Below, piece by piece: positions 1-64,000 of a DNA stretch of 64,000 nucleotides (positions are counted from its first letter, which is position 1; each line of letters opens with the position of its first letter). The DNA comes from Octopus sinensis (taxonomy: Eukaryota), in the NCBI RefSeq assembly GCF_006345805.1, contig NC_043005.1, positions 83,948,001 to 84,012,000 of the forward strand, read 5' to 3'. Below the pieces are notes generated by a model, which searched no databases, was not told where the DNA came from, and worked only from the letters and a program-made list of their open reading frames with translations. The translations under genes were made by a program, and so were the position numbers.

Positions 1-624
1 TCATAAAAGAGAGAATGTTTCACACTGTGGACAAAAGCAGCATCTGCATTCAAATCTGAAACCACCCATTGGTAAAGTTTTTAAAATGCTATCTGCAAAA
101 CGAGCAAAGTGAATGAATAAATAAAAAGAAATAATAAAAAAAACAGTTTTAAGACTGAAACGGTAATTTAATCTACTTCTCAGTAAAATTAAAGATTCAT
201 TATTATTCTTCTCAGCACAGATGTTCTGTTACTCGCTTCACCAGGTTCTTATGTACTCAAAATTCACCCACTGGTATTAAAAGAGGTTCCCCTACCCATT
301 TCTTTATAGAATATGATGCCATTAAGAAACCAAACAAAAATGTTATGTAACAGGATATATTTGTGTTATTCACTGGATAAATTGACTCCTCCCTGAGATA
401 ATTGTTACAGACATAGCAGACAGTCTCAGATGTTGACAAGAAATTTTAACTCTGAGCTGCAGAAATTGGCCATAACTGATCCTTTTTTTAAACAGAAATA
501 AAGGTGAATACATCCTTACCATATCTCTGTTGAAATACACTGACTTTGTTTCAATTAATTTTGAGAATAACGAAGATGTTTTTAAATTAATGTTAATCAT
601 TATTAATCTCTGGCATCCGTTGCT

Positions 625-976
625 AGTGGAACTCTAAGAGTACCATACGAGTGAGATTGTTGCCAGAGCAACAAGCTGGCCTTCGTGCCGATGGCACGTT
701 AAGCACACCATTCGAGAGCTGGACTGGCTCCTGTGTAGGTGGCACATAAAAAGCACCATTTGGGCGTGGTCGTTGCCAGTACCACCAAACTGGCCCTCGT
801 GCCGGTGGCACATAAAAGCACCCAATACATTCTTAAGAGTGGTTGGTGTTAGGAAGGGCATCCAGCTGTAGAAACTCTGCCAGATCAGATTGGAGTCTGG
901 TTCGCCAGACCTCAGTCAAACCGTCCACCCCATGCTAGCAGGGAAAGCGGACATTAAATGATGATGATGATGATGA
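625..976 (+). mobile_element. RTE 3'-UTR copy with three subrepeats and (ATG)n tail
   Basis: Matches 57380..57710. Confidence 0.8.
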
Positions 977-1128
977 ATCTGGTGTTTGGAACATAAATCC
1001 ACATGAAATTTTGAGGAAAGGTTTCCATTTAGATAACTTTAACCCTTGTCATACCATATATCTGTTGAATTACAATGCATTTCTTTCAATTGATTTTGAA
1101 ATTAGTGAAGAATTTAGTAAAATAACTT

Positions 1129-1372
1129 CCGTGCCGGTGGCACGTAAAGAGCACCATCCAATCGTGTCTGTTGCCAGCCTCCTCTGGCCCGTGCTGGTGG
1201 CACGTAAAAAGCACCCACTACACTCTTTGAGTGGTGGTGTTAGGAAGGGCAGCCAGCTGTAGAAACACTGCCAGATCAGACTGGAGCCTGGTGCAATCTC
1301 CTGGTTTCCCAGACCCCGCATGGAAAACAGATGTTAAACGGTGATGGTGGTGGTGGTGGTGGTGCTGCTGCT
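1129..1372 (+). mobile_element. RTE 3'-UTR copy
   Basis: gtgccggtggcacgtaaa subrepeats + aggaagggcagccagctgtagaa. Confidence 0.8.
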
Positions 1373-1750
1373 GTTTGGAAGAGAAATTACAGTGTAAGCT
1401 CAGTTGATGGTTTTTAATTTAAATCATTTTTAAAACAGAAGTTTGTGTCATGGAACCAGGCATGGTCTCAGGCTGGTTGGAACCAAAAGGGTTAATTATA
1501 TAGTTACAGAACTCCAACACCTCAAGCAATTAAAGTTGAAATCTTCAAAGTATTGAATGTGCTAATTAGAGTTACAAAATACCCCACAGCCTCACTTCCA
1601 ATCACTGTGTCATTAGAGAAGCTTTTTTTAAAAAAAATCCATCAATTAGGAACGTTCAGTCATGTTTTGCTCTACCGACTGACAGAATGTTTTCTTAGAA
1701 TAGAATTCAGTTGTTTAGGTCTCATAACAAAATCTTGTCTAGTTTTTATA

Positions 1751-2148
1751 CAGGCTGTTTGGTAAGTAGCTTGCTTACCAACCACATGGTTCCGCGTTCA
1801 GTCCCTCTGCGTGGCACCTTGGGCGAGTGTCTTCTACTATAGCCTCCGACCAGCCAAAGTGTGAGTGGATTTGGTAGACGGAAACTGAAAGAAGCCCGTC
1901 GTATATATGTATATATATATATATGTGTGTGTGTATGTGTCTTTGCGTGTCTGTGCTTGTTCATCCCCCAACATCGCTTGACAACCGATGCTGGTGTGTT
2001 TACGTCCCCGTAACTTAGCGGTTCGGCAAAGAGCCCCATAGAATAAGTACTAGGCTTACAAAGAATAAGTCCTGGGGTCGATTTCCTCGACTAAAGGCGG
2101 TGCTCCAGCATGGCCACAGTCAAATGACTGAAACAAGTAAAAAGAAAA
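1751..2148 (+). mobile_element. tRNA-derived SINE family A with internal (TA)n(TG)n microsatellite
   Basis: A-box tggctgtgtggt, B-box ggttcagtccc, tggcaccttgggc(a/g)ag core, 3' ...ggtgctccagcatggccacagtcaaatgactgaaacaagtaaaa. Confidence 0.85.
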
Positions 2149-3100
2149 AATAATGAAAAAAAAGAAGACAACACTGTCCTCTTCGATGTAACTTTTCAAG
2201 TAGTTTATACTGGAGAAATATATGCGGTGGGATTGAACCTGGGACCCCTTTGATTGCAAAACAAGCTTCTTAACCACTCGGTTATATCTATGTCAGCCCT
2301 AATTAACCAACTGAATGATGCAGGACAACTTAATTATCATGACTCACACTTTTACTCTCCACAAACTTCCTCTAAAAACGACACATTCTTGTCTATATTT
2401 CTCTTTTTCTCTTTTTCCCCTTTCTTTCTTTTCCTCTCATTCTTACTTTCTTCCCTCATTTCTTTCTTCCTTTCCTTCCTTCTCTCATCATAAATTATAT
2501 ACAATTGACGTTTGCTGTTTCTATTATTTAATTTTGTTTTTATTGTTTTCTTTTTCTCTTACCAACTCTGAACCCACCACCACATATTTTTTGTGTACTT
2601 TTGGGCCTTCTTTCCTTTTTTGTTGTTTTTCTAAATATATTTATTTCATTTTTTTACAAAAAAAAAAAAAAAGCAAAGAAAATGTTGTTGCAAGTAGAGA
2701 GGATAAAATTTCTGCATTGTAATGTTTATATATTTAGTTGATACAGTGTGTGTGTGTGTGTGTGTGTCTGTGCGGGCATGTGCACGCGTGTGTATGGTTA
2801 TGCATTTATATATGCATATGCATGGACCAACATATATATGTATGTATATTAGTATCTGAATGTATGTACATATATATGTGTACATGTACACACACACATA
2901 CAGACACACAAACATGCACATGCACACACATACACATACACACACATATACATCTTCCTCTCTATGTATATATATATATATGTATATATATAATATAAAT
3001 AATATATATATTATTTAGTATATATATATATAATATAAATAATATATATATATATGTATATGTGTGTGTGTGTAATATATATATAATATATATATGTATA

Positions 3101-3134
<34 letters not shown>

Positions 3135-3300
3135 CGTATATCTTCTGAATATCAGAGCAGTGTGAATGAATGCATTTTCCTAAAAGAGATCTTAAATTAC
3201 CATTCTATGTGTCCTGCTGAAAGAATAACATGTTCTTGAAATATTTTCTTAGCTTCAGAATGGTTTACTGACTCAGTTCAGTTCATTAACAAGGACTAAC

Positions 3301-3346
3301 CCGACATGGCTTTTCCCACACACGCAGTCACCAGCCACTGTCCCCA
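3301..3346 (-). other. Candidate isolated 46-nt exon
   Basis: tttaatgtgtttcCAG|tggggacag...atgtcgg|GTTAGT; open as WGQWLVTACVGKAMS or GTVAGDCVCGKSHV; no family recognised. Confidence 0.3.
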
Positions 3347-4521
3347 CTGGAAACACATTAAAATATAATTCATTGTGTGTGTTCTTTAACCCTTTTGCGA
3401 CCATATTTGCACCCCCTCCTGTTTCCTTCACTCCCCGCCCACTGAACCGATATGCATCACTGAACATGCCTACACCCATGTGTCCTATTCACTAAGTGCA
3501 CCTCTGTCCTTATATGTAATCATGTTCTGTAACTTAGTGGCTCAGCAAAAGAGACTGACAGAGTAAGTACCTGACTTTAAAAAATAAAGAATAAGCACTG
3601 GGTTCGATTTGTTCAGCTAAAATCCTTTAAGGCAGTGCTCCTGCATGGCCATAGTCTAATGACTGAAACAAGTAAAACACGAAGAGAAAAGATGTTCTCT
3701 TTTCTCAAACTTAAAAACTGTCACACTGTTTCTGTTTCTCTTTCCCTCTTCTCTCTTTCATATTCACCTTGTACCCTGAGGGCATGCTCTCCCTATCTCT
3801 TTCCAGCTTGGGTAGCCATGTATCTCTTCAGCTAGACACCTGCTCCTTTCCTTCAATCATACTTCAATGTCTCGTCACCCGGCACAGAACCATCTCCCTC
3901 AATACTATATCCTCCCACACTCCAACCAAAGGGGTCTTTGTCTTTCAAGTTACTGGGTGACCCTCACTGGTGCTGGTGCCACATAAAAATGCACCCAGTA
4001 CACACTGTAAAGTGGTTGGTGTTAGGAAGGGCGTCCAGCCATAGAAACATTGCCAAAGCAGACATTGAAACTTCGTCTCAGTTCTCAATTCATGTCACAC
4101 CATCCACATGTGGTTTTATTGAAACTCCTGCACCCACTAGCATAGCTAGAGTGTGTGCTGCCCCTTCTGTTTGCTACCTCCCGAAGCCCACAAAAACCAC
4201 ATATTGCCTACAGCAATATCCTACAAGATGAAAAGACTGCCCCCCCCCACTTAACTGCGCTAGTGCCTACACCCCAACAGCAAACGACAACTGCAGCTAC
4301 AGTGCTATCTGACCAATGCTATCTGACCAATGTACTTGCTCTTCCAGTGGGTCATTTGTCAAATGTGTAAGCTGGATTTTTGGACAGCCTTCACAGTAGT
4401 CGATGTGGTCAGCACTCATGAGGAATGAGGTGAACTCGTTTGTCAGAGCCAGCTCAACCCAAGTACAAGTAGTGGTACACCGTTCTGTCCATGAGAGAAT
4501 TGAAAATAAACATTAAATATT

Positions 4522-4908
4522 ACTCTTTTACTTGTTTCAGTCATTTGATTGTGGCCATGCTGGAGCACCACCTTTAGTCGAGCAAATCGATCACAGGACT
4601 TTGTAAGCCTAGTACTTATTCTATCAGTCTCTTTTGCTGAACTGCTAAGTTACGGGGACCTAAACACACCAGTATCGGTTGTCAAGCGATGATGGGGGAA
4701 CAAACACAGACACACAAACACACACACATATATATATATACATATATATGACAGGCTTCTTTCAGTTTCCGTCTACCAAATCCACTCACAAGGCTTTGGT
4801 CGGCCTGAGGCTATAGTAGAAGACACTTGCCCAAGGCGCCACACAGTGGGACTGAACCCAGAACCATGTGGTCGGTAAGCAAGCTACTTACCACACAGCC
4901 ACTCCTAT
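4522..4908 (-). mobile_element. SINE family A
   Basis: Full-length reverse complement of the consensus. Confidence 0.85.
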
Positions 4909-5079
4909 TGATGATAATTTTTGTAGAAATATGCTGCTTTTGTTTCACCTGGCTTGTAACTCATTCTGTCCATACTCACCCTTACAATGTACAACAGCCT
5001 TAGACAGGTCTTCTATCACCTTTTCTCAATAACCTCACTGCCATCACTAATATCTTACCTTTCTCTTTCAGTTATCATC

Positions 5080-5680
5080 ATCATCATCATGTAATGCATG
5101 GGTTGAACAGTTCGACCGGGGTCTGGGAAGCCAGGAGGCTGCACCAGGCTCCAGTCTGATCTGGTAGAGTTTCTACAGTTGGATGCCCTGCCTAACGCCA
5201 ACCACTCCGTGAGTGTAGTGGGTGCTTTTTATGTGCCACTGGCACAGGTGCCAAGGGAGGCTGGCAACGGCCACGATCGGCTGGTGCTTTTTATGTGACA
5301 CCAGCATGGAAGCCAGTCAAGGCAGTGCTGGCGTCGGCCATGTACAAATGGTGCTTTTTACTTGCCACCAGCACAAGTGCCAGGGGAGGTTGGAAACGAC
5401 CTGCTGTGCTTGAGGAGACCTATTGAGTCAAGTACATCACCATCAACAGTTTTGCAAATTACAAGGTGATCTTCACTCGTGCTGGTGCTACAGTAAAATG
5501 CATCTCCAGCACATTCTGGTAAGCGGGTTGGCATTAAGAAGGTCATTGTCCAGCCGTAGAAACTATGCCAAAGCAGATAGTGGAGCATGATGCAGCTGTC
5601 TGACTCATCTAATGATTCTAGCCAAGTCAGCATGGAAGCTGGATGTTAAGTGATGTTGAAATTGATAATGATGGTGGTGG
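5080..5680. mobile_element. Two RTE 3'-UTR copies head-to-head (5080..5395 minus, 5400..5680 plus)
   Basis: (CAT)n tail at left; more diverged plus-strand copy at right. Confidence 0.7.
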
Positions 5681-5979
5681 TGGCGGCGGCGGCAGTGGTG
5701 GTGGTGGTGAGGTGGTGGTGGTGGTGGTGAGGTGGTGGTGGTGGTGGTGGTGGTGGTGGTGAGGATGTTGATGTTGATGATGATGATGATGGTGATGATG
5801 AACTTTATCATTATTAAATTGGTGTTTGGAACATGAATTAACATGAAATTTCAATGGAAGGTTTTAATTCAAATCACTTTAAGACAGGAAGTTTGTGTCA
5901 GAATCAAGCTCAGTCTCAAGTGGGTTGGTATCAAAAAGATATAATTGTGTATAGGAGGTGTGCATGTGCGTGTGTGTGT

Positions 5980-6500
5980 GTGGGAGAGAGAGAGAAGGAT
6001 AGAGAAGAGAAAGAGAGAGAGAATAGAGAGAATAGAGAAGAGAAAGAGAGGGAGAATAGAGAAGAGAAAGAGAGAGAGAATAGAGAAGAGAAAGAGAGAG
6101 AGAATAGAGAAGAGAAAGAGAGAGAGAATAGAGAAGAGAAAGAGAGAGAGAAGAGACAGAGAGAGAGAGAGAACAGAGAAGAGAAAGAGAGAGACAAGAG
6201 ACACAGAGAGAGACAGAATAGAGAAGAGAGAGAGAGAAAGAGAGAAGAGAAAGAAAGAGAAAGAAGAGAAAGAGAGAGAGAATAGAGAAGAGAAAGAGAG
6301 AGAAATAGAGGAAAGAAAGAGAGAGAGAGAAGAGAAAGAGAGAGAGAACAGAGAAGAGAAAGAGAGAGAGAGAGAGAATAGAGAAGAGAAAGTGAGAGAG
6401 AATAGAGAAGAGAAAGAGAGAGAGAGAAATAGAGAGGAGAGAGAGAAATAGAGAAGAGAGAGAGAAATAGAGAAGAGAAAGAGAGAGAGTATAAGAGAGA
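5980..6500. repeat. Purine-only (GA)-rich minisatellite, ~21-22-nt unit gagagagaatagagaagagaaa
   Basis: Direct inspection. Confidence 0.9.
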
Positions 6501-7064
6501 CAGCCTGTGTGTATATATATGTGTATGTGCATATTTGTGTTCACATCATGTTGGATGATTTTTGTTTTTGTAATTAATATAATGATTTAATATTTATTTA
6601 TTTATTTATTTATTATGTAAAGCAGTTGTTTGGAGTGTCTTAATTTCATCCCATGCGATCAATTTGTCTGAAATGTTTAAACGAATATCTGATGTTGGAA
6701 ATGTCACGGTTGACTGGTTTGATATGATACCAATCTGTTGATAAAATGTTAATGGCTTGCACATGTCTTCATTGAGATGTCTGTGGTTAAAACTCACAGC
6801 ATCACACAGCTCGTATGGCCCTCACCAGTGCTTTACCATTTCTAGAACTGAAACCCATAACTCTCACTGGCTCAGTCCACCTAGTTACAAATAGACACCA
6901 TGGATAAATTCATCTCATTTCTGTAAGTAGGGGTGACTGTGTGCCATTATCATCATTGATAGTGAAGATGCAGGCATAAGACATGAAGGAGATGTGGACC
7001 CTGCAAGCCGAAATGATGGCACTCTATTTAGGAGAGCAGAAACTCTTCATCAATGTCATCATTG

Positions 7065-7585
7065 CCACCACCACCAGTAGCGCCACCACCCCCACCATTG
7101 CTGCTGCCACTATCACCAGCACCAGCATCACCAGCACCACCACCAGTGCCACCACCACCAGTGCCACCACCACCAGTGCCACCACCACCAGTGCCACCAC
7201 CACCAGTGCCACCAACACCAGTGCCACCACCACCAGTGCCACCACCACCAGTGCCACCACCACCACCAAACCCCCCACCATTGCTGCTGCCACCATCAGC
7301 ACCAGCACCATTACTATCACCACCGCCACCACTGCCGCTACCACCACCACCATCACCAGCAGTAGCAACAGCACCACCACCACCACCACTACCACTACCA
7401 CTACCACCACTACCACTACCACTACCACCACTACTGCTACCACCTGTGCCACTATCACTGCCGCCGCTGCCACCGATGTTGCCACCACCACTGCAGCCAC
7501 CACCACTGCCGCTGCCACCAGCACCAGCACCAATAGCAGAAGCAGCAGCAGTAGTACAACCACCACCACCACCACCACTGCCTTA
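7065..7585. repeat. (ACC)-based compound micro/minisatellite (15-nt unit accaccaccagtgcc)
   Basis: Direct inspection. Confidence 0.9.
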
Positions 7586-7829
7586 CCATAGAGGAGGTAT
7601 ATGGCTACCCTGCATTATATAAGGGTGGGGAAGGTAGTAGAAATGGGAAGAAGAATACAGTGATCCCATGCCATATCGCAGTTCACCGATCGTGGTTCAC
7701 CAATCACGGTTTATTATTTAAGCTTATGTCAATTCCTCCATGGTGTTATTTTGCATTTATAATAAAATAAATATATACAAATTATAAAGATAAAAACAAT
7801 AAAAAAAATATACAGGACAGTCCTGTTTC

Positions 7830-8003
7830 TAGTTCTATATTTCAGAGATAAGGAATTATTTACATTATCTACATTTGACGGATATTTGTCCTCATCTTGT
7901 TTGTTGTTAACGCAACGTTTTGGCTGATATACCTTCCAGCCTTCATCAGCTATCTTGGGGAAATTTCGAACCTGGGTTCTCATTCCTAAGGTATTTTTCA
8001 ATG

Positions 8004-8037
<34 letters not shown>

Positions 8038-8182
8038 TACCTTTGCACAGCTTCTAATGCTGGAGATGTACTGCAGTGTCAGCTGTTCCCTACCAGTGAA
8101 CTAAGGTAACACCTCTTATTTTCCAAGCACCTTCCGGAGTATTCAGGTAGTTCCAAGCAGTGCTGTTTTCTGCAAGTGCTCC

Positions 8183-8214
<32 letters not shown>

Positions 8215-8475
8215 TGGCGTGGCCATTGCCAGTACCACCAAACTGGCCCTTGTGCCAGTGGCACATAAAAGCACCCACTACACTCGTGGAGTGGTTAGCG
8301 TTAGGAAGGACATCCAGCTGTAGAAACTCTGCCAGATCAGATTGGAGTCTGGTTCGCCAGACCTCAATCAAATCGTCCAACCCATGCTAGCATGGAAAGC
8401 GGACGTTAAATGGTGATGATGATGATGATGATGATACAGGTCACTGCCTGGAATCAAACTCAGAATCATGGAGTT
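7830..8475 (-). mobile_element. Second tRNA-headed hammerhead element, split by nested insertions (RTE tail 8200..8436)
   Basis: 3' half at 7830..8030 (HHR 7909..7954: gatag CTGATGA aggctg...cagcc aAAA cg TT gcgtt); head remnant caggtcactgcctggaatcaaactcagaatc...ttagtagc at 8436..8475. Confidence 0.65.
8200..8436 (+). mobile_element. RTE 3'-UTR copy nested in the hammerhead SINE
   Basis: Same consensus, (GAT)n tail. Confidence 0.8.
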
Positions 8476-9054
8476 AGTAGCTCCCCCCCTCCCGCTCTTA
8501 ACCACTGGTTTTACTTCGTGGAGTTTCACCTACTGTGGTGGGTTTTGGAAAGTAACACCCACGATGATTGAGGTACAGAAGGTAATGAGAAGGATGCTGA
8601 ATCAAACTCTCAAGGTACAAGAAAGTAAGAGCATGAGAGAGGATTCAGAAAGTGGATCAGAATGGGCAGGAGAGAAAGGCAGCTTCATAAGAGTATCAGA
8701 AGAGAGTAACAGATGGTTAGAGAGAGGGGCAGCGAGGTGGGAATCTGACATAAGAAAGAAATTAGCAACAATCTCAAGTATGGTTGTACATATTCTTTTA
8801 TTGTTTTATTTGTTTCAGTCATTTGACTGTGGCCATGCTGGAGTACCACTTTTAGTCGAATTAGATTGACCCCAGGACTTATTCTATGTAAGGCCAGTAC
8901 TTATTCTATCGATATCTTTTGCCGAACCACTAAGTTATGGAGGATGTAAACATAGCAAGCAATGGTGAGGGGGCAGGGACAAACACAGACAGATACACAC
9001 AAATACACACACACACACACATACACAAACACACACATACATATATATATATAG

Positions 9055-9480
9055 TAAAAAGTTCATTATAGGCATGTATAAGATAAAATCTTATATAAAA
9101 TACTATAAACAATAATAAAAAACGGAGAAGAGATCTTAAAAGTTCAAAATAGAATTTAATATCCACATACAACCATTTCAAAGAGCAATACAAAGATGTA
9201 TTACCCTATTTGTTTTACCTTCTAGAATTTTTTGTTAATACTTTTTTTTTGATGTTTTCTTTAAATTTTTCTACACTGATGAGGATGGTGATAAATGACT
9301 TTAATTATTATTATTATTATTAATGTTCTTTCTAACACATTAGTATTGCCCTTTGAAACGGTCGTATGTGGATATTAAATTCAATTTTGAACTTTTAACA
9401 ACTCTTCTCCATTTTTAAATTTTTGTTTATTGTGTTTTATATAAGATTTCATCTTATACATACCTATAACAAACTTTTTA
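9055..9480. repeat. Imperfect fold-back (~140-bp arms) with a hammerhead in the spacer
   Basis: 9055..9192 is the reverse complement of 9342..9480. Confidence 0.8.
9271..9371 (+). ncRNA. Minimal type-I hammerhead motif with long, decayed stem II
   Basis: CUACA CUGAUGA ... GAAA CGGUCG UA UGUGG; stem I CUACA/UGUGG; GUA triplet. Confidence 0.6.
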
Positions 9481-9638
9481 CTTGTTTCTTTTTATATATT
9501 TTAAAAGCTTGCTCTAGCCGGCTATCTTTTTGGATATGATGAATATTTATTAGAAATATTTCCTCTTTTTGGACTCTTCAAAAAGTTTGAATTGTTCTAC
9601 TTGAACTTATTCTTTCTCACACTTATATATATACATAC

Positions 9639-9681
<43 letters not shown>

Positions 9682-9833
9682 GAAATGAAGAAAATGCTGA
9701 CAAAATAATTTAAGTAATTTAAGTAATTTAATTAGGTGAAAGTTCTTTTTACCGGTTGCGCATTTGTTATGCTTATCAAAAGATATTTTTTTAAGAGAGA
9801 TAGAGTTCCTTTCTGATAGATTTTTTCCTCTTA

Positions 9834-10380
9834 GGGTGTTCCATAAAGAGTGTCAAATTTGAATTGGGTGACATTTTTGTGTTTTGAAATTTGAAGGCAT
9901 GCTTGTATCATGTTTCCTATCACTTTTCACTCTGATTAATAGTTTTTGTTTGTTTTTTAGGATAGTGTGCAATGTGTCATGCAGCAGTTTACAACTGAGC
10001 TACGTGTTCTCATTGTGAAGATATTTTATCAAAACAGAGAAAGTGCAACACAAACAACTCAACTGCTTTGTACCATTTTGGGGGGAAATGAAACACCCAA
10101 ATGATTCTGCGTTTCACAGACTATTGATGAAGTTTAAAGCAACTGGTTCAGTTACAATGGCCAAATTGCCTGGACGGAATCGTTCTTGTTGGACAGATCA
10201 ACAAATTGCTGTTGTATGAGACAGTATCACTCTGAGTCTGGGAAAATCGATTCACCGACATCCACAGCAGTTGGGCATCCCGACCACTTCATTACATCGA
10301 ATTTTGCAAAAAGATCTCCATATGCATGCATACAAAATTCAAATTACACAGCTTCTCCAGCGATCTGACCACGAGACCTC
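9834..10380 (+). mobile_element. maT/DD37D-like (DUF4817 HTH) transposon 5' remnant
   Basis: gggtgttcca terminus; MQQFTTELRVLIVKIFYQN...KFKATGSV...GR...SLHRILQKDLHMHAYKIQ. Confidence 0.65.
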
Positions 10381-10559
10381 AAATGGTATGATATGTTGGG
10401 CTATCATACAAGTTCTTATAAACATGGTTATATGCTGCCTATTTCTAATGAGTTGTCTCCCAAAGATGTATGGAATGTCAGTCTTATGTCGGTCATATGT
10501 CCACCTGCACTGAGTCTCCATGCCTTTCTTTCAATAAAATTTTTGGTTTTCTTAAATGA

Positions 10560-10965
10560 AGTTAAGGCAAAAAAAAACACTTCTTGAGAAACCAAATAGT
10601 CTTTCCTTCCTTCATGCCAAATTTGAAGAAAATATCTCTTTTGCATCTTACTTTTTTGGTCTCTTAAATATACTGCATTTTGTGGCATTATTTCAAGCCA
10701 GCCGGCTTTTTTTGCACAAACTGCATGTGCATATTTTCGCGTACGTGTAGTATCGATCACAACAGCTGATGTACTTACGCATACAAATGCACGTTCCCAC
10801 GGCTTTATCGATCGCATTCTCACCAGGAATCGATTTTTGTAATTTTTTCAAGACTTATACACGCCCTGATATCGTCGGTATCTACATATCAAATTTGAGT
10901 GCAATCGGATGGAGGATGCCCAAGATCCTAGAAGACACACAGACAGACAGAACAGATTTTATATA
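10560..10965 (-). mobile_element. Helitron-type 5' fragment, head-to-head with the Helitron at 10960
   Basis: tatataaaatctgttctgtctgtctgtgtgtc...ccgattgcactcaaatttg start typical of these elements; 3' end not found. Confidence 0.5.
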
Positions 10966-11353
10966 ATATATATATAAAGCTGAAGTTGTCTGTGTATGAC
11001 AGGTTTGGTAGCCTTCAACTAACACTATCTTCTCGGAGAACCTGCGGCGCAAGTTGACCAAAATTGAGAGTATGATAGAAGGAGGCTTGCTCTTCCTTCC
11101 GTAGAAGAAAAAATTCAAATTGGACCATCTTAACACCAAATATTATTTACATAAAAAAAGTGCTTTTTTTCTATGAAAACCCTTATCTTTTACAATTTTT
11201 TGACTGCTGTGTCGTCATTTTTCAGTGTATTTCAACCAGAAAAATATTCACTTAAAGAGAATAACAAGCTACATAATGCAAAATTTTTACTTTTCAAAAA
11301 TTCCAATTCTAAAGGATTGAAACAAACCTGAGCAATGCTGGCTGATACTGCTA

Positions 11354-11354
<1 letters not shown>
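10960..11354 (+). mobile_element. Non-autonomous Helitron
   Basis: Ends in subterminal hairpin + CTAG|T; matches 25989..26377. Confidence 0.8.
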
Positions 11355-11405
<51 letters not shown>

Positions 11406-12119
11406 TCATCATCATCATCATTGTCACATTATACCTTCTATACTGGTATGGGTTGGACAGTTTGACAGGAGCTGGTCAGGCATGAGCCTGCACCAGATTT
11501 CTGCATCTATTTTGGCAGGGTTTTTATGGGTGGATGCCCTTCCTAACACCAACGACTCAGTGGGGTGGACTATATGTATATATATATATCTTTGTGTCTG
11601 AGTTTGTCACACACCACTAGTACCAATACCACCACCACCACCTGACAACTGGTGTTAGTATGTTTATGTTCCAGTAACTTAGCAGTTTAGTAAATGAGAC
11701 TGATAGAATAATATTTTTTTAAATTTCATCTAGTTTCAGCTCATGAGCTGTGGCCACGCTGGGGCACCGTGATATAAGAACATAAGTCCTGGGATCGATT
11801 TGTTTGTCTAAAAATTCTTGAAGGAGTGCTCCAGCATGGCCACAATCTAATGAGTGAAAGAAATAAAAGAATAAAAGAATTTGTTGACTTAAGAGGAAAT
11901 AACACAAATGAAGTAGTTTGATGGTGTTATTTCAGCATTTAAAGTGCGATAAGAAAGAGGAGGAAGAGGAGGAGGGGAGGAGGAGGAGGAGGGAGAAAAG
12001 GAAAATGGAAAAGAATGTGAGATGGGAAAAGAAAAGAATAAAAGCAGAGGATAAAAAGAGAAAGAGGAAAAGGGGGAAAGAGTAGAGGAAAGAAAGAGAA
12101 AAGAAGCGAATTGCAGTGT

Positions 12120-12351
12120 ATGTATAAATGTATGTATGTGCATGTGTATTATGTATGTGCATGTGTGTCTGTGTGTGTATGTCCATATATATGTGTATAT
12201 ATATATATGTATATGTGCATATGTATGTATATATATATATGTATGTGTGTGTATGTATATATACATATGTATGTATGATGTGTGTATATATATATATACA
12301 TGTGTATGTATGCATATATATATGTATATATATATATATATGTATGTGTGT

Positions 12352-12388
<37 letters not shown>

Positions 12389-12515
12389 ATGTATATATAC
12401 ATATGTATGTATGTATGTATGCATATATATGTATATATATGTGCATATATATATGTATATATATATGTATGCATATATATATATATATATATATGTGCAT
12501 ATACATATGTATGTA

Positions 12516-12575
<60 letters not shown>

Positions 12576-12593
12576 CATATACATATGTATGTA

Positions 12594-12637
<44 letters not shown>

Positions 12638-12645
12638 ATATATAT
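12120..12645. repeat. Long compound (TA)n/(TG)n microsatellite (similar tracts at 2740-3135, 34385-34500, 34815-35180, 45820-46140)
   Basis: Direct inspection. Confidence 0.95.
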
Positions 12646-13054
12646 TCTAAAGTGGTAAGAACTATTTTCTAGTTTAGATTGCATGTGTTGTTTCAGATTC
12701 TAAAATTACAAAGTCTGCAATACAAAATATTTTAGTAGGATATCAGTGACCCAACTTCGCCCCACCCCTCCACCTCCACCACCTTTCTCTTTCTCTTTGC
12801 TTTTAACTAAAAAAAAATAATAAATAAAAGAAAACGAAAAAAATAACAATAAATACTAAAAGGAAAAAAAACAAAATGGCAGTTGTTATGTTTCGTGTAA
12901 CATTCAAATATGTGTCGGGTCAGATTTGCGGGCATGCACTGTTGCAGCGCACTGCTGCATTCAACATTCATCGGTATATTCCTGGGTTGTCCTGGGGAAT
13001 CCCTTCGGTAGAGTTTCAGTTAGTTCTCATCTCCACAAAGTCCATCTACATCTG

Positions 13055-13447
13055 CTGTTGCTGTTGCTGTTGCTGTTGAGCAAACGGTCATCGTCCCACA
13101 GCTCGCAAGATGGGAGAAGTCCGAATCATGGTCCTTTGCTATTCGTAAGACCCGCAGAAGAGAAAGCAGGTCAACCCCCCCGACACCGACAGCATCGACG
13201 GATGGATGAATGCGCATCCAGGCTCAGCGGTTGCGTAGGAAGTCAGGGACAAGAAACAGGAAGAAAGAGTGAGCGAAAGTTGGAGCGAAAGTGTACAACA
13301 GGGGTCGCCACCACCCCCTGCCAGAGCCCCGTGGAGCTTTAGGTGTTTTTGCTCAATAAACACACACAACGCCCGGTCTGGTAATCGAAACTGTGATCCT
13401 CCGACCGCGAGTCCGCTGCCCTAACCATTGGGCCATTGTGCCTCCAC
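13055..13447 (-). mobile_element. tRNA(Arg)-like SINE (octopus OR-type), tail variant 1
   Basis: gtggaggcacaatggcccaatggttagggcagcggactcgcggtcggagg...; tail ends in (AACAGC)n. Confidence 0.8.
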
Positions 13448-13914
13448 TTGCTGTGGCTGTAGGGGCACGTGGTTGACCAATACAAGCCATCAAACCCAGC
13501 TGGATCCTCAATGAATAGAACACAGTAAGCAGGGTCCAGCTTGGGGCAGTGTGGAACATGACCACCCAGTTTGAGTTGGCACTCTTGAGTCATACAAGGG
13601 ACAGGATGCATCCCAGGTTCTGGATAAAGTCATTGGTTGGATATGAAATTAGACCAATGGTCACCCACTGTCCTGTGAAGCACCCTGGTACCAAAGAAGT
13701 TCAGTCAAATCCTAAGAGCCCTGGACATACACATATGTATACACATACACATATACAGACACATACAAATACATATACACACATATGTATATATACACAC
13801 ATATACATCCATCCATCCGTCTGTTTGTCCGTCCATCCATCTGTTCATCCGTCCATCCATCTGTCCGTTCATCCATCTGTCTGTCTGTCTCTCTATCCAT
13901 CTATCTATCTATCT

Positions 13915-14070
13915 AGGTGGAGAATTCACAAAAAAAAAAAAAAAGACGAGACAGGTGGTGTAGAAAACAAACAGATGTGTTAGTATAACCTTCAAGAATT
14001 GAAAAAGTCTTTTATGTTTCGAGCCTACGCTCTTCTACAGAAAGGAACACAGAAAGAAACGAAGGAAAGA
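13915..14070 (-). mobile_element. Short PLE-type non-autonomous repeat (inverted partner of 17545..17697)
   Basis: Reverse complement matches 17545..17697 (ctttctgtg...agagcgtaggctcgaaac...ctacaccacctgtc...gtgaattct). Confidence 0.7.
14009..14044 (-). ncRNA. Hammerhead-like motif with CUGUNGA core, same family as 17573
   Basis: CUUU CUGUAGA A GAGC-guag-GCUC GAAA CA UA AAAG. Confidence 0.5.
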
Positions 14071-14084
14071 AAGAAATTTGCCAT

Positions 14085-14745
14085 AAGCATTACTGCAAAT
14101 TTACGCAGCTTGATATTATTGACTTTTATCCGTCAATTTCCAGGCTTTTGCCCCTAATGCATTATACTTCGCCAGGCAGTATGTCAACATCGATAACTCG
14201 GAAATTGATATTATCATACATGCGAGGAAATCACTTCTTTTTTATGAAGATTCCACCTGAGTTAAGAAGAGTGAGGATTCTCTTTTCGATGTACCGATGG
14301 GGGTATACAACGGGGCTGAGTTATGTATGCTCATAGGAGCTTATATTCTACACAATCTAAAACTAGAATTCCCGTTTATAGATGCAGGTTTATATAGGGA
14401 TGACGGTCTTATAATCACCCATAATTTAAATGGCCATGAATCAGATAAGCTTAGGAAGGATCTTATTGCTTTCTTCCAAAGGATGGGCTTACGGGTTACA
14501 ATAGACACTAACCTGAAAAGTGTAGAGTTTTTAGATGTAAATTTGGATTTAAGGTCGGATACATTTAAACCTTACCGTAAGCCTAATGATAAGCTACCTT
14601 ATATTAGCAAAGAATCCAATCATCTGCCAGTTATTCTTAGGAACTTAGTCAGTAATGTAGGAAGACGAATATCATCAATTTCTTCAGATGAGGCAGCATT
14701 CACAAATGCCGCACCTTATTACAATAGCGCATTAGTGGATTCTCT
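14085..14745 (+). pseudogene. PLE reverse transcriptase remnant
   Basis: Track ORF 14297..14824 plus upstream frames; TGA at the conserved W of WVKK. Confidence 0.85.
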
Positions 14746-15039
14746 GAGAAGATCCAGTATAACCAACTTAATGCTAGCAGCAATGCTACACGTAGAACTA
14801 GGACTAGAAAATTTTGTGGTTTAAGCCAGCTTTCAATATAGCCGTAAAAACAAATATAGGCAGGGAATTCTTAAAATTAGTCTCTAGACATTTTCAACAT
14901 GACCATAAGTTTTATGGAATATTTAATAGAAGAACGCTTAAGATCAGCTAGTCTTGCTGCAGAAACTTCGCCTCTTTCATTAACCAACACAACAGTAGGA
15001 TAATTGCTAATAACCATAGTGCTGATTCTCTTCTTAAAA

Positions 15040-15463
15040 ATTGTAATTGCAAAGATGGGTCCTGGTGTTAGTTGGAAGGAAAATATCTGGAGAAAGGAAT
15101 CGTGTATAGAGCTAAGGTGCAGATAGAAGGCTCATGCAAATATAGAACTTATACAGGGGCTTCTGAAAATTCTTTCAAAACCCGATTCTATTCGCATAAA
15201 AATTCCTTCAGGTACCCCGAAATTAGGACGAAGACCAGCCTGGCGAAATATGTCTGGTAATTAAAAGAAAAAGAAGCCCAACCTTTCAACGTGACAAAGA
15301 GTATTTTGGATAGAGCTGCACCATACAGGTACGGTGCATACAAAAGACCAATCAAATGTAATTTGTGCCTGCTGGAAAAATATTTCATTTTATTCTAGGA
15401 CAATAATTCTTTAAATCAAAGAAGTGAACTCTTGAATTCCTCCAGACACGCAGCTAAATTTTA
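15040..15463 (+). pseudogene. PLE GIY-YIG endonuclease remnant
   Basis: CNCKDGSWC*LEGKYL...GIVYRAKV...YTGASENSFKTRFYSHKNSF...KCNLCLLEK...NQRSELLNSSRH; internal stops. Confidence 0.8.
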
Positions 15464-16730
15464 AATGTTGGCTAGCAATAAACCATATGGATAGCGTATA
15501 TCTTTGATTCTTGGACTAGTTTTTAATCAGACTGCTGGATTTGTTTCTTATTATGCATGATTTATTCCGCATCGCAAAGTTATTGTATATATTTCGACAT
15601 ATTTCTTAAGGAAATATATAACCTTCGACTGTTATTTACAAATATTATTTTCTCATTTAAGATTCTGCTTTTATTTCGTTTTGTTTCATTTTGTTGTATT
15701 TTATAAACCCATTTTAATCGTTTAATTTATAGATAGTTCTACATAGGGTCTTCTATTTTGCATGTCTCTTATCTGAACTTTATTATTATGCACTCAGCGA
15801 TTTTTAAAAAATAATGTCCGTTTGTATATACGTCAGGACCTAGACATGTTTTTATGTGGATGTTTGTATTGTTGGCATGCATGTGTATTCGTATATATGC
15901 GCCTATGTATATGTGTAAGTAAGCGTGTATGTTTATACTTGTGCACATACATACATGGATGTATATGTATGCATGTATTCACTTGAATTTGTGTGGGTGT
16001 GTATTTATGTATTTATTTCCATATATTTATATATGTGTTCTTGTATGTGTATTTACTGCTAATATACATTTTTATGTTGTGCATGTTCGTTAAGCATATT
16101 CAGACTCCTATATTTCTTTCTTCCTTTCCTTCATTACGGAAAACTATTTTTTCTCCCCCTATTCATTACTTGTATAGAGTCCTTTAACTTTATGCGCCCC
16201 TCCCTTTCTCTTACTTCTTTAACTAACTGTTGCTTATAAGATTCTTACCTTTTCTTTTTCTTTTTCTTCCCCCTCTCTGCGTTTAACTTCTCGTCTATAT
16301 GTATACACCAAGTGATTTTTGCATGTGGGCAAGATTGCATATACATATGTATATGTGTATTTGTGTGTATATTTACATCTTACATGTATATGTCTGCATA
16401 TGTATGTGGTCTGTGTATATTGATGTATATTGATGGTTTAGTATGCGTATATACTGTTGTGAAATATTTAAATTTTTAATGTATTAATCCAATTATATTT
16501 CATATATAATTAATGACAACATGTATTTTGAATCTGCTCTTCGATTTAAGATTTTTCATCGATTTTTTTATAGCAGGATGAATTTATATTGAATTCATTT
16601 ATTTTGTTTATTTTGTTTATCGCACGCTTCAGACCATTATTTGAAAGGGCCAATGAAACAAATCCATTTTTAAAGGTGTATCCTTTAACTAGTTTTGATC
16701 ATATCGTTACTTCTGTTCTATTTTAACAAA

Positions 16731-16770
16731 ACTGTCCGATGAACGGGAATGTGAAACTCTGAGTAACAGC
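16731..16770 (+). ncRNA. Type-I hammerhead ribozyme motif (U4C core variant) in the PLE 3' region
   Basis: aCUGU CCGAUGA ACG-GGAA-UGU GAAA CUC-U-GAG UA ACAGc: stems I, II and III all form; GUA cleavage triplet. Confidence 0.7.
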
Positions 16771-16873
16771 TTTTGTTATATTTCTACTGCTTTTAAATAT
16801 AGCATATTACTCTACCTCTGGTATTTGAGTACTCTTTCTTCCCCTTTGTTTCACATTTATGTGCTTACTCCAG

Positions 16874-16944
<71 letters not shown>

Positions 16945-17200
16945 TATTATAATAAAAGGGTAAAATCAATAATAATTTTACCAGGTGTCAGTGCAAAAAT
17001 AAAAACTTCATAGGTATATTTTACAAAATATTTTGTAATTATATGCATAATTATAACAAGGGATTGACTTTATACCTCGCCACACACTGCAAGAAATAGA
17101 TGCTAAAGCCCCTATTACCACCTTAAAATCTCTGAGAATAACACTATATTGTAGGCGAGCAAAAGTAAAATAACGAATCAACAAGGTTCGGTTAACTTCA

Positions 17201-17262
17201 TATCAGATCGTGTTTCAAGCGACAAGTAAAAAATATTTTATCTACTGCTCTCATCAGTGACA
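17201..17262 (-). ncRNA. Minimal type-I hammerhead ribozyme, intact core
   Basis: UGUCA CUGAUGA GAGC-(aguaga...uuuacu)-GCUU GAAA CACGA UC UGAUA; stem I UGUCA/UGAUA. Confidence 0.7.
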
Positions 17263-17544
17263 CTGCTCCATATTATAAATTTATGGATATATCAAAATAT
17301 GCATGCGATTGGCGGCATCGCATGACCTATATCCATCTACATTCATAAAAATATACTGCCAAATAGAATTCATGCCTTTCTTTTATACCCATGTGTAGTG
17401 TGTTAAGATCTAGACTGCAGTAAATAGAATGGAGTAAATTTATTCAAATATTAATTATAATAAAAGGTGAGGTGTAAAACCGATTCATTGTTATAATTAT
17501 GTATATAATTATAAAATATTTTATATATATATATCACACATTTT

Positions 17545-17692
17545 TTCTCTCTCCTTGTTTCTTTCTGTGTTACTTTCTGTGGAAGAGCATAGGCTCGAAA
17601 CGTTAAAGACTTTTTCCCGAGCATTATACTAATACATCTGTTTTTTTTCTACACCACCTGTCTTCGTCTTTTGTTTTTTTTGTGAATTCTCC

Positions 17693-17697
<5 letters not shown>
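17545..17697 (+). mobile_element. Short PLE-type non-autonomous repeat
   Basis: See 13915..14070; flanked by (TA)n. Confidence 0.7.
17573..17608 (+). ncRNA. Hammerhead-like motif with CUGUNGA core (A6U)
   Basis: CUUU CUGUGGA A GAGC-auag-GCUC GAAA CG UU AAAG; palindromic AACGUU in stem III. Confidence 0.5.
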
Positions 17698-17738
<41 letters not shown>

Positions 17739-17775
17739 GTATATATATGTATGTATTTATGTATGTATGTATTTA

Positions 17776-17990
17776 CAAGGGGTGCTAAAAAATTTCTGGC
17801 TTTAGGGTATTGCGAAAAGCCTGGTTGGAGACTTAACCTTCTGAGTTCTTTTGTAGGGATTAGAAAAACTGAAGGACAACTGCAATAACTGTGTGATTCT
17901 GAGAGGCGAATATGTTGAATAAAATCATAATTAACTGATCCTCCTGTATTTTCTTTTAATCAAAGTCAGGTATTTTTCAGCACTTCCTTG
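17776..17990 (+). mobile_element. Mariner-derived MITE (second copy 56542..56737)
   Basis: TA-flanked TIRs caaggggtgct.aaaa.tt.ctggcttt; retains transposase end CV.LRGEYVE*. Confidence 0.8.
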
Positions 17991-18113
17991 TATACACACA
18001 CACACACATATACACACATACACAGTCACACACATATACATACACATATATATGCACACACATGTATATACGTACCCACACATGTATACTTACATTCACA
18101 CACATGCATCTAT

Positions 18114-19016
18114 AAGAAGTTGTTAAACCAACTGTTAAATGCTGAAAAATGAGAATGTGGTTTTCATGGCAGTGATATCCGACACTCTAGAATTTGGCAC
18201 CCAAAACTCATCTATGTAAAAGCCGCATTAGGAGACATTCTGAAAGGTTCCAGGAGGTTGCATTATGTCTAGTTCAACTCCAACAAAACTATCTGGCCCT
18301 TGGGTGCTTTACCAAACTAGATTCTGTTGTAAGTGTTCAGACAAGCAAACACTCTACTGCCACAGATATCTTCAGACCATAATAATCTTAAGAATGATAC
18401 ACATGATATAGTACAGGCATGGTTGAATGGTTATGTATCAATCAGGAGCAAATCAAACAAGGAAGGGCAGTCTAAGTGGGCACATATTTAAAAAGCAGTA
18501 TCCCATGATAGACAGTCAAATGACTTAACCCTTTCGTTTCCAACCTGGCTGAAACCGGCTCTGGCTCTGAGTACAAATGTCTTGTTTTGAATAAATGTCT
18601 TATTCAAATGTCTTGAATAAAAATCTTCCACCAAACCTTAGTCACAATTTATGTTCCTAACACTAGCTGAATGATAACTAAGTTATTTTATTAAATTCTT
18701 TGTTATATTTAAAGTAATTGAAAGAAAAACAGAGCATCTTAAAATAAATACAGTAATGAAAGGGTTAAGCTAGGAATAGAAAAAAGAGAAGTGTATTGCC
18801 AAGTAAAAGCCATAGTTTTGTAACAGCCATTTCACATGACCAGTGGATTAACTAACCAGTCAGCATTAAGCCATCAAATGATGCAACATTTTAGAACTTT
18901 CTGGAGTGTCTCCTAATGCGTAGTTTTAGGCACCAAATTCAAGAGTGTTGGAAATCACTGTTATGAAAACCATATTCTCATTTTCCAGCATTTAACAGCT
19001 GTTTTAACAATTTCTT
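18114..19016. mobile_element. Fold-back MITE with ~130-bp TIRs containing a nested piggyBac-type MITE
   Basis: 18114..18253 is the reverse complement of 18893..19016. Confidence 0.75.
18529..18764 (+). mobile_element. piggyBac-type MITE
   Basis: TTAA|CCCTTT...AAAGGG|TTAA. Confidence 0.85.
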
Positions 19017-19667
19017 GTTCAACCAAGTGGACAGCTGCTACAGTAATTCAGTCATGAATTTAGCAGGTTTTATCAACAGTTCTGACAGCTTATTCACAGA
19101 GCCTATTTAAGCAAGTATTTTGTCATAACTACAGGATTGTCTTTTCCAGCTTTCAATGCTTTGTTGTTGTATTATTAATTCAAGACCCAACATGGGAAAT
19201 GTTTTGCGTGGTGAATAAAGTTTCTGTTAATTGTTCACAAGAGCTATGCATTATTTATATGCAACCAGCAACACCTCCACATCGTTCATTCGATGACATA
19301 CGTGATAAGTGGTAACCCCTCATGACAGAAGTATATTATGAAGGAAAATAGAGGAAATGTGCATGTGATGTGATTTAACTGTTCAAGCTTTGTCAAATGC
19401 AATGCTTATTTATTCAAGTTGGTTTGAATTAATCATGCATCATCTCATAGCTTCAAGATTTCAATGATGTGATTGAATATTTTCACAATGACATTGTATG
19501 GTAAGTCTGAGAGGCCAAATCTGGTCAGTTTGAACAGAAAGCATGTAAAATACTTGGGTCTGATATGCCTGATTTAAATGCTAGAAGTTTAAAAATTTGT
19601 TTTTAATTGTTTATATTGTTTATTAAATATAATTGTTTAGTAGTTGGTTTCTTAATAAAGTTCAATA

Positions 19668-20225
19668 CATCATCATCATCATCATCGTTTAACGTCCGTT
19701 TTCCATGCTAGCATGGGTTGGACGGTTCAACCAGGGTCTGGGAAGCCAGGGGGCTGCACCAGGCTCCAGTCTGATCTGGTGGTGTTTCTACAGCTGGATG
19801 CCCTTCCTAATGCCAACCACTCTGTGAGTGTAGTGGGTGCATTTTACGTGCTACCAGCACAGGTGCCAGGGGAGGCTGGCAATGTCCACGATCGATTGGT
19901 AGTTTTTACGTGCCACCGACACGGAAGTCAGTAAAGGCAGCGCTGGCATCGGCCACATACGGATGGTGCTTTTTAGGTTCCACTGGCACAGGTGCCAGGG
20001 TAGGCTGGCAACGGCCACAATCGGTTGGTGCTTTTTACGTGCCACCGGCATGGAAGCTGGTCAAGGCAGTGCTGGTATCGGCTGCGTACGGATGGTCATC
20101 ATCATTTAATGTCTGTTCTCCATGCTGGTATGGGTTGGATGGATGGACAAGAGCTGGTGAGGCAGAGAGCTGCACCAGGCTCCATTTGTTTGTTTTGGTA
20201 TAGTTTCTGACTGGTGCCCTTCTTA
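19668..20225 (-). mobile_element. Two tandem RTE 3'-UTR copies; the first has about five subrepeats
   Basis: (CAT)n tails at 19668 and 20095. Confidence 0.8.
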
Positions 20226-20357
20226 ATGTCAGTCAAAATTTTAAATTTTGGTTTTAAATGATGTATTTTCAAATTAAGTTTTGTTTTGACTTTATATATC
20301 ATTTTAAAGCCCATTTTTTGCTCTATCTAATTGTCTTACTCTTTTTGTTTTTGAATA

Positions 20358-21427
20358 ATTAGGTCGGTTTTTCCAGAATGTTGGATACAACATGGACAAA
20401 AAGAAAATTCGCACAATTTTCTTATTCCAATTCAAGCTAGGCCGAAAAGCTGCTGAAACAGCTCACAATATCAACGATGCGTTTGGCCCAAGAACCACTA
20501 ATGAACTTACAGCACAATGGTGGTTCAAGAAATTTCATTGCAGTGACGAGAGTCTTGAAGTGGTCGGCCATCAGATGTTGACAACAATCAACTAAGAGCC
20601 TTAGTCGAAGCCAATCCTTGCACAACTGTTCGGAAGCTTGCTTCTGAATTAGACGTAACATATACGACAATTTTCAACCACTTGAAAGAGATTGGAAAAA
20701 CAAAAATACTTGAGAAATGGGTGCCACACGAATTGAACAACAACCAAAAAAAACACCATTTTGAAGTGTCGTCTTCCCTTCTTAGAAGTATCCCATCAAG
20801 AACGACCCGTTTCTCGACCAGATTGTGGCTTGCGATGAAAAGTGAATTCTTTATGACAACTGGCGACACTCAGCTCAATGGTTGGACGCTGATGAAGCTC
20901 CATGGTACTTCCTGAAGCCAAAGTTGCACCAAAAGGAGGTCATTGTGACTGTTTGGTGGTCTGTGGCCTGTCTCGTCCATCACAGCTTTTTGGATCCAGG
21001 CAAAACCATTACGGCTGAGAAGTACTGTCAGCAAATGGATGAAATGCATAAGAAACTCCGACAACAACAGCCAGCATTGGTCTATAGAAAAGGACCAATT
21101 CTTCTCCATGACAATGCTTGGTCACATGTCGCACAACTAACCCTGTAGAAGTTGAACGAATTGGGCTACGAAACTCTGCCTCATCTGCCATACTCACCAT
21201 GCCCCTCACCTACCGACTACCACTTTTTCAAGCATCTCAAAAACTTCCTGCATGAGGAATGCTTCAAAAACCAAGACAATACCAAATACGCCTTCAACAA
21301 CTTCATCACCACCAGAACGCAGGATTCTTAGGCTACTGGCATAATATTTCGATTAATAAAGTTTTGTTTGAGCCGAGATATGTGCATCTGAATTTAAAGG
21401 TTAAAAACCGCAAGAACTTTCTTGACA

Positions 21428-21433
<6 letters not shown>
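20358..21433 (+). mobile_element. Decayed mariner (Hsmar1/cecropia-like) transposon
   Basis: MDKKKIRTIFLFQFKLGRKAAETAHNINDAFG, KWVPHEL, CDEK, TVWWS, LLHDNA, YSP..SPTDYHFFK. Confidence 0.88.
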
Positions 21434-21491
<58 letters not shown>

Positions 21492-21570
21492 CATACATAT
21501 ATTTATACATATAAATTCCTCATCTGAAAGTTTCCAACTTTTGCTTTCTCTCATTTTGCATGAATACATA

Positions 21571-21870
21571 CAAGGGTTGGACAAAATAATGGAAACACCT
21601 AGCATCATAATTTTGAAATATCTATAAAACCATCAAAAGCTCGTTTGTTTTTAGGCTTTTTGATTTATTATTAGAGTTGCTTAATATGTTTTGGTAAAAT
21701 TGCTGTTTCTTTTCAGATATCTTCAGAAAAAGGTAATTAAAATGACAGATCTATTGGACTTTCAAAGAGGTCAAATTGTTGGTGCTTGTATGGCAGGTGC
21801 TAGTGTAACAAAAACAGCCGAAATGTTTGGTATATCAAGAAGTACTATCTCGAAAGTAATGACAGCCTTT
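21571..21870 (+). mobile_element. Tc1-like transposon 5' fragment
   Basis: TA|caagggttggacaaaataatggaaacac TIR; MTDLLDFQRGQIVGACMAGASVTKTAEMFGISRSTISKVMTAF. Confidence 0.85.
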
Positions 21871-22310
21871 GGAGGACACAAGTTTGGTGTTACATGGTTG
21901 TTTTGGAACCATTCTTGGGTAATGAAGGTGCCCTGAAATCATGCAGTTTGCAAAGTGAGATTCTTAACCAGACAGAGGAAATCAAAAACTAGAAAAAAAA
22001 AATCAAAAAAAAAAATCAGAAAAACAAAACAAAGTCCAAAATTTGTCTTCAGAATCCTTCAACTATTTTAACACAACTGCAAGTATTTTTGTCTTGGATT
22101 TCTTTAATTTAAAAAAAAATTTATAACTCAGCAAATTCATGAAGTTTTAAATTTAAGTCAAATCTCGGTTGACAGAAGTGCTTAAGAAATATCGGTTTCT
22201 TTTTCAGTGGCACCATTACCAACTATTATCATGAGGTCAGGTTCTATGTGAGTTTTCAACCTGCTAGAAATAGCAGCTACATTTTTAAATTCCCCCTCAG
22301 CTTCTCTTAA

Positions 22311-22742
22311 CCCTTTTGATACCAAACAGTCCCTTGTTCTATGATATAAACTTCGTGCTTTAAAGAGATCTAAATTAAAACCTTTAAAATTTTTATATTT
22401 ATTCATGTTCCAAACAACAGTTTAATATTGGTTTCAAATTTTTGCACAAGGCCAGCAATTTCAGGAGATGTGGTAAGTCGATTATATTGATCTCCAGTAT
22501 TCAACTGGTACTTATTTTATCAACCTTGAAACGATGAAATACAAAGTCAACCTCAGTGGAATTTGAACTCAGAACATAAAGTTGGCCAAATTGCTGTTTA
22601 AGCCTTTTGTCTGGTGCACTATCGATTCTGCCTTAAACTTACAGCTTAGTAATGACATTTATCTTAATAAATTCTTCGTTATTTTAAAAATTAATTGAAA
22701 CAAAAGGAAGTGTGTTTAAACAGAAATATGGAATCAAAAGGG
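22311..22742 (+). mobile_element. piggyBac-type MITE with nested SINE C (family fragments also at ~530, 990, 1380, 5800, 23790, 24110, 29620, 39610, 49150, 49590)
   Basis: TTAA|CCCTTTTG...CAAAAGGG|TTAA; shared internal atgttccaaacacc...aaattcttc...aattaattgaaacaaa. Confidence 0.8.
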
Positions 22743-22920
22743 TTAAAAATACATTGAATATGTAGTTTAAAGGAGATGGTCATGGATTAAATGTCTTTGA
22801 TCAGAGATCTGTTCATTTGGATTGACCTGGGGCTAAACAGCAGGAGCAATACTACACCTTATATAATAGAAAATTACTATTTGTAAATCTCTCAACGAGA
22901 GATATTCAGCAACAGTACTC

Positions 22921-23315
22921 TAGAGTAAAGACTGTTTGCCAACATAACATGGCAGTCCTGGTTTAGGACGAATGTTGCTGTAATTTAGCCCCAGGAGACA
23001 TGGTCTCCAACTGGTTATTCGACACAATCTGTGTCCTTATATTTTCGAACAAGGGTATTTAGCACCCCAACTCAGCTCAAAACAATATCTGTGTATTGCA
23101 ATTATTCTGTGCTGATGAAGAGAAATAACCCAGAAATCGCAATACACAGATATTGTTTGGAGCTGAATGGGGGTGCTAGATTCCCTTATTCGAAAATATA
23201 AGGACAGATCGTGTCATATAGCCAACTGGAGACGATGTCTCCTGGGGCTAAATTACAGCAACATTTGTCCTAAACCAGGACTGCCATGTTATGTTGGAAA
23301 ATAATCTTTACTCCA
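22921..23315. repeat. Imperfect fold-back element (~180-bp arms) with central hammerhead
   Basis: Arms 22921..~23103 and ~23135..23315 are reverse complements with scattered mismatches. Confidence 0.9.
23107..23149 (+). ncRNA. Minimal type-I hammerhead motif at the centre of a long inverted repeat
   Basis: CUGUG CUGAUGA agagaaauaaccca GAAA UCGCAA UA CACAG; stem I perfect, stem II degenerate. Confidence 0.6.
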
Positions 23316-24534
23316 CACCTTATACACTTTAGGAGTGGCAAAGCGACAAGTTGTACACTGCATCCTTTAAAAATTCCCCAACACCACTCCTGATCTGCTT
23401 ATGCATCTGTTTCCTCCTTATGGCATTTTAACTATTTTCTTTTCTGGTTCCTTTTTGTGTTTTATTCTGTGTTACGTATTTACTTTTGGCTGTCATTACT
23501 GTCTTTCTTCACTTGGCATATTACTGCTATCTGTCCCCTGTTTTACTCTTTTACAAAAAAAAAAAAAACTGTATTGCACCTGAGCACTGCTTACAATTAG
23601 CTCACTTTTACTATTTATCATTTTTAAGCTAACAATTGTCCCATAAAAGTGGGGTCCCTATTTTTTATGGATAGGGGGAGATAACAGAGCTCAAGATGTT
23701 TTTTTAGAGCTGCCAAAACTTATAGGATGAAAGGGAAGAATTTATGCTTAGATTGGCGACCATATCCAAATTCTTGCACTAACATGGAACATTAAATCAG
23801 ATGCCATTAACCATTTTCTTACCATATTTATTTTGAAGTACACAACATTTCTGTCTATTAATTTTGAAAATAATGAAGAATATATTAAAATAATTTTGTC
23901 ATTATTAAACTGGTGGTGAACAGAAAGAATTGTTGGCATGTCAGGAAAAGTTCTTAGCAGTATTTCAACCATCTTTATGTTCTTAGTTTAAATTCTACCA
24001 AGGTTAACTTTGCCTTTTATCTTTTCACAGTTGAAATAAGTACCAGTTATGCACTGAGATCAATGTAATCAACTTACCCCGTCTCCTGAAATTGCTGGCC
24101 TTGTGCCAAAATTTGAACACTTTCAAACAAGAAGTTTGTATTGTAGAACCAGGGGCAGTCACAGGTGGGTTGGTATCAAAAGGATTAAGTCTGTCACCAA
24201 AGATAAGGTTCTATCTAACTGTAGGGCTTCCACACAATTTCGACCTACCAAATTTCACTCACAAAGTTTGAGTCTGACCAAGGCTGTAATAAAAGATATT
24301 TGTCTACATAGGTTTGGGAACAGGGTGTCCAGTGGTTGCATGTGCAGCCCCTTAAATTTGGTCAGAGTGAGCAATGAAAATGCTTTGAACATCATCCTAA
24401 AAAACTTCATCGCCAAAACGAACAAGCATAGAATCACTCATGGACTGATTTGAAATACTACCTTTCCATTACTGGATTTATTTGATTCTACTGATGTACA
24501 AATATAGTAATAATAATCATTATTGTTATACTAG

Positions 24535-24704
24535 GCGTAGGAGTGGCTGTGTGGTAAGTAGCTTGCTTTTAAACCACATGGTTCCAAGTTCAGACCCACT
24601 GCGTGGCACCTTGGGCAAGTGTCTCTTACTATAGCCTCGGGCTGACCAAAGCCTTGTGAATGGATTTGGTAGACAGAAACTGAAAGAAGCCCATCGTATA
24701 TATG

Positions 24705-24737
<33 letters not shown>

Positions 24738-24982
24738 ATGTGTGTGTGTGTGTATGTGTGTGTGTGTGTATATGTTTGTGCGTCTGTGTTTGTCCTTCAT
24801 TATCGCTTGACAACTGATGCTGGTGTGTTTACATACCCATAACTTAGCAGTTCGGCAAAAGAGACCGATAAAATAAGTACTAGGCTTACAAAGAATAAGT
24901 CCTGTGGTTGATTTGCTTGACTAAAGGCAGTGCTCCAGCATGGCCACAGTCAAATGACTGAAACAAATAAAAGAGAGTAAGA
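24535..24982 (+). mobile_element. SINE family A
   Basis: Full-length. Confidence 0.85.
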
Positions 24983-25821
24983 GTAGTATTACTTTGATAT
25001 TAAGATCATAAAAGGTTTTGGACCTGGGTTTGCATCTACCCTCAGCAAATTTCACTCAGGAGCCAAGCAATGATATCAAAGTTCAAACCCCAATAGTCAG
25101 AAAGTAAAAGTTTAAACCTCACACCCACTCATGACTGCAACAGGAAATATTTCAGGAGTCTGAAGTCTGGGGTTCAAATCCTGCCTTTAGCATTGATTGT
25201 AAAGATGCTGGAACTATAGGCATTATCACCATCATTTAACATCTGTTTTCCATGCTGGCATAGGTTGGACAGTTGACCAGAGTTGGAAAGCTGCATCAGA
25301 TCTCAGTCATGTTTTGGCATGGTTTCTATGACTGGACGCCCTTCCTAATGCCAACCACTTAACAGAATGTACTGGGTACTTTTTACGTGGTGCTGGCATG
25401 GATGCTGTTTACAAGGTACTAGTAAAAAATAGTTACAAGAAAAGGATAGACGTGTATTGAATGGAGAGAGATGTACAATTATGTTTGACTTGCTTGAATC
25501 ACTTCATCCCATTTATGTGACTTTTATGCTTGAATCTCCCTCAAATGACACCCTAAAGAAAAACAGAAAGGGGAAAGGACAGATTTCCCAATGTAATCCT
25601 AAAGAGCCAGAAAAAAAAATTACAGGATGGTCATGGCTGGAACACCTTTGTAAATATTCTTGTTAAAGTTTAACTTGAGAACTAAACTGCAACCACAGTT
25701 ACCACCACCAATTCACAGAGAGAGATGTTAATCCATCTCTCATCTCTCTCTGTGAATCAACAAGAGAGAGATGGAAATGAATAACTCCCCCATCCCACCC
25801 TGATAAGAAAAAAAAAACCAA

Positions 25822-26590
25822 AAATGGCACAGCTGTGTCATAAGAAGTTTCCTTCCTAACTACATAGTTCTGAGTTCAGTCCCACTGTATGGCACCTTGG
25901 GCAAGTGTCTTCTACTGTACCCACCTTGGGCTGACCAAGCCTTGTGAATGGATTTGGTAGGGAAAAACAGAAAGAAGCCTGTCGTATATCTTTATATATA
26001 AAGCTGAAGTTGTCTGTGTATGGCAGGTTTGGTAGCCTTCAACTAACACTATCTCCTCCGAGACCCTGCAGCACAAGTTGACCAAAATAGAGAGTATGAT
26101 AGAAGAAGGCTTATTCTTCATTCCATAGAAGATAAAATTCAAATTGGACCATGTTAACACCAAAAATTATTTACATCAAAAAGGTGCTTTTTTTCTATGA
26201 AAATCCCTATTTTTTACGATTTTTTTACTGCTGTGTCGCCATTTTTCGGTGTATTTCAACCAGAAAATGTTCACTTAAAGAGAATAACAAGCTACATAAT
26301 GCAAAATTTTTACTTTTCAAAAATTCCAATTCTAAAGGGTCGAAACAAACCCGAGCAATGCCGAGCGATACTGCTAGTATATATATATAAGTATACTTAT
26401 GTGTGTGTGTGTCTTTGCGTTTGTGCTTGTCCCCTCCACCATCACTTGATGACTGATGTGGTGTGTTTACGTCCCTGCAACCTAGCAGTTCAGCAAAAGA
26501 AACCAATAGAATAAGTACCAGGCTTACAAAGAATAAGTCCCGGAGTTGATTTCTTTGACTAAAAGGTGGTGCTCCAGCATGGCCAGAGCT
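25822..26590 (+). mobile_element. SINE family A interrupted by a Helitron
   Basis: 5' half to ~25988; 3' half resumes at 26378. Confidence 0.8.
25989..26377 (+). mobile_element. Non-autonomous Helitron
   Basis: A|TC...ccgagcaatgccgagcgatactgCTAG|T; inserted at an AT site with no TSD. Confidence 0.85.
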
Positions 26591-26694
26591 TTTCCATGTG
26601 ATCTTGAATTAATTAGAGCTTCATTTGAGCAACTTGGAGATTAGGAAGGCATGTGCATATATATCCTCCTCATCATCATCATGATCATGTGTGT

Positions 26695-27010
26695 GTATGT
26701 TGTTTCAGTCATTAGACTGTGGCCATGCTGGAATCGACCCCAGTACTTTTTCGTTAAAGCCTAGTACTTATTCTATCAGTTTCTTTTGCCAAATTGCTAA
26801 GTTATGGAGACAGAAACACACCGACACCAGTTTTCAAGCAGAGGTGGAAGGAAAAAACATACAAAGGCACACACATATATGACAGGCTTCTCTCAGTTTC
26901 CATCTAACAAATCCACTCACAAGGTTTTGGTCAGCCCAGTACTTGTTCAACATGTAATGCAGTGGGACTGAACCTGGAACCATGTGGTTGCGAAGCAAGC
27001 TTCTTACCAC
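26695..27010 (-). mobile_element. SINE family A
   Basis: Consensus match. Confidence 0.78.
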
Positions 27011-27021
27011 ACATATATATA

Positions 27022-27312
27022 TATCATGTGATCATGTGACCGACCAGACCATCAGATGTTGCTACACATCGCTGGTCACAATGCGTTTGCATTGTTTTAG
27101 CCTTCGAATGATGCGAGCAGGCCAACAGAAGAAAGAGTGAGAGAAAGAGTGGTGAAAGAGTACAGCAGGGGTCACCACCCCCTGCTGGAGCCTCGTGGAG
27201 CTTTTAGGTGTTTTCGCTCAATAAACACACACAACGCCCAGTCTGGGAATTGAAACCGCAATCCTACGACCGCGAGTCCGCTACCCTAACCACTGGGCCA
27301 TTGCACCTCCAC
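27022..27312 (-). mobile_element. tRNA(Arg)-like SINE, tail variant 2
   Basis: Same head/core; tail ...gaaggctaaaacaatgcaaacgcattgtgaccagcgatgtgtagc...cacatgatcacatga. Confidence 0.8.
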
Positions 27313-28132
27313 TTATATTTATATATATATACACACACACTCATACATGCGCGCACACACACATGCATACATTATATATACACATACAGAGAAAGATTAG
27401 GCGTTTCCAAATGTTTTTTAAAACCAATTTTTAATATGTAATGTTGAGCTTAAGTAAAATTGTTGGAGTTGTTGTGTTGGAGCTGAATGTTTACTTTGGG
27501 TTTCTTTAGTTTGTTATCGTTAGTTTAAACAGGAAATTATAATAATAAATTTACCATAAAGTCTATAAAATAATTTATGAAGCTGAGAGAAAAATGAAGA
27601 AATCTGATATGAATTAAAACAGCACGGAGCAGATAACACTGAAACATAGAGCCAATAAATCATGTGTACGTGTGTGTGTGTGTGTATGTGTGTATGTATA
27701 TCATATATATGCATGTTACAAACACACACACACGTATACTGATGTACATATACAAATACACATATACACTAACATTTACACACACGTACATATATATATA
27801 TATCTCTGAATAAAATATAGATATCATTTTAGGAAATGGGAGATAAAACTCTAAATCTTTTTAATAGCAAGCTTGATAAGGGTATTTCTAGCCTTAGTTT
27901 AGAAATAAAGTTTACTGAGTTCAAATCCAGTCAGGAGCCATTTACACATCCAGGAATAAGACACCTGACAATGATCGGAGATTAAACCAATCAGAATGCA
28001 GCATAGACAGAAATATTATATAAGACTCTTAGAGGTGAGATTAGTTCTGAGAATTATGAGGCTGACAATAACAATAACTTGTTACAGACTCTTAACTCAT
28101 TTCTATTGAAATACAGTTCTTGTTTCAGTCGA

Positions 28133-28339
28133 CCCTTTAGCATTTAAACAGGCCATATCTGACCCAAATATTCTACCAGTTTTATGTTCAAACTGGCCAG
28201 ATCCAGCCTCTCACACCTACCCTCTAATATTCTGAAAATAAACCATCACATCATTGAAATTTCAAAGCTACACGATTACTCCTAAATCATCTGAAAAAAT
28301 AAGTATTACATTCAACAGAGTAATTTGAATGCTAAATGG
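28133..28339 (+). mobile_element. Second piggyBac-type MITE family (also 19375..19592 -, ~52300..52470 -)
   Basis: ccctttagcatt...aatgctaaatggTTAA. Confidence 0.65.
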
Positions 28340-28635
28340 TTAAACTCTATGTAATAACAGCCAATATAAAGGTTGGTTGGTTGTCCTTTACATCATGTTA
28401 ATTGCTAGTAAGGGTGCCATATTTCATTTTGCAACCATAATATACTACAAAGTGTATTAAAGGTAAATATAGTCCTTTACTTTTGTGTTAGTAGTGCAAT
28501 GTTCTCACTTTTAAGTTTATCTCTTTAGATTTTCTACTGAATTTAGTGCCAGCACTGCAAGTTATGATGTGTCATATACGAATACAACTATGTAGATAAT
28601 GCAATCAAAGATAAAAAAAAATGTAGGTAATTGGT

Positions 28636-28676
28636 GTATATCCATATTTCATGAGTAATTGCTCTTTCATCAGTAC
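28636..28676 (-). ncRNA. Minimal type-I hammerhead motif, intact core
   Basis: GUA CUGAUGA AAGAG-caauua-CUCAU GAAA UAUGGA UA UAC. Confidence 0.55.
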
Positions 28677-28699
28677 CATATCCAACCAATTAACTTTCC

Positions 28700-28950
28700 A
28701 CTAACACATTGCTTAAATACATTATTTACATTTGATGGATGTTTGCTCTCATCTTGTTTGTTGTTAACACAATGTTTTGGCTGATATACCCTTCAGCCTT
28801 CCTTAGGTGTCTTGGGGAAATTTCAAACCTGGGTTCTCATTCCTAAGGTATTTTTCAATGTTATTATTATTATTCAGGTCACTGCCTGGAATTGAACTCA
28901 GAATCTTGGGGTTAGTAGCCTGCGCTCTTAACCACTAGAACCATTTGCCC
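28700..28950 (-). mobile_element. tRNA-headed SINE-like element carrying a hammerhead motif
   Basis: Minus strand: tggttctagtggttaagagcgcaggctactaacc...gagttcaattcc (A/B-box, tRNA-Asn-like), (AAT)n, then gacac-ctaagga-aggctg...cagcc-aaaa-ca-ttgtgtt. Confidence 0.7.
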
Positions 28951-29059
28951 ATGGGCAATTATGGAGCAAATTTTAGAGCTTATAAATCTAATATTTTCCT
29001 ATCCTTCCTTAAAACCAGTTCCCATTTGCTACTCACATCTGTACTCAGTCTGCTTAGGA

Positions 29060-29197
29060 GACTGAAATTTTTCCAAGACCCCTGATGGAGGCTGGAGGGT
29101 ATATCAGTGAAATGTGTTAACAACAAACAAGATGACAAATATTTGTCAAATGTAAATAATGTACATAATTCCTCATCTCTTAAATGTAGAACTACAT
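29060..29197 (+). mobile_element. Inverted partial copy of the hammerhead-bearing 3' half of the same element
   Basis: gaaatttttccaagacccctgatggaggctggagggtatatcagtgaaatgtgttaacaacaaacaagatg...tagaact. Confidence 0.7.
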
Positions 29198-29293
29198 TGC
29201 TGAATTGCCCACTAAGTTTAGTGGTGTAATACTACTGGATAGATGGATTTACATATTAAACACATTCCTGGCAAACTGAAAGATTGACATCAT

Positions 29294-29336
<43 letters not shown>

Positions 29337-30094
29337 GATAGATAGATAGATAGAGAGGGGGGAGAGTTAACATAAGAGGTGAAAGATGAGTGTCTTATAA
29401 CGTTCTGAAAAAAAAAAACTTTTCTTTTTTAATGAAATTTTGCAAAGAAAGGTTTTTGATAAAGTAGATTGAATTATGTTAATAAGTTTAGAAAAATAAC
29501 ACATATTTGTTGCAAGTACACAAATGAGAAATTTGTTTTATTTAATTTTATTTCCAAGTAAGAGATATTTTTTTTCATCTGAAAATTACTATTCATTCCT
29601 GTGTTTTGAAGAATTGCCCCCAAAATTTGATAAAAGCTAAATGAAGAATTTAGTAAAATAACTTTGTCCTTATAAATTTGGTGTTTGGAACATGAATTAA
29701 CATGAAGCTTTGATGGAGGTTTGTAACATAGCACCATGTATGACCTGAAGCTGGTTGGCATCAAAAATAGAACCAAAAAGAAATGAAAGTCAAAGAATTC
29801 TCAGAAGGTATTAGTTCTAAAAAAGATATATCTAGCAAGTAGAGCACAAAAGGGTAAACCAATTTCTAAGAGTTTGTCTCTTTTTCAGTCATAATCTATG
29901 TGAAGATCTGAACTCAACACTGAAACATCCACTAAATTCATCAACTAAATAGTGGTGGTCACTATTGTTGAAAATATCGGTTTTCTTTTCTTTTTTTTTT
30001 TTGCTAAAAATAAAGGAAAAGATTTATATTTTGGAGTGAAAGGAGAGTTACTCTGATGTTTTTTTTTAAGAAATGTATTTTTTGTCACTTCTTC

Positions 30095-30420
30095 ATCATC
30101 ATCATCATCGTTTAACGTCTGTTTTCCATGCTAGCATGGGTTGGACGGTTCGACCGGGGTCTGGGAAGCCAGGAGGATGCATCTGGCTACAGTCTGATCT
30201 GGCAGTGTTTCTACAGCTGGATGTCCTTCCTAACGCCAACCACTCCGTGAGTGTAGTGAGTGCTTTTTACAATGCAACAGCACAGGTGCCAGGGGAGGCT
30301 GGCAACAGCCACGATCAGTTGGTGCTCTTTACGTGTCACCGGCACGATAGCCAGTCAAGGTGGCACTGGTATCGACCACGTATGGATGGTGCTTTTTATG
30401 TGCCACTGGCACAGATGTCA
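30095..30420 (-). mobile_element. RTE 3'-UTR copy
   Basis: Same consensus. Confidence 0.8.
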
Positions 30421-31067
30421 AAAATATTACTTGTTTTTCCTTAAGACCAACAGTTTATATTTAAAGGGGAAAAGGTGATGCTGAGACATTTATGCTTTAG
30501 TAAGAGAAGAGATATACAAGTAGGCATTGGTAAATGTAAATAAAAAAATAAAAATTTAAAAAAAAGCAAACAAACCAAAAGTTATTACAAAAAGAGGCTG
30601 TTGGTCTCTGTATTGGTCTATGTTCCTCCTGTGCATTAGGCAGCAAGTTTTCTCCAATTATACACTTTTGAGTACCTGCAGCATACCATGCAATGTTAAT
30701 TCAGATCTCCTTAGAATGTGAAGCACACCACACCCTCTTGGGCCTCCATTTCTTCCTGCATTCCTCTACTGACACTCATTGTATTTGTTCTTGTGGAACT
30801 AATAGAGGAAGGGGAAAATGTGATCCCTGTCGTAAGGGAAAGGGAAATAGGAAGTGTGATATTTATGCCCTTTGAAAAGCAATAGTAATGTATGTTACAA
30901 GTGAAATGAAATGGTTGTGGTTTTAATAAGAAACAAAGTGCAACATAAGTTTGACTTTTGATCAATGCAATACCAGTATACAGTTATATAACAACATATT
31001 GTATATATATGTATATAAATAAATATATATATGTGTATATATATATAATATATATATATATACACAT

Positions 31068-31270
31068 TCATCATCATCATCATTTAACGTCTGTTTTCCA
31101 TGCTACATGGGTTGGACGGTTCGACTGGGGTCTGGGAAGCCAGGAGGCTGCACCAGGCTCCACTTTAATCTGGCAGTGTTTCTACAGCTGGATTATCTTC
31201 CTAACACCAACCACTTTGTGAGTGTAGTGGGTGCTTTTTATGTGCCACCGGCACAGGGGCCAGATGAGGC
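31068..31270 (-). mobile_element. RTE 3'-UTR copy
   Basis: Same consensus. Confidence 0.78.
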
Positions 31271-31401
31271 TAATATATTACAATATTGTATGGTAAGATG
31301 ACAGGATAACACCATTTGTAGGAAGGGGAAATAAAAGTAGATTAAAATAAAACAAAATAAAGTTAAAAAGTAGTCTGTTTACTTATTTATCAACCTGTCT
31401 A

Positions 31402-32645
31402 TCAGGTCATTAAGAATGAAATGTCCGATTTTCTTAAGCACCAAGTTTGACAGTCATTAACTCTAATGTTTTATGCTGACAATTCTTTGTTTTACAACAT
31501 TGAGGGGTTCCATCATCACTTTTTGAAATTCAATTCATGGTATCTCATTATATTGTGAGTTTTCTCTTGTAAATCAGTTTTTGTGAACCCATGGATAGAT
31601 CAAAAATTCGTGTTATGAATATGAGTTCCATCATGGAACCAATGCATCCCAGACAGCTCGAAACATCAATGGGATGTTTGGTGAAGATGTGGCAAATAAG
31701 TACACTGTACATCAATGGTTTGGGAAGTGCCAGTCTGGTGACTTTACTCTTGAAAATCAGCCCCGTGGTAGACCTGAAACCAAGGTGGATAATGATGAGA
31801 TGGAAACTGTAGTGGAAGCAGATACATCTCAAACTACGTGTGAGTTAGCAGCAAGGTTTGATGTTTTGATTCTAACTGTATTGGACCATCTGAAACAAAT
31901 CGACAAGATAAAGAAGCTGGACAAGTGGGTATCACACAAACTGAATGAGCCTCAAATCACACATCGTTTTGAAACTTGCTGTTCTTTTTGCATTGTATTG
32001 TTATGTGTGATAAAAAATGGATTCTTTTCAACAATAGCAAGTATTCTGCATGGTGATTGGATAGAGATTAAGTGCCAAAACACAATCCAAAAAAGAATAT
32101 TCACGAAAAAGGCTAATAGTGTCCGTTTGGTGGTGCAGTGCTGATGTCATCCACTACAGTTTCATAGGACCAGATAAGTCAGTTACAGCGGATGTATACA
32201 TCAACGAATTGGATGAAATGATGAGTGAACTTGCAATTAAGTAACCAAGATTGGTCAATAGAAACAGGCCAATTCTCTTGCAAGACAATGCTCGACCACA
32301 TGTTTCACAAAGAACGCTGCTCAAGTTACAGGAACTGAACTTGGAAGTACTCTGCCATCCACCATATTCACCAGACCTTGCACCAGCTGACTATCACGGA
32401 TTCCAGGTATTAGACAACTTTTTGCAATGAAAAATCTTAAGAAGATGCAAAAACAGTCTTTATTGATATCATCACCTCTTGCTCTCCAGAATTCTTCACT
32501 GCTGCCATAAATAAGCTACCAATAAAATGGCAAAATTGTGTTGATGATTCAGGAGCATACTTTGATTAACTGCATTGCTTTTTGTTGAGATAAAGTAAAA
32601 TGAACTTTCAGTTCAAAATCGGACACTTCATTCTTAATGACCTGA
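31402..32645 (+). mobile_element. Full-length decayed mariner (DD34D) transposon
   Basis: TA-flanked ~30-bp TIRs tcaggtcattaagaatgaa(a/g)tgtccgatttt; fragments MDRSKIR, GRP, KWVSHKL, QDNARPH, YSPDLAPADY; many stops and frameshifts. Confidence 0.9.
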
Positions 32646-34003
32646 TATTTTTATATCTATAAACCTTTTATATATTCTTAATCTCTTACATCCATGAACC
32701 TTTAAAACTTTTACATCAATAAATCTATAATGGAAAATTAAATCCTCTCACACTTCCTTATGTTTCTTTTTACTTTGTTTTATTCTGTTTTATTTCATTT
32801 TTATTTCTTTTATCTCATCTTCCTCCTTTACCTTCCTAATCTCTTCTACAAATGGAATTAGCCTTTCATCTTACTATACTTTTATTCTTGTCTGAGATAC
32901 ACCAACACATTTTATAACAATATTGGTACAAAAGCCTCATTTGTATGGTATCGTTTGCTTCCAGTTACCTAAATCAATATGTCCAGACTGTTTGTTGTTC
33001 CATAGAGTGGGAGGTTATTACCTTTCTTGGAAACCAGAAGAGGATGACAACAGGAAGGGCATATGGCAGTAAAAATCTCTTCCTCAACATATTACTTGTT
33101 GTTACTGTTATTTACAGTATTTCCTGTTTTTATTTGGGAGATGAGGGTTATTAGTCAGGCATGTCATTGTGTTGTTTGTATAGAAAATCGTTTCTCTTGT
33201 CCTTTGATGTTGACAAAAGGATTTGGGTAGGTGTAAAGGTCATTGGTCTGTATGTTTCTCTCTCAGTGTTGTGTTACAAGCAATTTGATTAGTATATAGA
33301 AAATATTTTCAGGTAAGCAGGGAAAAGTAGACACTGAAACAGTTATGATGATGTACAAATGTCATAAACTTGGAGGGAGTGTATAACCAATTACATTATT
33401 CCCCAGTGCATGACTGGTATTTAAGTTTACATTGCATAAGAGATGAAATTTGTAATGTCACAGAATGGCAAAGCATGTTAAACCTGAGATTTATGAATTA
33501 ATGCATGTCATTCAGCACTGTATGTCAATAGAGAAAATATATATTTACATGCACACACATATACATTCAGGGATATTTTCATTCATAAAATATATGAAGA
33601 TGCTCACAAATCAAGCAACTTTTTACTGTTCAGTGTTCTACAAATGATGGAGGAACTGCAAAAAGGAGAATATATTATATTATATTTTATATATATATAT
33701 GAAAAAATAAGTTTGAAAAAGAACAATTCAAACTTTTTGAAAGGTCCAAAAAGAGAGAAAGAATGATTTCTAATAAAGATTCATTTTTCTATAATTGTTT
33801 ATGGTATATTTATATCTGTAACGATATTTTTCAACTATATATATATATATAAATGGATGATTCAATTATCCTTTGTTTACCGTTAACATGGAAAGTTCAA
33901 TAAACAGTTACCAGGGTAGCAAAATTCACGCAAGTAACAAGGATGTAGCGACCTATTCAAAGGTAGAAACTCCGGGTTAATGTGCAGTAATTTGTATAGG
34001 ATA

Positions 34004-34075
34004 GTAAATAAATGGAGTTGAACGCATATGTTATTCAAATTTGAATAGCATCTGCATTCAACTCCATTTATTTAC
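34004..34075. repeat. 72-bp near-perfect spacerless palindrome
   Basis: gtaaataaatggagttgaa...tattcaaa|tttgaata...ttcaactccatttatttac. Confidence 0.85.
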
Positions 34076-34382
34076 ATATATATATATATATATATTAAAT
34101 TAGAGATAAAACCACTATTAGGCAAATCAAATTGAAATATAATTTAAATATTAATTTAAATAATTTTTCAAAATTTTAACTTTAATTTAAATATTTTAAT
34201 TATTTTTTATATATTTTTTAATTAATTTTATTTCTATGCATTGGCTTATGATTTTCACTGTTTGATTTGCCTAATAGTGGTTTTATCTCTAATTTAATAT
34301 AATATATATTTATACTATAAAATTAGATTTAATCCTAAATCTAATTTTTCCCTGCAAGTTTGGATTTACTCCCTAATATTAT

Positions 34383-34474
<92 letters not shown>

Positions 34475-34587
34475 CACATACACACAGACAATATACATAC
34501 ATACACAGTATAAATGCAATGAACAAAAAAAAAAGACAACACAGGTAGGGTAAGGTATTAGCTTAATGTTTTAATGAGAAGAGAAAG

Positions 34588-34623
34588 TGTCAATGTTTCA
34601 GGCATTAGTCCTTCATCAGGAGA
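34588..34623 (-). ncRNA. Minimal type-I hammerhead motif
   Basis: UCUC CUGAUGA AGG-acuaaug-CCU GAAA CA UU GACA. Confidence 0.55.
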
Positions 34624-35202
34624 AAATCAAAAGCATAGAGTGAGTGATGAAGGGAAACAGCTAGTAAGAGAGAAAATATATATATAAACAGAAAAATGGT
34701 TTGGAAACAGGTGGCAATGAAGTTCTAGGGGGAGGAGAGAGAGAGCAGGTGTGTACGTGCTGGTATAGGTGTGTCTCTGTGCCTGGAAGTATAGTAGCAT
34801 AGGTTAGTGGGGATGTATATGTTTTATGTGTGTGTGTGTGTATATTATATGTATGTATATATGTGTGTGTGCGTATATATATATGTATGTATATATATGT
34901 GTGTGTGTGTGTATATTATATATATGTATATGTGTGTGTGTATATATATATGTATGTATATATATGTGTGTGTGAGTGTGTGTATATTATATGTTTGTAT
35001 ATATGTGTGTGTATATATTATATATGTATATATAATATATATATATATATATGTGTGTATGTTTGTGTATGTATGTGTATATATATATATATATATATGC
35101 ATATATGTATGCATGTATATATATATATATATATATATACATATACACATGCAAACATATATGTATACACACACACACACAGCTAATATAGATATTTTTC
35201 AA

Positions 35203-35560
35203 AAAGATCTTCTAAGCAATGCAGGTGAGATGTTAAGCAAAATATGTGAGGTGATGCCAACAAATAAAGACAAGAAAGTATCATATCACCTTGCATAGGT
35301 TGTTTATAAGGTTTCTCTTGTACTTCAGGAAATTTTCCCCTTATCAAATACATCAGAATGGCCTGCCAATAATGATAATTTTTCTCTGAACTCTTGGATT
35401 ATTTTGTATCATATATTTGATAAGGGGAAGCTTTTCCGAAATATTATAGAAGCATTAGACAGCCTCTATATGGTGATAAAATATCTTGCCTTGATGTTAT
35501 TGGCATCACTTTACATATTTTACCCAAATTTTCTTACTTGCATTGCTTAAAGGTCTTTTT
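35203..35560. mobile_element. Old fold-back MITE
   Basis: 35203..35355 is a diverged reverse complement of 35400..35560. Confidence 0.6.
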
Positions 35561-36021
35561 AAAAAGTATATCAGTTGCATGTACTGGTTCCAAGCTTTGG
35601 TACAAAGCTAGCAATCTTATATCGATTCCAGTATTCAACTAGCACTTATTTTCTCAATCCCCAAAGGATGAAAGGCTAAGTCAACCTTGGTGGAATTTGA
35701 ACTTGAAATGTAAAGATGGATGAAATGCTACTAGGCATTACTGCCTGGTGCAAGCCAAAAGTCCCTTGACAGTAAATCAAAACCATTTAATTCCAATGTT
35801 TAACAACTGGATGAATTTAATAAAAGCCTCTAAATATGAAACATCATGGAAATTGTTCAAACTGAAGTCCTTCTTAAGCGATACCATTTTTCCAAATGAA
35901 TAAATAAAACTGAATATTAGGTACTTATGGAATTTTGATTTACTGTTGGGTGACTTTTGGCCAACCCTGTATTACAATATTACATATATTACATTATTCT
36001 TTTCTATATATATATATATAT

Positions 36022-37387
36022 AATGTGTGTGAGTGTATGTGACCGAGTCTATAGGAAAAATACAATTCCAGAAGGTAATATTCCGGAATGTTAGACAATC
36101 ATCAACAAAATGTCAAAAACCAATTTGTAACAAGCTGAGTGGGGAACACCAGCAAAACATTCTTAAAACAGAATCAATACAAATTGGAGTCAATCACAAG
36201 GGACGGAAGTTGGTTGTATGAAAAACAACCAATCAATTCAAGAATGGAACTTGATAAATATTAATAGAAAAAAAATTTCTGAAATTCCAAAACACCATTT
36301 GAATAACATTTGCAGGGTTCATTATGAAAAAAACCCACAATATTTACAAGGCTTTCATTTTTGCCTCTCAGCTGTGAAAAACAAAGAAAAAAAATGAAGA
36401 AAACAAAACAAAACAATGCTTTAATAGTGGAGGGAATACAGAACGTTTTGGTAGGGTTTTGGGTGTGGTGGGCATATTTAGAAGCTATTAGTTCAATGTG
36501 TGTGTGGTTTTCACTCATCTCCAATGAATTCGGAGACATTGGTGAAAATATAAATTGTATGTGTATATATCTGGCTCTATTTCAAAGCCTTTATATGGTC
36601 TGCATAGCGACCAAAATTCCATCACGTCCTTCCTTGCTGCATTTAAAAACAGGAAGGACGCACACTGCATCTGTTCAAATGTGTGTGTGTATGTATATAT
36701 ATATATATATATATAATGTGTGTGAGTGTATGTGACCGAGTCTATAGGAAAAATACAATTCCAGAAGGTAATATTCCGGAATGTTAGACAATCATCAACA
36801 AAATGTCAAAAACCAATTTGTAACAAGCTGAGTGGGGAACACCAGCAAAACATTCTTAAAACAGAATCAATACAAATTGGAGTCAATCACAAGGGACGGA
36901 AGTTGGTTGTATGAAAAACAACCAATCAATTCAAGAATGGAACTTGATAAATATTAATAGAAAAAAAATTTCTGAAATTCCAAAACACCATTTGAATAAC
37001 ATTTGCAGGGTTCATTATGAAAAAAAACCCACAATATTTACAAGGCTTTCATTTTTGCCTCTCAGCTGTGACAAACAAAGAAAAAAAATGAAGAAAACAA
37101 AACAAAACAATGCTTTAATAGTGGAGGGAATACAGAACGTTTTGGTAGGGTTTTGGGTGTGGTGGGCATATCTAGAAGCTATTAGTTCAATGTGTGTGTG
37201 GTTTTCACTCATCTCCAATGAATTCGGAGACATTGGTGAAAATATAAACTGTATGTGTATATATCTGGCTCTATTTCAAAGCCTTTATATGGTCTGCATA
37301 GCGACCAAAATTCCATCACGTCCTTCCTTGCTGCATTTAAAAACAGGAAGGACGCACACTGCATCTGTTCAAATGTGTGTGTGTATG

Positions 37388-37408
<21 letters not shown>
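36022..37408. repeat. Direct tandem duplication, 693-bp unit, near-identical copies
   Basis: Identical 62-aa track ORFs at 36033 and 36726; only a few substitutions and one homopolymer indel seen; units bounded by (TA)/(TG) runs. Confidence 0.92.
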
Positions 37409-37420
<12 letters not shown>

Positions 37421-37786
37421 ACATGTATGCACACATACACATAGTGTATGTGTGCAGAGCCTGTGAGAGAAATTTTGTAATGTGGAATGAGGTTGTATAC
37501 AAACCTCACTTGGGAAGTGGGTAGGGGACCTCTTACTCCTCCTCCTTCAAAAAAAAAATGCATGTGGTTCCTTTTTGGATCTCTGGGTCTTTGGGACTTG
37601 GACAGGAATAATATACCTTATAGTCCCTGCATATATATATATAATTAGGATAAAATCTTTATTTAATGATTTATCAGTGGTCAGTATACTAAAATACCAT
37701 GATGGTTAATTTATATTAAAATTATAACAAGGGGGTTGAATGAGTACAATACCAGTCTGCTAGAAATAGACATACATTTGGTATGT

Positions 37787-37847
37787 TGCCACTGATGATT
37801 GGAAAGGGGTTTTGATAATTCAAACTGTGAAATCAATAGATATGGTA
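37787..37847 (+). ncRNA. Type-I hammerhead motif within a probable PLE relic
   Basis: UGCCA CUGAUGA ... GAAA UC-aaua-GA UA UGGUA; stems I and III form, stem II base is weak. Confidence 0.55.
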
Positions 37848-38384
37848 CTATCCAAATTATTTTATAAATCCTTGCTGTGTGGTAAAAGCTACAGGGAACA
37901 CCTTACAACCTTTTGTAGTGGAGTAATAATCTAAGTGGTTCCTTGACCATTTGGGGTCTATTTCTAGCAGACTGGTGTTGTAATCATTCAACACCCTTAT
38001 AATTTTTAATACTCTTTCCGTTGGATTGCGTGTTTATTTCTCTTTTTGCCATGTGTGATTTTATTTTTGATCTATATAAATGAAGATATTTCCTCCGTCT
38101 GACTGCTTTTCTTTCTGCAAAATGGGAAGTTACATTGCGGAACAGTTATTTTAATGAGTTGTATTTATTTATCACCTAACGAGATACATCTGCACCACTG
38201 GATGCTCCTGAACCAGTTTTTGAGTGTCCAACCCAAGAGGAATCAATACTAGATGTGTCGAAACAATTGTTGTGATTAACAATAAATTCTCATATATTCC
38301 ACCTTCTGTCTTTCATTTGCTCTATCTATATATATATATATACATATAAATATATATATATATATATATACATATTAATCTTTT

Positions 38385-38581
38385 TTTACTCTTTTACTTG
38401 TTTCAGTCATTTGACTGCGGCCATGCTGGAGCACCGCCTTTAGTCGAGCAAATCGACCCCGGGACTTATTCTTTGTAAGCCTAGTACTTATTCTATCGGT
38501 CTCTTTTGCCGAACCGCTAAGTGACGGGGACGTAAACACACCAGCATCGGTTGTCAAGCAATGCTAGGGGGACAAACACAA

Positions 38582-38635
<54 letters not shown>

Positions 38636-38782
38636 GACAGGCTTCTTTCAGTTTCCGTCTACCAAATCCACTCACAAGGCATTGGTCGGCCCGGGGCTAT
38701 AGCAGAAGACACTTGCCCAAGATGCCACACAGTGGGACTGAACCCGGAACCATGTGGTTGGTTAGCAAGCTACTTACCACAC
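38385..38782 (-). mobile_element. SINE family A, low-divergence copy
   Basis: CpGs retained; full-length. Confidence 0.88.
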
Positions 38783-41700
38783 AATACATACACAGATTAA
38801 TAGATAAATAGATGGAGTGGTCAGGACTGGAATGCCGTTGATCATAGTTTGGCTTCTTCATAGTTCTTTAAACTGCAAGAAATAGCAGACATCTCTCTCA
38901 AATCACAACCTAGTATCTGAAGTAAAGTAGAACATGTTAACTAATATTCTTGATACACTAAGGATGAAAAAAAGGCAGAATAGTCAGGTCTGCAATCATC
39001 ATCATCATCGTCAACTTTTAATTACAGTCTTCCATGCTGACATGGGTCGGATGATTTGACAGGATCTGATGAACCCTGTTTTGGCAAGATTTCTATGGCC
39101 GGATGCTCTTCATAATGCCAACAACTTTACATAGTATACTGGGTTGTGCATTGTTCATGGCACCAGCACTTGTGAGGTCACCATGAAGCCCACAAGACAA
39201 AGATTCCCTTTGACAGAGTTGGGCAACAGTAGAGAGGGAGGCAGCTTTTATGCTAGGAGACAAGAGGTTAAGGTATGAAAAAAAAATGGGGCCAAGACAG
39301 TGGTATAGAGGAGCTAGATAGTTACTTGCATAATAGAAGAGTGGTTGTAATACACATAATAATAGGAATAGGAGACCAGGCCTTTTCAGAGAGAGGATTG
39401 AGTGCTGACTAAGCAACAACTACAAAAGAAACAACAAAAAATGCTTCAGTAATGTAATAAGCACACAGTAATCTCATAATCAAAATAATCTGTTAATTAT
39501 TTCATATTATCTGGAATGGAATAATTAGCTTTGTTATCAATTCATTAGGACACAAATTATATTCAACCTTAATTTTGTCACTCCTTAGCAACAGATTTCA
39601 ACTTTTTAACTCCTTTGATACTAAACCCACCGAAGAATGCCTCTGATTTTACCATTCAAACTTTCTGCTTTTAAAATGATCTAAAAATAAAACCTTCCAT
39701 CAGAATTCCAGGTTAATTTATGTTCCAAACACCAGATTGACCCTTTTAATACCAGCACACCTGAGATAGCCCCTGGTTTTAAAATACAAATCTCTTGTAC
39801 TGAAGTAATCTAAATTAAAACCATCCATCAAAATACCATATTAATTTATGTTCCAAATATCAGATTAAGAATGACAAAAGTTGTTTTACTAAATTCTTCA
39901 TTTTTTGAAAATCAATTAATACAAAGTCAGTGCTATTTTGTTACCATACAGAAATATGGTAACAAAAGGGTTACTCTTCCCTGAACATTGCAGAAGATAT
40001 TAGTCATTATAATCACCCATAGAAGAGAGAAAGAGATGCAGGTCCCTTGATAGGTTTTGAACTACAAATCTATCACTTTGTAGGTGACTGTGTTACAAAG
40101 AATCTAACATTATATTATTTGAAATTAAGATAAATTATTTCAACAAGATTAATTTATCTCTGCAAAATAATTCAGTCATTTTGTTATTTGTCTCTAGCAT
40201 GATAAGATACTTTATATATCCTCAACATAGTGAGGCATCTTGATTCGATGTCTGCATTAAAATCCTAACTGTTAATTCATCATAAAAATTTCTTAGAAAT
40301 CAACCAGGGTCTTAAAGCTTCAGTATAATCTGACAGATTTACTGTTACTGCCTGTGTACACATACATCAGATGTATGTGTATGCATGCATATATGTATAT
40401 TTTGGAGTTTGCCACACACATCGAAGTATATACATTATCTATGTGACTATATTTCATGGTATGTGCCATACACATGAAATGTTTAGTGTTATAAATAAAC
40501 ATTGAAGATAATTATGGATATGTACTTGCATAGCAAGTAACCTGAAGATAATTGAAGGTAATTGTTTCACTTAATATTTGAACACAATAAACATGACATA
40601 ATTACGACTATAAATGATCTTGACATTTTGACAATCTACAAATATAAATAATCCAGCCAAGCTGTTACTACTCACTTTTGACTGTAATAATTTAACCCCA
40701 AATCAGGCCTGATTTTGTAAGCCTAATGATCAAAGCTTATTCTAGCCATCACATGAAGATCTTTTCAGACAGTGTATTTTGGATTACTTTATCCGCTGCA
40801 TCCTTTCTTTTTCAGGACAATAAGTATGTGATTTGTGTGAGATTGATTACGCTTTCTGATAGGCCTGATGAACATATAGAGGCTACATTGCTACATTGCT
40901 ACATTGCAACATTGGATTTTGGGTTGTGTTCCCTGTAGCTTTTACCACACAAGAAATTCTACAAGAATACAACTTGGCAAAGCACGGGGTACCATACTAT
41001 AGCAGTAACATGATTTTGAGCTGTAAGATAGCACCATTTAGCCAGTTTAGAAAAGCTGCTTCATTCATAATTTTAGTTTTAGGGTCAACCATTATTTCTA
41101 AATGAATCTTTACATTTTTATGCAGTATTTATTTCAAACATTGTTTAAAGGTATTGTATGTCTGACGTTCGTTATTTAGTATAATGTTTAAAACATTATG
41201 TTTCATTACCCTTATTTAATAATGACTACCCTACTAATATCAGAATTAATAGCAGCAAATTAGATTTACAGAGTTCTGGAGGCTATAGAATATCATGTTA
41301 TTTTGAATTTAGATGCAACAACAAGGACAAAATGTTACCATGATGTTTAGAAAGCGAAGAACATTTACAGTGCTGTCTGATATGTTATAAAAAAATATTT
41401 AATGATTAAGATGAAAATAGATTTGATTTCAGAGGATGCAATATAAAAAGCTGAATCTGATGTAAAACCTGAGAACTTTAGAAATTTGCAACTACATCAT
41501 ACATCTGTCAGCACAAGGGCTTAGTGGAAGCGGCCATATTGTAGATTAGTAACATTAGCTGCCTGCATAACGAACAAACAATTTATATAAAACATTTAGA
41601 GGAGGCTGTATATAATAAATAACTTATGGCAAGGATGACTGAATATAACATATGTATGTGTATATATGAAAAGAAATGCATAAAAGAGATGCATCAGTGA

Positions 41701-41842
41701 AGCATTATGAGGATAAGAATATAGGATACAAGATAAACTCAATGTGAAAGCTGTTGCGGATAACCATGATGATATCTATTGTACAGTAATATATATATAT
41801 ACATATATATATGTCTGTGTGTGTATAAAAGATGGCGAAATT

Positions 41843-42880
41843 TTACCAGTTTTCAAACCTTCTAGAAATCATTTTAAAAAACATTTCATTATGCGGCCGA
41901 AAAAATTTCCGTAGTTTTGTTTTTACATACTCCTGCACTTTAACATGTTGCCGTCCTTTAGAGTCTGGTAAACATCGATTAATGAATCCTTTTATGCAGT
42001 AAAATTTCTTATCAGGGTCAAAGTAATAGTCCTTTTCTGATATTTTGTGCTCTAAGTGGAGGAATTTTTCAATTTCAACAATTTCCTGAAATGGATTACG
42101 TCGAAAATTATCTCCGTCGACAATATGAATTTGTGAAAGATTAAAGTATTTCAGCCAGTTGGCCATATGTTTGTCATACAGAGAACGTTCTGTGGCAGCA
42201 AATGATGGTTTTACTATTTTTGTGGCTGGGTCAATTGCAAGTTCTTCAAATGTTGGGTATGAAGAATTTCTGACTAATTTACCCCAAATTTGGGTGTAAT
42301 CAGAAATAGTTCTCTCAACAGGCTCACGTACAATCAAAAGCAGTTTAATGGATTGGTTCATTTTTTTCACAGATTCTGGGACATGTTTTTTTACAAAATA
42401 AGCAGGGGTTTTCTCGATGGTTATCTGATTTGGGAAAGAATACGGCATGCGTTTCCTGTACCAATTAAGGCCACGCTTGTAATTATTATCAAAGAAATGA
42501 ACTTCTGTTGAAGCAATAGCAATGTTGGGATGAATGTCCAGAAAATGAATGAGAGCCCCAGTACCTCCTTTGCGAACTCCGATAATAATGCACTGAGGAA
42601 GATACCTGCTCGTGTGGGGATAACGATGAAATCTGTGGCGGATCTTGGGACGAATGCTGTAGTCTTCATGCTTAATTTCTTCCAATTTGGGCAAAGTTTT
42701 GAGTTCTGTTCTAAAGTTGAATAAGTAACTGTTGGCAAAGAACGTCTGAGCGCATGTAAAAATGATTAAACCAACAGCACAAATGGTAAAAATGATGAGA
42801 GTCAGTTTCTTGTATTGATTAATGTAAAATTGATTGGTCATCAATACGAATATATTGGTTGCCGTGGTTTTGCAACTCAT
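41843..42880 (-). CDS. HS3ST1/5-like: Heparan sulfate glucosamine 3-O-sulfotransferase, HS3ST1/HS3ST5-like (type II Golgi membrane protein), whole CDS in one exon
   Basis: 345-aa intact ORF. N-terminal TM segment (LTLIIFTICAVGLIIFTCA), 5'-PSB LPQCIIIGVRKGGT, EVHFFD, ITIEKTPAYF, 3'-PB LLLIVREPVERTISDYTQ, FYC...RCLPDSKGR (disulfide + KGR), LRKFFRPHN. In-frame TGA just upstream fixes the start at 42880. Confidence 0.95.
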   Translation of the reverse strand: MSCKTTATNIFVLMTNQFYINQYKKLTLIIFTICAVGLIIFTCAQTFFANSYLFNFRTELKTLPKLEEIKHEDYSIRPKIRHRFHRYPHTSRYLPQCIIIGVRKGGTGALIHFLDIHPNIAIASTEVHFFDNNYKRGLNWYRKRMPYSFPNQITIEKTPAYFVKKHVPESVKKMNQSIKLLLIVREPVERTISDYTQIWGKLVRNSSYPTFEELAIDPATKIVKPSFAATERSLYDKHMANWLKYFNLSQIHIVDGDNFRRNPFQEIVEIEKFLHLEHKISEKDYYFDPDKKFYCIKGFINRCLPDSKGRQHVKVQEYVKTKLRKFFRPHNEMFFKMISRRFENW

Positions 42881-42902
42881 GGTACAAGAACAATATCAGC
42901 AT
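42819..42902 (-). other. Out-of-frame upstream ORF (27 aa) overlapping the HS3ST start codon
   Basis: ATG at 42902, 22 nt upstream of the main ATG; MLILFLYHELQNHGNQYIRIDDQSILH* ends at 42819. Confidence 0.6.
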
Positions 42903-42904
42903 AG

Positions 42905-42957
42905 CTGAAAAAGAAAATAAAAAAAGAGAAAGATTAAAGAGAGAAGAAAAAGAAGTC
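42905..42957 (-). promoter_or_regulatory. Splice acceptor (polypyrimidine tract + CAG) for the HS3ST coding exon; exon starts at 42904
   Basis: Minus strand reads cttctttttcttctctctttaatctttctctttttttattttctttttCAG|ctatgctg..., 24 nt upstream of the ATG. This implies upstream non-coding exon(s) beyond 42905. Confidence 0.8.
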
Positions 42958-43021
42958 ATGGATTACAATCTGTTAAAAATGGTTAGAATTAAAGGAGGTT
43001 TTTAAAATTTCCTAATAGCCA

Positions 43022-43608
43022 GGCACAGGTGTGACTGTGTGGTAAAAAAATTTGCTCCCCAACCACATGGTTGAGGGTTCAGTCCCACTCTGTAGCACCT
43101 GGGCTAAGTGCCTTCTACTGTAGCCTTGGGCCAACCAAAACCTTGTGAGTGGATTTGGTAGATAGAAGCTGAAAGCCCAATGTATATGTGTGTGTGTGTG
43201 TGTGCGTGTGTGTTTGTGTGTGTGTGTATATATATAGGCACAGGAGTGGCTGTGTGGTAAGTAGCTTGCTTACCAACCACATGGTTCCGGGTTCTGTCCC
43301 ACTGCATAGCACTTTGGGCAAGTATCTTCTATAGCCTCGGGCCAACCAAAGCCTTGTGAGTGGATTTTGTAGACGGAAACTGAAAGAAGCTGATCATATA
43401 TGTATGTATGTATGTGTGTGTTTGTTATTTGTGTCTGTCCTCCCACAATCGCTTAACAACCGATGTTGGTGTGTTTATGCCCCCTGTAACTTAGTGGTTT
43501 GGCAAAAGTGACCAATAATTACTAGGTTAACAAAGAATAAGTCCTGGGGTCGATTTGTTCGACTAAAGGTGATGCTCCAGCATGGCCACAGTCAAATGAC
43601 AAAAAGAA
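43022..43608 (+). mobile_element. SINE family A: 5' half copy followed by a full copy
   Basis: Heads at ~43022 and ~43238. Confidence 0.82.
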
Positions 43609-43739
43609 TATATATATATATATATAATAATTTTAGGGAGTAAGTTTGGATTTACTCAAAATTCACTGTTTGATTTGCCTAAAGGTGGTTTTATCTCTAA
43701 TTTAATTTAATTTAGATATATATATATATATATATATAT

Positions 43740-44071
43740 AAATATGGTAAAGTAAAAAAATTCACTTTACCACACACCGAACTTTTCAGAAATAGCAGCC
43801 AAAAATATGGCTATTTCTTCAACTGCAAATAAAAGTCTCCAGACAATGCATACTCAGAAAATAACTCACATAGGTATAAGGGAAAAACAATGAAAGATCA
43901 CATCCATATGTGATCTTTCATTGTTTTTCCCTTATACCTATGTGAGTTATTTTCTGAGTATGCATTGTCTGGAGACTTTTATTTGCAGTTGAAGAAATAG
44001 CCATATTTTTGGCTGCTATTTCTGAAAAGTTCGGTGTGTGGTAAAGTGAATTTTTTTACTTTACCATATTT
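43740..44071. repeat. Perfect palindrome: 164-bp arms, 4-nt loop (CCAT at 43904-43907)
   Basis: 43740..43903 is the exact reverse complement of 43908..44071 (checked base by base). Confidence 0.95.
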
Positions 44072-44172
44072 TTATAAATTAATACTTCAAATACACCGTA
44101 AATGGTCTTTACATACCGAATACTGCTTGGTCGAATTTATTAACAATTAATTAAGTCTACCCCCTTTTTTGA

Positions 44173-44242
<70 letters not shown>

Positions 44243-44249
44243 CACACAT

Positions 44250-44450
44250 ACGTACATTTATTAAAACTGAAAAATCTCCACAGATTGTTACTTAGAAGTT
44301 CATAACAACTGCCTGAGGGAGAGGAATATGAAACTGAGTAAGAGTTTTGTGATGATTTTCCAGCTTTAATAAAAAAGCATATTACTCTACCGTCAGTATT
44401 TGAGTACTATTTTTTCTACCTTCTTTCACATTTATGTGCTTACTCATGTG
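44250..44450 (+). mobile_element. Diverged short copy of the same PLE 3' end
   Basis: Shares agcatattactctacc...tatttgagtact...tcacatttatgtgcttactc with 16800-16870 and a relic hammerhead at 44307..44346. Confidence 0.6.
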
Positions 44451-44865
44451 TGTATAAATATAGTGTGTGTGTATGTGTGCGTGTATAAATATAGCATGTG
44501 TATATAAATATAGTGTGTGTGTGTATACATATAGTGTGTGTGTGTGTATGTGTGCGAGTATAAATATAGCATGTGTATATAAATATAGTGTGTGTGTGTA
44601 TACATATAGTGTGTGTGTGTGTGTGTATGTGTGCGAGTATAAATATAGCATGTGTATATAAATATAGTGTGTGTGTGTGTATACATATAGTGCATGTGTA
44701 TAAATATAGTGTGTGAGTATGTATAGTGTTTGTGTACAAATATAGTATGTGTGTATAAATACAGAGTGTGTGTGTTTGTATATACTGTGTGTGTGTGTGT
44801 GGAAATATTGTGTGTGTGTGTGTGTGTATGTGTAAATATAGTGTGTGTGTGTGTGTGTGTGTGTA
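44450..44865. repeat. TG/TA minisatellite with a higher-order ~60-70-nt unit
   Basis: gtataaatatagcatgtgtatataaatatagtgtgtg... repeated about three times. Confidence 0.8.
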
Positions 44866-45818
44866 TTTGTCCCCTGTGACTGTGTGACAACCAGTATTGG
44901 TGTGTTTACGTCCCTGTAACTTAACAGTTCAGCAAAAGAGACCAACAGAGAATTAATAGTAGGCTTAAAAAAGAAGTACTGATATGTTTGATTAAAATTC
45001 TTCAAGGCAGTGGTGCCCCAGCATGGCCACAATCTAATGACTGAAACAAGTAAAAGAAGACAAAAAGAAAAGAATAACAGTAAATTGATGGTGGTAACCG
45101 CGACGAAGATGGTGATGATGATACTGATGGTGGTAATGGTGGTGGTGCCGCAGCTGACGACCGCAATAGTGATGATGGTGGTGGAAGTGATGATGATAAT
45201 ACAGAAAAAAGTTGTAACGATGAGTGTGATGATGATGCTGATATTGATGATGGGAGTGGTTGTGATGATAGTGATGGAAACGATGATAGGAAGGTGGCCA
45301 TGGCAACGATAATGATAACGATGATAGCAATTGTAATTATAAAATATTTATAGTCTTCATTTCGAGTAATTGCGCAATTTACCAATTTTTAAGAATTGGT
45401 TTAAAAGTATTCTTGTTTCAAAGCATATCAAGAACATATCACATTGCCATTGGAAAATATTATTCTGAATGTCGGCACAAGTGCAGCTGTGGTGGTGAAG
45501 AAGTTAGTTCACTCCCTAGCCATGCTGTTTCGGGTCCCTGGGGCAAGTGTCTTCTAGTGTATATATGTATATATATGTAATTATGTGTAAACATGTATAT
45601 GTACATGTGTGGGTTCATATATATATATATATATATATATAACTAATGTAGGATAAAATTTTTTTCGGGAAAAAAATTTTATCAATGGCCAGCATATCAA
45701 AAAATACCTTTAAAGGTTAAATTTATACATAATTTACAAGATAAGGGCAAAAGAAAAATTCTAGTGCTAAATATGCCAAAACAAAAAAATGTCGATAACC
45801 ATTATAATATAAATTATA

Positions 45819-45879
<61 letters not shown>

Positions 45880-45971
45880 TATATATATATATATATTCAT
45901 GTGTGGGTTTATACATATATTTTCATGTGTGGGTTCACATATATATCATCATCATATATATATTCATGTGT

Positions 45972-46002
<31 letters not shown>

Positions 46003-46682
46003 CTTTCATGTGTGGGTTTATACATATATTTTCATGTGTAGGTTAATATATATATATTCATGTGTAGGTTTATATACATATTTTCATGTGTAGGTCTATA
46101 TATATATATTTTCATGTGTAGGTTTATGCATATGTATGTATACACACACACACACACATACTGATATTAGAGTAATGAGTAAATAATCACAATTAATTCA
46201 AATGACAGTGTATATAGCTAGGTGTACATACGCCTAAGGGATATTAAATATCCGAAGAATTTACAGGTTTATATTAACTATGTCAACAACAATGTTACTT
46301 CAATAGGTAAATAAAATAAACACACACCTTATTAATATATATTAATGTAAATCAGAAATAGAAAAACAAAACAATAAATCAAACAATTATAAATTCAATT
46401 CAATTTAAATATTTTATACAAACAAATGACACATCTCATAAATTACAGGTGTTTCTGCTTCGTTCATAAACGAAGTTTTTCAAGAATAATTGAATCTGTT
46501 TGAATATGTAATGATACTTCATCAGATTAACATACCTTCTAAACTATTTGACAAAAAATATCAAACATATATATATATATACCAAAGAGAGACAAAGGAT
46601 AAGTTATCAAAATATATTCAGTTTTAAAATCATATGCACCAAATTGTGTGCTAAAATATATATATATATATATATATATACA

Positions 46683-47315
46683 CTGGAGTAAGCACATAAA
46701 TGTGAAACAAGGTGGACAAAAGAGTACTTAAATACCAGAGATAGAGTAATATGCTTCATTTAAAAGCAGCAGAAATATAGCAAAAGCTGTTACTCAGAGT
46801 TTCACGTTCCCGTTTGTCGGACAGTTTTGTTAAAATAGAACAGAAGTAACGATAAGATCAAAACTAGTTAAAGGATACACCTTTAAAAATGGATTTGTTT
46901 CATTGGTCCTTTCAAATAATGGTCTGAAGCATGCGATAAACAAAATAAACGAATTCACTATAAATTCATCCTGCTATAAAAAATGGAGCATAAACCTTAA
47001 TGTGAAGAATGGATTCAAAATACATATTGTCATTAATTATATATGAAATACGATTCGATTAATACATTAAAAATTAAAATATTTCACAACAGTATATACG
47101 CATACTAAACCACATATATACATCAAAATACACAGATAGATATACACAGACCACATACATATGCAGACATATATATGTAAGACGTAAATGTACACACAAA
47201 TACACATATACATATGTATATGCAATCTTGTCCGCATGCTAAAATCACTTGGTGTACACATATAGACTAGAAGTAAAACGCAGAGACGGGGAAGAAAAAG
47301 AAAAGGTAAGGATCT
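46683..47315 (-). mobile_element. Second, 5'-truncated copy of the PLE 3' region
   Basis: Reverse complement aligns by eye along its length to 16235..16875; inserted next to (TA)n. Confidence 0.85.
46786..46825 (-). ncRNA. Hammerhead relic, same family as 16731 (core CCGACAA, probably inactive)
   Basis: ACUGU CCGACAA ACG GGAA CGU GAAA CUCUGAG UA ACAGC. Confidence 0.55.
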
Positions 47316-47324
47316 TTGGAAGCC

Positions 47325-47622
47325 TAGTACTTATTCTATTGTGCCCTTTTGCCGAACTGCTATGTTACGGGGACATAAACACACCAGCATCGGTTGTCAA
47401 GCGATGTTGGGGGGACAAACACAAAAATACAAACATATGCACACACATACATATATATACGACAGGCTTCTTTCAGTTTCCATCTACCAAATCCACTCAC
47501 AAGGCTTTGGTTGGTCCAAGGCTATAGTAGAAGACATTTTCCCAAGGTGCCACACAGTGGGAATGAACCCGGAACCATGTGGTTGGTAAGCAAGCTACTT
47601 ACCACACAGCCACTCCTGTGCC
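47325..47622 (-). mobile_element. SINE family A (3'-truncated)
   Basis: Consensus match. Confidence 0.8.
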
Positions 47623-47867
47623 CATACACATATACATATATACATACACATACATACACATGCACATGCACACACACACACATTAGGGCGGAGTGTTTTT
47701 TTATGATTTTTGATTTTGTGATGGGGGTAGCGTGGATAAGATGTGAATAGACATCAAAATAACTGGTATAGAATCTTAGAACTCTGCGACATGATGATCT
47801 GTCTCCACAAATGCATCATAAAATGGAAAAAGTGGGAAAAAAAAATGTCTCTACTTATATATTCGTT

Positions 47868-48068
47868 TCTACTCTAGGCATAAGGCCCGAAATTTTGGGG
47901 AAAGAGGCCAGTCAATTAGACCAACCCAGTATGCAACTGGTACTTAATTTATAGACCCCGAAAGGATTAAAGGCAAAGTCGACTTCAGTGGAATTTGAAC
48001 TCAGAATGTAAAAGACGAAATACTGCTAAGCATTTCACTTGGCGTGCTAATGCTTCTGCCAGCTTGCT
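47868..48068 (-). mobile_element. SINE family C (other copies at 22430..22632 -, 23935..24112 +, 35585..35755 -, 63125..63225 +, 63490..63670 +)
   Basis: gagttcaaattcc...gactttgcctttaatcctttcggggtc...taagtaccagt core; ends ...gggccttatgcctagagtagaaa. Confidence 0.78.
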
Positions 48069-48549
48069 GCCTTCTTCTTCTTATTTATTAGTAATAAAAT
48101 ACAGTTTTCATTGTATCTTCTTTGGGTAGCTTTTAAATGGCTGTGATGAAATTATTCTAAAATACGACTTCAACATGTTTATTCTGTGACTTCATCTTCT
48201 TGCCTCCACAGGGAGGGACAGGAGTGTACTGAAATTTACATCTACATGAAAAATTTTCTTAATTCAATAAATTACAGTATTTATGATATTTTTGTGCATT
48301 TTGAGAGTAAAAGCTAGGTACAGATTATGCAAGAAGTCTGTCAGTAGCCTTGTATTATTGAAAGATTTCCATGAATGTAGTTGATACTGTATAAATAATA
48401 ATAGGCAAAAACATCTGGTATTAATTCAGAGAATGGAATTTATAATTTAACCCTAATTGTTGAGTTGTTGCAGTGAAGTTGTTGGAGTAGAAAGTATTCT
48501 ATAAATAATGGACTAAGAAGGTCTGATACTGCTAGTTTATATTACATAT

Positions 48550-48917
48550 TGTGGCACTCCATCGGTTACGATGACGAGGGTTCCAGTTGATCTGATCAAC
48601 GGAACGGCCTGCTCGTGAAATTAACGTGCAAATGGCTGAGCATTCCACAGACATTTGTACCCTTAACGTAGTTCTTGGGGAGATTCAGCATGACACAGAG
48701 TGTGACAAGGCTGGCCCTTGGAAATACAGGAAGAAAGAGTGAGAGAAAGTTGTGGTGAAAGAGTACACCAGGGTTCGCCACCAACCCCTGCTGGAGCCTC
48801 ATGGAACTTTAGGTGTTTTCGCTCAATAATCACTCAATATGCCTGGTCTGGGAATCGAAACCACAATCCTATGACTGCAAATCCGCTACCCTAACCACTA
48901 GGCCATTGCACCTCCAC
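48550..48917 (-). mobile_element. tRNA(Arg)-like SINE, tail variant 3
   Basis: Same head/core; tail ...gggccagccttgtcacactctgtg...ccctcgtcatcgtaaccgatggagtgccaca. Confidence 0.8.
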
Positions 48918-49779
48918 TTATATTACAGTATGAATGATGTCAAAAGAAAGAAATCAAACTTTTGTGTCCCTTAAAGATAACTCTGCTCAATTCAATGTTA
49001 CTTTATTGTTACTTAAGAAGTCAGATTTATTCTGTAGTACATTTGGGGGTATTGATGCCAAAAAGTGACACTAGATTTGTCTTATCAGGTCAAATTAATT
49101 AATGAGCTGTGATTCTGATATAAAAATAACAATATAAACTTTTCCAAAAACCAACCTATTTAAGACAACTTTTGGTTCTATAATTCAAACTTCCAGTTTT
49201 AAAGGTATCTACACTAAAACCTCCCATTAAAATTCTATGTTGGTTTATGTTCTGTGAGGATGAGGTGAACCGGAAGGAAAGGACAGTGACATCAATGGCC
49301 AAGGGGCCCCACCATAAGAGGAAGAGGGAACAAGGAAGTGAGGGAAGTAGCGCCAGCATGGTCCTCTTTGGCCTCACACTACATGTTCCAAACACCAACA
49401 TTTATTTTTCTAACGTCTTCATTATCTTCAAAATAAATTGAAACTAGGGCAAAGTATTTCAGTGGAAATATAGTAACAAGACAGTTAAACAGACCTGTGT
49501 TCAAAGGCATCCCAGTCATGGCCACCCAGTCTTTTCTTTTTTAAACACAGTGAATCTCAGACTACATCATCCAATAATGGAAGGGTGTGATTGAATCCTT
49601 TTGATTCCAACCTGTCTAAGACTGTCTCTGGTTCTATGATACAAACTTCCTGTTTTAAAGTGACCTAAATTAAAACCTTCCATAAGTCTAGAGGGAGGGA
49701 CAGAGCCCATAACCCTTACACGATCTCTAAGATCAGTGAGGCTGTGGTTGTTCATGTACTGGTCAACATCTACAGGTAA

Positions 49780-50875
49780 AGACATGAACAGAGAAGAGGA
49801 GATCCGAGCTGGATGATGTCCAGGGGATGAAGGATTGGGGGAAAAAAATGGTTAGTATAGGGAGAGATGTAGTTGGATATACCAAAAATGATGAGAAGTG
49901 GAGAGATGAGTGAGTTGGGGGTCACCATCCAACTCTGAGCAACAGAAGCCATTAAGTTGAATAGAAAGACAGAGAGAGGAGATAACACCCTTGAGGGTCA
50001 GGTTGGAGTGCGTCAAAGATGGTATATCAATCAGTTGAGTGACTTTCTCTGGATGAGGTCTAGGGTGTCAGTGTGTGTGTGTGTGTGTAGCAGCAGCAAC
50101 AGCTCCTAGATGTGAGGGAAGTGCTTCATTGAGGTCTCACTTGGGCCTTGCAGAGTGTTAGCAATAGAATATCTTCTGGGCCAAAAAGAAGGGGCTAGTC
50201 TTTGGAATCAGTCCTTGCTATGTTAAGGATATACTTTCACCAGAAGAGATCTTCAGTTAAAGTGGGGTCTTTAGCTTTATGCCATTCACCACTCATGTTT
50301 TGAGGTGATGTGGTTTTTTCTGGTGTTGTTTTGATGTCAAAAGAGAAAATGTTGGCAAGGCCCGACTGGAGCAGACTCTCAAGGTTTCCATTTATGGAAT
50401 CAATACAAACTTGGTATGTGGCATCTGGGTTGTATGTAGATGATGCATGGTTAGGAAGGAATGAAAGGTTGTGTTGCATGCGTGAGAGTGGATGTTGTTC
50501 AGTGTGGTGAGAATTAGGTCATTGACGTATAGATGGAAGAAAGCACTGAATAGAACCACACCCTGGGGAGCGCTAGAGTTAATTAAAAAGTTGGGTACAA
50601 AGAACTCCATCAATATATGCTGCAATGGTGTGAGCTGATAGGAAGCTACAACTCTAAGAGATGAGATGAGTAGGAAATTTTTGATAGGAGATTTGCATGC
50701 CAGACATGGTTGAAAGCTTTGATGTTGTCTGAGGCAAAAACATTGCTTTCACCAAACTTCTGTACGGTGAGAGCCCATACGTGAGAGATATAGACAAATA
50801 GGTTTCCAGTAGATTTGGCTCTGTGGGAGGCATACTGGTGGTCACATGGGAAGGAGAGGAATTCAGTGGCATTGT
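49780..50875 (-). pseudogene. Old CR1/L2-group LINE RT remnant
   Basis: STGNLFVYISHVW...SDNIKAFNHVWHANLLSKI, PQGVVLFSAFFHLYVNDL, NLESLLQSG; heavily decayed. Confidence 0.7.
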
Positions 50876-51385
50876 TAATAACAGTTTGTGTGGAAACTGG
50901 GTTCTCGAGGTGGTCATTAAGCTCTGCAGTAATTTTGGGAGCTGTACTTTTGTGATTCTTTCTAACAACTTGCGTAAGAGTCTGACAGTCTGTATCTGAA
51001 AGTTTTGGCTTTCTTCTGGAGTTTTGTTTCAACGAGGAGGTTTTTCCCCTCTTTCTCAAAGGCTGTCATTACTTTTGAGTGTATAGTTTGGTGTATCAAG
51101 AAGTACACCAAACATTTCAGCTGTTTTATTTGCACTATCACCTGCCGTACAAGCACCAACAATTTGACCCCTTTGAAAGTTTGATAGATCTGTCATTTTA
51201 ATTAATTTTAATTACCTTTTTCTGATGATAACTGAAAAGAAACAGCAATTTTTGCAAAACATATTAAGCAACACTAATGATAAATCAAAAAACTTAAAAA
51301 TAAACAAGCTTTTGACAGTTTTATAGATATTTCAAAATTATGATGTTATGATACTAGGTGTTTCCATTATTTTATCCAACCCCTG
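50875..51385 (-). mobile_element. Tc1-like transposon 5' fragment, same family
   Basis: Same TIR; ...FEKEGKTSSLKQNSRRKPKLSDTD...KNHKSTAPKITAELNDHLENPVST. Confidence 0.85.
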
Positions 51386-51864
51386 TATATATATATATTG
51401 CTTAGCAACCCAAAACTTTGAAGTCACTATCAATGATAAATTTGCACTCAACCAAACATATTGAGTAATTTCAAGTTAATGTAAAATTGTTTTTACACCA
51501 ACATAAAAACAAACATTAATACACATACATATAATAAAACAGTTACATATTACTAAACCAATTTAATTTTACGTAAAAGCTTAGACTGCACTACATTAGA
51601 ATCTATAGTAATTGTAGCTGGAGAGAAACAAAACACACAAAATGACCTGTCATTCAACACATAAGAAGCTTCTTTTATATGGTATTTCAGGGTGAGAGTT
51701 ACCAGACAGGCCGACTGAAAGTTTCAGCAGTAATCCGTAACCATATGTGTACAGTATTTCACCTCACACACATATGGTACCATATGGTACCTTTCTTTCA
51801 AAGCTGTTATATTCTGATTAAATCTTTCTCTTTGTTTAAATAGCTAAATATAAGGTTATATGGC

Positions 51865-52290
51865 TATAGCTGTGTGGTTAAGAAGTTCACTTCCCAACCA
51901 TGAGTTTCATGTTCAGTCCCACAATGTGACACCTTGGACAAGTGTTTTCGATCATAGCTTTATAGCAACCAAAGCTTTGTAAGTGAATTTGGTAAATGGA
52001 AACTGAAAGAAGCCTGCCATATATGTATATGTGCAGGTGAGCACATGGGTGTGTAATTTTGTGTTTGTGCATGTGTTTTTGTCCGGACTTTGTGTAATAG
52101 TTGTAAATGAGTGCCACTGTTATAGATGCAGGGTCTCATTTCCAACTCTCTGCAAAAACATGTCTGGCCATGGAGAAATATTAGCTTGCTTGGAAATATG
52201 AGAGGGTTGGCGACAGCAGGAAGGGCACCCTGCTGTAGAAAATTTGTCTCAACAAATCCTATGTAATCAATGTAAACCTGGAAAAGTGGA
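51865..52290 (+). mobile_element. SINE with family-A head but an RTE-like 3' tail
   Basis: Family-A head to ~52020, then ...ggttggcgacagcaggaagggcaccctgctgtagaaaat...ggaaaagtggacg; related remnant near 33040-33090. Confidence 0.65.
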
Positions 52291-52475
52291 CGTATAATCC
52301 TTTAGAATTCAGATTATGCTGTCAAATGTAATTTTTATTTATTCACATTGTTTGGAATTAATCCTGCATTATCTCACGGTTTTGGGATTTTGATGATGAT
52401 GTAATTATTGTTCACCAAGTGCGAGAGGTCAGATCTGGTTAGTTTGAACGTAAAAATAGGTAAAATATTTGGGCT

Positions 52476-52795
52476 TCCATGCCGGTGGCACGTAAAAAGC
52501 ACCATCCAATCGTGGTTGTTCGCCAGCCTCGTCTGGCCTCCATACCGGTGGCACGTAAAAATCACCATCCAATTGTGGCCGTTTGCCAGCCTCGTCTGGC
52601 ACCTGTGCGGGTGGCACATAAAAAAGCACCCACTACACTCATGGAGTGGTTGGCGTTAGGAAGGGCATCCAGCCGTAGAAACACTGCCAGATCTGACTGG
52701 GCCCGGTGCAGCTTTCTGGCTTCCCAGACCCCAGTTGCACCGTCCAACCCATGGCAGCATGGAAAGTGGATGCTAAACGATGATGATGATGATGT
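52476..52795 (+). mobile_element. RTE 3'-UTR copy with three subrepeats
   Basis: Same consensus, (GAT)n tail. Confidence 0.8.
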
Positions 52796-52817
52796 CCAGT
52801 TTAAATAATGATATGTA

Positions 52818-53197
52818 CTAGCACTGTGACCCAGCAACGCTGGGTCATAGTGCTAGTGCATGCATATACAGCTGCGTGTGTGCACACATATACACGAGTA
52901 CTGTCCAAATCTCCGACCAATCACATACAGCTAGCTGGCATTCAACTGGCGTATCAAGTTTCGGGCATTTTGATTGGGTTTTCGATAGAAAATTCACAAA
53001 AAAGTCACTTCTATTGATTTTTTAATGGCTTTGCGGAGTGACTGGGGAAATGTAAAGATGTGCACGACCACCCTTAGACCGTTTTGAATGACCATAGAAA
53101 GTGCGAGCCCTCTAACTGAAAAATTGTGGATTTGTATAAAGGACACGCACATACACACACACACAGACAGACATTTTACCGTTTATATATATAGAGA
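52818..53197 (-). mobile_element. Non-autonomous Helitron (second family)
   Basis: Minus strand TC start (tctctatatatataaac), 3' hairpin gacccagc-gtt-gctgggtc, CTAG|T end. Confidence 0.8.
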
Positions 53198-53507
53198 TTT
53201 AGAAATATTTCTCGGTATAGTCACCATATTACAAAGAAGATTTTTCTTAAATTAAATATCATTAGTTTTTAATATAAGAAATTCATTTCACACACACGCA
53301 CACATGATTTAGACACATTTTTGTAGAATGCACCACATTTCTATAGTTCAACAAATCTAATCTGTAACCCGATACCACAAACTACTTGATAAATACATTA
53401 ACCCTAAACCAGGGTATTTAAAGCTGTGACATTAGTCTACATGGTGGATAGGGAACAGAGTTAACCGTTTCATAAATATCACATCAAACACGTTTTTCAA
53501 TATATGA

Positions 53508-53905
53508 GTGCAGGAGTGGCTTCCCAACCACATGGTTCCAAGTTCAGTCCCACTGCATGTCACCTTGCGAAAGTGTTTTCCACTATAGTCTTGACTTGAC
53601 TGACTTGACAGCATTCACCCAGGGTGGGTTGAGCTGGCTTCATTCATCCTCAATGCTGCATCTCTCACAAACACTAGCCAGGCCTGATGATTTGAGGCTA
53701 AGACTATAGTCTTGGGCTAACCAAAACCTTGTGAGTGGATTTGGTAGACGGAAACTGAAAGAAGCACATCATGTATATGTATGTATATGTTTGTGTGTGT
53801 GTCTTTGTCCTCTACCACAGCTTGACAATTAGTGTTGGTTTGTTTACATCACCATAACTTAGCAGTTTGGCAAAAGAGATCAATAGAATAAATACTAAGC
53901 TTAAA
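53508..53905 (+). mobile_element. SINE family A with internal insertion
   Basis: Consensus match at both ends. Confidence 0.7.
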
Positions 53906-53914
53906 AATAAGTCA

Positions 53915-54240
53915 TCATCATTTAATGTCCGCTTTCCATGCTGGCATGGGTTGGAGGGTGTGACTGAGGGCTGGCGAACCAGATGGCTGCAGCAGGCTCC
54001 AATCTTGATCTGGCAAAGTTTCAACAGCCGGATGCCCTTCCTAACACCAACCATTCCGAGAGTGTAGTGGGTGCTTTTACATACCACCGGCACAAGGGCA
54101 AGTCAGGTGGTACTAGCGACAGCCACACTCAAATGGTGTTTTTATGTACTACCTGCACAGGAACCAGTCCAGCGGCACTGGCAATGACCTCACTTGAATG
54201 TTGTTTTTCACGTGCCACTGGCACATGTGCCAGTGAGGTG
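53915..54240 (-). mobile_element. RTE 3'-UTR copy (further shorter or older copies at ~3945, 11400, 25225, 38997, 55318, 56310)
   Basis: Same consensus. Confidence 0.75.
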
Positions 54241-54354
54241 ACGTACTGGGGTCAATTCATTTGACTAAAAATCCCTCAAGGTAGTGCCCCAGCATGGCCA
54301 CACCCAAGTGACTGAAACAAGTAAAAAATAAGAATACCCATATGTGCCCCTCAC

Positions 54355-54720
54355 CCTGATTTTGTTTCTTCCATAGCTTTTGGAAAAATTGATATTTTGG
54401 AATGAGATTTTCTACAAATACCTTACAGATGGTGTACATTATAATTATATCACAACTTGATGTGAAGAAAAGAAAAAAAAAATGGTCGGTGGACATTCAA
54501 ACAAACTGACACATGTCACACATATATCTATAAAATGAAACTTGAAATTTTGGTAAAAATTACGTGATGTGTGTCAGTATGCATGTGTGCTCACCCACCA
54601 ATTTCTTTTCACGTTAAAATCTGATATAATTGTAATCTACACCATTTCAAGGATATTTGTAGAAAATTTTATTAAAAATATTAGCCATTTTTCTGGAAGT
54701 TATGAAGGAACAAAGTTAGT
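54355..54720. mobile_element. Old fold-back MITE
   Basis: 54355..54480 is a diverged reverse complement of 54595..54720. Confidence 0.6.
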
Positions 54721-54789
54721 GGTGGTGGATGACACTAGTGTCAGTATACCTATGTGTAATACACACACACACACATATAAATATGTATA

Positions 54790-55135
54790 GTGAAGACGCA
54801 TGGCTTAGTGGTTAGGGCATCGAGCTTACGATCAGAAGGTTGTGAGCTCAAATCCTGGACCAGGCTATGTGTTGTGTTCTTGAGCAAGACACTTTATTTC
54901 ATGTTGCTCCAGTTAACTCGGCTATAGAAATGAGTTGCGACATCACTGGTACCAAGCTGTATCGGCCTTTGCCTTTCCCTTGGATAACACCAGTGGTACG
55001 GAGAGGGGAAGCTGGTATGCATGGGAAACTGCTGGCCTTCCATAAACAACCTTGCCCAGACTTGTGCCTTGGCGGGTATCTTTCTAGGTGCAATCCCATG
55101 GTCATTCAAGACCGAAGGGGGTCTTCTCCTCCTCT
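54790..55135 (+). mobile_element. tRNA-derived SINE with V/Meta-like core
   Basis: tggcttagtggttaggg A-box, gagctcaaatcc B-box, tgtgttcttgagcaagacacttta core. Confidence 0.7.
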
Positions 55136-55145
55136 TCCTATATAT

Positions 55146-55177
<32 letters not shown>

Positions 55178-55805
55178 CAGAGAGAGAGAGAGAGAGAGAG
55201 AGATTGACAGACAGACATACATTATCATCTAATGTCTGTTTTCCATGCTGGAACAGGCAGTGTGTGTGTATGTGTGTGTGTGTGTGTGTGTGTGCGCATA
55301 TGTGTGTGTATATTTCTACATATACATATATATATATATGCTGGTGCCATCTAAAAAGCACTCAGTCTGCTCTGCAGAGTGGTTGGTGTTAGGAAGCGCA
55401 TCCAGCTATAAAAACCATGCCAAAACAGACAGCAAAGCATGGTGTCGTCTTCTGCCTAGCCAGCTTCTGTCAAGCTGTCCTACCCATGCCAGCATGGAAA
55501 GCAGATGTCAAATGATGATGATGACGACGACAATATACGTATGTATGTGTGTATGTGTGTATATATATATATATATAATAAAATATTAGGGAATAAATCC
55601 AAACTTACAGGGAAAAATCAGATTTAGGATTAAATCCAATTTTATAGTATAAATATATTATATTATATTATATTAAATTAGAGATAAAACCACTATTAAG
55701 CAAATCAAACAATGAAAAACATAAGCCAATACATAAAATTAATTAATTTATATTATTTTAAATATATCAAAAGTATTAAAAGTTTAATAAAAGATAAAGA
55801 GTAAA

Positions 55806-55872
<67 letters not shown>

Positions 55873-56938
55873 AATATGCATGTGAGTACATGTGTTGGAT
55901 CAAAACGATCGTTGTGATTGATGAAGAATCTCATGAATTCCATTTTCTTTTTGTCTCATTTGTTACACACACACACACACACACACAGAGGGAGAGATAG
56001 ACAGATATACAAATATCTATCTGTATTGATTGATTGATAAATATATCCAATAGATAGATAGATAAACCAACCACCCGTCCACTTCTACCCAGCTGGTGCC
56101 TTATGCGGCTCACCTGGGCACCCCATCTCCGTTATCTATCTTTTGTTGCTACTACTTATCATTTTCTCTTTCTCCCCCTCCCCTCCAGATATGAATAGCC
56201 ACGTAGATCCCTCTACAGGAACCTGCTCTGCATGCCCCTCCCCCTCATCGCCCCAGCATGTTGTTGGCCCCACTACCTCCCCCCCAGGGTTCATAGTCCC
56301 ATGAACACGATAGCAACCCCAGAGGTGTAGGTGGTATGAAAAAAGGCACCCAATCCATGCAGTAAAGTGGTTTGCCATTAGGAAGAGCATCCGGCCATAG
56401 AAACCACGTCAAAGTAGACGCTGGAGATTCATGCAGCCCTTGGATACACAGGATCCTGTCAAACTGTCCAACCCATGACAGCATGGGACACGGATGTTAA
56501 ATGAATGACATATAATTATGTGGTAAGGCTTCAACAATATATGAGCAGGTGCTGCAAAGTTTCTGGCATTAAGGGTGATGTGAAAGGCCTGCGTTCTTTT
56601 TACAGAGCATAGAAAAACTAAAGGACCGCTGCAATAAATGTGTGACTCTGAGAAGGGAATATGTTGGATAAAATCATAATTAACTGATCGTCCTGTATTT
56701 TCTTTTACCTAAAGCCAGGAACTTTTCAGCACCACTTTATATATATATATATCTTCTAGATAGATAGATAGATAGAGATATATAGATAGATATATATATA
56801 GAGAGACATAGAGATGTAGTGATGTGTGTGTTTGTGTATATATAATAAAAATATGTTGTCTATTGACTTTATTACGCATGCTAGCAACTGGTATGAAATT
56901 TTTTCTAAATTTTCCATCCTTATTATTTTCACAGTATG

Positions 56939-57106
56939 GCACTTCCTCACACAGCTGTCCTCATCCATACGTAACACATGACAATACCAGTGCAGTCTTC
57001 TCTCTCGCACACCATAAGCATCAACTGCAATGTGCAAGAGAGACGACGACTGCACTGGTATTGTCATGTGTTACGTATGGATGAGGACAGCTGTGTGAGG
57101 AAGTGC
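56939..57106. repeat. Fold-back at the 5' end of a truncated RTE copy (59-bp perfect arms)
   Basis: 56939..56997 is the exact reverse complement of 57048..57106; the inner part pairs partially. Confidence 0.9.
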
Positions 57107-57710
57107 TACACCCTAACTGTGGAAGGATCCTGTGGAGGAGGTAGACCCTGGAAGACTTGGGATGAGGTGGTGAAGCACGACCTTCAACCTCACAGAGGCA
57201 ATGACAGGAGACCGAAACCTTTGGAGATATGCTGTGATTAAGAAGACCCGGCAACTAAAGTGAGATCGCAGCCATGGCCAATGCCAGTGTTGCATGTCCG
57301 GCCCTTTTAAGAGTACTCTTGGCGTGTCGGGTGATATGATATGCTTGAGAAGACTTGTTGAGTCAAGTAAAACCAAAATCGTAGGTGGCTCCCGTTCCAG
57401 TGGCACATAAAAAAACACCATCCGAACGTGGTCAATGCCAGGTCTGCCCAACTGGCTCCTGTGCTGGTGGTATGTAAAAAGTACTATCCAAACATGGTTG
57501 ATGCCAGTACCCCCTGACTGGCTCCCATGTTGGTGGCACGTAAAAAGCACCCACTACACTCTGAGAATGGTTGGCGTTAAAAAGGGCTTCCAGCTGTAGA
57601 AAACTTGCCAGATCAGATTGGAGCCTGGGGCAGCTGCTGGCTCTCCAGACCTCAGTCAAACCGTCCAACCCATGCTAGCATGGAAAATGGACAATATACA
57701 ATGATGATTA
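57010..57710 (+). mobile_element. RTE-clade LINE 3' fragment (ORF C-terminus + full 3' UTR + (ATG)n tail); longest copy of the window's commonest retroelement
   Basis: RRLHWYCHVLRMDEDSCVRKC...VEGSCGGGRPWKTW (RTE C-terminus), then ~60-nt subrepeats and the ggttggcgtt...gggc.tccagctgtagaa end. Confidence 0.85.
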
Positions 57711-57713
57711 TAG

Positions 57714-57872
57714 GCGCAGGAGTGGCTGTGTGGTAAGTAGCTTACTTACAAATCACATGGTTTGGGGTTTAGTCCAACTGCATGGCACCTTGGGCAAGCG
57801 TCTTCTATAGCCTCGGGCTGACCAAAGCCTTGGTAGTGGATTTGGTAGACGGAAACTGAAAGAAGCCCGCCG

Positions 57873-57952
<80 letters not shown>

Positions 57953-58128
57953 CTGTCACCACCCCCACCATTGCTTGACAACCGATGTCCCCGTAAACTA
58001 TCGGTTCGGCAAGAGAGACTAATAGAATAAGTACTAGGCATACAGATAATAAGTCTTGGGGTAGATTTGTTCGACTAAGGGCGGTGCTCCAGCATGGCCG
58101 CAGTCAAATGACTGAAATAAATAAAAGA
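57714..58128 (+). mobile_element. SINE family A (partial copies also at ~3530, 8808, 11630, 44870, 45470, 54245)
   Basis: Full-length. Confidence 0.85.
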
Positions 58129-58161
58129 ATATATATATATATAATATATATATATATATAT

Positions 58162-58213
<52 letters not shown>

Positions 58214-58504
58214 GAGAGAGGGGGAGATATAGGGATAAATAGCTAGATATAGAGATAGAGACAGATAGATAGACAGGGCTTTTTATTCGCTACTAAATTG
58301 GATATTTAAAAATATCGAAGGTCATTTATATTAATAACACCTTAACCAGTATTTTGTAATTCGACAGTTTATACAACGAATTTTCTTGATATCGTCCTCC
58401 GACTCAAGTAAATTGCTCAAAATTATTGCTTTCAGATCCAAGCGTTCAAATCACAACAGTCTCGCCTTATTTTTATTATTATTATTATGTTTTTTAATTC
58501 TCAG

Positions 58505-58544
58505 ATAGTCCGGACTTATATATGTGTTTTGATCTGCTTTTAAA
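58505..58544 (+). other. Candidate isolated 40-nt exon
   Basis: tgtttttaattctCAG|atagtccgg...ttttaaa|GTAAGC; one open frame SPDLYMCFDLLL. Confidence 0.3.
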
Positions 58545-59183
58545 GTAAGCCCACGAGAGTGTTTTGTGGCAGGTTTGTATGAGATTCGATTCAACTGGTA
58601 GGTACTACTATTGTTTAACATTTCGACAGGGTTGCTTTTCCCCGCCTTCCTACCAACCTGCAGATGATAGTAGTAACACGAAATCCTGCCTGGTCTTTCT
58701 GCCAAGACACGAACTTATTTACATAATTGTACAAGGTCGACGGCCGGACGTTAATCATAATGGATTTCAACCAGTATACCGTGCCTTATGAATAAATGTG
58801 ATTGTTTGCGGCGGGGTACGTGCGAGTGTAAAATGTATGTGTGTGTGTGTTGGTACAAATCTATGTGTAACTGGGCATTGGTGTTTATGTAGGTACGTGA
58901 GTAAAATGTGTATTGGTGTGTATCCATGTATGTAAATATATGCACACAAGTGTGTCTATACGTTTGGTCTTTCTGCTAAGGCACGAACCTATTTGCATAA
59001 TCGTACAAAGTCGACGGCCTGACTAACTAGAATAATACTATCATAGATACAGTGTGGTTTATGAATTTATTCATAAATTAAAGAATTATTAAATAAACCA
59101 AGGATTTCCTTTTCAGAGAGAATCGACGAAAAGATTCTTTGGTATATACTAATATAATAATAATAATAATAATAATAATCAAT

Positions 59184-62100
59184 TCTTTTTTATTGGCCAC
59201 AAGGGCTGACACGCATGATTACATAAAGGGTCAAGACAGGACGAAAGGTTACAAAGGGTTTTGCCGTTTTTTTTAAAAAACATCGAGTAAAAATCTTTAT
59301 AACAACTTATAAAATTCAACAATGAAAAACTCCCAAAAGGGGGAGACGTCTCGAAAGGTTCCTGGTGGAAAAAACCCTACAAAAGCCAACGGGAGCCTGG
59401 TCTAAAAAGGGGGTGTAGAGAGTCCCCTTTCTTCTCCTTTTGTATTACCTTTTTGAAATCACAGGCGAAACCTGAGAACTGGTCCATTTATACAGGCCAG
59501 TCTCGCACAATTCACCCACCTTTCATAAAACTTGCTATCGGACAGCACTTTCCTCTCTAACCTCATCTTCCTTTTCAAGTGAAACTTGAAAAAGTTGATG
59601 AGGCCTTGACCAAAGAGGAAAGTGTCTGACTTTAGCCCTTTCAAACGAGTCCACCACACGACTTCTTTCGCCACAGCCACAAGGCACAAGAAAACGGCCT
59701 CGCCCTCCTTGTTAAAGGAGGTCGGCGGGGCAATCTTCACTATGGATTCGGCCGATAGTCGGATCCGTCCTACACGTGACAGTAGCTGTTCGACATAAAC
59801 CCATATTTCAGCAATACTCGGGCACTGGACGAGTGCGTGCAGAACGGTTTCGTCGTCCTGGCAACACCTCGGGCAGGCCCGGCTGACTGCACTTCCGTGC
59901 CGGTAGAGTTTATCTCGAACAGGCAGAGCCCCTCGGTAGCACTGCCAGGCGAGAGACCTCTGGAAATTATCCATCGGCCCCGGCCCGAAAGTCCTCCCGA
60001 ACAGACCGCTCAGTTCGTCGTCTTCAACGCCTAGAGTTTCCCCGAGAACGTCGTCGCATTTTTCCTCCACTAACCCTCTATAGAACGCTAGAGTGGAGCT
60101 GTAACCGACCGCATTGCCCGCCTGGTGGAGGGCGGAGAGGGCTTGACGGCACTCGAGGTGCCAAGCGCCCTTTCTCGGTCTACGTTTGATCCAGGTCTGC
60201 AGCTCCGTCAAAGAGACGAGCTGCGGAAAATCGCGTCTGACAAAAGACGACCACACCTGTTCACCGTCTAGGAAGCGCTTGAGATGCCGCAGCCTGAGCG
60301 CATGTCTGCGCAACAGCAACCACGGCATTCCAAGGCCTCCGTTCAGCGGTCGTTGACAGCAGATGGATCGCCTGACCAGTGGCACCTGACCCTTCCACAA
60401 AAAGTCGAAGAGCAGGCGTACCAGCTTGGCCAACCAGCGGTCGGGACAAGGGACGACGGTCAAGCGGTAAAAGATGACGGATGCGATGTACGCATTCGCC
60501 ACCTCCGCTCGACCTTTCAGGGACAGCTTCCTCTCGGCCCATTTCTGGGTGAGACGTGCCACCCTGCTCGTCACCTCTTCCCAGTTCTTATCCACCTGGA
60601 GGTCCGGACCGAACCAGACCCCGAGCAGCTTAACGGGTCCGTCTGTCCAGCGCCCTACGACGCTGTTGGACGGCATGGGCTTGCCTCTCCAGGTGCCCAG
60701 TTGCAAGCCCACAGACTTTTCCGCGTTAATCTTTGCCCCTGTCACCGCTTCGTACTGGTTTAGCGTCTCGCCAATCAGGCCAATGTGCCTGTGGCTCGAC
60801 ACCACCACGGTGACGTCGTCGGCATAAGCAGACACGCTGTTTCCGCCTCCTAGATCGCGCGGGATGCCCCTCAAAGCCTCCAACTTGCGCAGTAATGGCT
60901 CGAGAGTCAAAATGTACAAGAGGGAGGAGAGAGGGCATCCTTGGCGGACCGAACGCGAGATGTCGAACGGTTCCGAAAGGTGACCGTTCACCCGTATCAC
61001 CGAGCAGATGTTGCTGTATAAAGCAGCGATCCACCCGCGGAAGACTGGACCGAAGCCGGCTGCCTTGAGGACAGCTGCCAGGTACCGATGGTCGACCCTA
61101 TCGAAGGCTTTACTCTGATCCAAGTTGATCAAAGCCCCACCCGCGCCAGCGTCGTTACCCACCCTCTCTATGATGTAGCGCATGAGATGGAGGTTGTCGT
61201 GTATCGACCTGGTCGGCACGGCGCATGTCTGCGTCCCGCCGACCAGCTTGTCCACGACAAGCGCCAATCTCTTGGCTAGCACCTTGGCCAAAATCTTCAA
61301 CTCTGCATTGAGCAGAGTGATGGGCCGGAAATTCCCTATAACGTCCCCCTTGTTTGGGTCCTTCTTTAGCAAAGCCACCACCCCTCGACAGACAAAAGCA
61401 GGAATTCTCCCGTTTTGCTGCCAGTTGCAGTAGACGTTTGCCAACAGGTCCGCAAACAAGTCTGGCATTGAAAAGTAAAGCTCGTAGGGCAGACCATCCA
61501 AACCCGGCGATCTACCTCTCGTGCAACTCTTCATCGCTTCCTGTACTTCCCAGGCAGATATCGGTCCTTCGCAGCACTCTGCCTCGCTGTCCGAGAGTTG
61601 CGGCAGTCCGTCCAGGTACACACCGAAGTCTGTACCGTTGGTGTCCGTTCCACCGCTCGTCCCAAACAGTTGAGCAAAGCGCCGCTGAAGCACCGTACAC
61701 ATCTGCTTCGGTTGGGTAACCTCGCGCCCGTTCTGGTCCACCAAAGACCGAATGGTTGCTCTGTTGCCTCGCTTCGCCTCCGCCACGCGGGCCCATCGAG
61801 CGGCTCTAGTCCCCTCCCCGCTTAGCGAACGTGCCTTAGCTCTGACAACGCAGCCTTCGTGTTTGGCGTCGAAGTGTTGGTCGAGGGCCAACCTTGCCGC
61901 CAACACGTCGGTCGCGATGCCAGTGTCAAGAGCCTCGTCTAGTTTCTTAACTAAATCCCGCTCTCTCTTCCTACGTTCAATAGCTAGAGTCTTACTATAC
62001 CTAATCGACTCTACTCTAATTGCTCTCTTGAGGGCAAACCACCAGTTGTTGTTGATGATTGCCCCCGTGAGCGCCCGCTTAACTAGTAAACTAATCCGGT

Positions 62101-62785
62101 CTCTGTAAGCTTTGCACGCCGTTAACGACGCGTTCAGCTTCCAGTAGCCGGGTCCCTGTCTATGTAGCCTATCTAAGTCGACCGTACAGATCACTAATTT
62201 GTGGTCCGTATATTCGACTAGGTGGAATTGTGGACACCCTACGCTGTCCTTATCCGCTGGCCTACAAAACACTCTATCTAAGTACGATCTAGACGACCCG
62301 ATGCGGTTTGTCCAAGTCCACATTGGCACATTCGGGTTGTCTAGTCGAAACCTGTCGGACAGCTGAAAGCGGCCGAGTAGGTTGGCGAGGCTCTTGCACC
62401 CTCCCCCTCTCCTATCAGACGCTCCCCTGCCCACCCGATCGAAACGTTCGTCTAAGACAGCGTTCCAATCCCCAACTAGTACTAGAGTGCGTGACGTTCC
62501 CAGGAAAACTTCCAGACGTTTGAAATAATCCGACTGCCCTGCTCCTGTCGGAGCGTAGGCAGCCAGCAGTCTGAAAGCACCGCCGTCACTACCGTCCACG
62601 TCGAGGACTACCAACTTACCTTCCGGATCCAAGAAGACTGTCCTTATTTTCAGGTCCAGGCCCTTCCGAAACAACACCGCAGTACCACCACCGCCCGCTC
62701 CCGGCCGACACGGAGATAGAAATATCTCGTATCCGCCGAAAAGGGCTGCGAGTTCCTGCGGGTCGGAGAGCCTGGTTTCCCTAAT
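59184..62785 (-). mobile_element. Tx1/L1-clade non-LTR retrotransposon, 5'-truncated, young copy
   Basis: Much more GC-rich than the flanks; uninterrupted ORF2; 3' UTR ends in AATAAA + aaaagaa at ~59184-59194; no ORF1. Confidence 0.9.
59459..62677 (-). CDS. LINE ORF2: APE endonuclease (N-terminus missing) + reverse transcriptase + C-terminal CCHC zinc knuckle
   Basis: 1072 aa with GDWNAVL, SYLDRVF, YTDH (APE); SPGLDGLP, FRPITLLNAELKIL, DQSKAFDRV, VRQGCPLS, AYADDV (RT); CPRCCQDDETVLHALVQC. The frame stays open upstream to 62797 (IRETRL motif) with no ATG. Confidence 0.92.
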   Translation of the reverse strand: MLFRKGLDLKIRTVFLDPEGKLVVLDVDGSDGGAFRLLAAYAPTGAGQSDYFKRLEVFLGTSRTLVLVGDWNAVLDERFDRVGRGASDRRGGGCKSLANLLGRFQLSDRFRLDNPNVPMWTWTNRIGSSRSYLDRVFCRPADKDSVGCPQFHLVEYTDHKLVICTVDLDRLHRQGPGYWKLNASLTACKAYRDRISLLVKRALTGAIINNNWWFALKRAIRVESIRYSKTLAIERRKRERDLVKKLDEALDTGIATDVLAARLALDQHFDAKHEGCVVRAKARSLSGEGTRAARWARVAEAKRGNRATIRSLVDQNGREVTQPKQMCTVLQRRFAQLFGTSGGTDTNGTDFGVYLDGLPQLSDSEAECCEGPISAWEVQEAMKSCTRGRSPGLDGLPYELYFSMPDLFADLLANVYCNWQQNGRIPAFVCRGVVALLKKDPNKGDVIGNFRPITLLNAELKILAKVLAKRLALVVDKLVGGTQTCAVPTRSIHDNLHLMRYIIERVGNDAGAGGALINLDQSKAFDRVDHRYLAAVLKAAGFGPVFRGWIAALYSNICSVIRVNGHLSEPFDISRSVRQGCPLSSLLYILTLEPLLRKLEALRGIPRDLGGGNSVSAYADDVTVVVSSHRHIGLIGETLNQYEAVTGAKINAEKSVGLQLGTWRGKPMPSNSVVGRWTDGPVKLLGVWFGPDLQVDKNWEEVTSRVARLTQKWAERKLSLKGRAEVANAYIASVIFYRLTVVPCPDRWLAKLVRLLFDFLWKGQVPLVRRSICCQRPLNGGLGMPWLLLRRHALRLRHLKRFLDGEQVWSSFVRRDFPQLVSLTELQTWIKRRPRKGAWHLECRQALSALHQAGNAVGYSSTLAFYRGLVEEKCDDVLGETLGVEDDELSGLFGRTFGPGPMDNFQRSLAWQCYRGALPVRDKLYRHGSAVSRACPRCCQDDETVLHALVQCPSIAEIWVYVEQLLSRVGRIRLSAESIVKIAPPTSFNKEGEAVFLCLVAVAKEVVWWTRLKGLKSDTFLFGQGLINFFKFHLKRKMRLERKVLSDSKFYERWVNCARLACINGPVLRFRL

Positions 62786-63095
62786 TGTGTACAGTGCTCA
62801 GGTGCACTACAACTCATCTAAAGTGTATATATAATCAGGTGTAGTTTCGGCGGATTTCGGAAAGCATGAGGGCCTTAAAAGATGCAGTGTCATGGCAGTC
62901 AACAACTGACGCAGGCAGTTTATTCCATGCTTCAGCAACTCTGAGCGTGAAAAAATGTTTCCGAAAGTCATGGGAGCTGTATTGTTTTCTGACTTTGTAG
63001 GCATGTCCACGTGTGTTAGACACATGGAGATCAAAAAGGTGTTCAGTGTTGTTGTTGGTGTTTTCGAAATTGGTGATATGAACTTATAGGTACGC
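62785..63095 (-). mobile_element. CR1-clade LINE 3' fragment
   Basis: ORF 62835..63023 SNTRGHAYKVRKQYSSHDFRKHFFTLRVAEAWNKLPASVV is the typical CR1 ORF2 C-terminus (TRGH...FF..RV...WN.LP), followed by a short 3' UTR ending gcacctgagcactgtacacaatt. Confidence 0.85.
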
Positions 63096-64000
63096 TAGTA
63101 CCAGAATTGTTACATTGTCGGTCAGAATGCTGTGTGATAACCGTTCCGGTTATCTCCACTCTGAGTTCAAATCCCACCGCGGTCAATTTTGTCTGTGCAC
63201 CCTTTCGGGGTCGATAAACTAACTATCTACAATGAGGGGTGGTTCTTTCTCTCTCTGATAGTCTTTGTTCCTGGAAGGTCAGACTTGGAGGATAGATTCC
63301 GCTAGGTCTAAAAAAAAAAAAAGCAAACGAAAGAAAAGAAACCCAAAACAAAACCCAAGCCACGCCATAAATCGGGTCGACACCCCGCCTACGTCACCAT
63401 CAAGGCATTGAATGCCCAAAGAATGGTGGTAATAAGAACTTATGTGAGCTCATTGACTATTCCCTTCCACGCAAATTGCTGGCCTTATGCCAGGCAGAAT
63501 CGTTAGCGTGTCGTACAAAATGCTCAGCGGCATTTCGGCCGTCTTATGAGTTTAATTCTGCCGAGATCGACTTTGCCTTTCATTTTTTCGAGGGCGATAA
63601 AAAAAGGACCAGTTGAATATCGGAATCAATGAAAGCAACTTAACCCTTCCCCTAAAATTGCTGGCCGCCGCCTTCTTATCATTATTATTATTCCATGTTT
63701 TATTGTTGATGTCTTAGAAATCGATAGAGGTGATTTCCTTGGTGCCAGCTTTGCCAACCGTAAAATCAGCGAAGCAAGTCGAATAAAACAGGGTTCGTTC
63801 CGCTACTTGAACACGCTCGAATTTATTTATTTATTCAGATTGACATTTAATTATTATTAATTGACGAAGCATTCAATAAACAAATAAATAAAGCGTGGAA
63901 TGGGAAAAGCTAAATCAAACAAGATAAAGAAAAAAATAAAATATAATGCTGCCTTGTGGAAGACAACACAAAAGACAGAATGGAGACATTATCGCAAAAA

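What the first reader, a model, noticed from the sequence alone, without database searches (positions are those of the whole stretch)
42545..42580. HS3ST-like enzyme lacks two conserved substrate-binding residues (KGGTRALLE becomes KGGTGALIH)
Seen: G108 (codon GGG, 42557-42559) and H112 (CAT, 42545-42547). Established: in mouse 3-OST-1 these positions are R72 and E76; R72 was needed for activity in mutagenesis. The residues equivalent to R67, K68, E90, H92, D95, K123, Q163, K274, R276 and the disulfide are all intact here. The 'gate' positions are S (3-OST-5-like) and P (H271 in 3-OST-1). Inference: a catalytically competent PAPS-dependent sulfotransferase with a remodelled acceptor site, possibly a paralog acting on a different glycan or HS sequence.
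Basis: partly seen in the sequence, partly recalled or inferred. Interest (0 to 1): 0.7.

Follow-up and report, generated by a model that had tools for sequence, protein, structure and literature searches.

The report
Octopus HS3ST enzyme missing its substrate-clamping arginine
An intact, evolutionarily constrained octopus gene for a heparan-sulfate 3-O-sulfotransferase-like enzyme has replaced the arginine that normally grips the sugar next to the target site with glycine, so it probably still transfers sulfate but recognises its sugar chain differently; this is a modest, untested curiosity in an already annotated gene.

Summary
The sequence facts are correct. A single-exon ORF (window 41843-42880, minus strand, 345 aa) encodes an HS3ST1/5-like type II membrane sulfotransferase. 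Its P-loop reads KGGTGALIH, with G108 = GGG at 42557-42559 and H112 = CAT at 42545-42547.

It is not an assembly error. The same codons occur in O. vulgaris, O. bimaculoides and a fourth, more distant octopod. The gene is under purifying selection (dN/dS about 0.09-0.13).

Only half of the "two conserved residues" claim holds.
- **R72:** Arg in 130/130 close homologues and in 184/213 diverse lineages.
- **E76:** Glu in about half of lineages, and in none of the named mollusc homologues checked.

R72G comes with other octopod-specific changes at conserved columns: R136S, N253D, G257K and P279V. All PAPS-binding and catalytic residues and the disulfide are kept.

Published 3-OST-3 structures show the equivalent Arg166 clamping the carboxylate of the uronic acid next to the acceptor. 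R166E leaves under 1% activity.

The gene looks like the octopod ortholog of the molluscan HS3ST1/5-like gene rather than a new paralog. A fully canonical HS3ST6-like paralog (KKGGTRALLE) co-exists in O. bimaculoides.

The most likely reading is an active sulfotransferase with an altered -1 subsite. Activity and substrate are untested. Interest is modest.

The parts
41843..42880 (-). Complete single-exon CDS (345 aa plus stop) of an HS3ST1/5-like sulfotransferase. [quoted passage not shown]
   Evidence: ORF list. Pfam PF00685, 6.7e-22. PDB 3bd9 at 3e-84 and 1zrh/1vkj at 1e-76. Homologues. No gaps and 96.1% nucleotide identity to O. bimaculoides.
42749..42805 (-). Predicted type II signal-anchor / transmembrane segment (aa 26-44, LTLIIFTICAVGLIIFTCA).
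   Evidence: Kyte-Doolittle maximum of 2.6. The AF2 model has a long helix at aa 17-59.
42545..42574 (-). 5'-phosphosulfate-binding loop and start of helix 1: R103-K104-G-G-T-G108-A-L-I111-H112 (canonical RKGGTRALLE).
   Evidence: Helix 107-114 in the model puts G108 and H112 at i and i+4 on one face.
42557..42559 (-). Codon GGG = G108, in place of the family-wide Arg (R72 in mouse 3-OST-1, R166 in human 3-OST-3).
   Evidence: The nearest relative (cluster 2, locus L001) has CGA = Arg.
42545..42547 (-). Codon CAT = H112, in place of E76. This column is variable in invertebrates.
   Evidence: Cluster 2 has CAG = Gln.
42488..42511 (-). S124 (gate, 3-OST-5-like), then the catalytic E126-V-H128-F-F-D131. 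All are canonical.
42371..42373 (-). S170, in place of an Arg present in 96% of close homologues (R136; VPER becomes VPES).
42005..42019 (-). Beta-hairpin turn D288-P-D-K-K292 in place of the consensus N-x-T-K/R-G. N253D (N in 130/130) removes the conserved NxT sequon. G257K puts a new lysine at a column that is Gly in 98% of close homologues.
   Evidence: Hairpin strands at 285-288 and 293-296 in the model.
41942..41974 (-). C303 (disulfide partner of C295), P305 (second gate position), K308-G-R310-Q-H312-V313. K274 and R276 equivalents are intact. P279V is octopod-specific.
39332..41842 (-). Block downstream of the stop codon that is 94-95% identical to O. bimaculoides, against 84-90% for most other aligned blocks. 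This is probably a long conserved 3' UTR (inferred).

Best explanation
This is the octopod version of the molluscan HS3ST1/5-like Golgi sulfotransferase, a type II membrane protein with a luminal PAPS-dependent catalytic domain.

**Shown**
- The gene is intact in four octopods and under purifying selection.
- It retains the full PAPS-binding and catalytic apparatus: K68, the R151/S159 3'-phosphate motif, E90, H92, D95, K123, Q163, K274, R276 and the C260-C269 disulfide.
- In the octopod lineage it replaced the Arg of the P-loop helix (R72 in 3-OST-1, R166 in 3-OST-3) with Gly. It also changed several other normally conserved positions: R136S, N253D, G257K, P279V and L75I.

**Established elsewhere**
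- In crystal complexes this Arg makes a bidentate contact with the carboxylate of the uronic acid on the non-reducing side (-1) of the acceptor glucosamine. Replacing it abolishes activity on heparan sulfate.

**Inferred**
- The octopus protein is still a sulfotransferase, but its -1 subsite no longer clamps the uronate carboxylate in the canonical way.
- Its preferred acceptor therefore differs from that of canonical 3-OSTs. It could be a different heparan sulfate sequence context or another glycan.
- Canonical 3-O-sulfation in octopus can be supplied by at least one ordinary HS3ST paralog.
For: **Identity and fold**
- Pfam Sulfotransfer_1.
- 3e-84 to 3-OST-5 and 1e-76 to 3-OST-1.
- AF2 model with pLDDT 88, target-normalised TM-score 0.90-0.94 and rmsd 1.1-1.5 A to 3-OST-5, 3-OST-1 and 3-OST-3.

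**Catalytic set**
- Intact throughout.

**Constraint**
- dN/dS is 0.127 against O. bimaculoides (dS 0.135) and 0.092 against a further octopod (dS 0.37).
- The ORF is uninterrupted in four species, with 18 variable residues in 254 catalytic-domain positions.
- The motif codons are identical in all four apart from one synonymous change.

**Rarity**
- Arg in 130/130 close homologues.
- Among 213 deduplicated lineages, 28 lack Arg. Only 4 of these keep all catalytic residues: octopus (G), P0357 (G), P0271 (Q) and P0341 (K).

**Coordinated change**
- 10 of 79 columns conserved in at least 90% of homologues differ in octopods, and all 10 are fixed in all four species.
- Across the family, loss of R72 is associated with loss of N253 (10/28 against 13/185, p = 1e-4) and more weakly with G257 (p = 0.02).

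**Role of the Arg**
- Arg166 of 3-OST-3 is bidentate to the -1 uronate carboxylate, and R166E has under 1% activity (PMC8341778).
- Arg72 of 3-OST-1 contacts the 5-COO- at position -1 (PMC7183009).

**Canonical paralog**
- O. bimaculoides XP_014769153 (HS3ST6-like) has KKGGTRALLE, EPHFFD and GFPC.
- Thirteen OST genes are reported for O. bimaculoides (bioRxiv 10.1101/2020.02.02.930693).
Against: - There are no biochemical, expression or structural data for this protein.
- The Logan contigs carrying it are colinear with the genome, so they do not prove transcription.
- Mutagenesis of the equivalent Arg in mammals gives dead enzymes, not re-targeted ones.
- A new basic or H-bonding side chain (H112 one helical turn from G108, or K292 in the hairpin) could restore ordinary substrate binding. 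I could not measure distances because model coordinates are not returned.
- Sister grouping with the Arg-bearing cluster 2 has only 0.30 NJ bootstrap on the catalytic domain. The timing and polarity of the change rest partly on the full-length tree and on N-terminal similarity.
- The covariation statistics are not corrected for phylogeny.
Confidence: 0.5

Rival explanations
1. Compensated, ordinary HS 3-O-sulfotransferase. The role of the lost guanidinium is taken over by another residue, so the enzyme still 3-O-sulfates heparan sulfate much as 3-OST-5 does. Candidates are H112, which lies one helical turn away on the same helix face and would be partly protonated at Golgi pH, or the new K292 in the adjacent hairpin.
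For: - G108 and H112 both lie on helix 107-114 at i and i+4.
- His at position 76 occurs in 5 of 213 lineages, and 3 of those lack R72 (Fisher p = 0.017). These include Pecten maximus XP_033762153, which has the same G/H pair.
- G257K creates a lysine at a column that is Gly in 98% of close homologues.
- All other acceptor-contacting residues are kept: K123, Q163, R197, K274 and R276.
- Strong purifying selection is compatible with an unchanged essential function.
Against: - The His/non-Arg association rests on three lineages and is not phylogenetically corrected.
- The Pecten protein with G/H has also lost H92 and D95, so it is not evidence for retained activity.
- No distances could be measured.
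- N253D and P279V at otherwise near-invariant positions suggest change rather than simple compensation.
Confidence: 0.25
2. Catalytically inactive or very weak pseudo-enzyme kept for a non-catalytic role, for example binding PAPS or HS, or partnering with or regulating other Golgi HS enzymes.
For: - R166E in 3-OST-3 leaves under 1% activity (PMC8341778).
- Most family members that lack R72 have also lost catalytic or acceptor residues: Q163 in 17/28, H92 in 15/28 and E90 in 6/28. Loss of this Arg often accompanies loss of canonical function.
- Purifying selection alone does not prove catalysis.
Against: - Unlike those relatives, the octopus protein keeps every catalytic and PAPS-binding residue across four species. 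That is hard to explain without catalysis.
- The related NDST sulfotransferase domain works without an Arg at this P-loop position (from memory of the KTGTT motif, not checked here). The side chain would then not be needed for PAPS binding or sulfuryl transfer as such.
Confidence: 0.15
3. Artefact or dead gene: the Gly codon is a sequencing or assembly error, or the locus is a pseudogene.
For: None found.
Against: - Identical GGG codon in three independent genome assemblies plus four Logan contigs of another species.
- Intact 345-346 aa ORFs, no indels and dN/dS about 0.1.
Confidence: 0.01

Closest known systems
Human HS3ST5 / 3-OST-5 (PDB 3bd9, 7scd, 7sce)
   Same: - Best sequence and fold match: 3e-84, 50-52% identity, rmsd 1.2-1.3 A.
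- Same catalytic residues, disulfide and type II anchor.
- Ser at the first gate position.
- RefSeq and ENA name the octopus protein HS3ST5.
   Different: - The octopus protein has Gly for the P-loop Arg and His for the following Glu.
- It has Pro (not Ala) at the second gate position.
- N253D and G257K alter the hairpin.
- P279V and R136S.
- A 2-residue shorter loop after the FFD motif.
Mouse/human HS3ST1 / 3-OST-1 (PDB 1vkj, 1zrh, 3uan)
   Same: - 1e-76, 46-47% identity and the same fold.
- This is the numbering frame for R72, E76, E90 and the other positions.
   Different: - 3-OST-1 has gate residues E88 and H271, where octopus has S124 and P305.
- It has R72 contacting the -1 GlcA carboxylate (PMC7183009).
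- From memory, it is a soluble luminal protein with a signal peptide rather than a membrane anchor.
Human HS3ST3A1 / 3-OST-3 (PDB 1t8t, 6xkg, 6xl8)
   Same: - Same fold, 40% identity.
- It provides the direct structural and mutational evidence for the Arg. Arg166 is bidentate to the -1 uronate carboxylate, and R166E has under 1% activity.
   Different: - It is a B-type enzyme (KKGGTRALLE, EPHFFD, GFPC).
- Octopus has its own canonical member of this type, XP_014769153.
Molluscan HS3ST1/5-like orthologs (Liolophura XP_064604231, Patella XP_050403023, Haliotis XP_046566832, Lottia, Littorina, Ruditapes) and the unnamed 'cluster 2' proteins (P0002, P0124, P0126)
   Same: - Same clade in the full-length NJ tree.
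- Cluster 2 is the nearest relative: 59% identity in the catalytic domain. It is also the best match to the octopus N-terminal stem and transmembrane region (E = 2e-7 among 418 N-termini).
- Position 76 is non-Glu in all of them.
   Different: - All keep Arg at position 72, N253, G257 and P279.
- The octopus lineage carries 29-40 unique changes against 17-24 in cluster 2 (relative-rate test p = 0.005-0.5, depending on outgroup).
- The taxon of cluster 2 could not be determined with these tools.
HS3ST-like proteins that independently lack the Arg (e.g. Pecten maximus XP_033762153 = P0244; P0256, P0273, P0257, P0357)
   Same: - Gly at the R72 position.
- P0244 also has His at position 76.
- P0357 keeps the full catalytic set, as octopus does.
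   Different: - They are not close relatives of the octopus gene (0/200 bootstraps group them).
- Most have additional active-site losses: H92N, D95S, R276L or Q163M.
- None is characterised.

Membership tests
[quoted passage not shown] | Sulfotransfer_1 domain, with closest sequence and fold matches to HS3ST structures rather than to NDST or other sulfotransferases | tested here: met
   PF00685 at 6.7e-22. HS3ST5, HS3ST1 and HS3ST3 at 3e-84 to 6e-62, against NDST at 2e-24. Target-normalised TM-score 0.90-0.94 against 0.77 or less for NDST.
HS3ST family | 5'-phosphosulfate-binding loop with catalytic Lys (K68), and the 3'-phosphate-binding R151...S159 motif (RxPxxRxxSDY) | tested here: met
   K104. 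VREPVERTISDY contains R185 and S193. K, R and S are invariant columns in alignment A1.
HS3ST family | Catalytic base Glu (E90) with H92 and D95 in the E-x-H-F-F-D motif | tested here: met
   E126-V-H128-F-F-D131.
HS3ST family | Acceptor and transition-state residues K123, Q163, K274 and R276 | tested here: met
   K157, Q197, K308 and R310.
HS3ST family | P-loop-helix Arg (R72 in 3-OST-1, R166 in 3-OST-3) that clamps the carboxylate of the uronic acid at position -1 | tested here: not met
   G108 (GGG) in four octopods. Arg in 130/130 close homologues and 184/213 lineages. Role of the Arg from PMC8341778 and PMC7183009.
HS3ST family | Conserved disulfide (C260-C269) in the hairpin region | tested here: met
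   C295 and C303 are invariant columns.
HS3ST family | Conserved Asn of the F-N-x-T hairpin (N253) and the following Gly (G257) | tested here: not met
   D288 where 130/130 close homologues have N. K292 where 98% have G.
HS3ST family (functional, EC 2.8.2.23/29/30) | PAPS-dependent transfer of sulfate to the 3-OH of glucosamine in heparan sulfate | not testable with these tools
HS3ST1/5-type ('A-type') subgroup | Groups with HS3ST1/5-like rather than HS3ST2/3/4/6-like sequences, i.e. E-V/I-H-FFD and GFYC rather than EPHFFD and GFPC | tested here: met
   EVHFFD and KFYC. Nearest PDB hits are HS3ST5 and HS3ST1. Falls in the clade with molluscan HS3ST1/5-like proteins. B-type signatures are listed.

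The most novel reading that the evidence does not exclude
Octopods have converted their HS3ST1/5-type enzyme into a sulfotransferase that no longer needs a uronic-acid carboxylate next to the acceptor. It would then sulfate something other than canonical heparan sulfate, for example a neutral or differently charged glycan, or a cephalopod-specific glycosaminoglycan. Ordinary 3-O-sulfation would be left to the B-type paralogs.

A still more speculative twist is A-to-I RNA editing, which is pervasive in coleoid cephalopods (from memory). Editing H112 (CAU to CIU, read as Arg) or K292 could conditionally change a basic side chain near the lost one. Nothing here supports editing at these sites.
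Probability: 0.2. Interest if true: 0.6.

Novelty: new variant of a known kind. Interest (0 to 1): 0.3.

Why it matters
3-O-sulfation is the rarest heparan sulfate modification and carries the most specific information. The determinants of 3-OST acceptor choice are studied intensively for making defined heparin-like drugs. A naturally occurring, selectively maintained 3-OST that lacks the uronate-clamping Arg but keeps all its catalytic machinery would be useful in two ways. It is a ready-made test of how far that Arg defines substrate specificity. It could also reveal a new acceptor or a new engineering route. The practical weight is limited. The gene is already annotated, and the HS3ST family is expanded in molluscs (13 OST genes are reported for O. 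bimaculoides). About 13% of diverse family lineages also lack the Arg, and no functional data exist for any of them.

Tried and rejected
1. **Assembly error or pseudogene.** Rejected. The codons are identical in four octopods, the ORFs are intact and dN/dS is about 0.1.
2. **Logan contigs L003-L006 as evidence of expression.** Rejected. They are colinear with the genome from 43213 to 41796 and end at microsatellites, so they are uninformative.
3. **E76H as loss of a conserved residue.** Rejected. The column is variable, and none of the named mollusc homologues checked has Glu there.
4. **A shared origin of the Gly with other Gly-bearing homologues (P0244, P0256, P0273, P0257, P0357).** Rejected. 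Bootstrap support for grouping with octopus is 0/200.
5. **Identifying the organism behind cluster 2 (ERZ21867824; SRR29271476 and others) and behind the fourth octopod (SRR11869385-94).** No names are in the databases and no paper mentions the accessions.
6. **A robust test of octopus plus cluster 2 monophyly.** NJ bootstrap on the catalytic domain is only 0.30. No ML software was available. Support comes from the full-length tree and from N-terminal similarity.
7. **The primary structural papers** (Edavettal 2004; Moon 2004 and 2012; Xu 2008). None is held. Roles of R72/R166 and E170 were taken from PMC8341778 and PMC7183009 instead.
8. **Measuring whether H112 or K292 can reach the R72 guanidinium position.** Not possible, because the model's coordinates are not returned.
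9. **A second A-type HS3ST in Octopus.** None appeared among the top 120 hits of two searches. Absence is not proven.
10. **Literature on octopus HS3ST.** Only a gene count was found. The Octopus maya hit concerned galactose-3-O-sulfotransferase.
Full report
**What is there**

The minus strand of the window holds one uninterrupted ORF at 41843-42880, encoding 345 aa.
- It matches Pfam Sulfotransfer_1 at 6.7e-22.
- Among solved structures it is closest to human 3-OST-5 (3bd9, 3e-84). Next come 3-OST-1 (1zrh, 1vkj, 3uan, about 1e-76) and 3-OST-3 (6e-62). The NDST sulfotransferase domain is far behind at 2e-24.
- The P-loop reads R103-K-G-G-T-G108-A-L-I-H112.
- The HMMER alignments place these two residues opposite R72 and E76 of KGGTRALLE.

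- R67 = R103, K68 = K104, E90 = E126, H92 = H128, D95 = D131, K123 = K157, Q163 = Q197, K274 = K308, R276 = R310.
- The disulfide cysteines are C295 and C303.
- The gate positions are S124 and P305.

A hydrophobic segment at aa 26-44 fits a type II membrane anchor. An AlphaFold2 model built on an 83-sequence alignment has mean pLDDT 88, and above 95 over most of the catalytic domain. It superposes on 3-OST-5, 3-OST-1 and 3-OST-3 with target-normalised TM-scores of 0.90-0.94 and rmsd 1.1-1.5 A.

**Whose gene it is, and whether the substitution is real**

- The protein is identical to a database entry on a 109.7-Mb NCBI contig.
- It sits in the same 90% cluster as O. bimaculoides XP_014781917 and a 346-aa protein from four Logan contigs.
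- The window is 96.7-98.3% identical at the nucleotide level to O. vulgaris OX597823.1. It therefore comes from a very close relative, probably O. sinensis. That assignment was not verified.

All four octopods have KGGTGALIH with the same GGG and CAT codons. The only difference in the ten motif codons is one synonymous change.

Nei-Gojobori estimates:

| Comparison with the window | dN/dS | dS |
|---|---|---|
| O. bimaculoides | 0.127 | 0.135 |
| Fourth octopod (Logan) | 0.092 | 0.37 |

There are no indels in the CDS. Only 18 of 254 catalytic-domain residues vary among the four species. This excludes an assembly error or a decaying pseudogene.

The Logan contigs are colinear with the genome and end at microsatellites. 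They say nothing about transcription. The 2.5 kb downstream of the stop codon is 94-95% identical to O. bimaculoides, against 84-90% for most other aligned blocks. That suggests a long conserved 3' UTR.

**How unusual each residue is**

Among the 130 non-octopus sequences from the first homology search, position 72 is Arg in all 130.

A search of 1.84 billion cluster representatives found 758 family members at E of 1e-30 or better. I pooled all retrieved sequences and deduplicated them below 75% identity, which left 213 lineages.
- 184 have Arg at position 72 and 28 do not (K 7, G 6, others 15).
- Most of the 28 have also lost other active-site residues: Q163 in 17, H92 in 15, D160 in 12 and E90 in 6.
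- Only four keep the whole catalytic set: the octopus protein (G), P0357 (G), P0271 (Q) and P0341 (K).

The R-to-G change is therefore rare, and nearly unique in its clean form, but it is not unprecedented. One other Gly-bearing protein is Pecten maximus XP_033762153. It even shares His at position 76, but it has H92N and D95S. These Gly-bearing proteins never group with the octopus clade (0/200 bootstraps).

Position 76 is different. It is Glu in only 102/213 lineages. In the named mollusc homologues it is S (Patella, Lottia), T (Ruditapes), Y (Littorina, Babylonia), Q (Haliotis, Argopecten), N (Potamilus) or R (Liolophura). E76H is therefore not the loss of a conserved residue.

**The change is wider than two residues**

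Of 79 alignment columns conserved in at least 90% of close homologues, the octopods differ at ten, and all ten are fixed in all four species.
- Five are radical changes: R72G, R136S (VPER becomes VPES), N253D (N in 130/130; this removes the conserved NxT sequon), G257K (G in 98%) and P279V (P in 97%).
- In the model, D288 and K292 flank the turn of the hairpin at 285-296.
- G108 and H112 lie on helix 107-114 at i and i+4, so they sit on the same face.

Across the family, loss of R72 goes with loss of N253 (10/28 against 13/185, p = 1e-4) and weakly with change at G257 (p = 0.02). His at position 76 is found in five lineages, three of which lack R72 (p = 0.017). These statistics are not corrected for phylogeny and rest on few lineages. 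They hint that R72, N253 and G257 form one functional unit, and that His76 or Lys257 might partly compensate.

**Evolutionary placement**

- In a full-length NJ tree the octopus clade is sister to an unnamed 'cluster 2' (P0002 from ENA ERZ21867824; P0124 and P0126 from Logan). Both sit inside a clade of molluscan HS3ST1/5-like proteins.
- Cluster 2 reads RKAGTRALLQ, with codons CGA for Arg and CAG for Gln.
- On the catalytic domain alone, bootstrap support for the sister relationship is only 0.30.
- The fast-evolving N-terminal 93 residues of the octopus protein find cluster 2 N-termini as their best matches among 418 (E = 2e-7, next best 0.006).
- I take cluster 2 to be the closest relative, probably a non-octopod cephalopod ortholog. 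Its taxon could not be established.
- Relative-rate counts give 29-40 octopus-specific against 17-24 cluster-2-specific changes, with p from 0.005 to 0.5 depending on outgroup. That is a moderate acceleration.
- The named molluscs each appear in these searches with an A-type gene of this clade. No second A-type protein from Octopus appeared in the top 120 of two searches. Absence is not proven.
- A fully canonical B-type paralog does exist. O. bimaculoides XP_014769153 (HS3ST6-like) has KKGGTRALLE, EPHFFD, EKTPSYF, SDYTQ and GFPC...GKTKGRQHP.
- A preprint counts 13 OST genes in O. bimaculoides (10.1101/2020.02.02.930693).

**What the missing Arg does in known enzymes**

[quoted passage not shown] This is the R72 equivalent. 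R166E has under 1% activity (PMC8341778).
- For 3-OST-1, Arg72 is reported to contact the 5-COO- of the -1 residue (PMC7183009).
[quoted passage not shown] With Glu356 it flanks Arg173, and it moves with different substrates. It is a second-shell, charge-balancing residue rather than a documented substrate binder.
- The primary papers on 3-OST-1 mutagenesis are not held.

**Most likely mechanism**

Shown: the gene is intact and constrained, has a complete PAPS-binding and catalytic apparatus, and has lost the uronate clamp along with remodelling of nearby conserved positions.

Inferred: the protein is still a Golgi sulfotransferase, but its -1 subsite recognises the acceptor differently from canonical 3-OSTs. 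Canonical 3-O-sulfation in octopus can be supplied by at least one ordinary HS3ST paralog.

| Explanation | Confidence |
|---|---|
| Active enzyme with altered -1 subsite | about 0.5 |
| Ordinary specificity retained through H112 or K292 compensation | 0.25 |
| Non-catalytic pseudoenzyme | 0.15 |
| Artefact or dead gene | 0.01 |

Only enzymology, mutants and a substrate complex can separate the first three.

**Comparison with the known, and novelty**

By descent and fold this is a member of the HS3ST family, A-type (HS3ST1/5-like), and it is already annotated as such. It fails one functionally defining feature, the carboxylate-clamping Arg, and two conserved hairpin features, N253 and G257. 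I therefore file it as a variant of a known kind rather than as an ordinary member. 3-O-sulfation of heparan sulfate should not be assumed for it.

The 'competent enzyme with remodelled acceptor site' reading is the best one.

Interest is modest at 0.3. It is a natural, selectively maintained counter-example to a residue thought essential, in a family relevant to heparin engineering. There are no functional data, and the family is already known to be expanded and variable in molluscs.

Noticed in passing
window 59459-62677 (-): Intact 1072-aa ORF of a non-LTR (LINE-type) retrotransposon, with Exo_endo_phos endonuclease, RVT_1 reverse transcriptase and zf-RVT domains.
   Followed up: partly
window 43235-43389, with copies near 1772-1940, 4710-4881, 24572-24745, 25852-25977, 38642-38767, 47429-47622 and 53519-53593: A short interspersed repeat of about 125-200 bp lies just upstream of the sulfotransferase gene and recurs at least eight times in the window at 70-76% identity. 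It is also present upstream of the gene in the fourth octopod.
   Followed up: no
window 39332-41842 (-): The 2.5 kb downstream of the stop codon is 94-95% identical to O. bimaculoides, clearly above the 84-90% of most other aligned blocks. It is probably a long conserved 3' UTR. AATAAA/ATTAAA signals lie at 41403, 41220, 41133 and 39750.
   Followed up: partly
window 5879-7622, 11889-12684, 34807-35298, 44382-45032: Long microsatellite and low-complexity tracts (CA/TA/CT-type repeats) generate spurious ORFs of 150-250 aa on both strands.
   Followed up: no
window 31674-32144 (+): A 156-aa ORF whose N-terminus resembles, by eye, the DNA-binding N-terminus of mariner-type transposases. It gave no Pfam hit at E of 0.001 or better.
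   Followed up: partly
related proteins P0244 (Pecten maximus XP_033762153), P0256, P0273: These HS3ST-like proteins share Gly at the R72 position, Asn for H92 and an EK[ST]SN.FH motif in place of EKTPAYF. This may be a distinct, uncharacterised subfamily of sulfotransferase-like proteins (NJ bootstrap 0.61 for the trio).
   Followed up: partly
related proteins P0034 and P0163 (same 90% cluster, ENA assemblies): Two near-identical 348-aa proteins differ at the R72 position (ARKAGTRALLE against ARKAGTGALLE). This is either a polymorphism or an error in an unnamed mollusc-like species.
   Followed up: no
window 42819-42959 (-): A polypyrimidine tract ending in AG at 42905-42906 lies 24 nt upstream of the start codon and looks like a splice acceptor. 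An out-of-frame upstream ORF starts at 42959 and overlaps the start codon. O. bimaculoides has three RefSeq protein accessions with this identical protein, which would fit alternative 5' UTR exons.
   Followed up: no
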